Shown: one piece after another, positions 1 to 36,384 of the stretch
How positions within the stretch are numbered: the stretch's first letter is position 1
Layout of the letters: the number at the start of each line of letters is the position of its first letter
From: an uncultured Eubacteriales bacterium
GTDB lineage: Bacteria > Acidobacteriota > Aminicenantia > Aminicenantales > UBA8522
Assembly: GCA_964550915.1 (NCBI GenBank)
Contig: CAZKBY010000001.1
Location: 1-36,384, forward strand
Reading direction: 5' to 3'
Length of the DNA stretch: 36,384 bases
Notes under the pieces: generated by a model
Databases searched by the model: none
Told to the model about the DNA's origin: nothing
The model's input: the letters and a program-made list of their open reading frames with translations, nothing else
Position numbers and translations under genes: made by a program

Positions 1-1502
1 GGCCACAGCACGAAGTCGGCCGCATGGCCGCCGAATTCCAGCGCCGGCGCAACTACTGCCTGATGCGGCTTAACGCCATCCCCAACATATCCTGCTTCAA
101 ACCCCATGGCGCTTTTTACCTTTTCCCGAATTTTTCTGCTTATTACGAGAAAGAAGCGGGCGGCGTCCTCATCAGGAATTCCTACGGACTGGCCTATTAT
201 TTGCTCAAGGAAGCAAAAGTGGCCATCGTGCCGGGCGATTCATTCGGTGCCGATAACCATATCCGCCTTTCCTATGCGACCTCGATGGAAAACCTGGAAA
301 AAGGGATGGACCGGATTATCGAGGCGGTCGCGAGACTCAAGACGCCGAAGAAAGTCAAGCGCGTTGCGCTCAATAACGCGGCTACACGGGTGAAGAAAGC
401 CGTGCCGGTTGACTCTTCGCTCCCGGTCAAGATGCGCGACGCTTTAGTGACCGAGATGGAGGGCCATCTCGTTGCGGAGAACTATTACGAATGGAACGCC
501 AATATTTCGGGTGTCGTCGTCCAGCTCAGGACCAACGTCTCCCATCTCTATGATTTTTGGGTGGAAAACTGGTACCCCGCCCAGCTCGAAGCAGACCTGG
601 AGCCCCACGGTATCATCTACGCCGTAGACGGGATCGCCGGGCGCGAGCCAAGGGCGTTTTACAACTCCGAGACGAAGACGGGCGTCCTCGTCAACACGGA
701 CAATTACGGCCCCCTGCGAAGCCTCGCCCTCGGTTTGGTCATGGATGTCACCGAAAGGCTTTACGGTGCGCATGCCGTGCGCGGTATGGCCGCTGCGGCA
801 GACGCCGGCGGGAAAGGACTGATCTTGGTCGGACCGCCCGGGACGCGCAAGACCGAGCTTTTCTTCGAGCTCCTTGAGGACAAGCGGTTTAAAATCCAGG
901 CCAATGATATAATCTTCGTCCGCTACGCTGGCGGAAAAGCTCAAGCAGACTGCGTCGAGAGAAAATTTTACATGCCGACGAATACCGTCGAGAGCTTCGC
1001 CCGCCTGGCGCCTCTTTTTGATTCAAGCAAGTGCGAAAACGTCATCACTCACAAAGAAGACTGCCAGGACGCGGCTTGCCTCAGGCTCGACGACTGCCGT
1101 CTCGACCGGGGCTCACCCTTCTGCTACAAAGCTTCAAAAGAAGCGCACGCCATGCTTGATCCATACTGGATCGGCGGGAAAACGGCCCATGCCAAGCGGA
1201 CGGCCCTGAGCTGGGTTTTCCTTCTCCGGTATGACACCTCATCGCCGGCCGTAGTCCAGGTGGAAAAAGAAGAAGCCCTGCGGATTCTTGAGTCTGGCGA
1301 ACCTCTTGGGCTAAAGAAGAGCCTCTCCCCGGCCAAACCCCAGCCTTACTACAACCCTCATTTGTTGGTGACGACCGAAGAACGACTGGAGCTCCAGAAG
1401 GCTTTTTTCAGCCGGCTGCTTGACGTTGCCACGTTCTATCTCTTCAACAGCGGAGTGGCTGGAGCAGAGGAGATCAAGAAAATCGTGTTGGGCGAGGAAT
1501 AA
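1..1502 (+). CDS. 5'-partial class I/II (AspC-type) aminotransferase C-terminus fused in frame to an HprK/PEPCK-like P-loop domain
   Basis: Frame 3 is open from the window edge, so the gene is 5'-partial. The first ~105 codons are the normal C-terminal end of a PLP aminotransferase (KPHGAFYLFPN, VAIVPGDSFG, HIRLSYATS). The frame continues ~385 codons. It contains HAVRG..GKGLILVGPPGTRKTELFFELL..ANDIIFV (nt ~771-920; P-loop at 831-857) and five Cys within 31 aa (nt 1032-1124). Confidence 0.7.
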   Translation, partial: PQHEVGRMAAEFQRRRNYCLMRLNAIPNISCFKPHGAFYLFPNFSAYYEKEAGGVLIRNSYGLAYYLLKEAKVAIVPGDSFGADNHIRLSYATSMENLEKGMDRIIEAVARLKTPKKVKRVALNNAATRVKKAVPVDSSLPVKMRDALVTEMEGHLVAENYYEWNANISGVVVQLRTNVSHLYDFWVENWYPAQLEADLEPHGIIYAVDGIAGREPRAFYNSETKTGVLVNTDNYGPLRSLALGLVMDVTERLYGAHAVRGMAAAADAGGKGLILVGPPGTRKTELFFELLEDKRFKIQANDIIFVRYAGGKAQADCVERKFYMPTNTVESFARLAPLFDSSKCENVITHKEDCQDAACLRLDDCRLDRGSPFCYKASKEAHAMLDPYWIGGKTAHAKRTALSWVFLLRYDTSSPAVVQVEKEEALRILESGEPLGLKKSLSPAKPQPYYNPHLLVTTEERLELQKAFFSRLLDVATFYLFNSGVAGAEEIKKIVLGEE

Positions 1503-1569
1503 CGCAATCCGTCCCCCTTTTACTAATCGAGATTACTCACGAAATGAAGCAAAAAAATCCTTTGGCTTC

Positions 1570-2139
1570 TTATAAAGTATCCGCCAGCCTGTCCTCCAAT
1601 TCCTGGGCCAGGAGATGGAGGAGCAGGAGGTGAACCTCCTGGATGCGGGGCGTGGAGGACGAGGGGACATCGAGAAGATAATCAGCCAAGGGACCAAGTT
1701 TTCCCCCGCCCTGGCCGGTCATGGCCACGGCGAGCAGGCCTTTTTGGCGGGCAGTTTTAAGGGCCTTGACAATGTTGGCTGACGTGCCACTTGTCGACAG
1801 CGCCAGCGCGATGTCCCCCTTGTTCCCCAGCGCCTCTACCTGCCGGCTGAAGACGTAATCATAGGCGGAATCGTTGGCAATCGACGTCAGAGTGGAGGTG
1901 TCTGTCGTGAGCGCGATCGCCCGGATGGGCTTCCGCACTCTCAGGAACTTATTCACTAACTCAGCGGCAAAATGTTGGGCTTCCGCTGCGCTCCCTCCGT
2001 TTCCGAAGACAAGGATCTTTCGGCCATTCCTCATCCCCGCCGTCACGGTCTCAACCATGCCGTTAAAAAGCTCCCTTTTCTTCTCGAAAAAGCTCTTGAT
2101 GATCCCATACAGCTCATCCTGAACCTCTCCGTAATCCAT
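1570..2139 (-). CDS. gmhA: D-sedoheptulose 7-phosphate isomerase (SIS domain, GmhA)
   Basis: 189 aa. FGNGGSAAEAQHFAAELV, LSTSGTSANIVKAL and IQEVHLLLLH align along the whole length with GmhA as I recall it. ATG is preceded by AAGGAG at 7 nt. Confidence 0.85.
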   Translation of the reverse strand: MDYGEVQDELYGIIKSFFEKKRELFNGMVETVTAGMRNGRKILVFGNGGSAAEAQHFAAELVNKFLRVRKPIRAIALTTDTSTLTSIANDSAYDYVFSRQVEALGNKGDIALALSTSGTSANIVKALKTARQKGLLAVAMTGQGGGKLGPLADYLLDVPSSSTPRIQEVHLLLLHLLAQELEDRLADTL

Positions 2140-2415
2140 TTGCTACTCCTTAGCTTTCACTTTTCTTCAGCTAAGCATTATATCCTATTTTAAGCCCAAG
2201 TTGTCCCGTTTGTTTTCTCTGCCTTCTGCTGTCTCCCGCCCAACTCTATGATTTCCCGTTTGAAATCAGGGACATGCGCCGATTTTATATTGCTCTTTCA
2301 TCGCGAAGTAAGCCCAACGATCTCTCCCGTCACCTTCAAATTATTTTCAAATCTTCTCCCGATTCCGAGATTTCTCGAATCTCATGGTCGCTTTGCTCAT
2401 CAACAACAGCCCTCG

Positions 2416-3114
2416 TCAATCCCCCAGCCCCGACTCGATAGTGCCCCTGACCCTTTCGATCAATATGGACATATTGCTTAGATTGTACCCCTCTACCGGA
2501 ACCGGGGCGTGAAAAAGGACATTCACGAGCCCCCGTTTCGTCGCTATTCGGCCGCGCGGCATGAGCTCAAAAGTTCCTCTGATGGTGATGGGCACGATCG
2601 GCGCCCCGCTTTCCAAGGCCAGAAAGAACCCTCCCCGTTTGAAGGCTTGAAGGCGGCCATCCCGGCTCCTCGTCCCCTCGGGGAAGATGAGGAAGGAGTA
2701 GCCCCGCTTGCGCATGAGCTGGATAGCTCTGGCAATGCTCCGCTTCCCTCCCCGCATCCTCTTGCGGTCAATCGGGACGAAGCCAACGTATCTCATCCCC
2801 ACGCCGATCACCGGAATCCGGAAGACCTCTTTCTTGAGAATAACCCGGATCGACCGAGGAATGAGCCAGAAAAGGAGCGGGCCGTCAAGGAAGCTCAGGT
2901 GGTTGGCCATGAAGATGTAGGCAGCTTTACGGTCCAGTTGCTCCCGGCCCTGGACTCTGACTTTGAGCCCTAACACCTTTGACCCGAGGCTCATGGCCCA
3001 CTTGGCAATCCCCAGGAGAGGGTCGCGAATCCCAAACGGCCAGAAGACCAGGAGCAGGACGAAAAGAAATATCGTCAGGATAATGTAAATCAGGATAAGA
3101 ATCGCTGTCCTCAT
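2416..3114 (-). CDS. plsC: 1-acyl-sn-glycerol-3-phosphate acyltransferase
   Basis: 232 aa with an N-terminal TM helix, the acyltransferase HX4D motif (NHLSFLD) and the FPEGTRS motif. Confidence 0.85.
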   Translation of the reverse strand: MRTAILILIYIILTIFLFVLLLVFWPFGIRDPLLGIAKWAMSLGSKVLGLKVRVQGREQLDRKAAYIFMANHLSFLDGPLLFWLIPRSIRVILKKEVFRIPVIGVGMRYVGFVPIDRKRMRGGKRSIARAIQLMRKRGYSFLIFPEGTRSRDGRLQAFKRGGFFLALESGAPIVPITIRGTFELMPRGRIATKRGLVNVLFHAPVPVEGYNLSNMSILIERVRGTIESGLGD

Positions 3115-3298
3115 GGTTAACTTGCTCGATTATATCATATAAGTAGGGATAAATTTCCACATTCGCATTGCGCATTGGGTTTCTTTGCCTAATTCAGCTA
3201 CCCGGCCAATTCCATAAAGAAACTCATGGCGCTTGCGTTCTGTCTTGCAACAGTCCTGTATTTTTTGTTTAATAAGGTCGATAAGAGTAAGAAAAAGA

Positions 3299-5260
3299 AT
3301 GCCGGGAAGAAGACAACAGCTTCCCCTTCCCGTTATCCTTGCTGCAGCCTTTGTTTTCCTGTTCTGCAGTCTGTTTTCTTTTTTTATATTCGAGCATATC
3401 CCGCATGTTAACGATGAAATCGGTTATCTCTTTCAGGCCAAAATATTCAGATCGGGCCGCCTCTACGCTCCATCACCTCCATGCCGAGAATTTTTTGATT
3501 TTCCCCATATTATCAACAATGGCCGATGGTATAGCATGTATCCTCCGGGCTACCCTTTTCTGCTGATGCTCGGTCTTGTCTTCGGAGTCCCCTGGCTTGT
3601 TAGTCCTCTTTTGGCCAGTTTATCCGTCATCATTTTCTATCTTTTAGGAAAGGAAATCTACAACCATAAAACTGGCCTCCTTGCTTCTCTCTTGGGGTCT
3701 GTTTCAATCTGGTTTCTGCTCATGTCATCAACGATGATGTCACACACAAGCAGCCTGTTTTTTAACACCCTGTTTCTTTTCTTCTTATTTCGCTCTCTCA
3801 AACAACCGACTTTTGCCAATGGACTGGCGGCAGCCACCTGTATTGGCATTGCCTTTCTCATCAGACCATATAATGCTCTTCTTTTTGCCGTCCCAGGAAT
3901 GATATATTACTCCGCCCTTATCTTCAAAAACCTAAAAGCAAGACTAAAAAACGCCCTGGCTCTCACTGTGACATCTTTGACCTTCGCTGGCCTCTTATTC
4001 CTTTACAATTTTCTTGCCAACGGGAACCCATTCTTGATGGGTTATATCATTCGCTACGGTAAAAGCTATTCTGTCATTTTCGGGCGGCCAGCGACAATGG
4101 ACTTCAATTACACCCCCCTCTTTGCGGTCACGCAGCTTGGAGATAATTTAAAAGCCTTAAATTCAGATTTATTTGGCTGGCCGCTGTCCTCTTTTCTAGC
4201 TCTTGTGCCGTTGCTTTGGCTCGCCAGGATAAGGCCCGAAGATAGAAAAAAAGACTTGCTTTTGGCGAGCACAATAGCCTTCTACCTGGTCGGCTTCTAC
4301 TTCTTCTGGGGCGCCTTTGTTTTTATCGGAGCCCGGATGTTTTTCGAATGTCTACCCCTCTTTTTTCTCTTAAGCGCGAGAGGACTATCAGAACTGCCCG
4401 GCTTTCTTGGCAAAGCCTTTAAAAGAGTCAAACCCAGAGCAGCCTCAAAGTTCATCACCGCCGCTGTGGTGATTTTTATTCTTTATGCCTTCCTTTATCG
4501 CTTTCCCCATCTTATCCGGCCGGCGCACGCCGGATGGCATTTCGACCGGTATGATTACAATTTTGCCGGGACAAATGATCATCTCAACAATACCTTACGA
4601 TCCCTGAACCTCAAGAATGCCGTCATCATCCTTAAATTTATCAATCGCCCTCCCAAGCCTTTTCCCGATGAAGGCGGATGGGGGGCTGGCTTTCTTTATA
4701 ACGCTCCGGACTTGAGGACAAATATCATTTATGTCCGGGACAGAATGAACGAGGAGGCAGAGCTTTTCTTCTGTTTTCCTGAATCGGATGTTTTTCTCTA
4801 TCTGGGGACGATCGAAAAAGGGATGCTTTTCCCCCTAAAGAAGGAGGCCCAAAATATTTTCCGAGGAGAGCCTATTTTATCAGCCCACAAGAGAAAAAAG
4901 TGCGTTGAATTAATCACCGACCCAAAGCTATTTTTCAAAATCTACTCAAAAGAATTTGGCGAATTCCTGGAATATCTTTTTAGGAATTATGATATCTGCC
5001 AAGTCAATGTAGACTGGCTCATTTCCCGCGGAAGGCGATCGATGGCCGATCGTGATTTCGAGCGGGCCGCTTTTTATTTTGAAGCCGCCCTCCAGGTGGA
5101 AAATGATCCGGAAACAAGAAGAACCATGCTCGATCTGCTCATCTCCTGTTACCAAAAATCAGGGCAACTGGATGAAGCCAAAAAAATCATTGATTTTATG
5201 GAGAAAATGAATTTTGATGAAAGAAAACTATATCTGGTATTGCCAGAGAGAGGCTTTTAG
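3299..5260 (+). CDS. Polytopic membrane protein, ArnT/PMT_2-like GT-C glycosyltransferase candidate with C-terminal TPR-like repeats
   Basis: Multiple hydrophobic helices. Acidic loop-1 motif HVNDEIGYLFQAKIF, followed by YPPGYPFLL. The C-terminal ~90 aa are TPR-like (FERAAFYFEAALQVENDPE..SGQLDEAKKI). The track start at 3233 is a TTG. The ATG at 3299 (MPGRRQQLPLPVIL) gives a basic N-terminus followed by a TM helix. Confidence 0.6.
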   Translation: MPGRRQQLPLPVILAAAFVFLFCSLFSFFIFEHIPHVNDEIGYLFQAKIFRSGRLYAPSPPCREFFDFPHIINNGRWYSMYPPGYPFLLMLGLVFGVPWLVSPLLASLSVIIFYLLGKEIYNHKTGLLASLLGSVSIWFLLMSSTMMSHTSSLFFNTLFLFFLFRSLKQPTFANGLAAATCIGIAFLIRPYNALLFAVPGMIYYSALIFKNLKARLKNALALTVTSLTFAGLLFLYNFLANGNPFLMGYIIRYGKSYSVIFGRPATMDFNYTPLFAVTQLGDNLKALNSDLFGWPLSSFLALVPLLWLARIRPEDRKKDLLLASTIAFYLVGFYFFWGAFVFIGARMFFECLPLFFLLSARGLSELPGFLGKAFKRVKPRAASKFITAAVVIFILYAFLYRFPHLIRPAHAGWHFDRYDYNFAGTNDHLNNTLRSLNLKNAVIILKFINRPPKPFPDEGGWGAGFLYNAPDLRTNIIYVRDRMNEEAELFFCFPESDVFLYLGTIEKGMLFPLKKEAQNIFRGEPILSAHKRKKCVELITDPKLFFKIYSKEFGEFLEYLFRNYDICQVNVDWLISRGRRSMADRDFERAAFYFEAALQVENDPETRRTMLDLLISCYQKSGQLDEAKKIIDFMEKMNFDERKLYLVLPERGF

Positions 5261-5301
5261 TTGCGCTTTGTAAGATTGATAGAAGAGACAGGGGATCGAG
5301 G

Positions 5302-6756
5302 ATGAAAAAGAATGAAGTATTTTTTCTTTCGCTATTAAGCTGCATTCTCGCAACTGTCCCATTCCTTGTCGTTAAATTTCCTCCTCTGACCGACCTCCCG
5401 CAGCATGTCGCTCAAGTCCGGCTTTTCGCCGACGCCCTCAGCAATCCCGCCACCCCATACCGAATTCAATGGATAACGCCTTACAGCCTTGTTTATGCGG
5501 TTCTCGGTGGAAGCTGGCTAATCTTTGGCCCGGAGAACGCCGGACGCCTGGGAATGCTGATTATCGTTATTTTTTGGGTTGTCATGCTCCATCTGCTGGC
5601 TCACAAGATGAAGCGGCCCCTCCTGGCCGCTTCTCTGGGCTCTGTCCTCTTTTTTGGTCACATCTTGTACTGGGGTTTCTACCAGTTCGCCTTCGGGTTG
5701 CCCTTTTTTATCGGATGGATTCTGCTCGCGAAAATTGAATTCCGAAGCCCCTGGAAAGAGGGCTTAGTGTTCTTCCTGGCTTCCATTGTTCTTTATACGG
5801 CCCATATTTTCTGGTTTCTTCTGGCCATCGGCTGGCTCGTCGCACGCCATATCATTTTTAAGGGCGACTTCAAAAGACTAATCCTCAGAATCGCCGTGGC
5901 CACACCTCTCGGTCTTTTAGGGATCGCCTGGTACCCTTCGCTGGCGGCCTATGGATTTAAATCTCAAACGATCTGGGCAACGACACCTTTCGAGAGGCTG
6001 TCGCCTGTCTGGCTCATCGATGCTTCCTTCGGTGGACTAAGAGGCCCCCTCGAGTATGTCTTTTTCGCTTTGCTTGTCGGTTGGGTTATCTTAGCATGTC
6101 TGCAGAACCGCCAAGCGCTTCTCTCAAAAACGGATAAAGAGCTTTTGCTTCTCAGTGCCCTTCTTTTCCTCCTGGCCCTTGTCCTGCCTGACAAGCAGAC
6201 GAATACGATCCGTTTCTGCCAGAGGTGGGTGCCTCCGGCATTCGCTTTTCTCCTGCTCAGCCTCCCCGAACTTCGGGTCAGGAAAAATATTCTAACAGCC
6301 GTTGTTTTGGCCATGGTTACGGTTTTTTTCGTTTTAACCTCCTTCAACTGGGTCGCCTTCGAATCCACTGAAATGTCGGGTCTTGAAGAATCTCTCGCAG
6401 TATTGCCCGAAGCTCCCCGTGTGCTCGGTTTAAGCTATGTCAAGGAGAGCACCATTGTTAAGGGACGGCCATTTATTCAAGTCTTCGCTTACAGCCAGGT
6501 CCTGCGAGGAGGGGAATTAAACTTTTCTTTCGCTGATTTCGGGCCGAGTCTCGTTGTTTACCGCCAGCGCCGCGTGCTTCCCTGGACCTCAGGGTTAGAA
6601 TGGTTTCCCGAAAAGGCCAGAAAAAGCGACTTTCAATTTTTCGACTATTCTCTGATTAATGCCGATGAAAAGCTTCACGGAGCCTTAGGCTCTGAGTCTG
6701 TGATTACACCAATAACTCGAGAAGGCCGCTGGCGGCTGTACAAAGTGGCTCATTGA
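5302..6756 (+). CDS. Polytopic membrane protein (about 10-11 helices) with a ~140-aa soluble C-terminal domain; function unknown
   Basis: 484-aa ORF with ATG preceded by GAGG. Hydrophobic helices run through about residue 340, followed by a soluble tail. I recognise no catalytic motif. Confidence 0.55.
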   Translation: MKKNEVFFLSLLSCILATVPFLVVKFPPLTDLPQHVAQVRLFADALSNPATPYRIQWITPYSLVYAVLGGSWLIFGPENAGRLGMLIIVIFWVVMLHLLAHKMKRPLLAASLGSVLFFGHILYWGFYQFAFGLPFFIGWILLAKIEFRSPWKEGLVFFLASIVLYTAHIFWFLLAIGWLVARHIIFKGDFKRLILRIAVATPLGLLGIAWYPSLAAYGFKSQTIWATTPFERLSPVWLIDASFGGLRGPLEYVFFALLVGWVILACLQNRQALLSKTDKELLLLSALLFLLALVLPDKQTNTIRFCQRWVPPAFAFLLLSLPELRVRKNILTAVVLAMVTVFFVLTSFNWVAFESTEMSGLEESLAVLPEAPRVLGLSYVKESTIVKGRPFIQVFAYSQVLRGGELNFSFADFGPSLVVYRQRRVLPWTSGLEWFPEKARKSDFQFFDYSLINADEKLHGALGSESVITPITREGRWRLYKVAH

Positions 6757-6804
6757 TTCTTGCTATGAATAATCCATATGAAACGATAGATATCAAGATC
6801 TAAA

Positions 6805-8772
6805 ATGCCTATTCTATTAATTATTCTTGGAGAAGGCGCGTGCTTGTATATTTTACTCATTCTGTTCCATTCGAGGAATAATTACCTCGCCCTTGACGTG
6901 GCCAAGGCGACGATCCTAAACCTTTTCCTTTCTATCTATGAGCTCATCATAATTGCAATCTTTCACCATCTTAGATGGCCGACTTTCTTGGCCTTCAAAG
7001 TCCTGATCATTGCGGCAATATTTTCATTCCTCAAAGCCAAGAACAAAATAAGGCTAAAGGACGAAATTGTGAAGCTAAACCTTAAACTGAATGATCATCT
7101 TAAGAAACCGCTGAACCTCTTTGTTCTATTCTTGCTTTTAATGATTTTTATCAACTCGCTCTGCAATTTCCCTCTCAAATGGGATTCTTATTCCTATCAC
7201 CTCCCGATGGCAGCGGCCTTCATTAAAACAGGCATTTTTAGTCACTATCAATATTATGGCGTGTCTATCGGATCCTACTATCCGCATGATATAGAACTTC
7301 TTTACAGCTTGATATTCTTGGCGAACGGGATCGAGATGTCTTCTCTTCCAAACTTTATTTCTCTCGTCCTCATTTTTCTCGGTTTATCCCTGATCATGCG
7401 AGATTTATTAAAAATGAAAGCTGATGTCTCAATCTCAGGGTCTCTATTATTTCTTTTCCTACCTCTTACATCCGGATATTTCTATGAGGCATATGTGGAT
7501 CTCTATTTCCTTTCTTTTGCCTTGTTTGCTATTTACTTTCTTATCAGGTTATTTACCACCTCAGATCTGCAATCCCTATTTTTTACCTTATTGCTGATGA
7601 ATCTTATGATGGGGACGAAATATCAAGGCCTGAGCTATGCCTTTTATACGATTCTTCTTCTCTGTTTTTTTATCCTCAAAAGCAAGCTGTGGCAGAGAAC
7701 CCACTGGCACAACTTCCTGATTCCGATATTCTTGCAGCCAGTTGGATGCTTTTTCTATCTGAGAAACTATCTACTGACAAAGAACCCGGTCTTCCCTTTG
7801 GATATTAATCTATTAAACCTGATTAAATTGCGAGGTTTCTATAAATATGGAATTTTATCCAAAGCGACATCGCTCTGGTCTACTTATAACCGGATAAAAC
7901 AAAATCTGGCGCCAATCCTTTTTTCCGAATTATCCGTAGGGTTATTCATATGTCTTTTTATTTGGATTTATTGTCTCGTTAACTATAAAACGATCAAACA
8001 AAAAATCATCAGAAATTCTTACTTCTATGTTCTCTTAGCGATTCTCGTCCTCTCATTTATCGAATATCTCATGATGCCATACACTGGCCTGAACACGGCG
8101 AGGGCGTTAAACTTTTCCTTAAGGCTTGGCCTGATATTTTTAGCGGCGTTTTTTCTGGTGTCTCTCTCAATCCTCTATTATTCTGAATTTAAGTATATCA
8201 TTCATCTTTGTATTACAGGTGCAATGCTTCTCCTTTTATCTGAACACATATCGACAATAAAAAACATTTTTCTTTCATTTTTCATTATAACTCTGTTTAT
8301 CATTTATAAAAGCTTAAGGAAAAACGGCACGGTTTTTGCCAGCTTTCTGATAATTTCTTGCCTGACGATAATTTTTCTCAGGCCAGAAATAAGAAAGTGG
8401 AAGAACTATTTTTATGACCTTAAAGGCCTCCCGAGAGCGAACCTGGCTTATGCGGGTCGAAACGTTCATTTTCAATTGTTTGATAAACACTTGAAGTACA
8501 AGGTCGTTTACATTAACGTTGATAGAAACCAGAATCTCAAATGGAACAAAGAAAAAAATCTGGATTATCACAAGAAAACCGGAGATTTTTTCGTTTGGCT
8601 AAGAAACATTCAGAAAGAAGATATTGATTATTTTGTCCTTTATGAGCTGAATGTGGACTATGTTGAAAAAAAATGGATTAACGAAAATCCGGATATCTTT
8701 CAAAAAGAGTTGCAGAATGTTTTCAAGATCAATAAGGAAGAGCTTCAAAAAGTCTTGCGGAAGGCGACCTAG
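6805..8772 (+). CDS. Polytopic membrane protein, GT-C-like glycosyltransferase candidate (AT-rich gene)
   Basis: 655 aa and very Phe/Ile/Leu/Tyr/Lys rich. Loop motif KWDSYSYHLPMAAAF follows the early helices. The soluble C-terminal ~110 aa are not TPR. No Shine-Dalgarno sequence upstream. Confidence 0.5.
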   Translation: MPILLIILGEGACLYILLILFHSRNNYLALDVAKATILNLFLSIYELIIIAIFHHLRWPTFLAFKVLIIAAIFSFLKAKNKIRLKDEIVKLNLKLNDHLKKPLNLFVLFLLLMIFINSLCNFPLKWDSYSYHLPMAAAFIKTGIFSHYQYYGVSIGSYYPHDIELLYSLIFLANGIEMSSLPNFISLVLIFLGLSLIMRDLLKMKADVSISGSLLFLFLPLTSGYFYEAYVDLYFLSFALFAIYFLIRLFTTSDLQSLFFTLLLMNLMMGTKYQGLSYAFYTILLLCFFILKSKLWQRTHWHNFLIPIFLQPVGCFFYLRNYLLTKNPVFPLDINLLNLIKLRGFYKYGILSKATSLWSTYNRIKQNLAPILFSELSVGLFICLFIWIYCLVNYKTIKQKIIRNSYFYVLLAILVLSFIEYLMMPYTGLNTARALNFSLRLGLIFLAAFFLVSLSILYYSEFKYIIHLCITGAMLLLLSEHISTIKNIFLSFFIITLFIIYKSLRKNGTVFASFLIISCLTIIFLRPEIRKWKNYFYDLKGLPRANLAYAGRNVHFQLFDKHLKYKVVYINVDRNQNLKWNKEKNLDYHKKTGDFFVWLRNIQKEDIDYFVLYELNVDYVEKKWINENPDIFQKELQNVFKINKEELQKVLRKAT

Positions 8773-8779
8773 AATAGAA

Positions 8780-10048
8780 TTACTTCGTACTTTTCTGTTT
8801 AATAAGTTCCTTGCACTTGTTTAATCCGGCTTCGGCCCGCTCTTTTTCCTGGTCGTTTTTGCTCAAATTCAAGGCCCTTTCATAGTAAGGGATAGCTTTT
8901 TGAACTTCTCCCTTAAAAAGATAGTGGCTGCCAAGGTATAGCTGAACCTCATAACTTGAGTGAAATTCCTTTTCGTGCTTAATAAAGTCGATATATTTCG
9001 GCATATATAAATTGTAGGCGACAGGGTGATTGAGAAATTGATCCCTATTATAAGACCCAATAACTATGCCAATGAATAAGATAACGATACCGCTAATCAT
9101 AGCTCGAGACATTTTGCCGAGCCCGCTTTCTTGTCTGTCTCGAGGGACGGGATGTTTTTTCTCAGCCTCAGATTTCATGGCGCTTATCTTGCGAGCCACA
9201 AAATAACATAGAACAGCAAGAATAGCTCCGGCCAGAACATCGACAACATAATGTTCACCCGTGTAAACGATCACAAAAAGCATCAATAACGCGTAGAGAT
9301 AAAACGCCCAAGCTTTCCAACGATAAATCCGCCAAAGGACTAAACCGCAGAGGACAGGAAAAGCCGCATGCAATGAGGGCATGGCAGCAACAGGATTTGT
9401 ATCAAATCCTGAACTGATATCCGGAATGACCATGTTATAGATAACCGCAATGAAGCGAAAAATGCGGGGGAACAGACCAAAGACGTTTGCTGCCATCCAG
9501 GGAGGGACTGTCGGAATGGCAAAATAGCCCAAAAGCCCCAGGAAAATGACCAGATAAAAAGAAATCTTGAAGAAACGAAAATGATTCGATCTGTAAAGCC
9601 AAATGATAAACCCGACCAGAAGAAAAGCAACAAAATGGCTTCCATGAGCTGCGGTCATGAATTTTTCAAACCAAGAAAAATCCGCCGCTGAACGAGGATG
9701 CAAGAGCCATTTTTGCAGATCGACGGGAGGAATGCCCCCGAAGAAAAGCTTTTCCAGTTTTATCACGTAACTGATATATACGGGTAGACCAAATTTACAG
9801 GTGGCGATATAAATGCTTCCTCTCAAGCTGTCAAAAAGATAAATAAACCCGATAAACACAAACCAGTCCTGAAGGAATATTTTTAGTTTCCCTAAAAGGG
9901 CAACGACCAAAAGGACAAAAAGAATCATCAAGATCTTGGGGACAAAAAAGAAGCGCTGGAAGAGAATTGTGATGAGCAGAAGAGACGCCAAGAAGAACAA
10001 AATCAGCAGCAAAGAGTAACTGGTCAGATTTATTTTCTTTTTTGCCAT
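8780..10048 (-). CDS. PAP2-superfamily (PAP2_3/AUR1-like) membrane phosphatase or phosphotransferase fused to a C-terminal TM helix and TPR
   Basis: MPSLHAAFPVL (PSxH) and GEHYVVDVLAGA (HxxxD) are PAP2 C2/C3-type motifs. The C-terminus reads YLGSHYLFKGEVQKAIPYYERALNL (TPR). The track start at 10081 is a TTG. The ATG at 10048 (MAKKKINLTSY) is preferred. Confidence 0.6.
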   Translation of the reverse strand: MAKKKINLTSYSLLLILFFLASLLLITILFQRFFFVPKILMILFVLLVVALLGKLKIFLQDWFVFIGFIYLFDSLRGSIYIATCKFGLPVYISYVIKLEKLFFGGIPPVDLQKWLLHPRSAADFSWFEKFMTAAHGSHFVAFLLVGFIIWLYRSNHFRFFKISFYLVIFLGLLGYFAIPTVPPWMAANVFGLFPRIFRFIAVIYNMVIPDISSGFDTNPVAAMPSLHAAFPVLCGLVLWRIYRWKAWAFYLYALLMLFVIVYTGEHYVVDVLAGAILAVLCYFVARKISAMKSEAEKKHPVPRDRQESGLGKMSRAMISGIVILFIGIVIGSYNRDQFLNHPVAYNLYMPKYIDFIKHEKEFHSSYEVQLYLGSHYLFKGEVQKAIPYYERALNLSKNDQEKERAEAGLNKCKELIKQKSTK

Positions 10049-10057
10049 AGAAATGCA

Positions 10058-10157
10058 ATTTAAGTTATTTTCAGCCGTCAAGTCAACTCGATTTCGAGCC
10101 TTTTTCCCAGGTCAACCTCTGAATTATCTTGACCTTGTGGGAAAAATGAATTAGACT
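10058..10157. promoter_or_regulatory. Divergent promoter region with four GTCAA/TTGAC half-sites and sigma-70-like boxes placed for near-leaderless transcripts
   Basis: Plus strand: TTGACC (10129-10134), N17, TAGACT (10152-10157), 11 nt before the ATG at 10169. Minus strand: TTGACT (rc of 10081-10086), N17, TTAAAT (rc of 10058-10063), 9 nt before the ATG at 10048. Inverted repeat AGGTCAA (10109-10115) / TTGACCT (10129-10135). Confidence 0.3.
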
Positions 10158-10168
10158 CTTAACTCTTC

Positions 10169-12223
10169 ATGCAAAAAAAAGACGGTGCTTTTATTCTCAT
10201 TCTCATCGTCATCCTTTTCGGCGTTTATTGGAAAACCTTTAGTTACGACCTAATCTGGGACGATGAGGTCTTTTTCAAATTCAACCTTCTGTTTATCGAG
10301 AACCATCCGCTGAGCTCGGCGTTCAAATTCGGCTACTTCAGCGAACAGCTTGGGGTCCATAATCAAGACCATTATTACCGCCCGCTCCTTACGCTTTCCT
10401 ATCTTATCGAGAACAGGTTCTGGGGAATCAGGAATGTGACGCTAAGATTGGCGAACCTTCTCATTTTCATTCTGTCGTTGACTTTTTTTTATTCATTTCT
10501 GAAGAAGCAGTATGAAAAGGCTTATTTTGCAGAAATAGCTGTGCTTCTTTTCGCGCTCTACCCTCTTAATATTGATAACATCGTATGGATTGTCGGAAGA
10601 GGAGATCTATTACTCCTCCTCTGGGCTGCCCTGACTTTCCTCTGCCTGGAACTCAACCTGGAAAAGAAAAGAGCCGCCTTCTTAGTCGGATCTTCGTTTT
10701 TTTATTTTCTCGGCATGCTTTCCAAAGAAACGTTTTTGCTCTTTTTTCCGATTCTCATCCTCTACGAATACATCAAGAACAAAAAATTGACGTGGCCTTA
10801 CCATCTGACCAATCTTGGCCTTACTGTTTTCTTCTTTATTCTCAAGAATATCCTCATCGAGGTCAAGAATCTTAGCATCGCTTACAACCCTTTGTCTCTT
10901 GAGAGCCTTAGGGCAGCGCTGGGGACAGTGGGTTTTTACTTCCGGACTATCGTTTTCCCTTTTTCCTATGATATGTTTCTGTCTGTTTCCAGAATGACGA
11001 GTTTGCTTTATATCGGTTTTGGTTTATTATGCGTGGCCTTATTTTTCTTTCTTTTCGTCCAGAGCAAAAAGGATCAAAAGTTCTTGTTGCCATCCGCAAT
11101 CTCAGCCCTCTTTCTGGCAGGGCATGTTCCTCTTATCTTCACAAACATCTATCCTTACCAGATTTATTCACGTTATATGATGGTCTCTGCTTTCGCGATG
11201 ATCTGGCTTCTTACGATCTTCCTCACTCGAATCGAAGAAAAAACAAGATTTGTTCTTGTCTTCATCATCCTCCTGGCCTTTATTCCTTCCCTTGTGTTCA
11301 ATGCAAATTTCTATAAGGATAAAGCAAGTTTCTGGCAGAGAGCTTTGAGAGCTTCTCCCCAGGATCCTTATGTCCTTTTCCAGGCGGCGAAGACCTTTTA
11401 CGAGAATAAAGATTATTTGTCGGCAGAACTCGCTCTCAATAGTTCTCTATCCTTAACCATGAAGAGAGAAACAGCCATCATGATAAGCCAGCTCTATGCG
11501 GATATTGAATTAGCCCGAGCAGATTACGATCACTTTTCCCGCTGGCTCGCCAGCATTGAAGAATTCGAAAAAGACCCGAATATAAGGCTGGCACCTTTTA
11601 TCAGATACCAGATCAACTCCAAAAAAGCCAAAGCTCATATTTCAAAAGGTGACGTAGACAAGGCTGAAAGATTGTTAAAAGAAAATATCGCAGGCTTCGC
11701 CTCCGTAAAAGAAGCTTATTCAGAACTATATGAGCTTTATGTCGGCACTGAACAGTGGGAAAAAGCGCTCCTCTTTGAAAAAACCATGAAAGAAATATTT
11801 CCTAACTACTACGCCCACCTTGATACGGGGAAAATGCAAAAAGAATTTGGCACGCTTTCATTTGAGAAAAAAATGGATTTTTACATCGAAAATCGGGATT
11901 ATTCCGCCGCCATCAACCTTATCAAAACGTTACCGAATCTTAGCCTTGATCAACAGTTTCTTCTTTCCAAACTTTATTATTATCAGGGAAACGTGGTGGA
12001 GGGAGAAAAGATAATCCGCATGATCCTCGAAACTAATCCTAGTAGCTGGGAAATTTTAAATAAGGTTGGCTACTTCTATTTAAGCAATCTCATCCGTGTC
12101 CAAGAGGCCCTGCCCTATTTTGAGAAATCTCTCAGTCTTAATCCCTCTCAGCCCGAAATTATTGACGTTTCGAATAGACTCAAAAACGATTATCTGGCCA
12201 AGCTAAAACCTGTCTGGAAATAG
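10169..12223 (+). CDS. TMTC/DUF1736-like GT-C membrane glycosyltransferase candidate with a long C-terminal TPR domain
   Basis: 684 aa. N-terminal LIWDDEVFF and YYRPLLTLSYLIENRFWG motifs, about 10 helices, then ~300 aa of TPR-like repeats (YENKDYLSAELALNSSL, YYYQGNVVEGEKI, ALPYFEKSLSLNP). Confidence 0.65.
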   Translation: MQKKDGAFILILIVILFGVYWKTFSYDLIWDDEVFFKFNLLFIENHPLSSAFKFGYFSEQLGVHNQDHYYRPLLTLSYLIENRFWGIRNVTLRLANLLIFILSLTFFYSFLKKQYEKAYFAEIAVLLFALYPLNIDNIVWIVGRGDLLLLLWAALTFLCLELNLEKKRAAFLVGSSFFYFLGMLSKETFLLFFPILILYEYIKNKKLTWPYHLTNLGLTVFFFILKNILIEVKNLSIAYNPLSLESLRAALGTVGFYFRTIVFPFSYDMFLSVSRMTSLLYIGFGLLCVALFFFLFVQSKKDQKFLLPSAISALFLAGHVPLIFTNIYPYQIYSRYMMVSAFAMIWLLTIFLTRIEEKTRFVLVFIILLAFIPSLVFNANFYKDKASFWQRALRASPQDPYVLFQAAKTFYENKDYLSAELALNSSLSLTMKRETAIMISQLYADIELARADYDHFSRWLASIEEFEKDPNIRLAPFIRYQINSKKAKAHISKGDVDKAERLLKENIAGFASVKEAYSELYELYVGTEQWEKALLFEKTMKEIFPNYYAHLDTGKMQKEFGTLSFEKKMDFYIENRDYSAAINLIKTLPNLSLDQQFLLSKLYYYQGNVVEGEKIIRMILETNPSSWEILNKVGYFYLSNLIRVQEALPYFEKSLSLNPSQPEIIDVSNRLKNDYLAKLKPVWK

Positions 12224-12231
12224 GGCCAGTT

Positions 12232-13947
12232 TCACTCAGGACTGGGCCTCAAGCTTTTCAGCTCCTCGAGTAACATCTGGGTCTGTTTAGTGCGAAAAAT
12301 TAGGTAGTCTCGAGCATAGAGTTCAGCGGCCTTTTTGTAGTCCTTGACGATGAGATAAAACTTCGCCGCTCGAGTTAAAACAAAATGGTCTCGGGGGAAA
12401 GCCTGAAGCTTTTCCAGAATAATCTTCTCGCCTTCAGATATCTTCCCGGAAAAGGCAAGATAGTAAGCATAATTAAAAGTTGCATGCAAAGATAAAGTTC
12501 TATCGTTTGCCCTCAACTCCTGAAAATAATATTCAGCTCTGGGAAAATCCTTCCTAAACGTAAAATAGATCGCCAGCTCCTCATGGGTTCGGGTTTTCCA
12601 CATATGATAAAGGGGATGGTCCTTTCGGCTAAGGAGGCTTTCGAATAAACCCAAAGCTTTTTTTTCGTCTAGCGGAAGAGTGTGAATTCCGATATTAAAT
12701 TTTGCGATGAGGTCTTCGCGTTCAATTTTCTTGATACTCAGCCAGAAATCCGTCTCGTCCTGGCCATAGAGTTTAGCTTTTGGATAGATCTCGACTGTAT
12801 AGACGATGGCAATAACGACCAGGAGAAAAATGCAGATTGCTTGGGGCTTTATTTTTTGGGTCGTTATTTGCACAATCCATAGAATAAACACTGCTGAAGG
12901 AAAATACAAAAATCTCCAAGCGATAAGAGAAATTGTCGCCGCAGAAAAGCTAACAACCAGCACGGGCAGGAGCGAAAAATAGAAAGCCAGGGAAAAGAAA
13001 AAGGGCCAAATTTTATTTATCTTTTTGAGAACAAGAAAGAAAGATATTCCCAGAAACACAATTAGTGCAAAACCAAAAAACAGGAAGAGACGATTGTCAA
13101 AAACAGAAACTGGGTCGATTGTCATGCTCAGATTAAACGGGAAAATGATTTTCCATGTGTAGAAACCAAATGTCGAAAAAAGGTCGATAAGCGGTCTTCC
13201 CGAATAAATAAATAGAGAGGAGCCAAGGGCGAATTTTCTCATCATTAGCCAGACAGCAAGAACAAAACCAAAGAAGACAAGAGGTAAAGCCATGTCTTTG
13301 GCCTTGAATCGCTTAATGGAGAGGCCAAAAAGGTATAATACCGGCAAAAAGACCGCGCTCTCTTTGGCCAAAAGAGAGGCAAGAAAAAACAGGCAAGAAA
13401 CGGCAAGGTGAAGAGATTTTTTTTGTGCGACAAAACGGAGAAAAAACAAAATTGAGAGCGCAGCCAGAGCAGAGGAGAGCAGGTCTGTCCGGCCGGAAAT
13501 CCAGGCTACATTCTCGAAGTGCAGCGGAAATACAGAAAAAAGCAAGGCACTCATAAAAGAGGCCATCGCGCTAAACCTGAGGCTAACGAGAAGGCTGAAG
13601 ATAAGAACAGAATTGCCAAAATGAATAAGGATATTCGTTAGGTGAAAACCTGCCGGATTTAAATCCCATATTTTAAAATCAAGCCAGTAGCTTAGAGAAG
13701 TCAGAGGCCTATAAAATTGAAGGCTTGGATCAGCCCTCCGATTGGATTTGTCGATCCCAGAATAGCCTCCGAAGGGGCTGAATAGAAAATCCTTGAGAAA
13801 GCGAGGACTTAGGAGATTCTGATTTTCGCTGATAAAATACTTGTCATCCCAGAGAAAACTTCCCCTCATTGAAGGCAAGAAAACGGCCGCGTTCACCGCC
13901 AGCAGAATCAGGATGAAAATAAGCCTAATTTTTCTCGGCTCGTTCAT
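12232..13947 (-). CDS. TMTC/DUF1736-like GT-C membrane glycosyltransferase candidate with C-terminal TPR; paralog of 10169-12223
   Basis: FLWDDKYFISENQNL and FYRPLTSLSYWLDFKIWDLNPAGFHLTNILIH motifs, many helices, and a C-terminal TPR (YYLAFSGKISEGEKI, YLIVKDYKKAAELY). The track start at 13995 is a TTG. The ATG at 13947 (MNEPRKIRLIF) is preferred. Same strand as the pilin genes and directly downstream of them. Confidence 0.65.
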   Translation of the reverse strand: MNEPRKIRLIFILILLAVNAAVFLPSMRGSFLWDDKYFISENQNLLSPRFLKDFLFSPFGGYSGIDKSNRRADPSLQFYRPLTSLSYWLDFKIWDLNPAGFHLTNILIHFGNSVLIFSLLVSLRFSAMASFMSALLFSVFPLHFENVAWISGRTDLLSSALAALSILFFLRFVAQKKSLHLAVSCLFFLASLLAKESAVFLPVLYLFGLSIKRFKAKDMALPLVFFGFVLAVWLMMRKFALGSSLFIYSGRPLIDLFSTFGFYTWKIIFPFNLSMTIDPVSVFDNRLFLFFGFALIVFLGISFFLVLKKINKIWPFFFSLAFYFSLLPVLVVSFSAATISLIAWRFLYFPSAVFILWIVQITTQKIKPQAICIFLLVVIAIVYTVEIYPKAKLYGQDETDFWLSIKKIEREDLIAKFNIGIHTLPLDEKKALGLFESLLSRKDHPLYHMWKTRTHEELAIYFTFRKDFPRAEYYFQELRANDRTLSLHATFNYAYYLAFSGKISEGEKIILEKLQAFPRDHFVLTRAAKFYLIVKDYKKAAELYARDYLIFRTKQTQMLLEELKSLRPSPE

Positions 13948-14061
13948 TGCCAGAAAAGAAACCTGATGTCGGGCACTTTTCCGTACTTTTATCAAAAGTA
14001 TAGGTGCCTGTCAAAAAAAGAAATCGGCACAAGAGGTTAGGAATAGAAAAAAACGAAGTTT

Positions 14062-14604
14062 TTAATTTGTTATTTGAGAAGTCTTAGGGGCATGAATCCA
14101 GGAACCATTCCAGATGATAAGGTCCTGGTCAAAGCTTGTTAGGCTGGTTAGCGGAAAATAGGCTGAATGCGGATCCATAGGATCGAACGTAAAGGCTGTT
14201 TGCTGCCTGTCTCTGCCGTAGGAAATGACCAGAAAATCATCTTCTCCAGTCGCCGTGACGCCCGCGATTCCGGCACCCGAAACCGCCTCAGCGCCACAAT
14301 ATATATAAAACGCACTTCCCCACTGGTCATTCAAAGGAAGAACTTTGAGGTACAACGAGCCCATCATCAAGCTAAAATTTGAATTCGCCACTAACGGTCC
14401 ATTTTGTTCAGGTGCAAAGCCGTGATCCATTATATAGTCTATTATCCCTTTAGCAATGGAATTCATGTCTTGCATTGTCCCTTTCTGTTTCGTTTTTTGG
14501 ATAGAGCTTATAAACTCTGGAAGAAGGAGGGCAGCAAGAATTCCAATAATGACTAAAACCAGAAGAATCTCAATCAGGCTGAATCCTCTTGTCTGCTTTG
14601 CCAT
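14062..14604 (-). CDS. Type IV pilin / GspG-like pseudopilin, second paralog
   Basis: Prepilin leader and cleavage/methylation motif MAKQTRG|FSLIEILLVLVIIGILAALLLP, followed by a GspG-like block (KQKGTMQDMNSIAKGIIDYIMDHG). 180 aa. The C-terminal blocks are shared with 14726-15268. No Shine-Dalgarno sequence. Confidence 0.8.
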   Translation of the reverse strand: MAKQTRGFSLIEILLVLVIIGILAALLLPEFISSIQKTKQKGTMQDMNSIAKGIIDYIMDHGFAPEQNGPLVANSNFSLMMGSLYLKVLPLNDQWGSAFYIYCGAEAVSGAGIAGVTATGEDDFLVISYGRDRQQTAFTFDPMDPHSAYFPLTSLTSFDQDLIIWNGSWIHAPKTSQITN

Positions 14605-14624
14605 GGAGATCTTTATCGTCTTTG

Positions 14625-14659
14625 AAAAAAAGGGGCGACAAGCAGTCCCTTATCGCCCC
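14625..14659 (-). terminator. Rho-independent terminator between the two pilin genes
   Basis: On the minus strand: GGGGCGA (rc of 14653-14659), a 14-nt loop, TCGCCCC (rc of 14632-14638), then TTTTTTT (rc of 14625-14631). It lies 66 nt after the first pilin stop and 20 nt before the second pilin ATG. Confidence 0.65.
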
Positions 14660-14725
14660 CATGTGAGGTCTACTATCTGATTTTCGCGCTCAACAACCTT
14701 CTTTACTCACCTGAGATCACTCGAC

Positions 14726-15268
14726 TTAACTTCCTAGCTGAGCCGACTTGGGAGCGTGAATCCAGTTGCCATTCCAGCTTACTAGGTCCTGGTTGAAGCT
14801 CGTCATCGCCGTGACCGTGAAATACGCTGAGGTCGGGTTCAGGGGGTCAAAGTTGATGGCAGTAAAACTTTTGTCTCGACCATAAGAAGCAACTAGAAAA
14901 TCGTCAACTCCGCAATTGGTAACGCCTGTATAAACGCTATCACAATCTGTTCCAGAATATACCTGGAACGCAGTGCCCCATTGGTCATTCTGAGGTAGGA
15001 CTTTGAGATAGAATCCGCTCAAGTCCGTGTAGAACTGGGTTCCGCCTACCAGTGGACCGTCCGGAGCACTTGTCGGTGCCGTTCCGTTGTCAGTGACGTA
15101 ATCCATGATCGCCGTGGAGATAGAGTTGATGTCCTTCATGGTGCCCTTCTGTTTGGCTTTCTGGATGGCGGAAAGGGCGTTGGGGATGAGAAGCGCAGCC
15201 AGGATGCCGATGATGGCGACAACGATGAGCAGCTCGATCAGCGTAAAACCTCTAACCTTTTTTAACAT
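14726..15268 (-). CDS. pilA: Type IV pilin (probable major pilin), GspG-like N-terminal domain
   Basis: MLKKVRG|FTLIELLIVVAIIGILAALLIP prepilin motif. Perfect AGGAGG 6 nt upstream of the ATG. A sigma-54 promoter lies upstream and pilR/pilS are adjacent. Two Cys (DCDSVYTGVTNC). 180 aa. Confidence 0.85.
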   Translation of the reverse strand: MLKKVRGFTLIELLIVVAIIGILAALLIPNALSAIQKAKQKGTMKDINSISTAIMDYVTDNGTAPTSAPDGPLVGGTQFYTDLSGFYLKVLPQNDQWGTAFQVYSGTDCDSVYTGVTNCGVDDFLVASYGRDKSFTAINFDPLNPTSAYFTVTAMTSFNQDLVSWNGNWIHAPKSAQLGS

Positions 15269-15345
15269 TAAAACCTCCTAAATTCCTTGGTGACTTTTCG
15301 TCAACAAGGTAAAATTTGCCTAAATGCTTAGGCATTTAATGTTTA

Positions 15346-15360
15346 GCAATATCAGTGCCA
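15346..15360 (-). promoter_or_regulatory. Sigma-54 (-24/-12) promoter of the pilin gene
   Basis: The minus strand reads TGGCAC-TGATA-TTGC, an exact match to TGGCAC-N5-TTGC. It lies ~78 nt upstream of the pilin ATG and downstream of a sigma-54-dependent activator gene. Confidence 0.8.
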
Positions 15361-15430
15361 ACTCCCTAAAATATAACTTGCTCATTATAATATAATTAAG
15401 CAACATAAGCCTTTATGTCTTACAACAAAA

Positions 15431-15456
15431 TTGACAATAATTGTCGCTCCTTGACA
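15431..15456 (-). promoter_or_regulatory. Candidate enhancer (UAS) for the PilR-like activator
   Basis: Perfect 13-nt palindrome GACAAT-A-ATTGTC (15433-15445) plus a third TTGACA/GACAA copy at 15451-15456. It lies ~75-95 nt upstream of the -24 element, just after the pilR stop codon. Confidence 0.35.
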
Positions 15457-15470
15457 AAAAAAGGCAAGCT

Positions 15471-16886
15471 TCACAGGGCAGGCTTGTATTCCTGGCGTTC
15501 GGTTTCTCGCCTCGCCCGTTCACTCCCCCTCAGCCCGTACTTATTGATCAAGTGCCTCAAAGACCGGTAGCTGATGCCTAAAAGAGAAGCGGTTTTGCGC
15601 AGGTTTCCCCCGGCCAGCACTCTGGCCTCGGTGATGTATCCCTTAGCAAGTTCATCAAGGTGATTGGTCAAATTAAAGTTCGGCGGGATTAGCGGCTGCG
15701 GTGTAGCTTTCCTCGGCGGGGCGACGATTTCCCGGGGCAAGCTCGCCGCCGTAATCGTCTCCCTATCTTCAATCGCCACGACCCTCTCGACGACATTTTC
15801 GAGCTCGCGGACATTCCCCGGCCATGCATAGGCCTCGAGGTAGCCAATGACTTCGGGCGCCAGCCTTTTCATTTTCTTTCCCATATGCTGGCAGTACTTC
15901 TGGAGAAAGTGCTGGACAAGGAGCGGAATGTCCTCAATTCTTTTCCTTAAAGGCGGCATCTCGAAGGAGATGACGTTCAGTCGGTAGAAAAGCTCTTCCC
16001 TGAATTTCCCCTCCTCGATTCGTCGCTTGAGGTCGAGGTTTGTCGCGGCGATGATCCTGACGTCCACGGAAATCTCTTCGGTGCCTCCGACTCTCCGGAC
16101 CTTTCGCTCCTGGAGCGCCCTGAGGAGTTTCACCTGGGTCCAGGGGGACGTTTCCCCGACCTCATCCAGAAAAAGAGTTCCTTTCGTCGCTACCTCAAAC
16201 ATCCCCTTTTTATCGGCCACGGCGCCTGTAAAGGAGCCTTTGACATGGCCGAAAAGCTCGCTCTCCAGGAGGTTTTCGGGTAGTGCCGCGCAATTGATGG
16301 ACACGAACGGCCGTTCGTTCCGCCGGCTGAGGAAATGAATCGCCCGGGCCGCCATCTCTTTTCCCGTCCCGCTTTCGCCGGTGATGAGAACGGTCGAGTC
16401 GGTGGTCGCCGTCTTTTCGATCAGCCCGTAGACCTCCTCCATGGCCTTGCTCTTTCCGATCATGTTTTCAAAGGAGTATCTCTCCTTGAGATTCCGCTTG
16501 AGGAGGATGTTTTCTTCCCGCAGCCTCCTTTTTTCGAGCTCATGGGCGATGATGATCTTCAGCTCCTCGACATCAAAGGGCTTGAGAATATAGTCAGTGG
16601 CTCCGGCCTTGAGCGCCTCCACGGCCTGCTTGAGACTCCCGTAGGCAGTGATCATGATCACGGGAATGTCGGGCCTGGTTTCGCGTATGTATTTCAGAAT
16701 CTCCATGCCGCTTATTTCGGGCAGCTTGATGTCGCAGATCACGAGGTCGAAACTCTCTTTTTCCGTAAGCTCAAAGACCTTTGAAGGCGCCAGGCAGGTT
16801 TTAATCCGGTAGCCTTCCTTCTTGAGGACAACACTGAGGAGGTCGAGCAAACTCTTTTCGTCGTCAACAATCAGGATGTTTTCCAT
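15471..16886 (-). CDS. pilR: Sigma-54-dependent response regulator (NtrC family, PilR-like)
   Basis: REC domain (ILIVDDEKSLL..CDIKLP). AAA+ sigma-54 interaction domain (GESGTGKE, GSFTGA loop, ELFYRLN). C-terminal Fis-type HTH (LRKTASLLGISYRSLRHLINKYGL). Confidence 0.85.
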   Translation of the reverse strand: MENILIVDDEKSLLDLLSVVLKKEGYRIKTCLAPSKVFELTEKESFDLVICDIKLPEISGMEILKYIRETRPDIPVIMITAYGSLKQAVEALKAGATDYILKPFDVEELKIIIAHELEKRRLREENILLKRNLKERYSFENMIGKSKAMEEVYGLIEKTATTDSTVLITGESGTGKEMAARAIHFLSRRNERPFVSINCAALPENLLESELFGHVKGSFTGAVADKKGMFEVATKGTLFLDEVGETSPWTQVKLLRALQERKVRRVGGTEEISVDVRIIAATNLDLKRRIEEGKFREELFYRLNVISFEMPPLRKRIEDIPLLVQHFLQKYCQHMGKKMKRLAPEVIGYLEAYAWPGNVRELENVVERVVAIEDRETITAASLPREIVAPPRKATPQPLIPPNFNLTNHLDELAKGYITEARVLAGGNLRKTASLLGISYRSLRHLINKYGLRGSERARRETERQEYKPAL

Positions 16887-16905
16887 ATCTCATCTCGCAA
16901 ATACG

Positions 16906-18207
16906 TCAGCTCACCGCACCAGCCCTGGAGTCAGAAGCCGTCTCTCTCACCCGCGGTCCGCGCACCGGGAGCGTCAGGATGATCTCTGTTCCTCTCATAA
17001 GCTCAGAGTGGACTTCGATTCTTCCGTTATAGTCATCGACGATCCGCCTGACAATGACCAGTCCCAGGCCCCGGCCGTTCTCAAAACGGGTGAAAAAGGG
17101 CTCAAAGAGATGCTTCTTTTCCTCTTCCCTGAGGCCGCGGCCTGTATCAGCAAACTTGATTTTGATCTCTTTTTTGTTTTCCCGGACAAAATCGACCGTC
17201 AGAGTCCCGCCTTCAGGCATCGCTTTGAGCGCATTCTTGGCCAGGTTCCAGAAAACCTGCTTGAGCTGATTGGCGCTCCCGTAATAGGTCAACTTTGAAG
17301 ATGAGAAATTGCCGGCCAGGCGGTAGTTCCCGTTGAGTTCGCCGCTCGCCCTGAGCAGAGCCAGCGTCTCCTCCAGGGCTTCAGAAAGCCTCACCTCTGA
17401 AAAAACCCTCTTGCCCGGGGAGGCCAAATCCAGAAATTGCTCGATCGACTGACTCACACGGACGGACTCCTTGAGGACGATCTCCATGAGGTTTTTCTCG
17501 TCCTCATGAAGAGGCATCTCGTTCTTGAGGAACTGGACTGCTCCCGAGATCGCAGCCAGAGGGTTGCGGATCTCATGAGCCAACTGGGCCGCGATGCGGC
17601 CGGCCGTGGCCAGCCGTTCTTTGACCTCTAACTCCTTTTGGGCCAGGAGAAGCTCCTCGCGCGCCCGCCGGAGGCTGCTCGTCAGGCGATCCGCCAGGAC
17701 GGCGATCAGGATGAACAGGCTCCAGGCCACGAGAATGGTAAAAAGGACAAGGCCCAGCGAGCGTTCCCGATACTGATCAAGGCTGAAATACGGGATCAGC
17801 CCGAAATAAAGACCGTCCACCAGAACCCCGAAAAGGACCGCGGACAGGCCGGCCGTGATATAGGTCGCCCGGCTCGAAAGAACGATGCTCGCGGCGATGA
17901 TTGAGAAAACATAGAGCAAATAAAGGCCGCCGGTTAATCCCCCGGATATGTAGACCAAGGCCGTGATCAGAAGGAGGTCAAAAAAGGTCTGAAGGTAAGC
18001 CTGGAAGGAATAGCTCTTCGACCACCAGTAAAGACACAAATGAACCAATGACAGAAGATAGGTCAGAAGCATAAGATAATAAAAAGGAATAAGCGGGATG
18101 AAATCCGTCGTCGAGGACTGGATGATGATGACGGCGACGAGGATCGAGGTGACCGCGATCAAGCGGATGAGGATGAACCAGAGGATGTGCTTCTTCTGTG
18201 TTTTCAT
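16906..18207 (-). CDS. pilS: Membrane sensor histidine kinase (PilS-like)
   Basis: About six N-terminal TM helices and a coiled-coil linker. H-box AAQLAHEIRNPLAAI, N box FWNLAKNALKA, G boxes DTGRGL and GRGLGL. Its position between pilC and pilR supports the call. Confidence 0.75.
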   Translation of the reverse strand: MKTQKKHILWFILIRLIAVTSILVAVIIIQSSTTDFIPLIPFYYLMLLTYLLSLVHLCLYWWSKSYSFQAYLQTFFDLLLITALVYISGGLTGGLYLLYVFSIIAASIVLSSRATYITAGLSAVLFGVLVDGLYFGLIPYFSLDQYRERSLGLVLFTILVAWSLFILIAVLADRLTSSLRRAREELLLAQKELEVKERLATAGRIAAQLAHEIRNPLAAISGAVQFLKNEMPLHEDEKNLMEIVLKESVRVSQSIEQFLDLASPGKRVFSEVRLSEALEETLALLRASGELNGNYRLAGNFSSSKLTYYGSANQLKQVFWNLAKNALKAMPEGGTLTVDFVRENKKEIKIKFADTGRGLREEEKKHLFEPFFTRFENGRGLGLVIVRRIVDDYNGRIEVHSELMRGTEIILTLPVRGPRVRETASDSRAGAVS

Positions 18208-18213
18208 CCGGCT

Positions 18214-19416
18214 TTAGAACTGCTGCATCAAGGCAAAAATGGGAAGGTACATGGAAACAACAAGAGACCCGACCATGGCGCCAACGAAAATGAGGAGAAC
18301 GGGCTCAAGAACGGAAAGAAGGGCAGACACGGAGGCATCAACCTCATCGTCGTAAAAGTCGGCCAGCTTGGTCAGCATCTCGTCCAGGGTTCCCGTCGCT
18401 TCGCCCACGCTCACCATCTGAGTGAGCATAAAGGGAAATTGCCCCGTTTCGCGAAAGGCGTCTGTTAGGGTTTTTCCTTCGGCGACCATCTTCCGGGCGT
18501 CCATGACGCTCGATTCAAGGATGACATTTCCCGCCGTGGACGATGTGATCCGCAAGCTCTCTAACATCGGCACGCCACCCGCAACCAGCGTGCTTAACGT
18601 TCGCGTGACTCTTGAGATGGAGACTTTCCGCATCAACTCGCCAAAAAGGGGCAGCCTGAGGATCAGTCGGTCGACAACCCAGCGGCCGCGCTCGGTCCTC
18701 CGGAAATATCTGAACCCGATAACGAGGGCAATGAGCCCGACGAACATCAGGACAATATAACTGGAGACGAAATGGCTCAGCCGGATGACCGCCGCCGTCA
18801 AAAAGGGAAGCTGCGCGCCGAGTTCGGTAAAAATCGTGGCGAAAATAGGGATCACCTTCCACAGCAAGAAGATGGCGACCAAAATGGCGAAGGTGATGAT
18901 GGCCGATGGATAAATCAACGCTTGTTTGACCTTGGCCCTCAGTTTGACGACTTTTTCGATGTACTCAGCCAGCCGCCGCAGCATGATGTCCAGCGACCCG
19001 CTCTGCTCTCCCGAAGCAATGAGGTTACAGTAGAGGTCATCAAAGGCCTTGGGGAATTTCCTTTTGGCCTGATTGAGGGTCGAGCCCGCCTCGACATCCT
19101 CCCTGACGCTCGTGATGACTCTCTTGAAATACCTGTTCTTGGCCTGCTCGGCTAAGATCGTCAGACTCTGGATGAGCGGCAGCTCAGCGTCGATGAGAAC
19201 GGAAAGCTGGCGGCTGTAGACGGCCAGCTCCTTGAGTTTGACTTTCTCCATCTTGAGAAAAGGAATCCGGAGGCCTTCTCTCTTCGCCGCAATGTTGAGG
19301 ATGGTAATTTGTTCTTTTTGCAGAGCCCGGGTGACCTCCTCAGAAGAGGTAGCCACTCGCTCGCCGCTGACAAGATCGCCGTATCGATTTTTTCCCTTCC
19401 AGACATAAACAGCCAT
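18214..19416 (-). CDS. pilC: Type IV pilus platform protein PilC (GspF family)
   Basis: 400 aa. Two GspF-type repeats with TM segments, and a typical C-terminus (VGAMVGSLVVSMYLPIFALMQQF). Confidence 0.9.
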   Translation of the reverse strand: MAVYVWKGKNRYGDLVSGERVATSSEEVTRALQKEQITILNIAAKREGLRIPFLKMEKVKLKELAVYSRQLSVLIDAELPLIQSLTILAEQAKNRYFKRVITSVREDVEAGSTLNQAKRKFPKAFDDLYCNLIASGEQSGSLDIMLRRLAEYIEKVVKLRAKVKQALIYPSAIITFAILVAIFLLWKVIPIFATIFTELGAQLPFLTAAVIRLSHFVSSYIVLMFVGLIALVIGFRYFRRTERGRWVVDRLILRLPLFGELMRKVSISRVTRTLSTLVAGGVPMLESLRITSSTAGNVILESSVMDARKMVAEGKTLTDAFRETGQFPFMLTQMVSVGEATGTLDEMLTKLADFYDDEVDASVSALLSVLEPVLLIFVGAMVGSLVVSMYLPIFALMQQF

Positions 19417-19429
19417 GCTTCACCCCTTT

Positions 19430-20548
19430 CTATTTTCCCGCAGAGCCCTGAGCGAGGCTGACAGAGGATTTCTTCAGCCCCTCCCGTCTCTGGATGATAT
19501 CGGTCAATTCCTCAGGGAAGGACGTGACGCTCATCGCCGTCTCTAAGGTAATGAGCCTTTTGAAATAAAGGCTGGCCAGCGACTGGTTGAACGTCTGCAT
19601 CCCGAATTTCTCCTGTCCCATTTGCATGGTCGAGTAGATCTGATGGACCTTGTTTTCCCGGATGAGGTTTCTTATGGCGGGATTCGGGATCAGAATCTCC
19701 ATGGCCAGGACGCGGCCTTTGCCGTCGGCCCGGGGCAGAAGGGCCTGGGTTAGCACCCCTTCCAGGCTCATCGACAGCATGATCCTTACCTGGGCCTGGT
19801 ACTGGGAAGGAAAGATGTCGATGATTCTGGAGATCGACTCGGCTGCAGAATTGGTGTGCAGGGTGGAAAAAGTCAGGTGGCCCGTTTCGGCAACCCGGAG
19901 AGTTGCCTCCACCGTCTCATAGTCCCGCATCTCGCCGACGAAAACGACGTCAGGGTCTTCCCGCAGCACGGAGCGGAGGGCATTCGTGTAGGACAGGGTG
20001 TCAACAAACAGCTCTCTCTGGTTGATGATCGACTTTCTAGGAATAAAATAATACTCGATCGGGTCCTCGATCGTCACAATGTGGACAGCCCGTTCGTGGT
20101 TGATGTGTTCCAACATGCAGGCGATGGTCGTCGATTTTCCGCAACCCGTCGGCCCTGTCACCAAGACGAGGCCTCTGGGCAGATAGCAGAGCTGGCCGAT
20201 CCTCTGGGGAATGCCGAGCTGGGCGAAACTCCACATCGACGGCAGGAACCGGCGGAAGGCGCCCGCCACCGCTCCTTTCTGCATGAAAACGTTCGCCCTG
20301 AACCGGCCCAGGTCTTTGATGCCGAAAGAAAAGTCTAACTCTAACTTATCCTCAAATTGCTTTTTCTGCCTGTCCGTCAGGACGCTGTAGATCAGTTGCT
20401 TTGTCTCCGACGGCGTCAGGGGCGGATGGTCGACCGATTTCAGAATCCCGTGGACCCTGATCCGGGGCGGGATGTAGGTTGTGATATGCAAGTCGCTGGC
20501 GTCCTCTCTAACGGCTGTTTCCAAAAGCTCTTGAATTGTTTTGGCCAT
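19430..20548 (-). CDS. pilT: Type IV pilus retraction ATPase PilT
   Basis: 372 aa and no GspE-N domain. ASDLHITT, RFRANVF, Walker A GPTGCGKST, FVGEMRD, AETGHLTFSTLHTNSA. AAGGAG ribosome-binding site. Confidence 0.9.
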   Translation of the reverse strand: MAKTIQELLETAVREDASDLHITTYIPPRIRVHGILKSVDHPPLTPSETKQLIYSVLTDRQKKQFEDKLELDFSFGIKDLGRFRANVFMQKGAVAGAFRRFLPSMWSFAQLGIPQRIGQLCYLPRGLVLVTGPTGCGKSTTIACMLEHINHERAVHIVTIEDPIEYYFIPRKSIINQRELFVDTLSYTNALRSVLREDPDVVFVGEMRDYETVEATLRVAETGHLTFSTLHTNSAAESISRIIDIFPSQYQAQVRIMLSMSLEGVLTQALLPRADGKGRVLAMEILIPNPAIRNLIRENKVHQIYSTMQMGQEKFGMQTFNQSLASLYFKRLITLETAMSVTSFPEELTDIIQRREGLKKSSVSLAQGSAGK

Positions 20549-20561
20549 TTTTTTCTCCTTG

Positions 20562-22286
20562 TTAATCCTTAACGCTCTCCCGGAGCACCTCTTCGACCGA
20601 GGTTATGCCGTTCTTGATCTTGATCAGGCCGCTTCGCCGCAGCGTGATCATGCCCTTCTCTACGGCTTTCTTCTTGATTTCCCGCGATTGCGCTCTGGTC
20701 AGGATGAGCTCGCGAATATCATCATCGACGGGCATAACCTCGTAAAGGGCGATCCTGCCCTTGTAGCCGGTGTTGCTGCAATAATCGCACCCCTGAGCCT
20801 TCCAGATATCCACCCTTTCTGCTTCCTCGGCCGTAAACCCGATGTCGAGAAGGGCCTTGACAGGCAGCTTATGGGGCACCTTGCATTTCTGGCAGAGGCG
20901 CCTGACCAGCCTCTGAGCCGCGACCAAGATTACAGAATCGGCAATCAGAAAGGGTTCGACGTTCATGTTGACCAGCCGGACGATCGTGCTCGCTGCGTCA
21001 TTGGTATGAACGGTGGAAAAGACCAAGTGCCCGGTCAGGGCGGCCTTGATGGCGATATCAACGGTCTCGAAATCCCGCATCTCGCCTACGAGCATGATGT
21101 CAGGGTCTTGTCTTAAAAAGGACCTCAGCGTCCGCGGGAAATCCAGCCCGATTTCTTCCTTGATATGGACCTGATTGATGCCGGCGATGTTGAACTCGAC
21201 CGGGTCTTCGGCCGTGAGAATGTTTTTCTCTAAAGAATTCAGCGTGGAAACGGCGGAATAGAGCGTGTTCGTCTTGCCGCTTCCCGTCGGACCCGTGACC
21301 AGGATAATTCCCCAGGGCCTGTGGATAGCCTCGCTGAACTTCTCCAGAGATTCCTCCTCAAATCCTAACTCGGTCAGGTCGAGCTTCAGCATCTGCCGGT
21401 CGAGGATTCGGGCGACGACCTTTTCCCCGAAAATCGTCGGCAGGGCGGAGATCCGCATGTCGACTTCCTTTCGGCCGCCGTTCTCCAGCTTGACTTTCAT
21501 CTTAATCCGGCCATCCTGGGGAAGCCTTTTTTCGGCGATATCCATGTTGGCCAGGATCTTGACGCGCGAGGTGACTGGACTCCTGAATTTCATCGGCAGG
21601 TTCATCATCTCATGAAGGATGCCGTCCAGGCGGAAACGCACCCGGAAACTCTGCTCGTAGGGCTCAAAATGGACATCCGAGGCGCCTTTCTTTATCGCGT
21701 CCACAAAAATCGTGTTGACCAGCGTGATGATAGGCGCTTCTTCTGTGGAATGGACGAGTTCCTCGACGTCGTAGTCCTCCTTTTCCTCCTCGATGATGTT
21801 CACCCTTGTGTCTTCAGCCAGCTCGATGTCCTCGATAATCTTCTTCACCTTCAAGGCGCTCGAGGAGCCGTAGTACTTGTTGATAGCGTTCATGATTCCC
21901 GACTCTGAAGCAATCACTGGCTGAATACTCAACCCTGTCCGGAATCGAATGTCTTCGATGACCTCCAGGTCTGTTGGGTCGACCATGGCCAGGGTCAGGA
22001 AGGAACGGATGCGGTGGATGGGCATGATCAGATATTTCTTGGCGATGTCAACGGGAATGAGGTTGACGACGTCGGGATAGACTTCGAACTGATCAAGGTC
22101 GATATAGGGATACCCTAACTGCCGGCTCAGAGCCTGGGCCATGTCTTCTTCTGAGACCAGGCCGAGAGAAACGATGGCTGTCTGGAGCGGGATGCTTTTT
22201 TCCCTCTGCATGTCCAGAGCAGATTTAAGCTGCTCGGGAGTGAGCACTTTTTCCCTAAGGAGTAGTTCGCCTAAATTTGATCCCAT
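20562..22286 (-). CDS. pilB: Type IV pilus assembly ATPase PilB (GspE family)
   Basis: N-terminal GspE-N domain (MGSNLGELLLREKVLTPEQL). Walker A GPTGSGKTNT, LVGEMRD, TGHLVFSTVHTNDA, tetracysteine CQKC..CDYC. The track start at 22322 is a TTG extension. The ATG at 22286 matches PilB N-termini. Confidence 0.9.
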   Translation of the reverse strand: MGSNLGELLLREKVLTPEQLKSALDMQREKSIPLQTAIVSLGLVSEEDMAQALSRQLGYPYIDLDQFEVYPDVVNLIPVDIAKKYLIMPIHRIRSFLTLAMVDPTDLEVIEDIRFRTGLSIQPVIASESGIMNAINKYYGSSSALKVKKIIEDIELAEDTRVNIIEEEKEDYDVEELVHSTEEAPIITLVNTIFVDAIKKGASDVHFEPYEQSFRVRFRLDGILHEMMNLPMKFRSPVTSRVKILANMDIAEKRLPQDGRIKMKVKLENGGRKEVDMRISALPTIFGEKVVARILDRQMLKLDLTELGFEEESLEKFSEAIHRPWGIILVTGPTGSGKTNTLYSAVSTLNSLEKNILTAEDPVEFNIAGINQVHIKEEIGLDFPRTLRSFLRQDPDIMLVGEMRDFETVDIAIKAALTGHLVFSTVHTNDAASTIVRLVNMNVEPFLIADSVILVAAQRLVRRLCQKCKVPHKLPVKALLDIGFTAEEAERVDIWKAQGCDYCSNTGYKGRIALYEVMPVDDDIRELILTRAQSREIKKKAVEKGMITLRRSGLIKIKNGITSVEEVLRESVKD

Positions 22287-22303
22287 GTTGGAAAAGTTTC
22301 CAT

Positions 22304-22332
22304 ACCATAGCCGATTCGCCAAAATTTGTCAA
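22304..22332 (-). promoter_or_regulatory. Candidate sigma-70 promoter for pilB
   Basis: The minus strand reads TTGACA (rc of 22327-22332), N17, TATGGT (rc of 22304-22309). This would give a very short leader before the ATG at 22286. Confidence 0.25.
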
Positions 22333-22584
22333 TCCAGGCCCAACTGTGTCGATTTTTCCGGTCGCATTCATATAAAAGGACGCTTTTCTTAGTCACGTTA
22401 TCTCCATCTGCGCACATAACTTTTTCCTCAGGAGGGCAGGTGCGTTAGAACGGTCCCATGATGGCAGGTCCTCCCTTACAGGGTCAATCACCCATAGGGA
22501 TGATTTTGAAGGTGAAATTCCCCTTGAGAACCTCACCTGGAGGGGTTAGGGGTATAGCCGGCAAGGGCTGCCCCCTGCGCCAAA

Positions 22585-22613
22585 TTGACAAGAAATGACC
22601 ATTTTGCTAAGAT
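22585..22613 (+). promoter_or_regulatory. Candidate sigma-70 promoter for the tRNA pair
   Basis: TTGACA (22585-22590), 17-nt spacer, TAAGAT (22608-22613), about 70 nt upstream of tRNA-Pro. Confidence 0.5.
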
Positions 22614-22684
22614 GGCCGAGCTATCTAAGCCCAATTCATGTCGACCGCTCCATCGCCGCATCGAAGATTCCGAAGTTGAAACAG

Positions 22685-22759
22685 CGGGGAGTGGCGCAGC
22701 CTGGTTAGCGCGCCTGCCTTGGGAGCAGGAGGTCGTCGGTTCAAATCCGATCTCCCCGA
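22685..22759 (+). tRNA. tRNA-Pro (anticodon TGG)
   Basis: Hand-folded cloverleaf: acceptor CGGGGAG/CTCCCCG, D arm GCGC/GCGC, anticodon stem CCTGC/GCAGG with loop CTTGGGA (G37), T arm GTCGG-TTCAAAT-CCGAT, discriminator A. No encoded CCA. Confidence 0.9.
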
Positions 22760-22814
22760 TACTGCCTCCTGGCAGGCAGCCTGGTTTCCCCGCTGATGCG
22801 ATACGAAAAGAGAG

Positions 22815-22888
22815 GCGCCTGTAGCTCAGCAGGACAGAGCAGCTGCCTTCTAAGCAGCGGGTCGGGGGTTCGAGTCCCTCCAGGCGCG
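22815..22888 (+). tRNA. tRNA-Arg (anticodon TCT)
   Basis: Hand-folded cloverleaf: acceptor GCGCCTG/CAGGCGC, D arm GCTC/GAGC, anticodon stem GCTGC/GCAGC with loop CTTCTAA, T arm GGGGG-TTCGAGT-CCCTC, discriminator G. No encoded CCA. Confidence 0.9.
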
Positions 22889-22899
22889 CTCCCGATTTT

Positions 22900-24609
22900 T
22901 TAGACCTGCCGTTTGAGGCCTTTCTCGATCTGGGCTTTCTCAATCCTGAGGACGACCGGCCGGCCGTGCGGGCAGAGCGACGGGTTTGAGGTTTTGAAAA
23001 GTTCTTCGACGAGATAGTCCATCCTTTCCCGGTCGAGACGTTCGCCCGCTTTGACCGCGGTTCGGCAGGCCAGGGTGGCAAGCAACTTTTCCCGCCTTGC
23101 CGACGCTTCCTCTCCGCCCATCTCTTCAAGCAGAATAAACAGCGCGTGCTTCGCTTCCTCCTGGTCAAAGATGTCGGGAAAGCCGTTGAGAGCGAACGTC
23201 CTTCCCCCCATGGCTTCTACCCTGAACCCGGCCGCTTCCAGAATTTCGCGGTTGGTTTCGAGGCTCAGTTCCTGCGACGGAGCAAGGTCGAAGAGAAGAG
23301 GAATCAGAGGCAGCTTCTGCGGCCAGCGCTTTTCTGAATCGATCTCCCTATATTTTTCAAAAAGCACCCTTTCATGGGCGTTGTGTTGGTCGATGACCAG
23401 CAGTCCTTCCTTATCGACCGCCACGATGTAAGTCCCGAGATACTGTCCCAAAACTCGTTGCTCTGGCCCTCCTTCCCCTGCTTCGGCCCCAAGGGGAAAA
23501 AGCTCACGTGCTTGCGCTGCTATGTTTCCGTCTGGGACGACGGAGCCGCGACTTTTAGGCTCTTCGACTCGCGGCTGAGCCCGCTCATAATCGGGGACAG
23601 CATAAACCAACTTCACCCCTTTGTCGCTGAGGACTGATTTTTCCACGGCCTTGAGCACAGCATAAAAGACAAACCGGGAATCGCGAAAATTTATTTCTGC
23701 CTTGGCCGGGTGGACATTGACGTCCACGTCGCCTGGAGGAACGTCGAGGAAAAGAAAGGCCTGGGGGGAGGAATCCTTCTCCAGGAATCCCCGGTAGGCC
23801 TGATTGAGGGCGGCTTGAAGAACGCGGTTCTTGACCAGTCTTCGGTTGACGAAAAAAAGTTGGTGGCTTTTGTCGGGCCGGCCCTGAGGGGGTCTCGAGC
23901 TAAAGCCATTGACCCGGATTTCTCCATCCTCAAAATCGATTTTGAGGAGCGTCTCGAACACTGTCTTGCCGAAAAGCTGGAAAATTCTTTCCCGGACACT
24001 TTCCACCGGCGGGCAGTTTAAAATTTCCCGCCGCGAGTGGACAAGGGAAAACCGGGTTCGAGGATAGGCGAGCGCCACTCCGGTCACCCACCGGACGATA
24101 AGTCCTAACTCGGACTTCTCGGAGCGCAGAAACTTCCGGCGGGCCGGCAGGTTATAAAACAGGTCCCTGACCTCGACAGTCGTGCCCCGCGGAAAAGCGA
24201 TCTCCTGGATGGAACGGAGCTCTCCGCCCTCTCTTTCCACCCGGGTCCCGCCTTCTCCTTCTCCGTCCGAGGTTTTCAAGGTCAGCCTGGAGACGGCTGA
24301 GATGCTGGCCAGAGCTTCGCCGCGAAAGCCCAGAGTGGCGATTCGCTCGAGATCGGCTTCAGTCGAGATCTTGCTCGTCGCATGACGCTCAAAACAGAGG
24401 GCGGCGTCATCGCGGCTCATGCCCGAGCCGTTGTCCTGGACCTTGATGCATTTCCTGCCGCCCTCCTGGAGCTCGATCAGAATTTCTGAAGCGCCGGCAT
24501 CAAGAGAGTTTTCCACCAGCTCCTTGACCACGGAGAAAGGCCTTTCGATAACCTCGCCGGCCGCGATCTTCTCAAAGACCTCAGCCGGCAGGGGATGGAT
24601 TTTGTTCAT
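22900..24609 (-). CDS. mutL: DNA mismatch repair protein MutL
   Basis: 569 aa. GHKL ATPase motifs (IAAGEVIERPFSVVKELVENSLDAGAS, DNGSGM, GFRGEAL). C-terminal dimerisation region ending CPHGRP. Confidence 0.9.
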   Translation of the reverse strand: MNKIHPLPAEVFEKIAAGEVIERPFSVVKELVENSLDAGASEILIELQEGGRKCIKVQDNGSGMSRDDAALCFERHATSKISTEADLERIATLGFRGEALASISAVSRLTLKTSDGEGEGGTRVEREGGELRSIQEIAFPRGTTVEVRDLFYNLPARRKFLRSEKSELGLIVRWVTGVALAYPRTRFSLVHSRREILNCPPVESVRERIFQLFGKTVFETLLKIDFEDGEIRVNGFSSRPPQGRPDKSHQLFFVNRRLVKNRVLQAALNQAYRGFLEKDSSPQAFLFLDVPPGDVDVNVHPAKAEINFRDSRFVFYAVLKAVEKSVLSDKGVKLVYAVPDYERAQPRVEEPKSRGSVVPDGNIAAQARELFPLGAEAGEGGPEQRVLGQYLGTYIVAVDKEGLLVIDQHNAHERVLFEKYREIDSEKRWPQKLPLIPLLFDLAPSQELSLETNREILEAAGFRVEAMGGRTFALNGFPDIFDQEEAKHALFILLEEMGGEEASARREKLLATLACRTAVKAGERLDRERMDYLVEELFKTSNPSLCPHGRPVVLRIEKAQIEKGLKRQV

Positions 24610-24618
24610 AAATTTGCC

Positions 24619-25863
24619 TTAGGCTACGACTTCTCCCGCGGCCATTCCAGAAGACACGGCCGTGATTTCGACTTCTATTTCCTGGCCAGGGTCGAAAGAG
24701 CAGCGGGGAACTCTAACTTTTATATAATTCCCCGTCAGAATTTCAGCCTCCCCGCCTTTCTTTTTAATGACGACTCCTTCGATCCTCTTTCCCACGAAGC
24801 TCTGGCGAAAGGAGAGCCATTTCTCCAGCGCCATTTTCCTCAAACACGCTGACCTCTGGCTTTTCACATCCTCCGGAACCTGGAGCCTCGAAGCAGCAGA
24901 GGTCCCCGGCCGGGCCGAGTACGAAAACACATGAATATAGGAAAGGGGCGAATGCTCTAAAAAATGAAGTCCGGTTTCAAAGTCGTCCTCCGTCTCCCCC
25001 GGAAAACCGGCGATGACGTCTGCCCCCAGTGCGGCCTCGGGCATATTCTGGCGCAGCCGGGAGAGAACTCGGCCATGATCAGCCGCCCTCGATTCCCTGC
25101 CCATCAGCCTGAGAATCCTGTCTGAGCCATGCTGCAGGGAAAGATGGAAATGGGGGCAGATTGTCCGGCTGGCCGCGATAAACTCCACGAGTTCGTCATC
25201 CAAAAACCGGGGGTCGAGCGAGCTCAGCCTGACCCGGCCGAGGCCTTCCAGTTTGTTCAAGTCCTTGAGAAGCTCGAGCAGCGAACTTTTAGGCTGGAGG
25301 TCATGGCCGTAAGAAGAAAGATGGATCCCGCAGAGGACGATTTCCCTGAAGCCCTGGCCGATGAATGTCTTCGCCCGATCGATGACCTCTCGCCGGCTAA
25401 GGCTCTTGCTCCTCCCCCGCACTCTCGGGATAACACAGAAAGCGCACCGGAAGTCGCAACCGTCCTGGACCTTGAGGAGGGCGCGGGAGCGCAAAGGCCG
25501 GGTAAGCCGCGGCTCGCCCGGCTCTACCTCTGAACAAATCCTGTCTATTAGTTCGTCTTTTTCGGCGTTAGATAAGATAAGCCAGGCCTGCGGAATTTCC
25601 TCGAACTCGGCTCTTCTTGAGTCAACTGAGCAACCTGTCAGGACGAGTCTCGCACCGGGGTTCTGGCGGCCAATGCGGCGGATAAACTTGCGGACATCCC
25701 GGTCTGCCCGGCTGGTCAGGGTGCAGGTGTTGACGATGATGATATCGGCCTGCGTCGAGTCCTGCTCAGTCTTAAGGCCGCGCTTGGCGAGTTCCTGGGC
25801 CCAGGCGAAGGATTCAGCCTGGTTGACCCGGCAGCCGAAATTCTGAATGGCCAGGGAAATCAT
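24619..25863 (-). CDS. mtaB: Radical SAM methylthiotransferase, MtaB-like (MiaB/RimO family)
   Basis: N-terminal UPF0004 domain (FGCRVNQAES), radical SAM CDFRCAFC, C-terminal TRAM-like region. The subfamily assignment is by N-terminal motif and length only. Confidence 0.7.
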   Translation of the reverse strand: MISLAIQNFGCRVNQAESFAWAQELAKRGLKTEQDSTQADIIIVNTCTLTSRADRDVRKFIRRIGRQNPGARLVLTGCSVDSRRAEFEEIPQAWLILSNAEKDELIDRICSEVEPGEPRLTRPLRSRALLKVQDGCDFRCAFCVIPRVRGRSKSLSRREVIDRAKTFIGQGFREIVLCGIHLSSYGHDLQPKSSLLELLKDLNKLEGLGRVRLSSLDPRFLDDELVEFIAASRTICPHFHLSLQHGSDRILRLMGRESRAADHGRVLSRLRQNMPEAALGADVIAGFPGETEDDFETGLHFLEHSPLSYIHVFSYSARPGTSAASRLQVPEDVKSQRSACLRKMALEKWLSFRQSFVGKRIEGVVIKKKGGEAEILTGNYIKVRVPRCSFDPGQEIEVEITAVSSGMAAGEVVA

Positions 25864-26351
25864 GTCTTCTGCCTGACCTTTCTTGAGGCCTCCTCCATCT
25901 GGGCTGCCAGCTTCAGCCTGTATTCTTTAAGCTTCTTTTTTAAGCGCGGATTCTTTAAACTCAGGACTTCGACCGCGAGCAAAGCTGCGTTGGCGGCTCC
26001 AGCTTTGCCCAGTCCCATCGTCGCTACCGGAATTCCCTTGGGCATCTGGACTGTCGAGAGAAGGGCATCCAGCCCGCCCAATCCGGCGCTTTCGACGGGA
26101 ACGCCGATGACTGGTAACGTCGTATGGGCGGCGACGAAGCCGGCCAGATGAGCTGCTTTGCCGGCTGCGGCGATGAAAATCTTGACGCCTTTTTCCTCCA
26201 GGGTTGAGACGAGTTTCCTTGTTCGGTCGGCGGAGCGGTGAGCCGAGGTCACCTCAAGAGTGTGGCTGACGCCGAATTCCTTGAGAATATCCAGAGCTTC
26301 CCGGATGATGTCGTAATCCGACTCGCTGCCGATGAAGATGGCGACGTCCAT
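25860..26351 (-). CDS. purE: N5-carboxyaminoimidazole ribonucleotide mutase
   Basis: 163 aa. GSESD, VTSAHRSADR, AAGKAAHLAG. AGGAGG ribosome-binding site. The stop overlaps the mtaB start (ATGA). Confidence 0.9.
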   Translation of the reverse strand: MDVAIFIGSESDYDIIREALDILKEFGVSHTLEVTSAHRSADRTRKLVSTLEEKGVKIFIAAAGKAAHLAGFVAAHTTLPVIGVPVESAGLGGLDALLSTVQMPKGIPVATMGLGKAGAANAALLAVEVLSLKNPRLKKKLKEYRLKLAAQMEEASRKVRQKT

Positions 26352-26359
26352 GTTTCCTC

Positions 26360-27628
26360 CTACTTCATCGCTCCGATATCGCGGCGGCAGTGCATCCCTT
26401 CGAAAGAAACGGCTGAGATGGCGCTGTAAATGTTTTCTAACGCTTCGCTCAGCGTGTCAGCCGAGGCACAGACGTTGAGGACTCTGCCCCCGCTTGTGAA
26501 ATATTCTCCATTTTCATATTTTGTCCCGGCATGGAAGACAACGATGCCTGGGATGGCGGAAATTTCTTTCAAGCCTGTAATCGGCTTGCCTTTTTCATAG
26601 GCAAGGGGGTATCCGCCCGAGGCCAGGACGACACAGGCCGAAGCTTGCTTGCTCCAGCGCATTTCTGCTTTCAGGACGTTTCCCTCGAGGGCGTTGAGAC
26701 AGACGTCGACCAAATCCGATTCCAGCCGCAGCATCTGAACCTGCGTTTCCGGGTCGCCGAACCGACAGTTGTATTCGAGAACTTTAGGCCCCTCCTCGGT
26801 CAGCATCAGCCCGACATATAGGACGCCCGTGTATCTTCGGCCTTCCTCGTGCATCCGATTGATCGTCGGGAAGACAATCGTCGTGATGATCTCGGAGAAG
26901 AGTCGGGATGTAATGAACGGCGAAGGAGAGATAGCGCCCATTCCGCCCGTGTTGGGTCCTCTGTCGCCGTCATAGACGGCCTTGTGGTCCATCGTCGTCA
27001 CCAGGGGCTGGATTTTGGCTCCGTCCGAAATGACGATAAAAGAGACCTCTTTTCCGTTGAGGAAATCCTCGATGATAACCCTTTTTCCCGCCTCCCCGAA
27101 TTGCTTTTTGGCCATGATCATGTCAACCGCATCTTCTGCCTTGCGGAGGCTCGGGCAGACGATGGCCCCTTTGCCGGCTGCGAGACCGTCGGCCTTGATG
27201 ACCAGGGGAAAGAAAAACTCGCCGGACTTGAGAATCCGCAGCGCCTGGGGCACTGATTCGGCCACCTTAAACCGGGCGGTGGGGATCCGGTGCCGTTCCA
27301 TGAACTGCTTGGCGAAAATTTTGCTCCCTTCCAGCTCGGCTGCTTTCTTCGTCGGCCCGAAGATACGCAGGTGGCGCTTTTCGAATTCGTCGACGATTCC
27401 CAGGGTAAGCGGCAGCTCTGGACCGACTAACGTCAAGTCGATTTTCATCCTGCCCGCAAAATCCACCAGACCCTCGATATCCGAATCAGCGAGGGGGATG
27501 TTTTCAGCTATGCTCAACGTGCCCGGGTTGCCGGGCGCGCAATAGACTTTTTCGACGAGCGGGCTCCGAGCGACTTTCCAGGCTAAAGCGTGCTCCCTCC
27601 CTCCAGAACCGACGACCAGGATCTTCAT
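26360..27628 (-). CDS. purD: Phosphoribosylamine-glycine ligase
   Basis: 422 aa. MKILVVGSGGREHALAWK, followed by an ATP-grasp core. Full-length resemblance to PurD. Confidence 0.9.
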   Translation of the reverse strand: MKILVVGSGGREHALAWKVARSPLVEKVYCAPGNPGTLSIAENIPLADSDIEGLVDFAGRMKIDLTLVGPELPLTLGIVDEFEKRHLRIFGPTKKAAELEGSKIFAKQFMERHRIPTARFKVAESVPQALRILKSGEFFFPLVIKADGLAAGKGAIVCPSLRKAEDAVDMIMAKKQFGEAGKRVIIEDFLNGKEVSFIVISDGAKIQPLVTTMDHKAVYDGDRGPNTGGMGAISPSPFITSRLFSEIITTIVFPTINRMHEEGRRYTGVLYVGLMLTEEGPKVLEYNCRFGDPETQVQMLRLESDLVDVCLNALEGNVLKAEMRWSKQASACVVLASGGYPLAYEKGKPITGLKEISAIPGIVVFHAGTKYENGEYFTSGGRVLNVCASADTLSEALENIYSAISAVSFEGMHCRRDIGAMK

Positions 27629-29067
27629 GGCAGAATCCTTTTCTCGATCTCCTCGGCCAGCCCCTCGATAAGCCCGGGCCGGGGGAAAGCGCTCGCCAGG
27701 ATCCTTGTTGCTGCAGGGAGGGCCTCCTCAACCGGCAGACAGAACTTCATCTCCAAGAAATTCTGCCTGAACTTCCGAACTTCTTCCTTGACCTGTTTGT
27801 TCCGGATGATGATGTCGGCCATAAAGCCGGCCAGGACATCAAAGTCTTTTGCTCCCATGCCGAAGCGAGTCATCTCCTGCACGCCCAACCGGATTCCGCT
27901 CGAATCCAAGAAGGTCTCGTCGTCGGGGAGAGCCTGATAATTGGCGATGATGTTGCTCTCTTCGAGACGCCGGGCAATCTCCTGGGCCGGCCCGAACGGC
28001 CTCACCCGGATCAAGACCTGGTGTGTTTCCGTAAACCCGTCCCTCTCTTCCCCTTCGACCAGGACGCCGTGGCTTTTAAGCGATCTGGCAAATGATTTCG
28101 CGTTCTGCTTGACTTTTAGTTGATACTCATCTTTGAACGTGTTCATCTCGTAACTTGCCATCAAGAGGGCCAGGAGAGTTCCCAGGTGATGGTTGCTCGT
28201 TGAACCGGGGAAGGCCCGGCTTTTGACATCCAGCCAAAAGTTCCTCAGTCGCGAGCCGGACGGAAAATTGCCGGCGATGACGCCTCGCTGCGGGCCAAAA
28301 AACGTCTTATGGGTGCTTCCAGTGACGACATCAGCGCCTTCGGCCAGCGGTTCCTGGAAGGCGCCGTAAAGCCCTAAGACATGGGCCATGTCGTACATGA
28401 GGACCGGCCGGTCCGGCCAGTCCTTAACCAGGCCGGCCACAAACCTCACTGGTTCCGGAAAAAGGAACATGCTCTTGCCGAAAATAATGAGCTCAGGCCG
28501 GTTGTCATCTAATAGCTCTCCCAGTTTTTCGAGGTCTGTCTTGTAAGGATTCTCGCTAGAGACAGGAAAGCTGACCACTCTTTCCTTCCCGGTCTTAGGG
28601 TCTTCCTCAACGAAATTGAACAAGGCTCCCATTGGCTGGGAACTTAGATGGCCGCCCTTGGTCAGGTCGTTGTTCATGACCAGCCGCAGCTTGCGTGTCG
28701 GCTGGCCTTCTGGCCGGCTGCGGTTAACGAAACGGACCATAGCTTTGAACACGACTTCGTTGGCCATCTGGCCGCTGATCGGCCTTAACTCGACATCAGA
28801 GCATCGGAAGAACTGGCCCAGCTCCTTCTGGGCCTCGATTTCAACCTCCCGGATAAAATCCGTGCCCTGATAAAAATAGACTTCCTCGCCCTTCATCGTC
28901 CGGTGCTCGGCATACCGGCCAGCGGGGTCAGAGATCTCACACAGCTTAACCAAGAGCGAGGGCGTCGTCTCGGAAGGAATCAGGTTGAACGATTCCGCCT
29001 GCCGCCAACGGTTGTTCTGCTCGATTTTTGCAGCCAAAGGAAGAATTTTTTCAGTTAGAGAAGCCAT
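27625..29067 (-). CDS. glyA: Serine hydroxymethyltransferase-like PLP enzyme (divergent, long form)
   Basis: 480 aa. FNLIPSETT (cf. LELIASEN), RYAEH, SGQMANEVVF, PLP-lysine motif GSTHKTFFGPQRG. The stop overlaps the purD start (ATGA). Confidence 0.7.
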   Translation of the reverse strand: MASLTEKILPLAAKIEQNNRWRQAESFNLIPSETTPSLLVKLCEISDPAGRYAEHRTMKGEEVYFYQGTDFIREVEIEAQKELGQFFRCSDVELRPISGQMANEVVFKAMVRFVNRSRPEGQPTRKLRLVMNNDLTKGGHLSSQPMGALFNFVEEDPKTGKERVVSFPVSSENPYKTDLEKLGELLDDNRPELIIFGKSMFLFPEPVRFVAGLVKDWPDRPVLMYDMAHVLGLYGAFQEPLAEGADVVTGSTHKTFFGPQRGVIAGNFPSGSRLRNFWLDVKSRAFPGSTSNHHLGTLLALLMASYEMNTFKDEYQLKVKQNAKSFARSLKSHGVLVEGEERDGFTETHQVLIRVRPFGPAQEIARRLEESNIIANYQALPDDETFLDSSGIRLGVQEMTRFGMGAKDFDVLAGFMADIIIRNKQVKEEVRKFRQNFLEMKFCLPVEEALPAATRILASAFPRPGLIEGLAEEIEKRILP

Positions 29068-29082
29068 CGGTTCGTTTCCTCC

Positions 29083-29532
29083 CTATCTGAGGTTCTTTCT
29101 TTCCAGGTCGGCAATCTTATCTATCCGTCTTTGGTGCCGTCCACCCTCGAAGTTAGCATTGAGCCAGGCGCTGACAATCTCCTGTGCCTCGATCAGGTCT
29201 AGGACACGGCCGCCCAGACAGAGGCAGTTAGAGTCGTTGTGTTTCCGGCTGATCTCGGCCGTCGACAGGTTCCAGCAGGCGGCGGCCCGGATGCCTCTGA
29301 ATTTGTTGGCCACGATGGCCATCCCCAGCCCTGTCCCGCAAAAAAGGATAGCCCGGTCGCATTCTCTCCGAGCCATGCTGCCCATGGCCCGGACGCCGAA
29401 GTCGACATAATCAACAGTCTCGCCGGGACCGCAACCGAAGTCGAGGAAAGCAATTCCTTTATTCCCCAGGAAGGCGCGGATCCCCTCTTTGAGCTCATAG
29501 CCTGCATGATCAGAGGCCAAGGCAATTTTCAT
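29083..29532 (-). CDS. rpiB: Ribose 5-phosphate isomerase B
   Basis: 149 aa. MKIALASDHAGYELK, CGTGLGMAIVANK, and a typical RpiB/LacAB C-terminus. Confidence 0.9.
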   Translation of the reverse strand: MKIALASDHAGYELKEGIRAFLGNKGIAFLDFGCGPGETVDYVDFGVRAMGSMARRECDRAILFCGTGLGMAIVANKFRGIRAAACWNLSTAEISRKHNDSNCLCLGGRVLDLIEAQEIVSAWLNANFEGGRHQRRIDKIADLERKNLR

Positions 29533-29563
29533 TCCCGTCTCTCCGTCCGAGATTTATGAGTAA

Positions 29564-31108
29564 TCAGGGAGAATGGCTGTCGGCAATGAACCTGGAAGCC
29601 GCGGGCATGACCTCCAAGGCCTTGAGCACGGCGGGATCTCTCTTCTGGTAAACCTTGACTCCTGCCTCCGTCCCCCAGAGGGAAGAATAAATTTCGCGCT
29701 CAAGCTCTCGCTTAACATCTTCCTCGGATTCCTCGAATCTCTCCTCGCTGAAAGCAATCTTGTTCGATCGGAGGAAAGCTTTGAAATCATCGATGATCGT
29801 GGAGTCGATGACCAGGCCTGTCCCTTCCTCTTCATATCCCGGAAAAACAGCCGTCTTGGACAGCGGAGTCTGATGGCCGGCAAACTTGCGGGCGTAACCG
29901 AAAAACGCTCCCCTGTTCATGAGTTCGAGGACGAAGAGCTTGCGGCCGGAAGCCGCTTCAAAGTCCGGGGAAATCCCGCCCTGGCCGAGGACCTTCCTGC
30001 CCTTGGCCGTGAACCGGACTTCTCGCTCATCCTCTGGAGCTTTCTTGTAAAGGAGGTAGTCTTCGATATGGGCATAGTCTCTCTGGATCGATCGGCCGCT
30101 CGGAGTATAATACTTCGCCGTGGTCAGAGCCAGAGCCAGGTTTTCGCCCAGCGGAAAAACAGTCTGGACAAGGCCCTTCCCCCAGGAATCCTCGCCGACG
30201 ATGTAGCCGCGGTCGTTGTCCATAATCGCGCCGCTGACGATCTCGGAGGCGGAGGCGCTACCGCGGTTGATCAGAACAACCAGGGGGACGTGCTCGTACT
30301 GTCCGTCGCGCTGGGCCCTGAATTCCCGGTTGTAGAGCTTGTTCCGTCCCTTGATGGAGACGATGAGAGAGCCCTTGGGCAGGAACATGTCGGCGATCTC
30401 GATCGACTGGAAAAAAGGCCCGCCGGTGTTGTTCCTCAAGTCTAAAATCAGGCCCTTCATTCCCTGGCCGATGAGCTTGGCCATCTTCTCCTCGAACTCT
30501 TCGGTCGTCGTCTCGGCGAAATTTCGAATGAAGATCCAGCCGACGTCTTTAGTTATCATGAAGGCATAAGGAACGCTCTTTAAGGGAATCTCGGCCCGTT
30601 CAATGGTCAAGTCAAAAGGAGCATCCAAGCCCTCACGGACGAGCGTGATGGTGACTTTAGTCCCCTTGGGGCCCCGAAGTTTCTGCATGGCCTCAAAGCT
30701 TGAGATGGGCTTCGTGCTCTCGCCGTTGATATGAGAGATGATATCCCCGGGCTGGATACCGAGCCGGCTGGCCGGTGACCCTTCGAGCGGCGAAATGACG
30801 ACCAGGTTGTCTCCCTGCTTCTGGATCTGGATCCCCAGCCCGTAATATTTTCCCGTGTATTCTTCACGCATCCGGGAGAAGCTCTCGGGGTCGAGAAAAT
30901 AGGAGTGAGGATCGAGCGTTTCGACGATGCCCCTTATCGACGAGAAGACGAGCTCCTCGGGATCCACCTCGCTGTAGTAATTTGTCTCAATCAGGGAAAG
31001 AAGCGAGGAATATTTTTCCAGGGATTCTCCCCAGACATCCTCATCCCTGGCCAGGAGGTTAGCGAGGAGAATAGCTACCAGAAAGCCCAGCGCAATCTTT
31101 CTTTTCAT
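29564..31108 (-). CDS. Carboxy-terminal processing protease (S41 family) with PDZ domain
   Basis: N-terminal signal peptide, PDZ domain (GLGIQIQ..GSPASRLGIQPGDII), catalytic Ser region NRGSASASEI, and Lys in TAKYYTPSGRSIQ. Confidence 0.85.
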   Translation of the reverse strand: MKRKIALGFLVAILLANLLARDEDVWGESLEKYSSLLSLIETNYYSEVDPEELVFSSIRGIVETLDPHSYFLDPESFSRMREEYTGKYYGLGIQIQKQGDNLVVISPLEGSPASRLGIQPGDIISHINGESTKPISSFEAMQKLRGPKGTKVTITLVREGLDAPFDLTIERAEIPLKSVPYAFMITKDVGWIFIRNFAETTTEEFEEKMAKLIGQGMKGLILDLRNNTGGPFFQSIEIADMFLPKGSLIVSIKGRNKLYNREFRAQRDGQYEHVPLVVLINRGSASASEIVSGAIMDNDRGYIVGEDSWGKGLVQTVFPLGENLALALTTAKYYTPSGRSIQRDYAHIEDYLLYKKAPEDEREVRFTAKGRKVLGQGGISPDFEAASGRKLFVLELMNRGAFFGYARKFAGHQTPLSKTAVFPGYEEEGTGLVIDSTIIDDFKAFLRSNKIAFSEERFEESEEDVKRELEREIYSSLWGTEAGVKVYQKRDPAVLKALEVMPAASRFIADSHSP

Positions 31109-31385
31109 CGGCTCACGTGAGGCTTAATCTTAGCAAACCGTCCGGCGGTTGTAAAGCCACTGAATCCCCCCGATAGAAGCTGCTCATCAGCCAAAAATGT
31201 TTGACTTTCAACAGCTCCAAGCACAAAATGCCTACACCCGATGGGTGGCGCGGTTCGGGGGCCCCCCGCCGACCCGAGCGTTTGATGCCGTTAATCTGCC
31301 GGCTTGATAATGAACAAGATCAGCCGCGAATGGGCGCCGGGCGTGAATCGCGACAGGACCCGTCGGGTGATGCTATCGGGCTGCC

Positions 31386-31414
31386 TTGACTAAAGGCCGG
31401 CTAAGGGCTATATT
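31386..31414 (+). promoter_or_regulatory. Candidate sigma-70 promoter for tatA-tatC
   Basis: TTGACT (31386-31391), 17-nt spacer, TATATT (31409-31414), 30 nt before the tatA ATG. Confidence 0.4.
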
Positions 31415-31444
31415 TCTTGTGTCATCCGCTGACGGAACGAGTCC

Positions 31445-31690
31445 ATGTTCGGCAACATCGGTTTTCCCGAGCTGCTCATCATCCTGGCCATTGCCCTGCT
31501 TATTTTCGGGCCCAAAAAACTCCCCGAAGTAGGCCGCTCGATTGGCCGGGCCATCCGAGAATTCCGCCGCACGTCGGACGAAATCAAGGAAAAAATCGAG
31601 GAGGAAATTCAAGCCGAAGAATTCCGCGAAATCAAGGAAGAGCTTAAAAAGGACGTCACCGAGAATGAGGAAGGGAAGAAAATCTCCTGA
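31445..31690 (+). CDS. tatA: Twin-arginine translocase subunit TatA/E
   Basis: [41 protein letters not shown] followed by an acidic/basic tail. 81 aa. Confidence 0.85.
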
Positions 31691-31694
31691 CGAG

Positions 31695-32438
31695 ATGACC
31701 TTCCTTGAACATCTCGAAGACCTCCGCAAGCGAATTTTCTATTCGTTTATCGCCATCTTCGTCGCTGTCATCCCCGCCTGGATATTCAGCCAGGATGTCT
31801 ACAAAATCCTGGCCAGACCGGTCACTCAGTATCTGCCGGAAGGGACCAACCTCGCCTTTACCGGCCTGACCGAGCCCTTCATGCTCTACCTGAAAGTCTC
31901 CCTCCTCACGGCGCTTTTTGTGACGTCTCCCTTTATCTTCCTCCAGTTCTGGTATTTCGTTGCGCCCGGCCTCTACCAGAAAGAAAAAAAATATGTCATT
32001 CCCTTCGTTTTCCTGACGACTCTCTTTTTTTCGGCCGGTGCCCTGTTCGGCTATTTCGTCGTCTTTCCCTGGGCCTGCCGTTTTTTCCTCCACCTGGGCG
32101 AGGATTTCACGCCCGTCATCACGGTCAACGCCTACTTCAGCCTGGCCATAAAAATCCTCCTGGGCATCGGGCTCGTTTTCGAGCTTCCCACGCTCGTCTT
32201 CTTCCTTTCCCGGATGGGGATCGTCACCTCCCGCTGGATGATCAAGAATTTTAAGTACGCCGTGCTGGCCATCTTCATCATCGCCGCCGTCATCACGCCC
32301 ACGCCGGACATGGTCACCCAGAGCATCCTGGCCGTCCCAATGCTCCTTCTCTACGGAGTCAGCATCTTGATCGCTTTCTTCTTTGGCAAGGAAAGAAAGA
32401 GACGAAGAAAAAAACCTGGTGAGGATGTCGCCGGCTAA
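31695..32438 (+). CDS. tatC: Twin-arginine translocase subunit TatC
   Basis: MTFLEHLEDLRKRIFYSFIAI, then six TM helices. Alternative in-frame ATG at 31665. The track start at 31542 overlaps tatA and is rejected. Confidence 0.85.
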   Translation: MTFLEHLEDLRKRIFYSFIAIFVAVIPAWIFSQDVYKILARPVTQYLPEGTNLAFTGLTEPFMLYLKVSLLTALFVTSPFIFLQFWYFVAPGLYQKEKKYVIPFVFLTTLFFSAGALFGYFVVFPWACRFFLHLGEDFTPVITVNAYFSLAIKILLGIGLVFELPTLVFFLSRMGIVTSRWMIKNFKYAVLAIFIIAAVITPTPDMVTQSILAVPMLLLYGVSILIAFFFGKERKRRRKKPGEDVAG

Positions 32439-32453
32439 AAGACAAAGAAGAAA

Positions 32454-33035
32454 ATGAGAAAAAAGACAAAACAGCCAGGCCCGCAATCCCCTCGCCCGAC
32501 AGGCGCTCCCCGGCTCATCGGACTGACCGGCACCAATGGCGCTGGCAAGGGAGAGGTAGCTGCCTACCTGGTCAAGAAAGGATACGCTTATTTTTCGCTC
32601 AGCGACGAGATCCGGGAAGAACTGCGGAAAATGCGACAAGAGATCACCCGGGACAGCCTGATCGCTCGAGGAAATTCTCTCCGCCGGCGATTCGGGGCTG
32701 ACATCCTGGCCAGATGGGTGGCGAAAAAGGCAAAGGGGAAGGCGGTCATCGACAGCATTCGAAACCCAAGCGAGGCAGCCTACCTGCGCAGGCAGAAAGG
32801 ATTTGTCCTGGTCGCTGTCGATGCGCCAGTCGAGCTGCGGTACAAGAGAGTCAAGCGGCGCGGACGCCTGGAGTCAGCGGCCACTTTTGAAGAATTTGTG
32901 GCCAAGGAAAGGGAGGAGCTATCCGGCGGCCAAGCCGAGCAGCAACTCAGCCGGGTCATGGCCATGGCAGATATCAGGATTTTCAACGATGGGTCGCTGG
33001 CTTCTCTGCGCCGGAAAGTCGAGGCACTCCTATGA
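32454..33035 (+). CDS. P-loop nucleotide kinase-like protein (UPF0200 / dephospho-CoA-kinase-like fold)
   Basis: LIGLTGTNGAGKGEVA Walker A, DSIRNPSEAAYLR, VAVDAPVELRYKRVKRRGR, ADIRIFNDGSLASL. This pattern matches archaeal UPF0200-type kinases as I recall them. The stop overlaps the next ATG (ATGA). Confidence 0.55.
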   Translation: MRKKTKQPGPQSPRPTGAPRLIGLTGTNGAGKGEVAAYLVKKGYAYFSLSDEIREELRKMRQEITRDSLIARGNSLRRRFGADILARWVAKKAKGKAVIDSIRNPSEAAYLRRQKGFVLVAVDAPVELRYKRVKRRGRLESAATFEEFVAKEREELSGGQAEQQLSRVMAMADIRIFNDGSLASLRRKVEALL

Positions 33036-33541
33036 AACCAAAACGCATTTCCAAGGATGACTATTACTTAGGCATCGCCAAGGAAGTCGCGCGGCGGAGC
33101 ACCTGCTTCCGGCGCTCCATCGGCGCCATCATCGTCCGGGACGACGAGATCATCTCCACCGGATACGTCGGCGCTCCCCGGAAGACAAAGGACAGCTTCG
33201 AACATGGCTTCTGCCTTCGTGATAGGCTGGGAATCCCTCACGGCGAACGCTACGAGCTCTGCCGGAGCGTCCACGCCGAGCAGAACGCCATCATCAACGC
33301 CGCCCGGGCCGGGGTCAGCCTGCTCGGCGGAAACATGTACATTTACGGCCTCATCTACGAAACAGGCCAGCCCATCAATGCCTTCCCCTGTTTTATCTGC
33401 AAGAAGATGATCATCAATGCCGGGCTCGACCGCATCATCTGCTCGACGGCCTCCGGAAAGAAGAAAGTTTTTCGTGTCAAACGCTGGACCGAAGACTGGA
33501 CCAGGGGCGACATTCTCGACGACAAACACCAGTACGGATGA
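33032..33541 (+). CDS. comEB: dCMP deaminase (ComEB/CDA zinc deaminase family)
   Basis: 169 aa. Zinc motifs HAEQNAI and PCFICKKMI. N-terminal YYLGIAKEVARRSTC. Confidence 0.85.
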   Translation: MKPKRISKDDYYLGIAKEVARRSTCFRRSIGAIIVRDDEIISTGYVGAPRKTKDSFEHGFCLRDRLGIPHGERYELCRSVHAEQNAIINAARAGVSLLGGNMYIYGLIYETGQPINAFPCFICKKMIINAGLDRIICSTASGKKKVFRVKRWTEDWTRGDILDDKHQYG

Positions 33542-33641
33542 GCGGGCTAAAAGGCGCTTCTGCCCGTTTTGGAGACGGCCAACGAAAAAAGGCAAGAAAA
33601 TTTTCATCAAAAAACGACTTCAATTAGCCGGAACAAAATAA

Positions 33642-35882
33642 ATGATTCTCTATCGCCCAGACCTGCGGTCAACGGAAGAGGGAAGGTCCCGGTTCAGGAA
33701 GAAGATATTGCCTGGCTGGTCCCGTCTTCGCCCCGATAGGGTGACTGGCAGATCACCGTCCGTGTTCAGGTTAATCTCTATTATTTCTATATTTTCTATA
33801 GGAATAATATATATCGCTGCCCCCTTGTCCGCCCAGGAAACTCAGGCTCAAGCCCGAGTAAACCTTCTCCAGCTCCTCGGGATCACTCCCTCTCCCGAAT
33901 CCATCGATTACGTCCAGAACAAAACCCAGTTCCAGCTCCACACGCTTCTCACCGAACAGCGGCATCCCAAGACTTGGAACCTGAGCGAGCGAATAGAAAC
34001 CGATGTCGCCGACGGCCTGCGAATGCTCTTTTCAGTGGACGAGGACATCATCACGCGTCTGCAAGCCCTGGCGGCCGACCCGGGAGCAATCGAATCGCTC
34101 GCCGAGGCGCTCGAGGAAGCCATCCTCTCCGGCCGCCAGATTTATGTTTACGGCTGCGGCGCTACGGGACGCTTGGCCAAGCAGATGGAAAGCTCTTTCT
34201 GGCGGCCCTTCTGGCGGCGCCTTAAGGCTGATGAGAAAATCTGGGCCAAGCTCGAGCCCCATCTCACGGCCGAAATCGAGGACAGGCTCATCGGCGAGAT
34301 GACTGGTGCCGACCGGGCACTGATCAGCTCTCTTGAAGGCTTCGAAGACCTCCAGCTCATCGGCCGGCTTCAGCTCGCTGACCGGGGAATAAAAAAGGGA
34401 GACGTCGTCATCTGCGTCACCGAAGGCGGCGAAACCTCGTCGGTCATCGGGACCATCCTGGCTGCCCTCAACCAATGGAAGGAGGCCGGCCTCTCCGACC
34501 CGACTGAAACCCGAAAGCATCTTTATTTCGTCTACAACAATCCCGACGACAGGCTCCTCCCCTTCCTGCGGAGCCGCCTTGTTCTGGAAGAGCCGGGCAT
34601 CACCAAAATAAACTTGACCACCGGCCCGCAGGCGATTACCGGCTCAACCCGGATGCAGGCCACGACCATCGAAACCTTCGTTATCGGGCAGGCTCTCCAA
34701 GAAGCGACTCTCCGCGTCCTTAAAAGTTATCTCACGAAAAAAGAGCTGGCCCGGGTCGGGTTCGACAACCCTCCCCCGCTAACAGACAGGCTGAGGGAGT
34801 TTTCCTCCATCCTGAATGAGATAAAGAAGAACATCCCGGCCATCACAGAGTTCACCGCCCTCGAGGCGCAGACCTACAAGGAAAGCTCTTTCTCTACCTA
34901 TTTCGCCGATAGAGCCCTGATCACCGTCTTCATCGATAGCACCGAGCGAAGCCCGACATTCCGCCTCTATCCCTTAGACACGACAAAAGAGCCCAAAAGA
35001 AAATGCTGGATCCAGGTCTGGACACCGGCCGCCAGCCTGTCGGAAGCCTGGCAGTCCTTTCTGGGCCGGCCTTTCCGGGGGCTCACCGCCTCTTTCTACC
35101 AGAAACATTTCGAGGAAGAAATCGATGACCCATACCTCAGGGCCGCAGCGCTTGAAAGCCTGAAGAAGGCGGGCGACGACCAGCAGTCACTCTATGACTT
35201 TTCTTTCGGCGAAAACAACATCAAGAAGCGCGGGCCGAAAAAAGGCGACCTGGCCGTCATGATCCTTTTCTCGCCCGAGGAGGAAGAGCTCAAAAGAGAG
35301 GATTCTCCCTGCCGCCGCTTTGCCGACCTTTGTCTCCGGAGCGGGGCCAGTCTTGCCCTCATCGTCGTCGGAAAGAGCCCGGCCAAAAGCATTGGCGATT
35401 TCATTCCGGGAGCAAGAGGACCTTGCATCTCGCTTTCTTTGTCGGAAAGAAACGATCCCTTTGGCGTCAACCGCCATATCGGGTTAAAAACTCTCCTCAA
35501 TGCCCACTCGACAGCGGTCATGACCCGGCTGGGCAAGGTCATCGGCAATACCATGACTAACGTCAGCCCCAGTAACCTCAAGCTCATCGGCCGGGCCACC
35601 TATCTAGTCCAGTCGCACGTCAACGACATCCTGAGCCGGCCGGCCTGGGTGAGCCGGTACGGCGTGCGCGAGCCCATATCTTATGGCGAAGCCAACGCTG
35701 TCCTTTATGACGCTATCGCCTTCATGAAAGAAAAAAAGGAAGCCGGCCAGACGGCTGAAGTGGCTCTATCCATTATCCGCATCCTGGAATCCCTCCGCCA
35801 GAACAGCGGCGTCTCCCAAGAGGAAGCCTTGGACCTTGTCACGACCGTCGGCTTGAGCAAGTATCTTTCTTCATTAACATAA
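33642..35882 (+). CDS. MurQ / glucokinase-regulatory-protein (GCKR) family SIS-domain protein with signal-peptide-like N-terminus
   Basis: 746 aa. LLTEQRHP, IYVYGCGATGRLA, VVICVTEGGETSSVIG, ITGSTRMQATT and GKVIGNTMTNVSPSNLKL parallel MurQ blocks (GAGTSGRL, GIAASGRTPY, TGSSRMKAGT, GKVFGNLMVDV). The N-terminus RLISIISIFSIGIIYIAAPLSA|QE looks like a signal or anchor sequence. Alternative GTG start at 33741. Confidence 0.65.
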   Translation: MILYRPDLRSTEEGRSRFRKKILPGWSRLRPDRVTGRSPSVFRLISIISIFSIGIIYIAAPLSAQETQAQARVNLLQLLGITPSPESIDYVQNKTQFQLHTLLTEQRHPKTWNLSERIETDVADGLRMLFSVDEDIITRLQALAADPGAIESLAEALEEAILSGRQIYVYGCGATGRLAKQMESSFWRPFWRRLKADEKIWAKLEPHLTAEIEDRLIGEMTGADRALISSLEGFEDLQLIGRLQLADRGIKKGDVVICVTEGGETSSVIGTILAALNQWKEAGLSDPTETRKHLYFVYNNPDDRLLPFLRSRLVLEEPGITKINLTTGPQAITGSTRMQATTIETFVIGQALQEATLRVLKSYLTKKELARVGFDNPPPLTDRLREFSSILNEIKKNIPAITEFTALEAQTYKESSFSTYFADRALITVFIDSTERSPTFRLYPLDTTKEPKRKCWIQVWTPAASLSEAWQSFLGRPFRGLTASFYQKHFEEEIDDPYLRAAALESLKKAGDDQQSLYDFSFGENNIKKRGPKKGDLAVMILFSPEEEELKREDSPCRRFADLCLRSGASLALIVVGKSPAKSIGDFIPGARGPCISLSLSERNDPFGVNRHIGLKTLLNAHSTAVMTRLGKVIGNTMTNVSPSNLKLIGRATYLVQSHVNDILSRPAWVSRYGVREPISYGEANAVLYDAIAFMKEKKEAGQTAEVALSIIRILESLRQNSGVSQEEALDLVTTVGLSKYLSSLT

Positions 35883-36149
35883 TGCGATATTAGAAGGGAA
35901 CAATTCTCAGGAAGGACCGTTCCGTTGATCATAGATAGCCTAAGCAGAGAGCGTGCTTCAAGCGAGCTAACCTGTTTCTCAATAAAGAAATCTTGCTGTG
36001 GCCGGAGTGTACCATCTCCGACATCCTGAGCGGACTGTCATTTATCGGGTGTTATTTCATTACTTACGCTCCGATTTATCATCCCCAACGATAGGAGGGA
36101 GCAATATTGGCCCTTGAGCGATCGTTCAACCGGCGCAGCAGAAAACGAA

Positions 36150-36384
36150 ATGCTTATCCAAAACCTACACGCATTTTATCTGAGCGCCGGTCGTTACAAA
36201 GAGCGCCTTGAACCGGCCATAAAAGCGGCCGGAAAAAATCCAAGCCTGAACACCAAGCTCCTGATCCTGATGGCCTATGGGTTAAACGGGGTGCAGGACC
36301 AAGCCTTTTTCCTGATGGAAGAAGTGCACGTCTCCTGCGGGGCCGAGGGAACTTTTCAAAACATCGTCCTGTTTGGCACAGCTC
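36150..36384 (+). CDS. 3'-partial ORF of unknown function
   Basis: Frame 3 is open from the ATG at 36150 to the window end (78 codons, MLIQNLHAFYLSAGRYKERLEPAIKAAG...). It is absent from the track because it has no stop. No recognisable motif. Confidence 0.3.
   Translation, partial: MLIQNLHAFYLSAGRYKERLEPAIKAAGKNPSLNTKLLILMAYGLNGVQDQAFFLMEEVHVSCGAEGTFQNIVLFGTA

Follow-up and report, generated by a model that had tools for sequence, protein, structure and literature searches.

A class-I aspartate aminotransferase fused to a remodelled miniature PEPCK-fold domain in Aminicenantales

Introduction

Oxaloacetate is an unstable metabolite where gluconeogenesis and the TCA cycle meet the catabolism of amino acids. 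ATP-dependent phosphoenolpyruvate carboxykinases (ATP-PEPCKs) such as PckA (EC 4.1.1.49, PF01293; PDB: 1AQ2, 1OEN, 1II2, 1J3B, 1YGG) are two-lobed enzymes of ~540 residues; K212 of PckA contacts the substrate, and K213, H232 and D269 are ligands of Mn2+. Oxaloacetate is also handled by aspartate aminotransferases (AspATs). Ordinary class Ib aspartate/prephenate aminotransferases (PDB: 5WMH, 1J32, 1BJW; NF004769) end at ~400 amino acids, and the C-terminal arginine of class I/II aminotransferases binds the alpha-carboxylate. Here we describe a protein of the Aminicenantes, uncultured and widespread subsurface bacteria, in which a complete homolog of the class Ib enzymes, formed by the N-terminal 395 residues and including their PLP-Lys and substrate-Arg motifs, continues into a PEPCK-like domain. 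Our full-text literature search returned no paper on this fusion, on its pseudo-PEPCK domain or on the long archaeal PEPCKs discussed below.

A functional parallel is provided by the MaeB malic enzymes, in which a fused inactive PTA domain has been shown experimentally to mediate allosteric control (PMC8100219). The analogy would lie in joining an enzyme of the PEP–pyruvate–oxaloacetate node to an inactive form of an enzyme that is its neighbour in the pathway; the PTA and mini-PEPCK folds are unrelated, the parallel is one of function only, and regulation in the present protein is a prediction.

A single gene encodes the fusion

In the window, a 36,384-nt stretch of DNA from an uncultured member of the Aminicenantales, nt 3–1502 (+) form one open frame of 499 codons, closed by a TAA stop codon (nt 1500–1502, +). 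Because the window begins at a contig end (G000:C1:1), the frame is open at its 5′ side. It encodes the last 113 residues of an aminotransferase, followed by a linker rich in Lys and then by a domain of 375 residues, and represents the 3′ two-thirds of a gene of ~782 codons. The N-terminal 283 residues were found on a second contig (G000:C257:3–863, minus strand), and the end of that contig and the start of the window share a 16-nt overlap. The gene as a whole encodes a complete class-I aspartate aminotransferase that is connected through a flexible, Lys-rich linker to a miniature PEPCK fold of ~375 residues.

The initial annotation had read this frame as an AspC-type aminotransferase with an HprK/PEPCK-like P-loop domain fused to its end, and had raised the question of whether orthologs are fused or encoded by two genes. 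The source is a fragmented metagenome-assembled genome (317 contigs, 89% complete) in which a contig end cuts the gene, and this favours the suspicion of an assembly or gene-calling artefact, with a stop codon or frameshift missed at the junction. Against it, the same junction is shared by over 1000 independent homologs with lengths of ~780 amino acids, which come from many samples and assemblers and include proteins of closed genomes such as P0104. The fusion is present in 46 of the 49 sampled genomes of the order, with each match crossing the junction within one frame; where a contig contains the whole gene, the frame is ~770–810 amino acids long, and one ortholog has an in-frame TAG. The linker sequence is also conserved. 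The two-gene reading is effectively refuted, and we assign it a negligible probability.

The linker (TPKKVKRVAL, nt 342–371, +) has an uncertain 3′ boundary. In an AlphaFold2 (AF2) model of the full-length, 94%-identical homolog P0002, residues 399–415 have a low pLDDT (<50) and the overall pTM is 0.55, which indicates that the domains have no predicted fixed orientation towards each other.

The aminotransferase domain

The 5′ part of the frame (nt 3–341, +) encodes the last 113 residues of a class-I, subgroup Ib-like AspAT. Pfam family PF00155 (Aminotran_1_2) matches residues 4–105 of the partial protein, covering profile positions 271–361 of 361 (E = 2.8e-11; 43.6 bits against a gathering cut-off of 19.7), and it also matches full-length homologs. 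The aspartate/prephenate aminotransferases 5wmi, 1j32 and 1bjw align with residues 5–113. As the Pfam match runs to the end of the profile and the PDB alignments to residue ~113, the aminotransferase ends where it had been placed earlier, near codon 105, and the frame stays open for ~386 more codons. In families of the class without the fusion, the best aminotransferase homolog lies in a frame of 391–427 amino acids.

The window protein carries IRLSYATS, which includes the conserved Arg and aligns with IRISYATS of 5wmi; this residue, R88, is invariant. The NPSNPTG and ADEIY motifs and the PLP-lysine motif SKSYSMTGWR are all encoded in the N-terminal half on the second contig (G000:C257). The best NCBIfam model for P0002 is NF004769 (aspartate transaminase), which matches over the full length with 439.5 bits; since this is below the equivalog cut-off of 617, the specificity for aspartate and oxaloacetate is one that we infer.

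The C-terminal domain has a miniature PEPCK fold

No Pfam or NCBIfam family matches the extension itself (residues 124–499 of the partial protein; nt 372–1499, +), and neither PF01293 nor the PEPCK models of NCBIfam do so even at E ≤ 10. Its AF2 model, with a pLDDT of 90.4 and a pTM of 0.88, was compared with the PDB using Foldseek, and the top 35 matches are all ATP-PEPCKs (E ~ 1e-16, TMq 0.64–0.74). By hhalign the domain aligns with residues 93–467 of E. coli PckA at 93.9% probability over 332 columns. Both methods recover both PEPCK lobes, and a profile built from stand-alone relatives of the domain matches T. cruzi PEPCK (E = 2e-8). Besides the two-lobe fold, the mini domain shares with PckA the Lys/Thr of the P-loop and D269, and both contain the ENV strand and an N-[TS]-G motif. 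In contrast to PckA, the mini domain has only ~375 residues, has no equivalent of the first ~90 residues (R65 loop) or of the R449 adenine loop, contains an extra Cys4–5 insertion and is positioned behind an aminotransferase.

These HMM and structure searches, which had been proposed as a check on the extension, support the PEPCK side of the previously suggested HprK/PEPCK-like core and extend it to the whole fold, but they do not bear out the HPr kinase side. The top 50 Foldseek matches include no HprK chain, PF07475 does not match the window protein, and HprK sequence matches are restricted to a P-loop segment of ~60 residues. HprK/P (PF07475; PDB: 1JB1, 1KO7) shares with the mini domain the local motif G-x-G-h-L-h-x-G-x-x-G-x-x-K-[ST]-E...[DN]D, whereas the PEPCK N-terminal lobe, present in the mini domain, is absent from HprK. 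No HPr-related context was seen. An identity as HPr kinase is ruled out by the PEPCK fold matches and the hhalign result, the likeness being one of the P-loop only. Matches of PF27840 (ScmC) and of HprK-related NCBIfam models to relatives were likewise discarded as weak and confined to the P-loop.

The active site is remodelled

To describe the active site, we took a census of residues in 113 fused and 120 stand-alone proteins, with positions mapped by hhalign to E. coli PckA. Of the ten catalytic positions of PckA that were compared, the fused form has exchanged seven for other conserved residues (Y207N, K212R, K213S, H232R, D268N, K288P and R333H), and only the P-loop Lys/Thr and D269 are kept. 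R239–S240 (nt 717–722, +), equivalent to K212–K213, read R,S in 113/113 fused and K,S in 120/120 stand-alone proteins, and R260 (nt 780–782, +), equivalent to H232, is R in all 113 fused proteins and H in all 120 stand-alone ones. K212R and H232R also occur in all 44 orthologs drawn from the sampled genomes. The Mn2+ ligand set K213/H232/D269 thus reads S240/R260/D302 in the window protein; Y207, K212, K288 and R333 read N, R, P and H, and hhalign finds no counterpart of the R65 region or of the adenine-binding loop (R449 region).

The P-loop GPPGTRKTE (nt 831–857, +) corresponds to G248–T256 of PckA (GLSGTGKTT), with the Gly that precedes the Lys replaced; this position, G253 of PckA, is R in 52, K in 49, N in 8 and G in 4 of the 113 fused homologs, while K283 and T284 are invariant (113/113). 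N301–D302 (nt 903–908, +), equivalent to D268–D269, are conserved as N (109/113) and D (107/113) among the fused proteins, against DD in 120/120 stand-alone ones. Within Aminicenantia, position 302 is always D or E, and the P-loop Lys/Thr are strictly kept. Where the kinase-1a P-loop pattern is G-x-x-G-x-G-K-[ST] and the kinase-2 motif DD, the protein has GPPGTRKT and ND. The initial annotation had identified the motif GKGLILVGPPGTRKTELFFELLEDKRFKIQANDIIFV, with Arg for the last P-loop Gly and ND for DD, and we read the same residues; its HAVRG-x12 pattern holds for the motifs but not for the spacing, as HAVRG is separated from GKGL by eight residues (MAAAADAG).

Many charged residues are invariant across the entire fusion clade, among them ERK, ENV, DPxW, and R680 and D692 of P0002; R399 and R409 are counted among the invariant residues as well. 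With a mean identity of 73%, compared with 79% for the aminotransferase domain, the mini domain is not decaying. Judged by its residues, its Mn2+ and substrate positions have been exchanged for other invariant residues, and it would not be a working PEPCK.

A cysteine cluster, C-x9-C-x4-C-x5-C-x8-C, lies precisely where it had been located earlier (nt 1032–1124, +). It is inserted after the ENV strand and ahead of the residue equivalent to R333 of PckA. The five cysteines are invariant or nearly so, with C2–C5 present in 113/113 and C1 in 111/113 fused homologs, and C2–C5 are invariant in all 43 aligned AspAT–mini fusions. The insertion is missing from 50 of the 120 stand-alone relatives. The cluster, where the pLDDT of the AF2 model is lower (73–78), is probably a structural Cys4 metal site, the metal presumably being Zn.

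The mini domain belongs to a wider family

Full-length homologs of the fused domain (30–42% identity, E down to 1e-66) exist as stand-alone proteins of 355–415 amino acids, annotated as hypothetical, in Thermoplasmatota, Nitrososphaerota, Methanosarcinales, Omnitrophota, Chloroflexota, Deltaproteobacteria and other lineages. They share its size and the N-terminal motif WNAxINGV..L.TN..HL.DFW..NW, and some share the Cys insertion; in the N-terminal lobe motif, H68, F72, W73, N76 and W77 are invariant among 70 sequences. Hpr_kinase_C and HprK_rel_A match them below threshold only, and their gene neighbourhoods contain no aminotransferase gene and no conserved partner. All PckA catalytic positions examined except K213 (Ser) are retained in the 120 stand-alone proteins, with Y207, K212, H232, GTGK[ST], DD, R at K288, and R333 each found in 119 or 120 of them. 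It is these catalytic-type residues (Y, K, H, GTGK[ST], DD, R, R) that are replaced in the fused clade, and the stand-alone family looks catalytically competent.

In a tree with true PEPCK cores as the outgroup, the mini-PEPCK-like family, stand-alone and fused, is monophyletic (SH-aLRT 99). The AspAT-fused domains form one clade (SH-aLRT 99), sister to a PEPCK-fused clade (SH-aLRT 87). With moderate support, the fused domain descends from the uncharacterised stand-alone family, and by its sequence it is placed in a derived, accessory branch.

The PEPCK-fused form is an R/R-type module that makes up the N-terminal domain of true PEPCKs of ~890 amino acids. These proteins fall into 88 clusters, found in Hod-, Hel-, Loki- and Freyarchaeota, Bathyarchaeia and other lineages, and the archaeal genes have no aminotransferase neighbour and no conserved partner. 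The module of the Asgard and Bathyarchaeia PEPCKs is remodelled as in the AspAT fusion (K212R, H232R and a P-loop that is degenerate and variably destroyed), but it precedes a true NF006821-type PEPCK instead of following an aminotransferase, lacks the Cys insertion, and aligns with the mini domain over the first ~220 residues only. Other lineages of the AspAT-fusion clade have GVGRG, GTGRK or NVKKE as the P-loop and have thereby lost Lys and/or Thr, with the same architecture and flotillin neighbour retained.

Genome context

A Band_7/flotillin gene lies 3–30 nt upstream of the fusion in all seven contexts examined, including that of the window's genome. In 13 of 13 sampled genomes of the class with a strong match of the P0388 type, a divergent ATP-type PEPCK of ~615–640 amino acids with intact motifs (P0388, from family f4 and of the NF006821 type) is encoded immediately downstream of the fusion on the same strand. 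In one Latescibacteria genome and one other lineage, this PEPCK is located divergently upstream.

No P0388-type ATP-PEPCK was found in the window's genome, which encodes a canonical GTP-PEPCK elsewhere (contig C8); the fusion as the organism's only PEPCK was rejected on account of this gene and of the replaced catalytic residues. Families f1, f2, f3, f5 and f6 likewise lack a P0388-type PEPCK, encode a GTP-PEPCK elsewhere and retain the mini domain. As the domain is constrained although the window's genome and most families of the order have no adjacent ATP-PEPCK, its function is not strictly dependent on this partner. The ratio of mini-domain to aminotransferase divergence is 1.25–1.3 in f4 and f10, which have the ATP-PEPCK neighbour, and also in f1 and f6, which have none, and it is 1.6–2.4 in f2, f3 and f5; among these related, non-independent genomes it fails to separate lineages with and without the neighbour.

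Discussion

The rebuilt active site indicates that the mini domain is most likely a non-catalytic binding or partner module. With moderate confidence, we favour a pseudo-PEPCK that acts as an accessory module at the aspartate–oxaloacetate–PEP junction, either as a sensor or regulator or as a partner of PEPCK. The fused domain would no longer catalyse the PEPCK reaction; its arginine-rich remnant cleft could bind an anionic ligand (oxaloacetate, PEP or a nucleotide), and/or the domain could pair with a true PEPCK, both ligand and partner being putative. Tethered to the dimeric aminotransferase by the flexible linker, the module might couple or regulate the interconversion of aspartate and oxaloacetate with that of oxaloacetate and PEP. 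In the window's genome a sensor or regulator is likelier than PEPCK pairing, since the cognate ATP-PEPCK was not found and the GTP-PEPCK is encoded elsewhere. The earlier idea that a kinase module phosphorylates the substrate of its own enzyme is not supported, given the replacement of seven of ten catalytic positions and the loss of the P-loop Lys/Thr in other lineages of the fusion clade (GVGRG). Its counterpart, a degenerate regulatory domain, comes close to the sensor or pseudo-enzyme reading.

A narrower proposal, possible but rather unlikely in our estimate, is that the mini-PEPCK serves for docking: it would heterodimerise with a true PEPCK in the manner of paralogues, tether it to the aminotransferase dimer and let labile oxaloacetate pass between the active sites in an Asp → oxaloacetate → PEP metabolon, perhaps assembled on the flotillin encoded directly upstream. 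The proposal falls within the favoured explanation but is more specific and makes distinct predictions. In 88 archaeal and bacterial clusters the module is carried in cis by a PEPCK, frequently with a destroyed P-loop, so that its conserved role is not the binding of nucleotides; the fusion adjoins a PEPCK gene in three different arrangements, its linker is flexible, and the flotillin gene is adjacent in 7/7 contexts. However, the window's genome and f1, f2, f3, f5 and f6 retain the domain without a P0388-type PEPCK, and docking alone leaves the invariant residues of the remnant cleft unexplained. Another rival is that the domain is enzymatically active with a novel chemistry: a phosphotransferase or carboxy-lyase, either metal-independent or with different ligands, would use the P-loop Lys/Thr, D302 and the new arginines on the keto-acid product of the aminotransferase. 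A new activity keeps some probability because the P-loop Lys/Thr and D269 (as D or E) are kept in Aminicenantia and charged residues are invariant throughout the clade; conservation near that of the aminotransferase domain, replacement residues that do not drift, a position 302 that is always acidic in Aminicenantia, and the competent look of the stand-alone relatives point the same way. Yet the monophyletic AspAT-fusion clade includes lineages whose P-loops lack Lys and/or Thr, the Mn2+ ligand set reads S, R, D, and the adenine-binding loop and R65 lobe of PckA have no counterpart; we regard new chemistry as quite improbable.

At present ~375 residues of these fusion proteins are assigned to no family, the long archaeal PEPCKs go under the plain name phosphoenolpyruvate carboxykinase, and the competent-looking stand-alone family carries no functional name. 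In most of one order, the enzyme that interconverts aspartate and oxaloacetate carries, as a permanent part, a rebuilt version of the enzyme that turns oxaloacetate into PEP, and true PEPCKs of Asgard and Bathyarchaeia archaea bear this rebuilt version as well. Should the module prove to be a sensor or to serve for docking, it would represent a new regulatory principle at the oxaloacetate node, and the fusion could offer a clean experimental handle on the long-debated channelling of oxaloacetate. In its most far-reaching form, which we consider unlikely, the remodelled mini-PEPCK would be a dedicated coupling module, a physical link between AspAT and PEPCK that works in trans in Aminicenantes and Latescibacteria and is built in cis into the PEPCKs of Asgard archaea and Bathyarchaeia; with the consistently adjacent flotillin, it would organise an Asp → oxaloacetate → PEP metabolon at the membrane. 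This would hard-wire the hand-over of substrate at the oxaloacetate node genetically.

The aminotransferase gene continues into a second domain

The window opens within a single open frame of 499 codons (positions 3–1502, plus strand), which ends in a TAA stop codon. In a Pfam search of this partial protein, PF00155 matched residues 4–105, reaching the very end of the profile, and the alignment with the solved aspartate/prephenate aminotransferases 5wmi, 1j32 and 1bjw runs to residue ~113. For the remaining 386 residues, Pfam, NCBIfam and PDB sequence searches gave nothing beyond a chance-level P-loop match. Within this extension, the motifs quoted by the initial annotation were all located, namely the P-loop GPPGTRKTE (nt 831–857), ND (nt 903–908) and the cysteine cluster C-x9-C-x4-C-x5-C-x8-C (nt 1032–1124). 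Its HAVRG-x12 spacing needs correction, as the spacer from HAVRG to GKGL is 8 residues, not 12.

The start of the window is the end of contig C1, in a metagenome-assembled genome of 317 contigs that is 89% complete. The first 287 residues of the protein, starting MISEKANQIG, are encoded on another contig, C257, and contain NPSNPTG, ADEIY and the PLP-lysine motif SKSYSMTGWR; the full fusion protein comprises about 782 aa. The end of C257 and window nt 1–16 share 16 nt, ggccacagcacgaagt. The break between the two contigs inside the aminotransferase gene was introduced by the assembler and does not mark the edge of a gene.

The fusion of aspartate aminotransferase (AspAT) and extension is real. 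A search with the extension alone retrieved more than 1000 proteins, nearly all ~780 aa long and with PF00155 preceding the extension; the rare short matches are fragments that begin within the aminotransferase. The class was sampled with 121 genomes. The fusion was matched in 46 of the 49 from the window's order and in two of the three from family f10, always as a single frame, of ~770–810 aa where the contig spans the whole gene. The 68 genomes of families f7, f8, f9, f11 and f12 yielded no match; in five of these genomes, the best aminotransferase homolog occupies a frame of 391–427 aa. The proposed in-frame fusion, as opposed to two genes, is thus borne out, and because homologs and orthologs are single-frame, a missed stop or frameshift at the junction is excluded for practical purposes. 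One fusion ortholog (G045:C69:43723-44856) carries a single in-frame TAG inside the mini-PEPCK domain described below, which may be an error of sequencing or the mark of a pseudogene.

The extension is a miniature PEPCK

An AF2 model of residues 114–499, computed from an alignment of 70 fused and stand-alone homologs, reached a pLDDT of 90.4 and a pTM of 0.88. When this model was compared with the PDB using Foldseek, the top 35 matches were ATP-dependent PEP carboxykinases (PEPCKs; E~1e-16, TMq 0.64–0.74, about 400 aligned columns), followed by GTP-PEPCKs (E~1e-11). The family profile aligned to E. coli PckA with 93.9% probability in hhalign (332 columns, domain residues 23–386 to PckA 93–467). 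These matches therefore identify the extension as a miniature PEPCK with both lobes present. Compared with PckA, it lacks the first ~90 residues, which include the R65 loop, as well as the adenine loop surrounding R449; it shares the fold of PEPCKs but neither their recognizable sequence nor their full set of catalytic residues. Of the HprK/PEPCK-like fold initially suggested, the PEPCK part was confirmed and an HPr kinase identity was rejected, as no HPr kinase appeared among the top 50 PDB matches.

The linker is flexible. In the full-length AF2 model of P0002, a fusion homolog of 94% identity, two folded domains are joined by a disordered Lys-rich segment (pLDDT <50 at residues 399–415), and the pTM of 0.55 predicts no fixed mutual orientation of the domains.

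A stand-alone family and a remodeled active site

An exhaustive phmmer search together with a profile search revealed a family of stand-alone mini-PEPCKs of 355–415 aa (P0138, P0129, P0130, P0135, P0140, P0150 and ~120 more) in Thermoplasmatota, Nitrososphaerota, Methanosarcinales, Halobacteria, Omnitrophota, Chloroflexota and Deltaproteobacteria. Every member is annotated as hypothetical, and the only family matches are weak ones to PEPCK, HprK or ScmC models. The stand-alone profile matches PEPCK of T. cruzi (E=2e-8) as well as residues 192–463 of E. coli PckA. No conserved gene neighbourhood was found at the loci compared (L003, L005, L007). Among relatives of the domain, P0201 (754 aa) contains an intein (Intein_splicing, E=1.5e-16) from ~15 residues past the P-loop-like segment. 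Proteins of ~555–625 aa (P0175, P0182, P0189, P0196) align with the mini-PEPCK domain over its first half only and have an HprK-like P-loop; G043:C10:180586-181170 and G043:C7:4571-5155 belong to this same half-domain family.

About ten PckA catalytic positions were mapped through the hhalign alignment, and their residues were counted in 120 stand-alone and 113 fused proteins. All 120 stand-alone proteins retain Y207, K212, H232, G253, K254, D268, D269 and R333; position 213 (Lys in PckA) is Ser in all, T255 is Thr in 63 and Ser in 57, and K288 is Arg in 119 and Lys in one. Because the positions examined, bar K213, are invariant in its 120 members, the family looks, from its sequences, like an uncharacterised compact active enzyme.

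The active site of the fused form is remodeled yet constrained. All 113 fused proteins carry Arg in place of both K212 and H232, together with Ser at 213, K254 and T255; K212R, H232R and K254 were each present in 44 of 44 orthologs taken straight from genomes of seven families. Y207 is Asn in 101 (Tyr in 5, others in 7), G253 is Arg in 52, Lys in 49, Asn in 8 and Gly in 4, D268 is Asn in 109 and Ser in 4, D269 is Asp in 107 and Glu in 6, K288 is Pro in 106 and Ala in 7, and R333 is His in 91 (others in 22). At the Mn2+ ligand positions K213, H232 and D269 the fused form has S, R and D; most residues for substrate contact and transfer have been lost, and those that replace them are themselves fixed. 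Five cysteines are invariant or nearly so among the 113 proteins, in a segment that is an insertion missing from 50 of the 120 stand-alone proteins. Mean pairwise identity is 73% for the mini domain versus 79% for the aminotransferase domain. Such fixed replacements, with conservation near that of the aminotransferase, bear the signature of a domain repurposed rather than decaying.

The module recurs on and next to true PEPCKs

In P0145 (899 aa), the module is N-terminal to a true PEPCK, whose NF006821 score of 416 bits exceeds the cut-off. Searching with this N-terminal module returned 88 clusters of ~880–910 aa, a few shorter or partial (P0145, P0389–P0475; loci L024, L025), from Hod-, Hel-, Loki- and Freyarchaeota, Bathyarchaeia, Altiarchaeota and a few bacteria. 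Each is recorded in the databases under the simple name PEPCK, and the N-terminal pseudo-mini-PEPCK domain is unannotated. The PEPCK-fused and AspAT-fused modules have K212R and H232R in common, and the P-loop of the former is variably destroyed (GSGIN, GAGKY, GRGVS, DGGRT, SENDIA). The next-best matches to the P0145 module were other AspAT fusions of about 780–817 aa, with source names including Latescibacteria and Firmicutes, several of which have a GVGRG P-loop that has lost Lys and Thr. When the tree was rooted on true PEPCK cores, the mini family came out as monophyletic (SH-aLRT 99), with stand-alone forms basal, and all AspAT-fused domains form one clade (SH-aLRT 99), sister to the PEPCK-fused clade with moderate support in a quick search (SH-aLRT 87). 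The window's domain lies on the derived accessory branch of this unnamed family.

In one closed genome of Aminicenantes, the fusion is followed on its own strand, after 109 nt, by a 610-aa PEPCK (P0388). The NF006821 score of P0388 is 285 bits, it shares 40% identity with the PEPCK portion of P0145, and its motifs GTDYMGEDKKG, LHSG, GLTATGKST, QDD, VKT and NGR are all intact. A P0388-type PEPCK lies directly downstream of the fusion in 13 of 13 sampled class genomes with a strong match (12 of the 13 of family f4, plus G017 of f10). It also occurs in one f15 genome, whose fusion location falls outside this adjacency count, and G043 has two much weaker matches on other contigs. A PEPCK_ATP gene of 613–622 aa lies divergently upstream of a flotillin–fusion pair in one Latescibacteria genome and in another lineage.

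Such pairs were found in 7 of 7 contexts from several lineages, including Latescibacteria: a Band_7/flotillin gene of 467–490 aa precedes the fusion by 3–30 nt and shares its strand. In the window's genome it is on C257 (L015, 894–2303, minus strand); further contexts are L021–L023 and L026–L028. This arrangement, with a flotillin protein that bears an N-terminal membrane helix, suggests an operon and possibly an organising role at the membrane. Downstream in the window, on the opposite strand, are gmhA-like (SIS) and plsC-like genes.

PEPCK type is split by family within the class, in what looks like serial non-orthologous displacement. In families f1, f2, f3, f5 and f6, a GTP-PEPCK is encoded away from the fusion and the ATP type is absent, bar two weak matches in one f1 genome; f4 has the divergent ATP type (~615 aa) adjoining the fusion and hardly ever the GTP type; in most families without the fusion (f7, f8, f11), the enzyme is canonical PckA. 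The window's genome belongs to f1; its GTP-PEPCK is on contig C8, and no ATP-type PEPCK was found in it.

A putative regulatory role at the oxaloacetate node

The extension had been proposed to be either a kinase-like or nucleotide-binding module or a degenerate regulatory domain. Not every lineage of the AspAT-fusion clade keeps P-loop Lys and Thr, which speaks against phosphotransfer as a conserved function; the regulatory alternative is close to the reading favoured here. Retention of the domain in lineages that lost the neighboring PEPCK, the window's genome among them, argues against obligate pairing with that enzyme. The ratio of mini-domain to aminotransferase divergence does not separate lineages with this neighbor from those without it: it is 1.25–1.3 in f4 and f10, which have it, and also in f1 and f6, which do not, and 1.6–2.4 in f2, f3 and f5. 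On the P-loop and retention grounds, a sensor or regulator role is favoured for the window's fusion domain. MaeB malic enzymes, in which an inactive PTA domain is required for allosteric control (PMC8100219), offer a precedent for such a module.

A full-text literature search returned no description of the AspAT–mini-PEPCK fusion or its domain, which is rated here as a probable pseudo-enzyme module of the PEPCK superfamily in an architecture not described before. The domain probably does not catalyse the PEPCK reaction and may be a non-catalytic accessory of the oxaloacetate node, whose arginine-rich remnant cleft could bind an anionic ligand and/or which could pair with PEPCK. The interconversion of aspartate, oxaloacetate and PEP would thereby be coupled or regulated.

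Follow-up and report, generated by a model that had tools for sequence, protein, structure and literature searches.

The window analysed in the present study, a stretch of 36,384 nucleotides from an uncultured Aminicenantes bacterium, carries between positions 3299 and 13947 six intact open reading frames for polytopic membrane proteins, here designated G1 to G6 (653, 484, 655, 422, 684 and 571 aa, respectively). These six frames, first listed in an earlier sequence-only reading of this DNA, were recovered at the same coordinates with 0 internal stops, and a Kyte-Doolittle scan gave 8-13 hydrophobic segments per protein. From G1 to G6 the strands run + + + - + -; both strands are used and the array is not co-directional. 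The cassette comprises five GT-C-type glycosyltransferases (G1, G2, G3, G5 and G6) and one lipid-phosphate enzyme (G4), and its GC content is 36-49%, vs ~55% in the flanks. The left border is formed by a gmhA-like SIS gene (1570-2139, - strand) and a plsC-like acyltransferase gene (2416-3114, - strand), both identified by Pfam match. Pfam and NCBIfam searches of the window revealed neither a synthase for polyprenyl-phosphate sugars nor a flippase nor genes of a nucleotide-sugar pathway inside the island.

The G5-G6 core

G5 (10169..12223, + strand) is a TMTC-like GT-C protein whose 11 TM helices precede a putatively periplasmic TPR domain of ~300 aa. In its structural model (pLDDT 90), the TM domain covers residues 1-382 and the TPR domain residues 385-676, and the TPR tail is strongly predicted from matches to TPR_19 in Pfam (E=1.8e-10) and to consensus-TPR structures in the PDB (E=2.5e-9). 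The TMTC motifs DD31-32, YRP70-72, R144xD146, K186-E187 and R335 are invariant in G5 and agree with Table 4 of PMC7801869. G6 (12232..13947, - strand) is a GT-C paralog of G5 (27% identity over 407 aa, E=1.4e-18, BLAST) in the position of TfpW, directly downstream of the pilin genes and on the same strand. The gap of 114 nt to the second pilin gene, as originally given, is correct for a G6 start at ATG 13947; the longest ORF starts at TTG 13995. The DD/YRP/GR/KE/R motifs are common to both proteins and invariant, with D31-D32 kept across both paralog groups. G6 also contains the complete TfpW motif YX6PFX7P at residues 263-279, which arises in 0.5% of shuffles, and its weakly predicted TPR tail matches the G5 TPR region (E=0.002, BLAST) and PDB TPR proteins (E ~0.01). 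G5, G3 and G6 themselves score below the Pfam PMT_2 gathering score, the TM domain of G5 alone reaching 22.3 bits, and a PMT_2 match at E<=0.01 was obtained for 7 of the 11 aligned G5/G6-type TM domains. When full-length G5 was used in a fold search, TPR proteins dominated the matches, and the sole GT-C match was PglB at rank 28.

The TPR-tailed proteins might instead be non-enzymatic pilus-assembly or stability factors resembling PilF/PilW, in which the GT-C-like domains are mere anchors. The G5 TPR region weakly matches the PilW model and structure 2vq2, a fimbrial biogenesis TPR protein, and several orthologs are labelled 'Tfp pilus assembly protein PilF' by JGI, although this annotation results from the generic TPR signal only. 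However, the catalytic/donor-binding residues DD, YRP, RxD, KE and R are invariant across two paralog groups that share 18-27% identity, which is unexpected for a mere anchor, and we regard this explanation as highly improbable.

Further glycosyltransferase candidates

G1 (3299..5260, + strand) is a PMT_2-type GT-C glycosyltransferase that passes the Pfam cutoff (31.5 vs 26.1 bits) and gives a weak match to the putative glycosyltransferase family LA_3751/LA_3752 of NCBIfam, and its D39-E40 pair (PHVNDE) is invariant in 22 homologs. A short C-terminal TPR/PPR-like tail is predicted with moderate strength from 23 bits to TPR_19, below the 25-bit Pfam cutoff, and from PDB matches to designed PPR (E=1.7e-8) and TPR proteins (E=6e-5). 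Orthologs of G1 with 50-59% identity occupy the same slot beside plsC in many relatives.

G2 (5302..6756, + strand) belongs to a conserved membrane-protein family without a Pfam model, and no match was obtained in Pfam or NCBIfam. Its AlphaFold model (pLDDT 92, pTM 0.91) has a predicted GT-C fold followed by a soluble C-terminal alpha/beta domain of ~130 aa. The best nine fold matches in the PDB are all GT-C, with ArnT 5f15 first (E=1.5e-4, TMq 0.47) and DPY19, AftB, EmbA/B, Pmt1/2, ALG3 and Pmt4 making up the remainder, and the first-loop Asp D31 (FPPxTDLPQH) is invariant in the family. Because of this predicted fold, the GT-C candidates number five, and not four as counted in the sequence-only reading; the four acidic first-loop motifs described there are real and conserved within the G1, G3 and G5/G6 families.

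G3 (6805..8772, + strand) is a rare GT-C candidate that lacks a TPR tail and is located in a strain-specific low-GC insert (G3 GC 0.36-0.37). It is a weak member of the PMT clan: the PMT_2 score of 22 bits lies below the Pfam cutoff, a PMT_2 match was found in 12 and a PMT match in 6 of the 30 homologs scanned (18/30 for either), and comparison with the G5/G6 profile by hhalign gave a probability of 90% (E=1.8e-6), aligning D127 of G3, invariant in 30 homologs, to D31. Only 8 cluster representatives among 1.8 billion are homologs at E<=1e-30, and G3 is absent from every related locus examined, being present only in this contig. The profile and fold searches proposed at the outset have thus been carried out, and they revealed the architecture of GT-C enzymes rather than that of transporters or O-antigen polymerases.

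The PAP2_3 enzyme

G4 (8780..10048, - strand) was initially described as a PAP2-type enzyme, and the Pfam result is in agreement (PAP2_3, E=7e-29, 101 bits, with additional PAP2 and PAP2_C matches), so that it is a lipid-phosphate phosphatase or phosphotransferase. Across 37 homologs, PSLH (224-227) and HYxxD (266-270) show no variation; in other words, G4 keeps the S-x-H and H-x3-D catalytic motifs of PAP2_3/sphingomyelin-synthase-like phosphotransferases such as the fungal Aur1 IPC synthase and the Bacteroides enzyme. It aligns weakly, near full-length, to the NCBIfam model of phosphoinositol-dihydroceramide synthase, but with 31 bits vs a cutoff of 480 it is not an ortholog of that Bacteroides enzyme. 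Among PAP2 enzymes, LpxT can move phospho-groups onto envelope acceptors, and Rv3807c can dephosphorylate polyprenyl-linked sugar phosphates. G4 carries an extra TM helix and a putative periplasmic TPR tail of a single repeat, below the Pfam cutoffs. By the positive-inside rule the Lys/Arg-rich loop 286-315 would be cytoplasmic, and TM 316-332 would therefore put the TPR tail on the active-site side. Such a helix and tail, together with a pilin-linked context, were not found for a PAP2_3 enzyme in the literature searched. The earlier assignment of TPR-like ends to four proteins stands firmly for G5 and moderately for G1, and it is tenuous for G4 and G6.

Pilins and pil genes

The second type IV pilin gene, pilA2 (14062..14604, - strand), encodes an N_methyl domain and a GspG-like match, and its product is 57% identical to PilA1. 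The probable major pilin is encoded by pilA1 (14726..15268, - strand; N_methyl and T2SSG matches). Just after pilA1 lies a hairpin (14631..14660, - strand; 12-bp stem with 7 G-C pairs, then a T run), which is called intrinsic terminator-like by consensus match only. Upstream of pilA1, a sigma-54 promoter-like site (15345..15360, - strand; TGGCACTGATATTGCT) is the sole zero-mismatch match to the sigma-54 consensus within the window and fits the neighbouring pilR/pilS pair; pilR, pilS, pilC, pilT and pilB extend over 15471..22322 (- strand; Pfam Sigma54_activat, 6TM_PilS, T2SSF, T2SSE and MshEN).

The TAPTSAP patch of the first pilin was correctly placed at 15062-15082, and it lies inside the alpha-beta ('glycosylation') loop of PilA1, offering T56, T59 and S60 of the mature protein. 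In pilA1 orthologs GTAP is kept, the residues after it vary and the TAPTSAP patch is not conserved; the Ser/Thr content of this loop in PilA1 is unremarkable.

Pilin linkage and mosaic variation in relatives

Orthologs of G6 and G5 lie between pilA and plsC in ~20 species-level Aminicenantes/Acidobacteriota genomes, where synteny inside one clade may partly reflect shared ancestry. All G5 orthologs found at 39% identity or more are located in pil loci, comprising six contexts, 14/14 informative GTDB species loci and further metagenome contigs. In four loci (L026, L027, L034 and L036), a G6 ortholog directly after pilA is the sole window gene found between pilA and plsC. Outside the clade, L007 combines PilD, minor pilins, G2, a PAP2_3-TPR protein, a TMTC_DUF1736-TPR protein and pilA, and L084 a pilin, a TMEM260_N/PMT_2 protein, PAP2_3 and GT87. 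The pilin association also recurs in L085, L040 and L156, and L007, L084 and L085 each have a G4 homolog that adjoins pilins and GT-C genes. The linkage of the array to pilin genes suggested earlier was thus observed for the G5-G6 core in every ortholog-bearing relative examined. G6-like proteins with 46-51% identity in four loci of related genomes (L029, L032, L038 and L044) have no pilin within 10 kb, and in other phyla the homologs of G2 (42-48% identity) and the TMTC-like homologs (<35%) are mostly not pilin-linked.

The other slots in relatives hold a polyprenyl-phosphate-sugar synthase-like GT2, a B12 radical-SAM enzyme, and sugar methyltransferase or sulfatase-family genes instead. The best matches of the sister-island GT2 are AglJ, dolichyl-phosphate hexose transferase, PpgS and ArnC, and the methyltransferases are of the rhamnosyl-O-methyltransferase/CmcI and FkbM types. 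The island is therefore a mosaic of a conserved core (G6, then G5) and variable cassettes, rather than the one fixed six-gene array of the first description. The low GC of the island and a G2 pseudogene remnant in L005 point to gene exchange.

The flanks have to be considered separately. In many relatives the gmhA-like and plsC-like pair likewise borders the island, and both genes are absent from three loci (L006, L115 and L117) in which a G5-G2 pair stands upstream of pilB, which argues that the pair travels with pil and not with the lipid genes. A gmhA-like gene does lie to the left of the array, as had been noted, but together with plsC it is a conserved flank gene of the insertion site rather than an evident member of the module.

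These flanks, an acyltransferase gene and one for a heptose-pathway isomerase, might nevertheless suggest that the island modifies a non-protein envelope component, namely a phosphoinositol- or lipid-anchored glycolipid or lipoglycan (PIM/LAM-like), LPS or exopolysaccharide, with pilA adjacency merely marking a recombination hot spot for surface-variation genes. The GT-C enzymes PimE, Emb and ArnT use lipids and glycans as acceptors, the weak alignment of G4 to the phosphoinositol-dihydroceramide synthase model is in line with such a role, the L085 homolog of G4 is paired with a phosphatidylinositol-phosphate-synthase-like CDP-alcohol transferase, and, besides the many distant homologs without a pilin link, L008 has G2, GT2 and radical-SAM genes but no pilin. 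However, that synthase was seen in one locus only, G5-G2 stays linked to pilB in loci that lack both plsC and gmhA, G6 occupies the exact TfpW slot with TfpW motifs, and periplasmic TPR tails on four enzymes would suggest protein recognition, as in TMTC and TfpW. We consider an envelope acceptor rather unlikely.

Discussion

Taken as a whole, it is somewhat probable that the island is a pilA-adjacent, horizontally exchangeable periplasmic modification cassette built around TfpW-like/TMTC-like GT-C glycosyltransferases, and that it is most likely related, in expanded form, to the TfpW system for pilin glycosylation of Pseudomonas. TfpW, the pilin D-arabinofuranosyl transferase of Pseudomonas aeruginosa group IV (Pa5196, PA7), is a GT-C protein whose N-terminus is cytoplasmic and whose 11 TM helices lead to a C-terminal TPR domain in the periplasm. 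It is encoded directly downstream of pilA, contains an essential DDx in periplasmic loop 1 and YX6PFX7P in loop 4, and modifies Ser/Thr of the pilin alpha-beta loop, glycosylating Thr64 and Thr66 (bioRxiv 10.1101/2020.04.19.049825). G6 resembles it in position, strand, architecture, DDx and YX6PFX7P, a likeness drawn from the published description of TfpW. The core architecture, a GT-C domain with a TPR tail beside pilA, is already known from TfpW, and the statement that no described system has this composition was too strong for the core; the sequence-only reading cited TfpW as a GT-C enzyme encoded beside pilA and left its TPR tail unmentioned. Several differences are evident. First, the window lacks D-Araf pathway genes (DprE1/E2, polyprenyl-phosphoribose synthase), and the sugar therefore probably differs from that of TfpW. 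Second, tfpW is accompanied by tfpX, whereas the present island combines two paralogs that bear TPR tails with three more GT-C genes and a PAP2_3-TPR enzyme. Third, the host of TfpW is gammaproteobacterial, unlike the present Aminicenantes bacterium.

The eukaryotic O-mannosyltransferases TMTC1-4 (GT-C/PMT clan) likewise have 11 TM helices followed by a lumenal TPR domain, and M1 (DD), M2 (..YRP), M3 (RxD), M4 (KE[T/Q]) and the M7 Arg of human TMTC3 have nearly the same residue numbers in G5 and G6. Motifs M5 (DW) and M6 (PxxP) were not identified in G5/G6, and neither protein reaches Pfam TMTC_DUF1736, which the G5/G6-type protein of L007 matches. The TMTC donor is dolichyl phosphate and its acceptor cadherin; here a bacterial polyprenyl phosphate would serve as donor, and the acceptor would be something other than a cadherin. 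This resemblance raises the alternative of a general, multi-substrate periplasmic protein O-glycosylation system (actinobacterial Pmt, PMT or TMTC-like) with pilin as at most one target. PMT and TMTC homologs are multi-substrate (PMC7801869), paralogs with differing TPR tails could serve different substrate classes, and G6-like paralogs occur elsewhere in the same genomes. Such a system, however, offers no obvious reason for the hypervariability and low GC, nor for the tie to pilA in ~20 species, and island content differs among close relatives in the manner of strain-specific surface antigens; we hold it to be distinctly unlikely.

Herein, we propose that the most likely role of the cassette is to decorate, from within the periplasm, the pilus or some other surface molecule. 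The earlier description of a lipid-carrier glycosylation module holds in that the module is GT-C-based, and this implies that the donors are lipid-linked and that the enzymes act in the periplasm; synteny is what points to the pilin as acceptor. Enzymes encoded outside the window would attach sugars to polyprenyl phosphate in the cytoplasm and then flip them across the membrane; in sister islands, the co-located AglJ/ArnC-like GT2 probably performs the loading. G6 and G5, with 11 TM helices each, would expose both the catalytic DD loop and the TPR tail to the periplasm, where the TPR domain may dock a protein substrate and sugar would be transferred to Ser/Thr. The likeliest substrate would be pilin that is still anchored in the membrane and not yet assembled, with the alpha-beta loop (T56, T59 and S60 of PilA1) as the target. 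G1, G2 and G3 might lengthen or vary the glycan, or act on other acceptors, and G4 might add a phospho-substituent from a lipid donor on the same membrane face or, alternatively, dephosphorylate a polyprenyl-diphosphate or sugar-phosphate intermediate.

Two further groups of systems share parts of this logic. In GtrA/GtrB/GtrX-type systems, a GT2 loads polyprenyl phosphate with a sugar, which is moved by a flippase and then transferred by a GT-C enzyme on the periplasmic side (PMC11127046). Sister islands, like these and ArnC/ArnE-F/ArnT, pair an AglJ/ArnC-like GT2 with GT-C genes, whereas the island in the window has neither a GT2 nor a GtrA-like flippase; the three-component systems have O-antigen or lipid A as their acceptor, and their enzymes lack TPR tails. 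TfpO/PilO, PglL, PglS and TfpM (Wzy_C) are also polytopic, often encoded beside pilA, and glycosylate pilin in the periplasm, but they transfer preassembled Und-PP-linked oligosaccharides and belong to another family than G1-G6. An identity as Wzy_C O-oligosaccharyltransferases was rejected, 0/6 proteins matching Wzy_C and WaaL ranking 32 for G2 (probability 0.06). TfpO targets a C-terminal Ser, and the first pilin does end in Ser, as the sequence-only reading had pointed out; PilA2 ends in Asn.

Gene order and composition of the island

Six genes encoding polytopic membrane proteins (G1 to G6, in numerical order at 3299-13947) lie beside two type IV pilin paralogs, pilA2 (14062-14604, -) and pilA1 (14726-15268, -), and they very probably constitute a GT-C-based periplasmic glycosylation island; the full statement, in which pilin is also the acceptor, is modestly favoured. 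An aminotransferase-fusion ORF (24-1502, +), a gmhA-like SIS gene (1570-2139, -) and a plsC-like acyltransferase gene (2416-3114, -) precede the array, and pilR, pilS, pilC, pilT and pilB (15471-22322, -) follow the pilin genes, with mutL and housekeeping genes beyond pilB. Each of the six array ORFs is intact and encodes a strongly hydrophobic protein, as the sequence-only reading had stated, and its factual observations on the array held, with the caveat that the genes are distributed over both strands. The description of the genes as six paralogs was not sustained: at the sequence level, only G5 and G6 were detectably paralogous in an all-against-all BLAST comparison (27% identity over 407 residues, E=1.4e-18). 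The window derives from an uncultured Aminicenantes-like bacterium, and the close relatives that carry names are almost all labelled Aminicenantes, Aminicenantales or Acidobacteriota. The GC content of the island, including the pilin genes, is 36-49% compared with approximately 55% in the flanks, and the lowest values (36-37%) are observed over G3. No insertion-sequence-type (transposon-like) repeats around the island or G3 were found in a repeat search, whose sole detection was the pilA1/pilA2 duplication, visible as a 62-nt direct repeat (14294-14355 and 14952-15013, 77% identity); the island has no other repeat of appreciable size.

Several other ORFs of the window were observed. In the aminotransferase-fusion ORF, residues 1-98 correspond to the C-terminal end of a class I/II aminotransferase and are followed by approximately 390 residues without a Pfam match, in which a P-loop-like motif (GPPGTRKTE) is present; its counterparts at the same site in three relatives (loci L001, L004 and L005) are 689-780 aa long, and the window edge removes its N-terminus. 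A 746-aa protein (33642-35882, +) has sub-threshold matches to SIS_2 and GKRP_SIS_N (approximately 25 bits) and is otherwise uncharacterised. Two long ORFs without a family match, one overlapping the end of mutL (22533-23168, -) and the other antisense to tatC (31656-32639, -), are probably spurious.

Glycosyltransferase assignments

We call G5 (10169-12223, +) and G6 (12232-13947, -) TMTC-like GT-C enzymes that probably work like TMTC/PMT proteins, although neither matches the Pfam family TMTC_DUF1736 at E<=0.1, a match obtained only for a more distant relative in locus L007 (E=1.2e-9). When G5-type and G6-type TM domains of several genomes were aligned together with this L007 relative, D31-D32, Y70-R71-P72, G143-R144, K186-E187 and R335 were invariant, and D146 was nearly so. 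Human TMTC1-4, the TPR-tailed eukaryotic O-mannosyltransferases, are described by motifs M1-M7, with the TMTC3 residues D31/D32, Y70-R71-P72, R143/D145, K188/E189 and R376 (PMC7801869 Table 4). G5/G6 carry the motifs M1 (DD), M2 (YRP), M3 (RxD) and M4 (KE) as well as the M7 Arg at nearly the residue numbers of TMTC3, and M5 (DW) and M6 (PxxP) were not recognised. On PMT_2, G5 scored 20.9 bits at full length and 22.3 bits with the TM domain alone, both under the cutoff, and G6 had no PMT_2 match in the Pfam scan; within the family, PMT_2 was matched by 7 of 11 TM domains (best E=1.7e-9), and a precomputed PF13231 match was present on several orthologs. The profile of the G5/G6 TM domains had no meaningful match among PDB sequences. 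The helix pattern of the predicted G5 model (pLDDT 90, pTM 0.86) is consistent with 11 TM helices ahead of a TPR superhelix at residues 385-676, and a fold search with the full-length model was dominated by TPR proteins, with PglB (6gxc) at rank 28 (TMq 0.33). We infer an orientation in which the TPR domain of G5/G6 lies on the catalytic (periplasmic) side. Support for the TPR tails reported earlier is uneven across the proteins, from strong for G5 to weak for G6.

The acidic first-loop motif that had been proposed for four of the proteins was borne out by the respective homolog alignments, in which D39-E40 of G1 (PHVNDE; 22 homologs, four of them at only 26-30% identity), D127 of G3 and the DD of G5/G6 are invariant. 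These invariant catalytic residues contradict the notion that the array encodes non-enzymatic TPR assembly factors, which is scarcely credible. G1 (3299-5260, +) matched PMT_2 at 31.5 bits, above the Pfam cutoff of 26.1 bits, and G3 (6805-8772, +) scored 22 bits, under the same cutoff; of 30 G3 homologs, 12 matched PMT_2 and six matched PMT. The comparison of G3 with the G5/G6 profile by hhalign gave a probability of 90% (E=1.8e-6), with D127 aligned to the DD motif, and the G3 profile had no meaningful match among PDB sequences. G3 is also rare, with only eight cluster representatives at E<=1e-30 among 1.8 billion.

G2 (5302-6756, +), which the sequence-only reading had left unclassified, is a fifth GT-C candidate. 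Pfam and NCBIfam scans gave no match to this protein; the family is strongly conserved (mean column identity 58% over 54 sequences), and D31 in the first loop is invariant. When the predicted model (pLDDT 92, pTM 0.91) was searched against the PDB, the best nine fold matches were all GT-C proteins with moderate TM-scores, comprising ArnT in first place (E=1.5e-4, TMq 0.47), DPY19 C-mannosyltransferase, AftB, EmbA/B, Pmt1/2, ALG3 and Pmt4. The family profile had no meaningful match among PDB sequences, and the comparison of the G2 and G5 families by hhalign was not significant (probability 0.9%), so the assignment of G2 to GT-C is drawn from the fold alone. An O-antigen ligase/Wzy_C type oligosaccharyltransferase was rejected for the island, as no such match was obtained in the Pfam scan or the G2 fold search.

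A PAP2_3 enzyme with a TPR tail

G4 (8780-10048, -) matched PAP2_3 in Pfam at E=7e-29, with a score of 101 bits where the cutoff is 27. All 37 homologs keep its PSLH and HYxxD motifs unchanged; visual inspection did not reveal the canonical Kx6RP motif. Past the catalytic core, the protein has a Lys/Arg-rich loop, an extra TM helix and a tail of approximately 90 residues with one TPR, and the positive-inside rule, applied to the Lys/Arg-rich loop, would place this tail in the periplasm, on the same face as the active site. The PAP2 chemistry of sphingomyelin synthase, IPC synthase and LpxT-type enzymes is a precedent for phospho-transfer from a lipid donor. The role of G4 is uncertain, as the enzyme might take a phospho-substituent from a lipid donor and transfer it or, equally, dephosphorylate a polyprenyl-linked intermediate. 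In locus L085, a G4 (PAP2_3) homolog (10001-11263) occurs in one pilin-adjacent island with a phosphatidylinositol-phosphate-synthase-like CDP-alcohol transferase (6406-7062), which matches an archaetidylinositol-phosphate synthase model at E=2e-43 and hints at inositol-phosphate lipid chemistry.

Linkage to pil genes across relatives

Every context examined for G5 orthologs at 47-66% identity is a pil locus. A scan of GTDB species representatives gave 14 informative loci with a G5 ortholog of at least 39% identity, and in all 14 pilA lies within a few kb and is followed by pilR, pilS, pilC, pilT and pilB. The co-occurrence with pilA was found within the clade; outside it, by contrast, no pilin is present within 10 kb of most G2 homologs (42-48% identity) and most TMTC-like proteins (<35%). 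G6-like paralogs at 46-51% identity were also found away from pil genes (L029, L032, L038 and L044). G6 starts 114 nt past pilA2 on the same strand, a position kept in approximately 20 species, and in four loci (L026, L027, L034 and L036) no window gene other than G6 was found in the interval from pilA to plsC; judged from this gene content, G6 is the oldest and most constant member of the island. Outside the clade, L007 combines PilD, minor pilins and pilA with a TPR protein, G2, a PAP2_3-TPR protein and a TMTC_DUF1736-TPR protein, and L084, from a deltaproteobacterial MAG, has a pilin, a TMEM260_N/PMT_2 protein, PAP2_3 and GT87. With the further pilin-linked cases L085, L040 and L156, the association is recurrent, not universal.

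The island might alternatively be a pathway for a glycolipid or lipoglycan that happens to occupy a hot spot, consistent with the plsC and gmhA genes that flank it, the phosphatidylinositol-phosphate-synthase-like gene beside the G4 homolog of L085 and the absence of a pilin link for many distant homologs. However, in L006, L115 and L117, the order is G5-G2, two more genes, pilB, pilT, pilC, pilS, pilR and pilA, and plsC and gmhA are absent nearby. This rearrangement suggests that the glycosyltransferases follow the pil genes and not the lipid genes, and it speaks against simple inertia at the plsC border; together with the TPR tails and the TfpW motifs described below, it makes the glycolipid pathway unlikely. 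A general protein O-glycosylation system, the other enzymatic alternative to glycosylation of the pilin, is quite improbable. As a member of the system, gmhA was rejected, because gmhA and plsC are conserved flank genes that are absent where G5-G2 adjoins pilB.

Pilin genes and the candidate site

A sigma-54 promoter consensus, TGGCACTGATATTGCT, is located upstream of pilA1 at 15345-15360 (-) and is the sole zero-mismatch site in the window, and a strong terminator-like hairpin (14631-14660, -) is located between pilA1 and pilA2. Such an arrangement is compatible with a major pilin whose expression depends on PilR, pilA2 and G6 being placed behind the terminator. With the sigma-54 site upstream and the hairpin downstream of its gene, PilA1 is probably the highly expressed, PilR-dependent major pilin, and expression of pilA2 and G6 would occur via read-through or an own promoter.

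The alpha-beta loop of PilA1, DNGTAPTSAPDG, includes mature T56, T59 and S60; GTAP is kept in PilA1 orthologs, and the residues after it vary. Glycans have been reported on the alpha-beta loop of Thermus PilA4 and PilA5 (PMC7203116) and at Thr64 and Thr66 of the alpha-beta loop in the TfpW-modified pilin of Pseudomonas aeruginosa (bioRxiv 10.1101/2020.04.19.049825), and the pilin, at its alpha-beta loop, would be the best candidate substrate. The occurrence of GTAP together with G5 in every G5 locus was rejected as evidence, because these loci are apparently one related group. Pilin genes decay in relatives: the pilA1 ortholog of L001 (14489-15102) is broken into 69-aa and 84-aa ORFs, and L002 contains an uncalled pilin copy without the N-terminal helix (5969-6424).

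Comparison with TfpW and proposed mechanism

TfpW, the D-arabinofuranosyl transferase for the group IV pilin of P. aeruginosa, is a GT-C protein whose 11 TM helices are followed by a periplasmic TPR domain; its gene comes immediately after pilA, and the protein carries the motif DDx in its loop 1 and YX6PFX7P in its loop 4 (bioRxiv 10.1101/2020.04.19.049825). Compared with this published description, G6 has the position, the predicted architecture and both motifs in common with TfpW. The DD is at residues 38-39 (FLWDDKYF), and YX6PFX7P occurs as YTWKIIFPFNLSMTIDP at 263-279, a motif that arises in 0.5% of composition-matched shuffles and whose final Pro is present in only two of four aligned G6 orthologs. 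In contrast, the D-Araf pathway associated with TfpW is without counterpart in the window, as Pfam scans of the larger ORFs detected none of the donor genes (polyprenyl-phosphoribose synthase, DprE1/E2). TfpW is the closest known system, and the core of the island is not categorically new. The earlier statement that no system of such composition was known at a type IV pilus locus therefore goes too far where the core is concerned. Searches on TPR-tailed GT-C proteins with pilin, PAP2 with pilin, and Aminicenantes pili found only the TfpW work, and the literature searched contained neither paired TMTC-like paralogs, an expansion to five GT-C genes or the G2 family, nor a PAP2_3-TPR fusion recurring beside pilins in several lineages, nor any of these in Aminicenantes.

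Herein, we propose a mechanism for the island. First, polyprenyl-phosphate-linked sugars would be made and flipped by enzymes encoded outside the window. Second, G6 and G5 would use these lipid-linked sugars on the periplasmic face, with the TPR tail docking the protein substrate. Third, G1, G2 and G3 might add or vary further sugars. If pilin is the substrate, glycosylation of the TfpW type (GT-C plus TPR) would extend beyond a few gammaproteobacteria and represent an old and widespread strategy that, in a major uncultured lineage of sediments, has expanded to strain-variable islands with several enzymes. To our knowledge, bacterial TMTC homologs, although numerous, have no known substrate, and this locus offers a concrete substrate hypothesis for them. 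G2, as a conserved GT-C-fold family outside the Pfam and NCBIfam models, and G4, as a PAP2_3 enzyme with a periplasmic TPR tail, are worth characterising. A bolder and doubtful proposal is a combinatorial pilin-decorating toolkit in Aminicenantes, and sporadically in Desulfobacterota-like bacteria, in which bacterial TMTC-type enzymes would recognise pilin via their periplasmic TPR domains, G2, a previously unrecognised GT-C family, would extend the glycan, and the PAP2_3-TPR enzyme would move a phospho-headgroup from a membrane lipid to the pilin or the pilin glycan. If true, phospho-form modification of pili would have a new class of enzyme, not related to Neisseria PptA, and bacterial TMTC homologs would have their first natural protein substrate.

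The island as a mosaic

The gene content between plsC and G5 is variable among relatives. The window order without G3 (G1-G2-G4-G5-G6) is present in L012, L019, L106 and L107, and also in L014, where extra methyltransferase genes are inserted between G2 and G4; G1, a GT2, a B12 radical-SAM enzyme, a methyltransferase and another PMT_2 gene are found in L003, L004, L005 and L098; sulfatase-family genes, a rhamnosyl-O-methyltransferase/CmcI gene or an FkbM methyltransferase gene occupy the variable space in L014 and L097; and the space between plsC and G5 is empty in L001 and L013. The best matches of the GT2 in L003, L005 and L098 are AglJ, dolichyl-phosphate hexose transferase, PgfS, PpgS and ArnC, and a polyprenyl-phosphate-sugar synthase is the donor-loading part of three-component periplasmic glycosylation (PMC11127046). 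The island of the window has neither a GT2 polyprenyl-phosphate-sugar synthase nor a small flippase; its intergenic gaps, at most 185 nt long, leave no room for them and rule out small hidden genes between the array ORFs. In L005, the G1 ortholog and the GT2 gene flank an uncalled fragment (4769-5080) that has 53% identity to the first 104 residues of G2 and is probably a G2 pseudogene remnant, which would be direct evidence of cassette turnover. The island thus looks like a strain-variable surface-glycan island with a logic like that of the P. aeruginosa pilin accessory-gene region, and surface decoration as hypervariable as this suggests that phages or predators exert pressure on the pili of these communities.

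Two further observations concern relatives. The variable slot of L097 contains a 529-aa protein (8367-9956) with a weak sulfatase-family domain confined to the C-terminal half (residues 256-466), a layout reminiscent of the membrane-anchored phospho-form transferases EptA, LtaS and PptA. In L001, genes for a transaldolase-like protein, a HAD/PNK3P phosphatase, a GHMP kinase, a nucleotidyltransferase and an epimerase (577-4989), upstream of flotillin and aminotransferase genes, resemble a nucleotide-activated heptose pathway and may relate to the gmhA-like flank gene.
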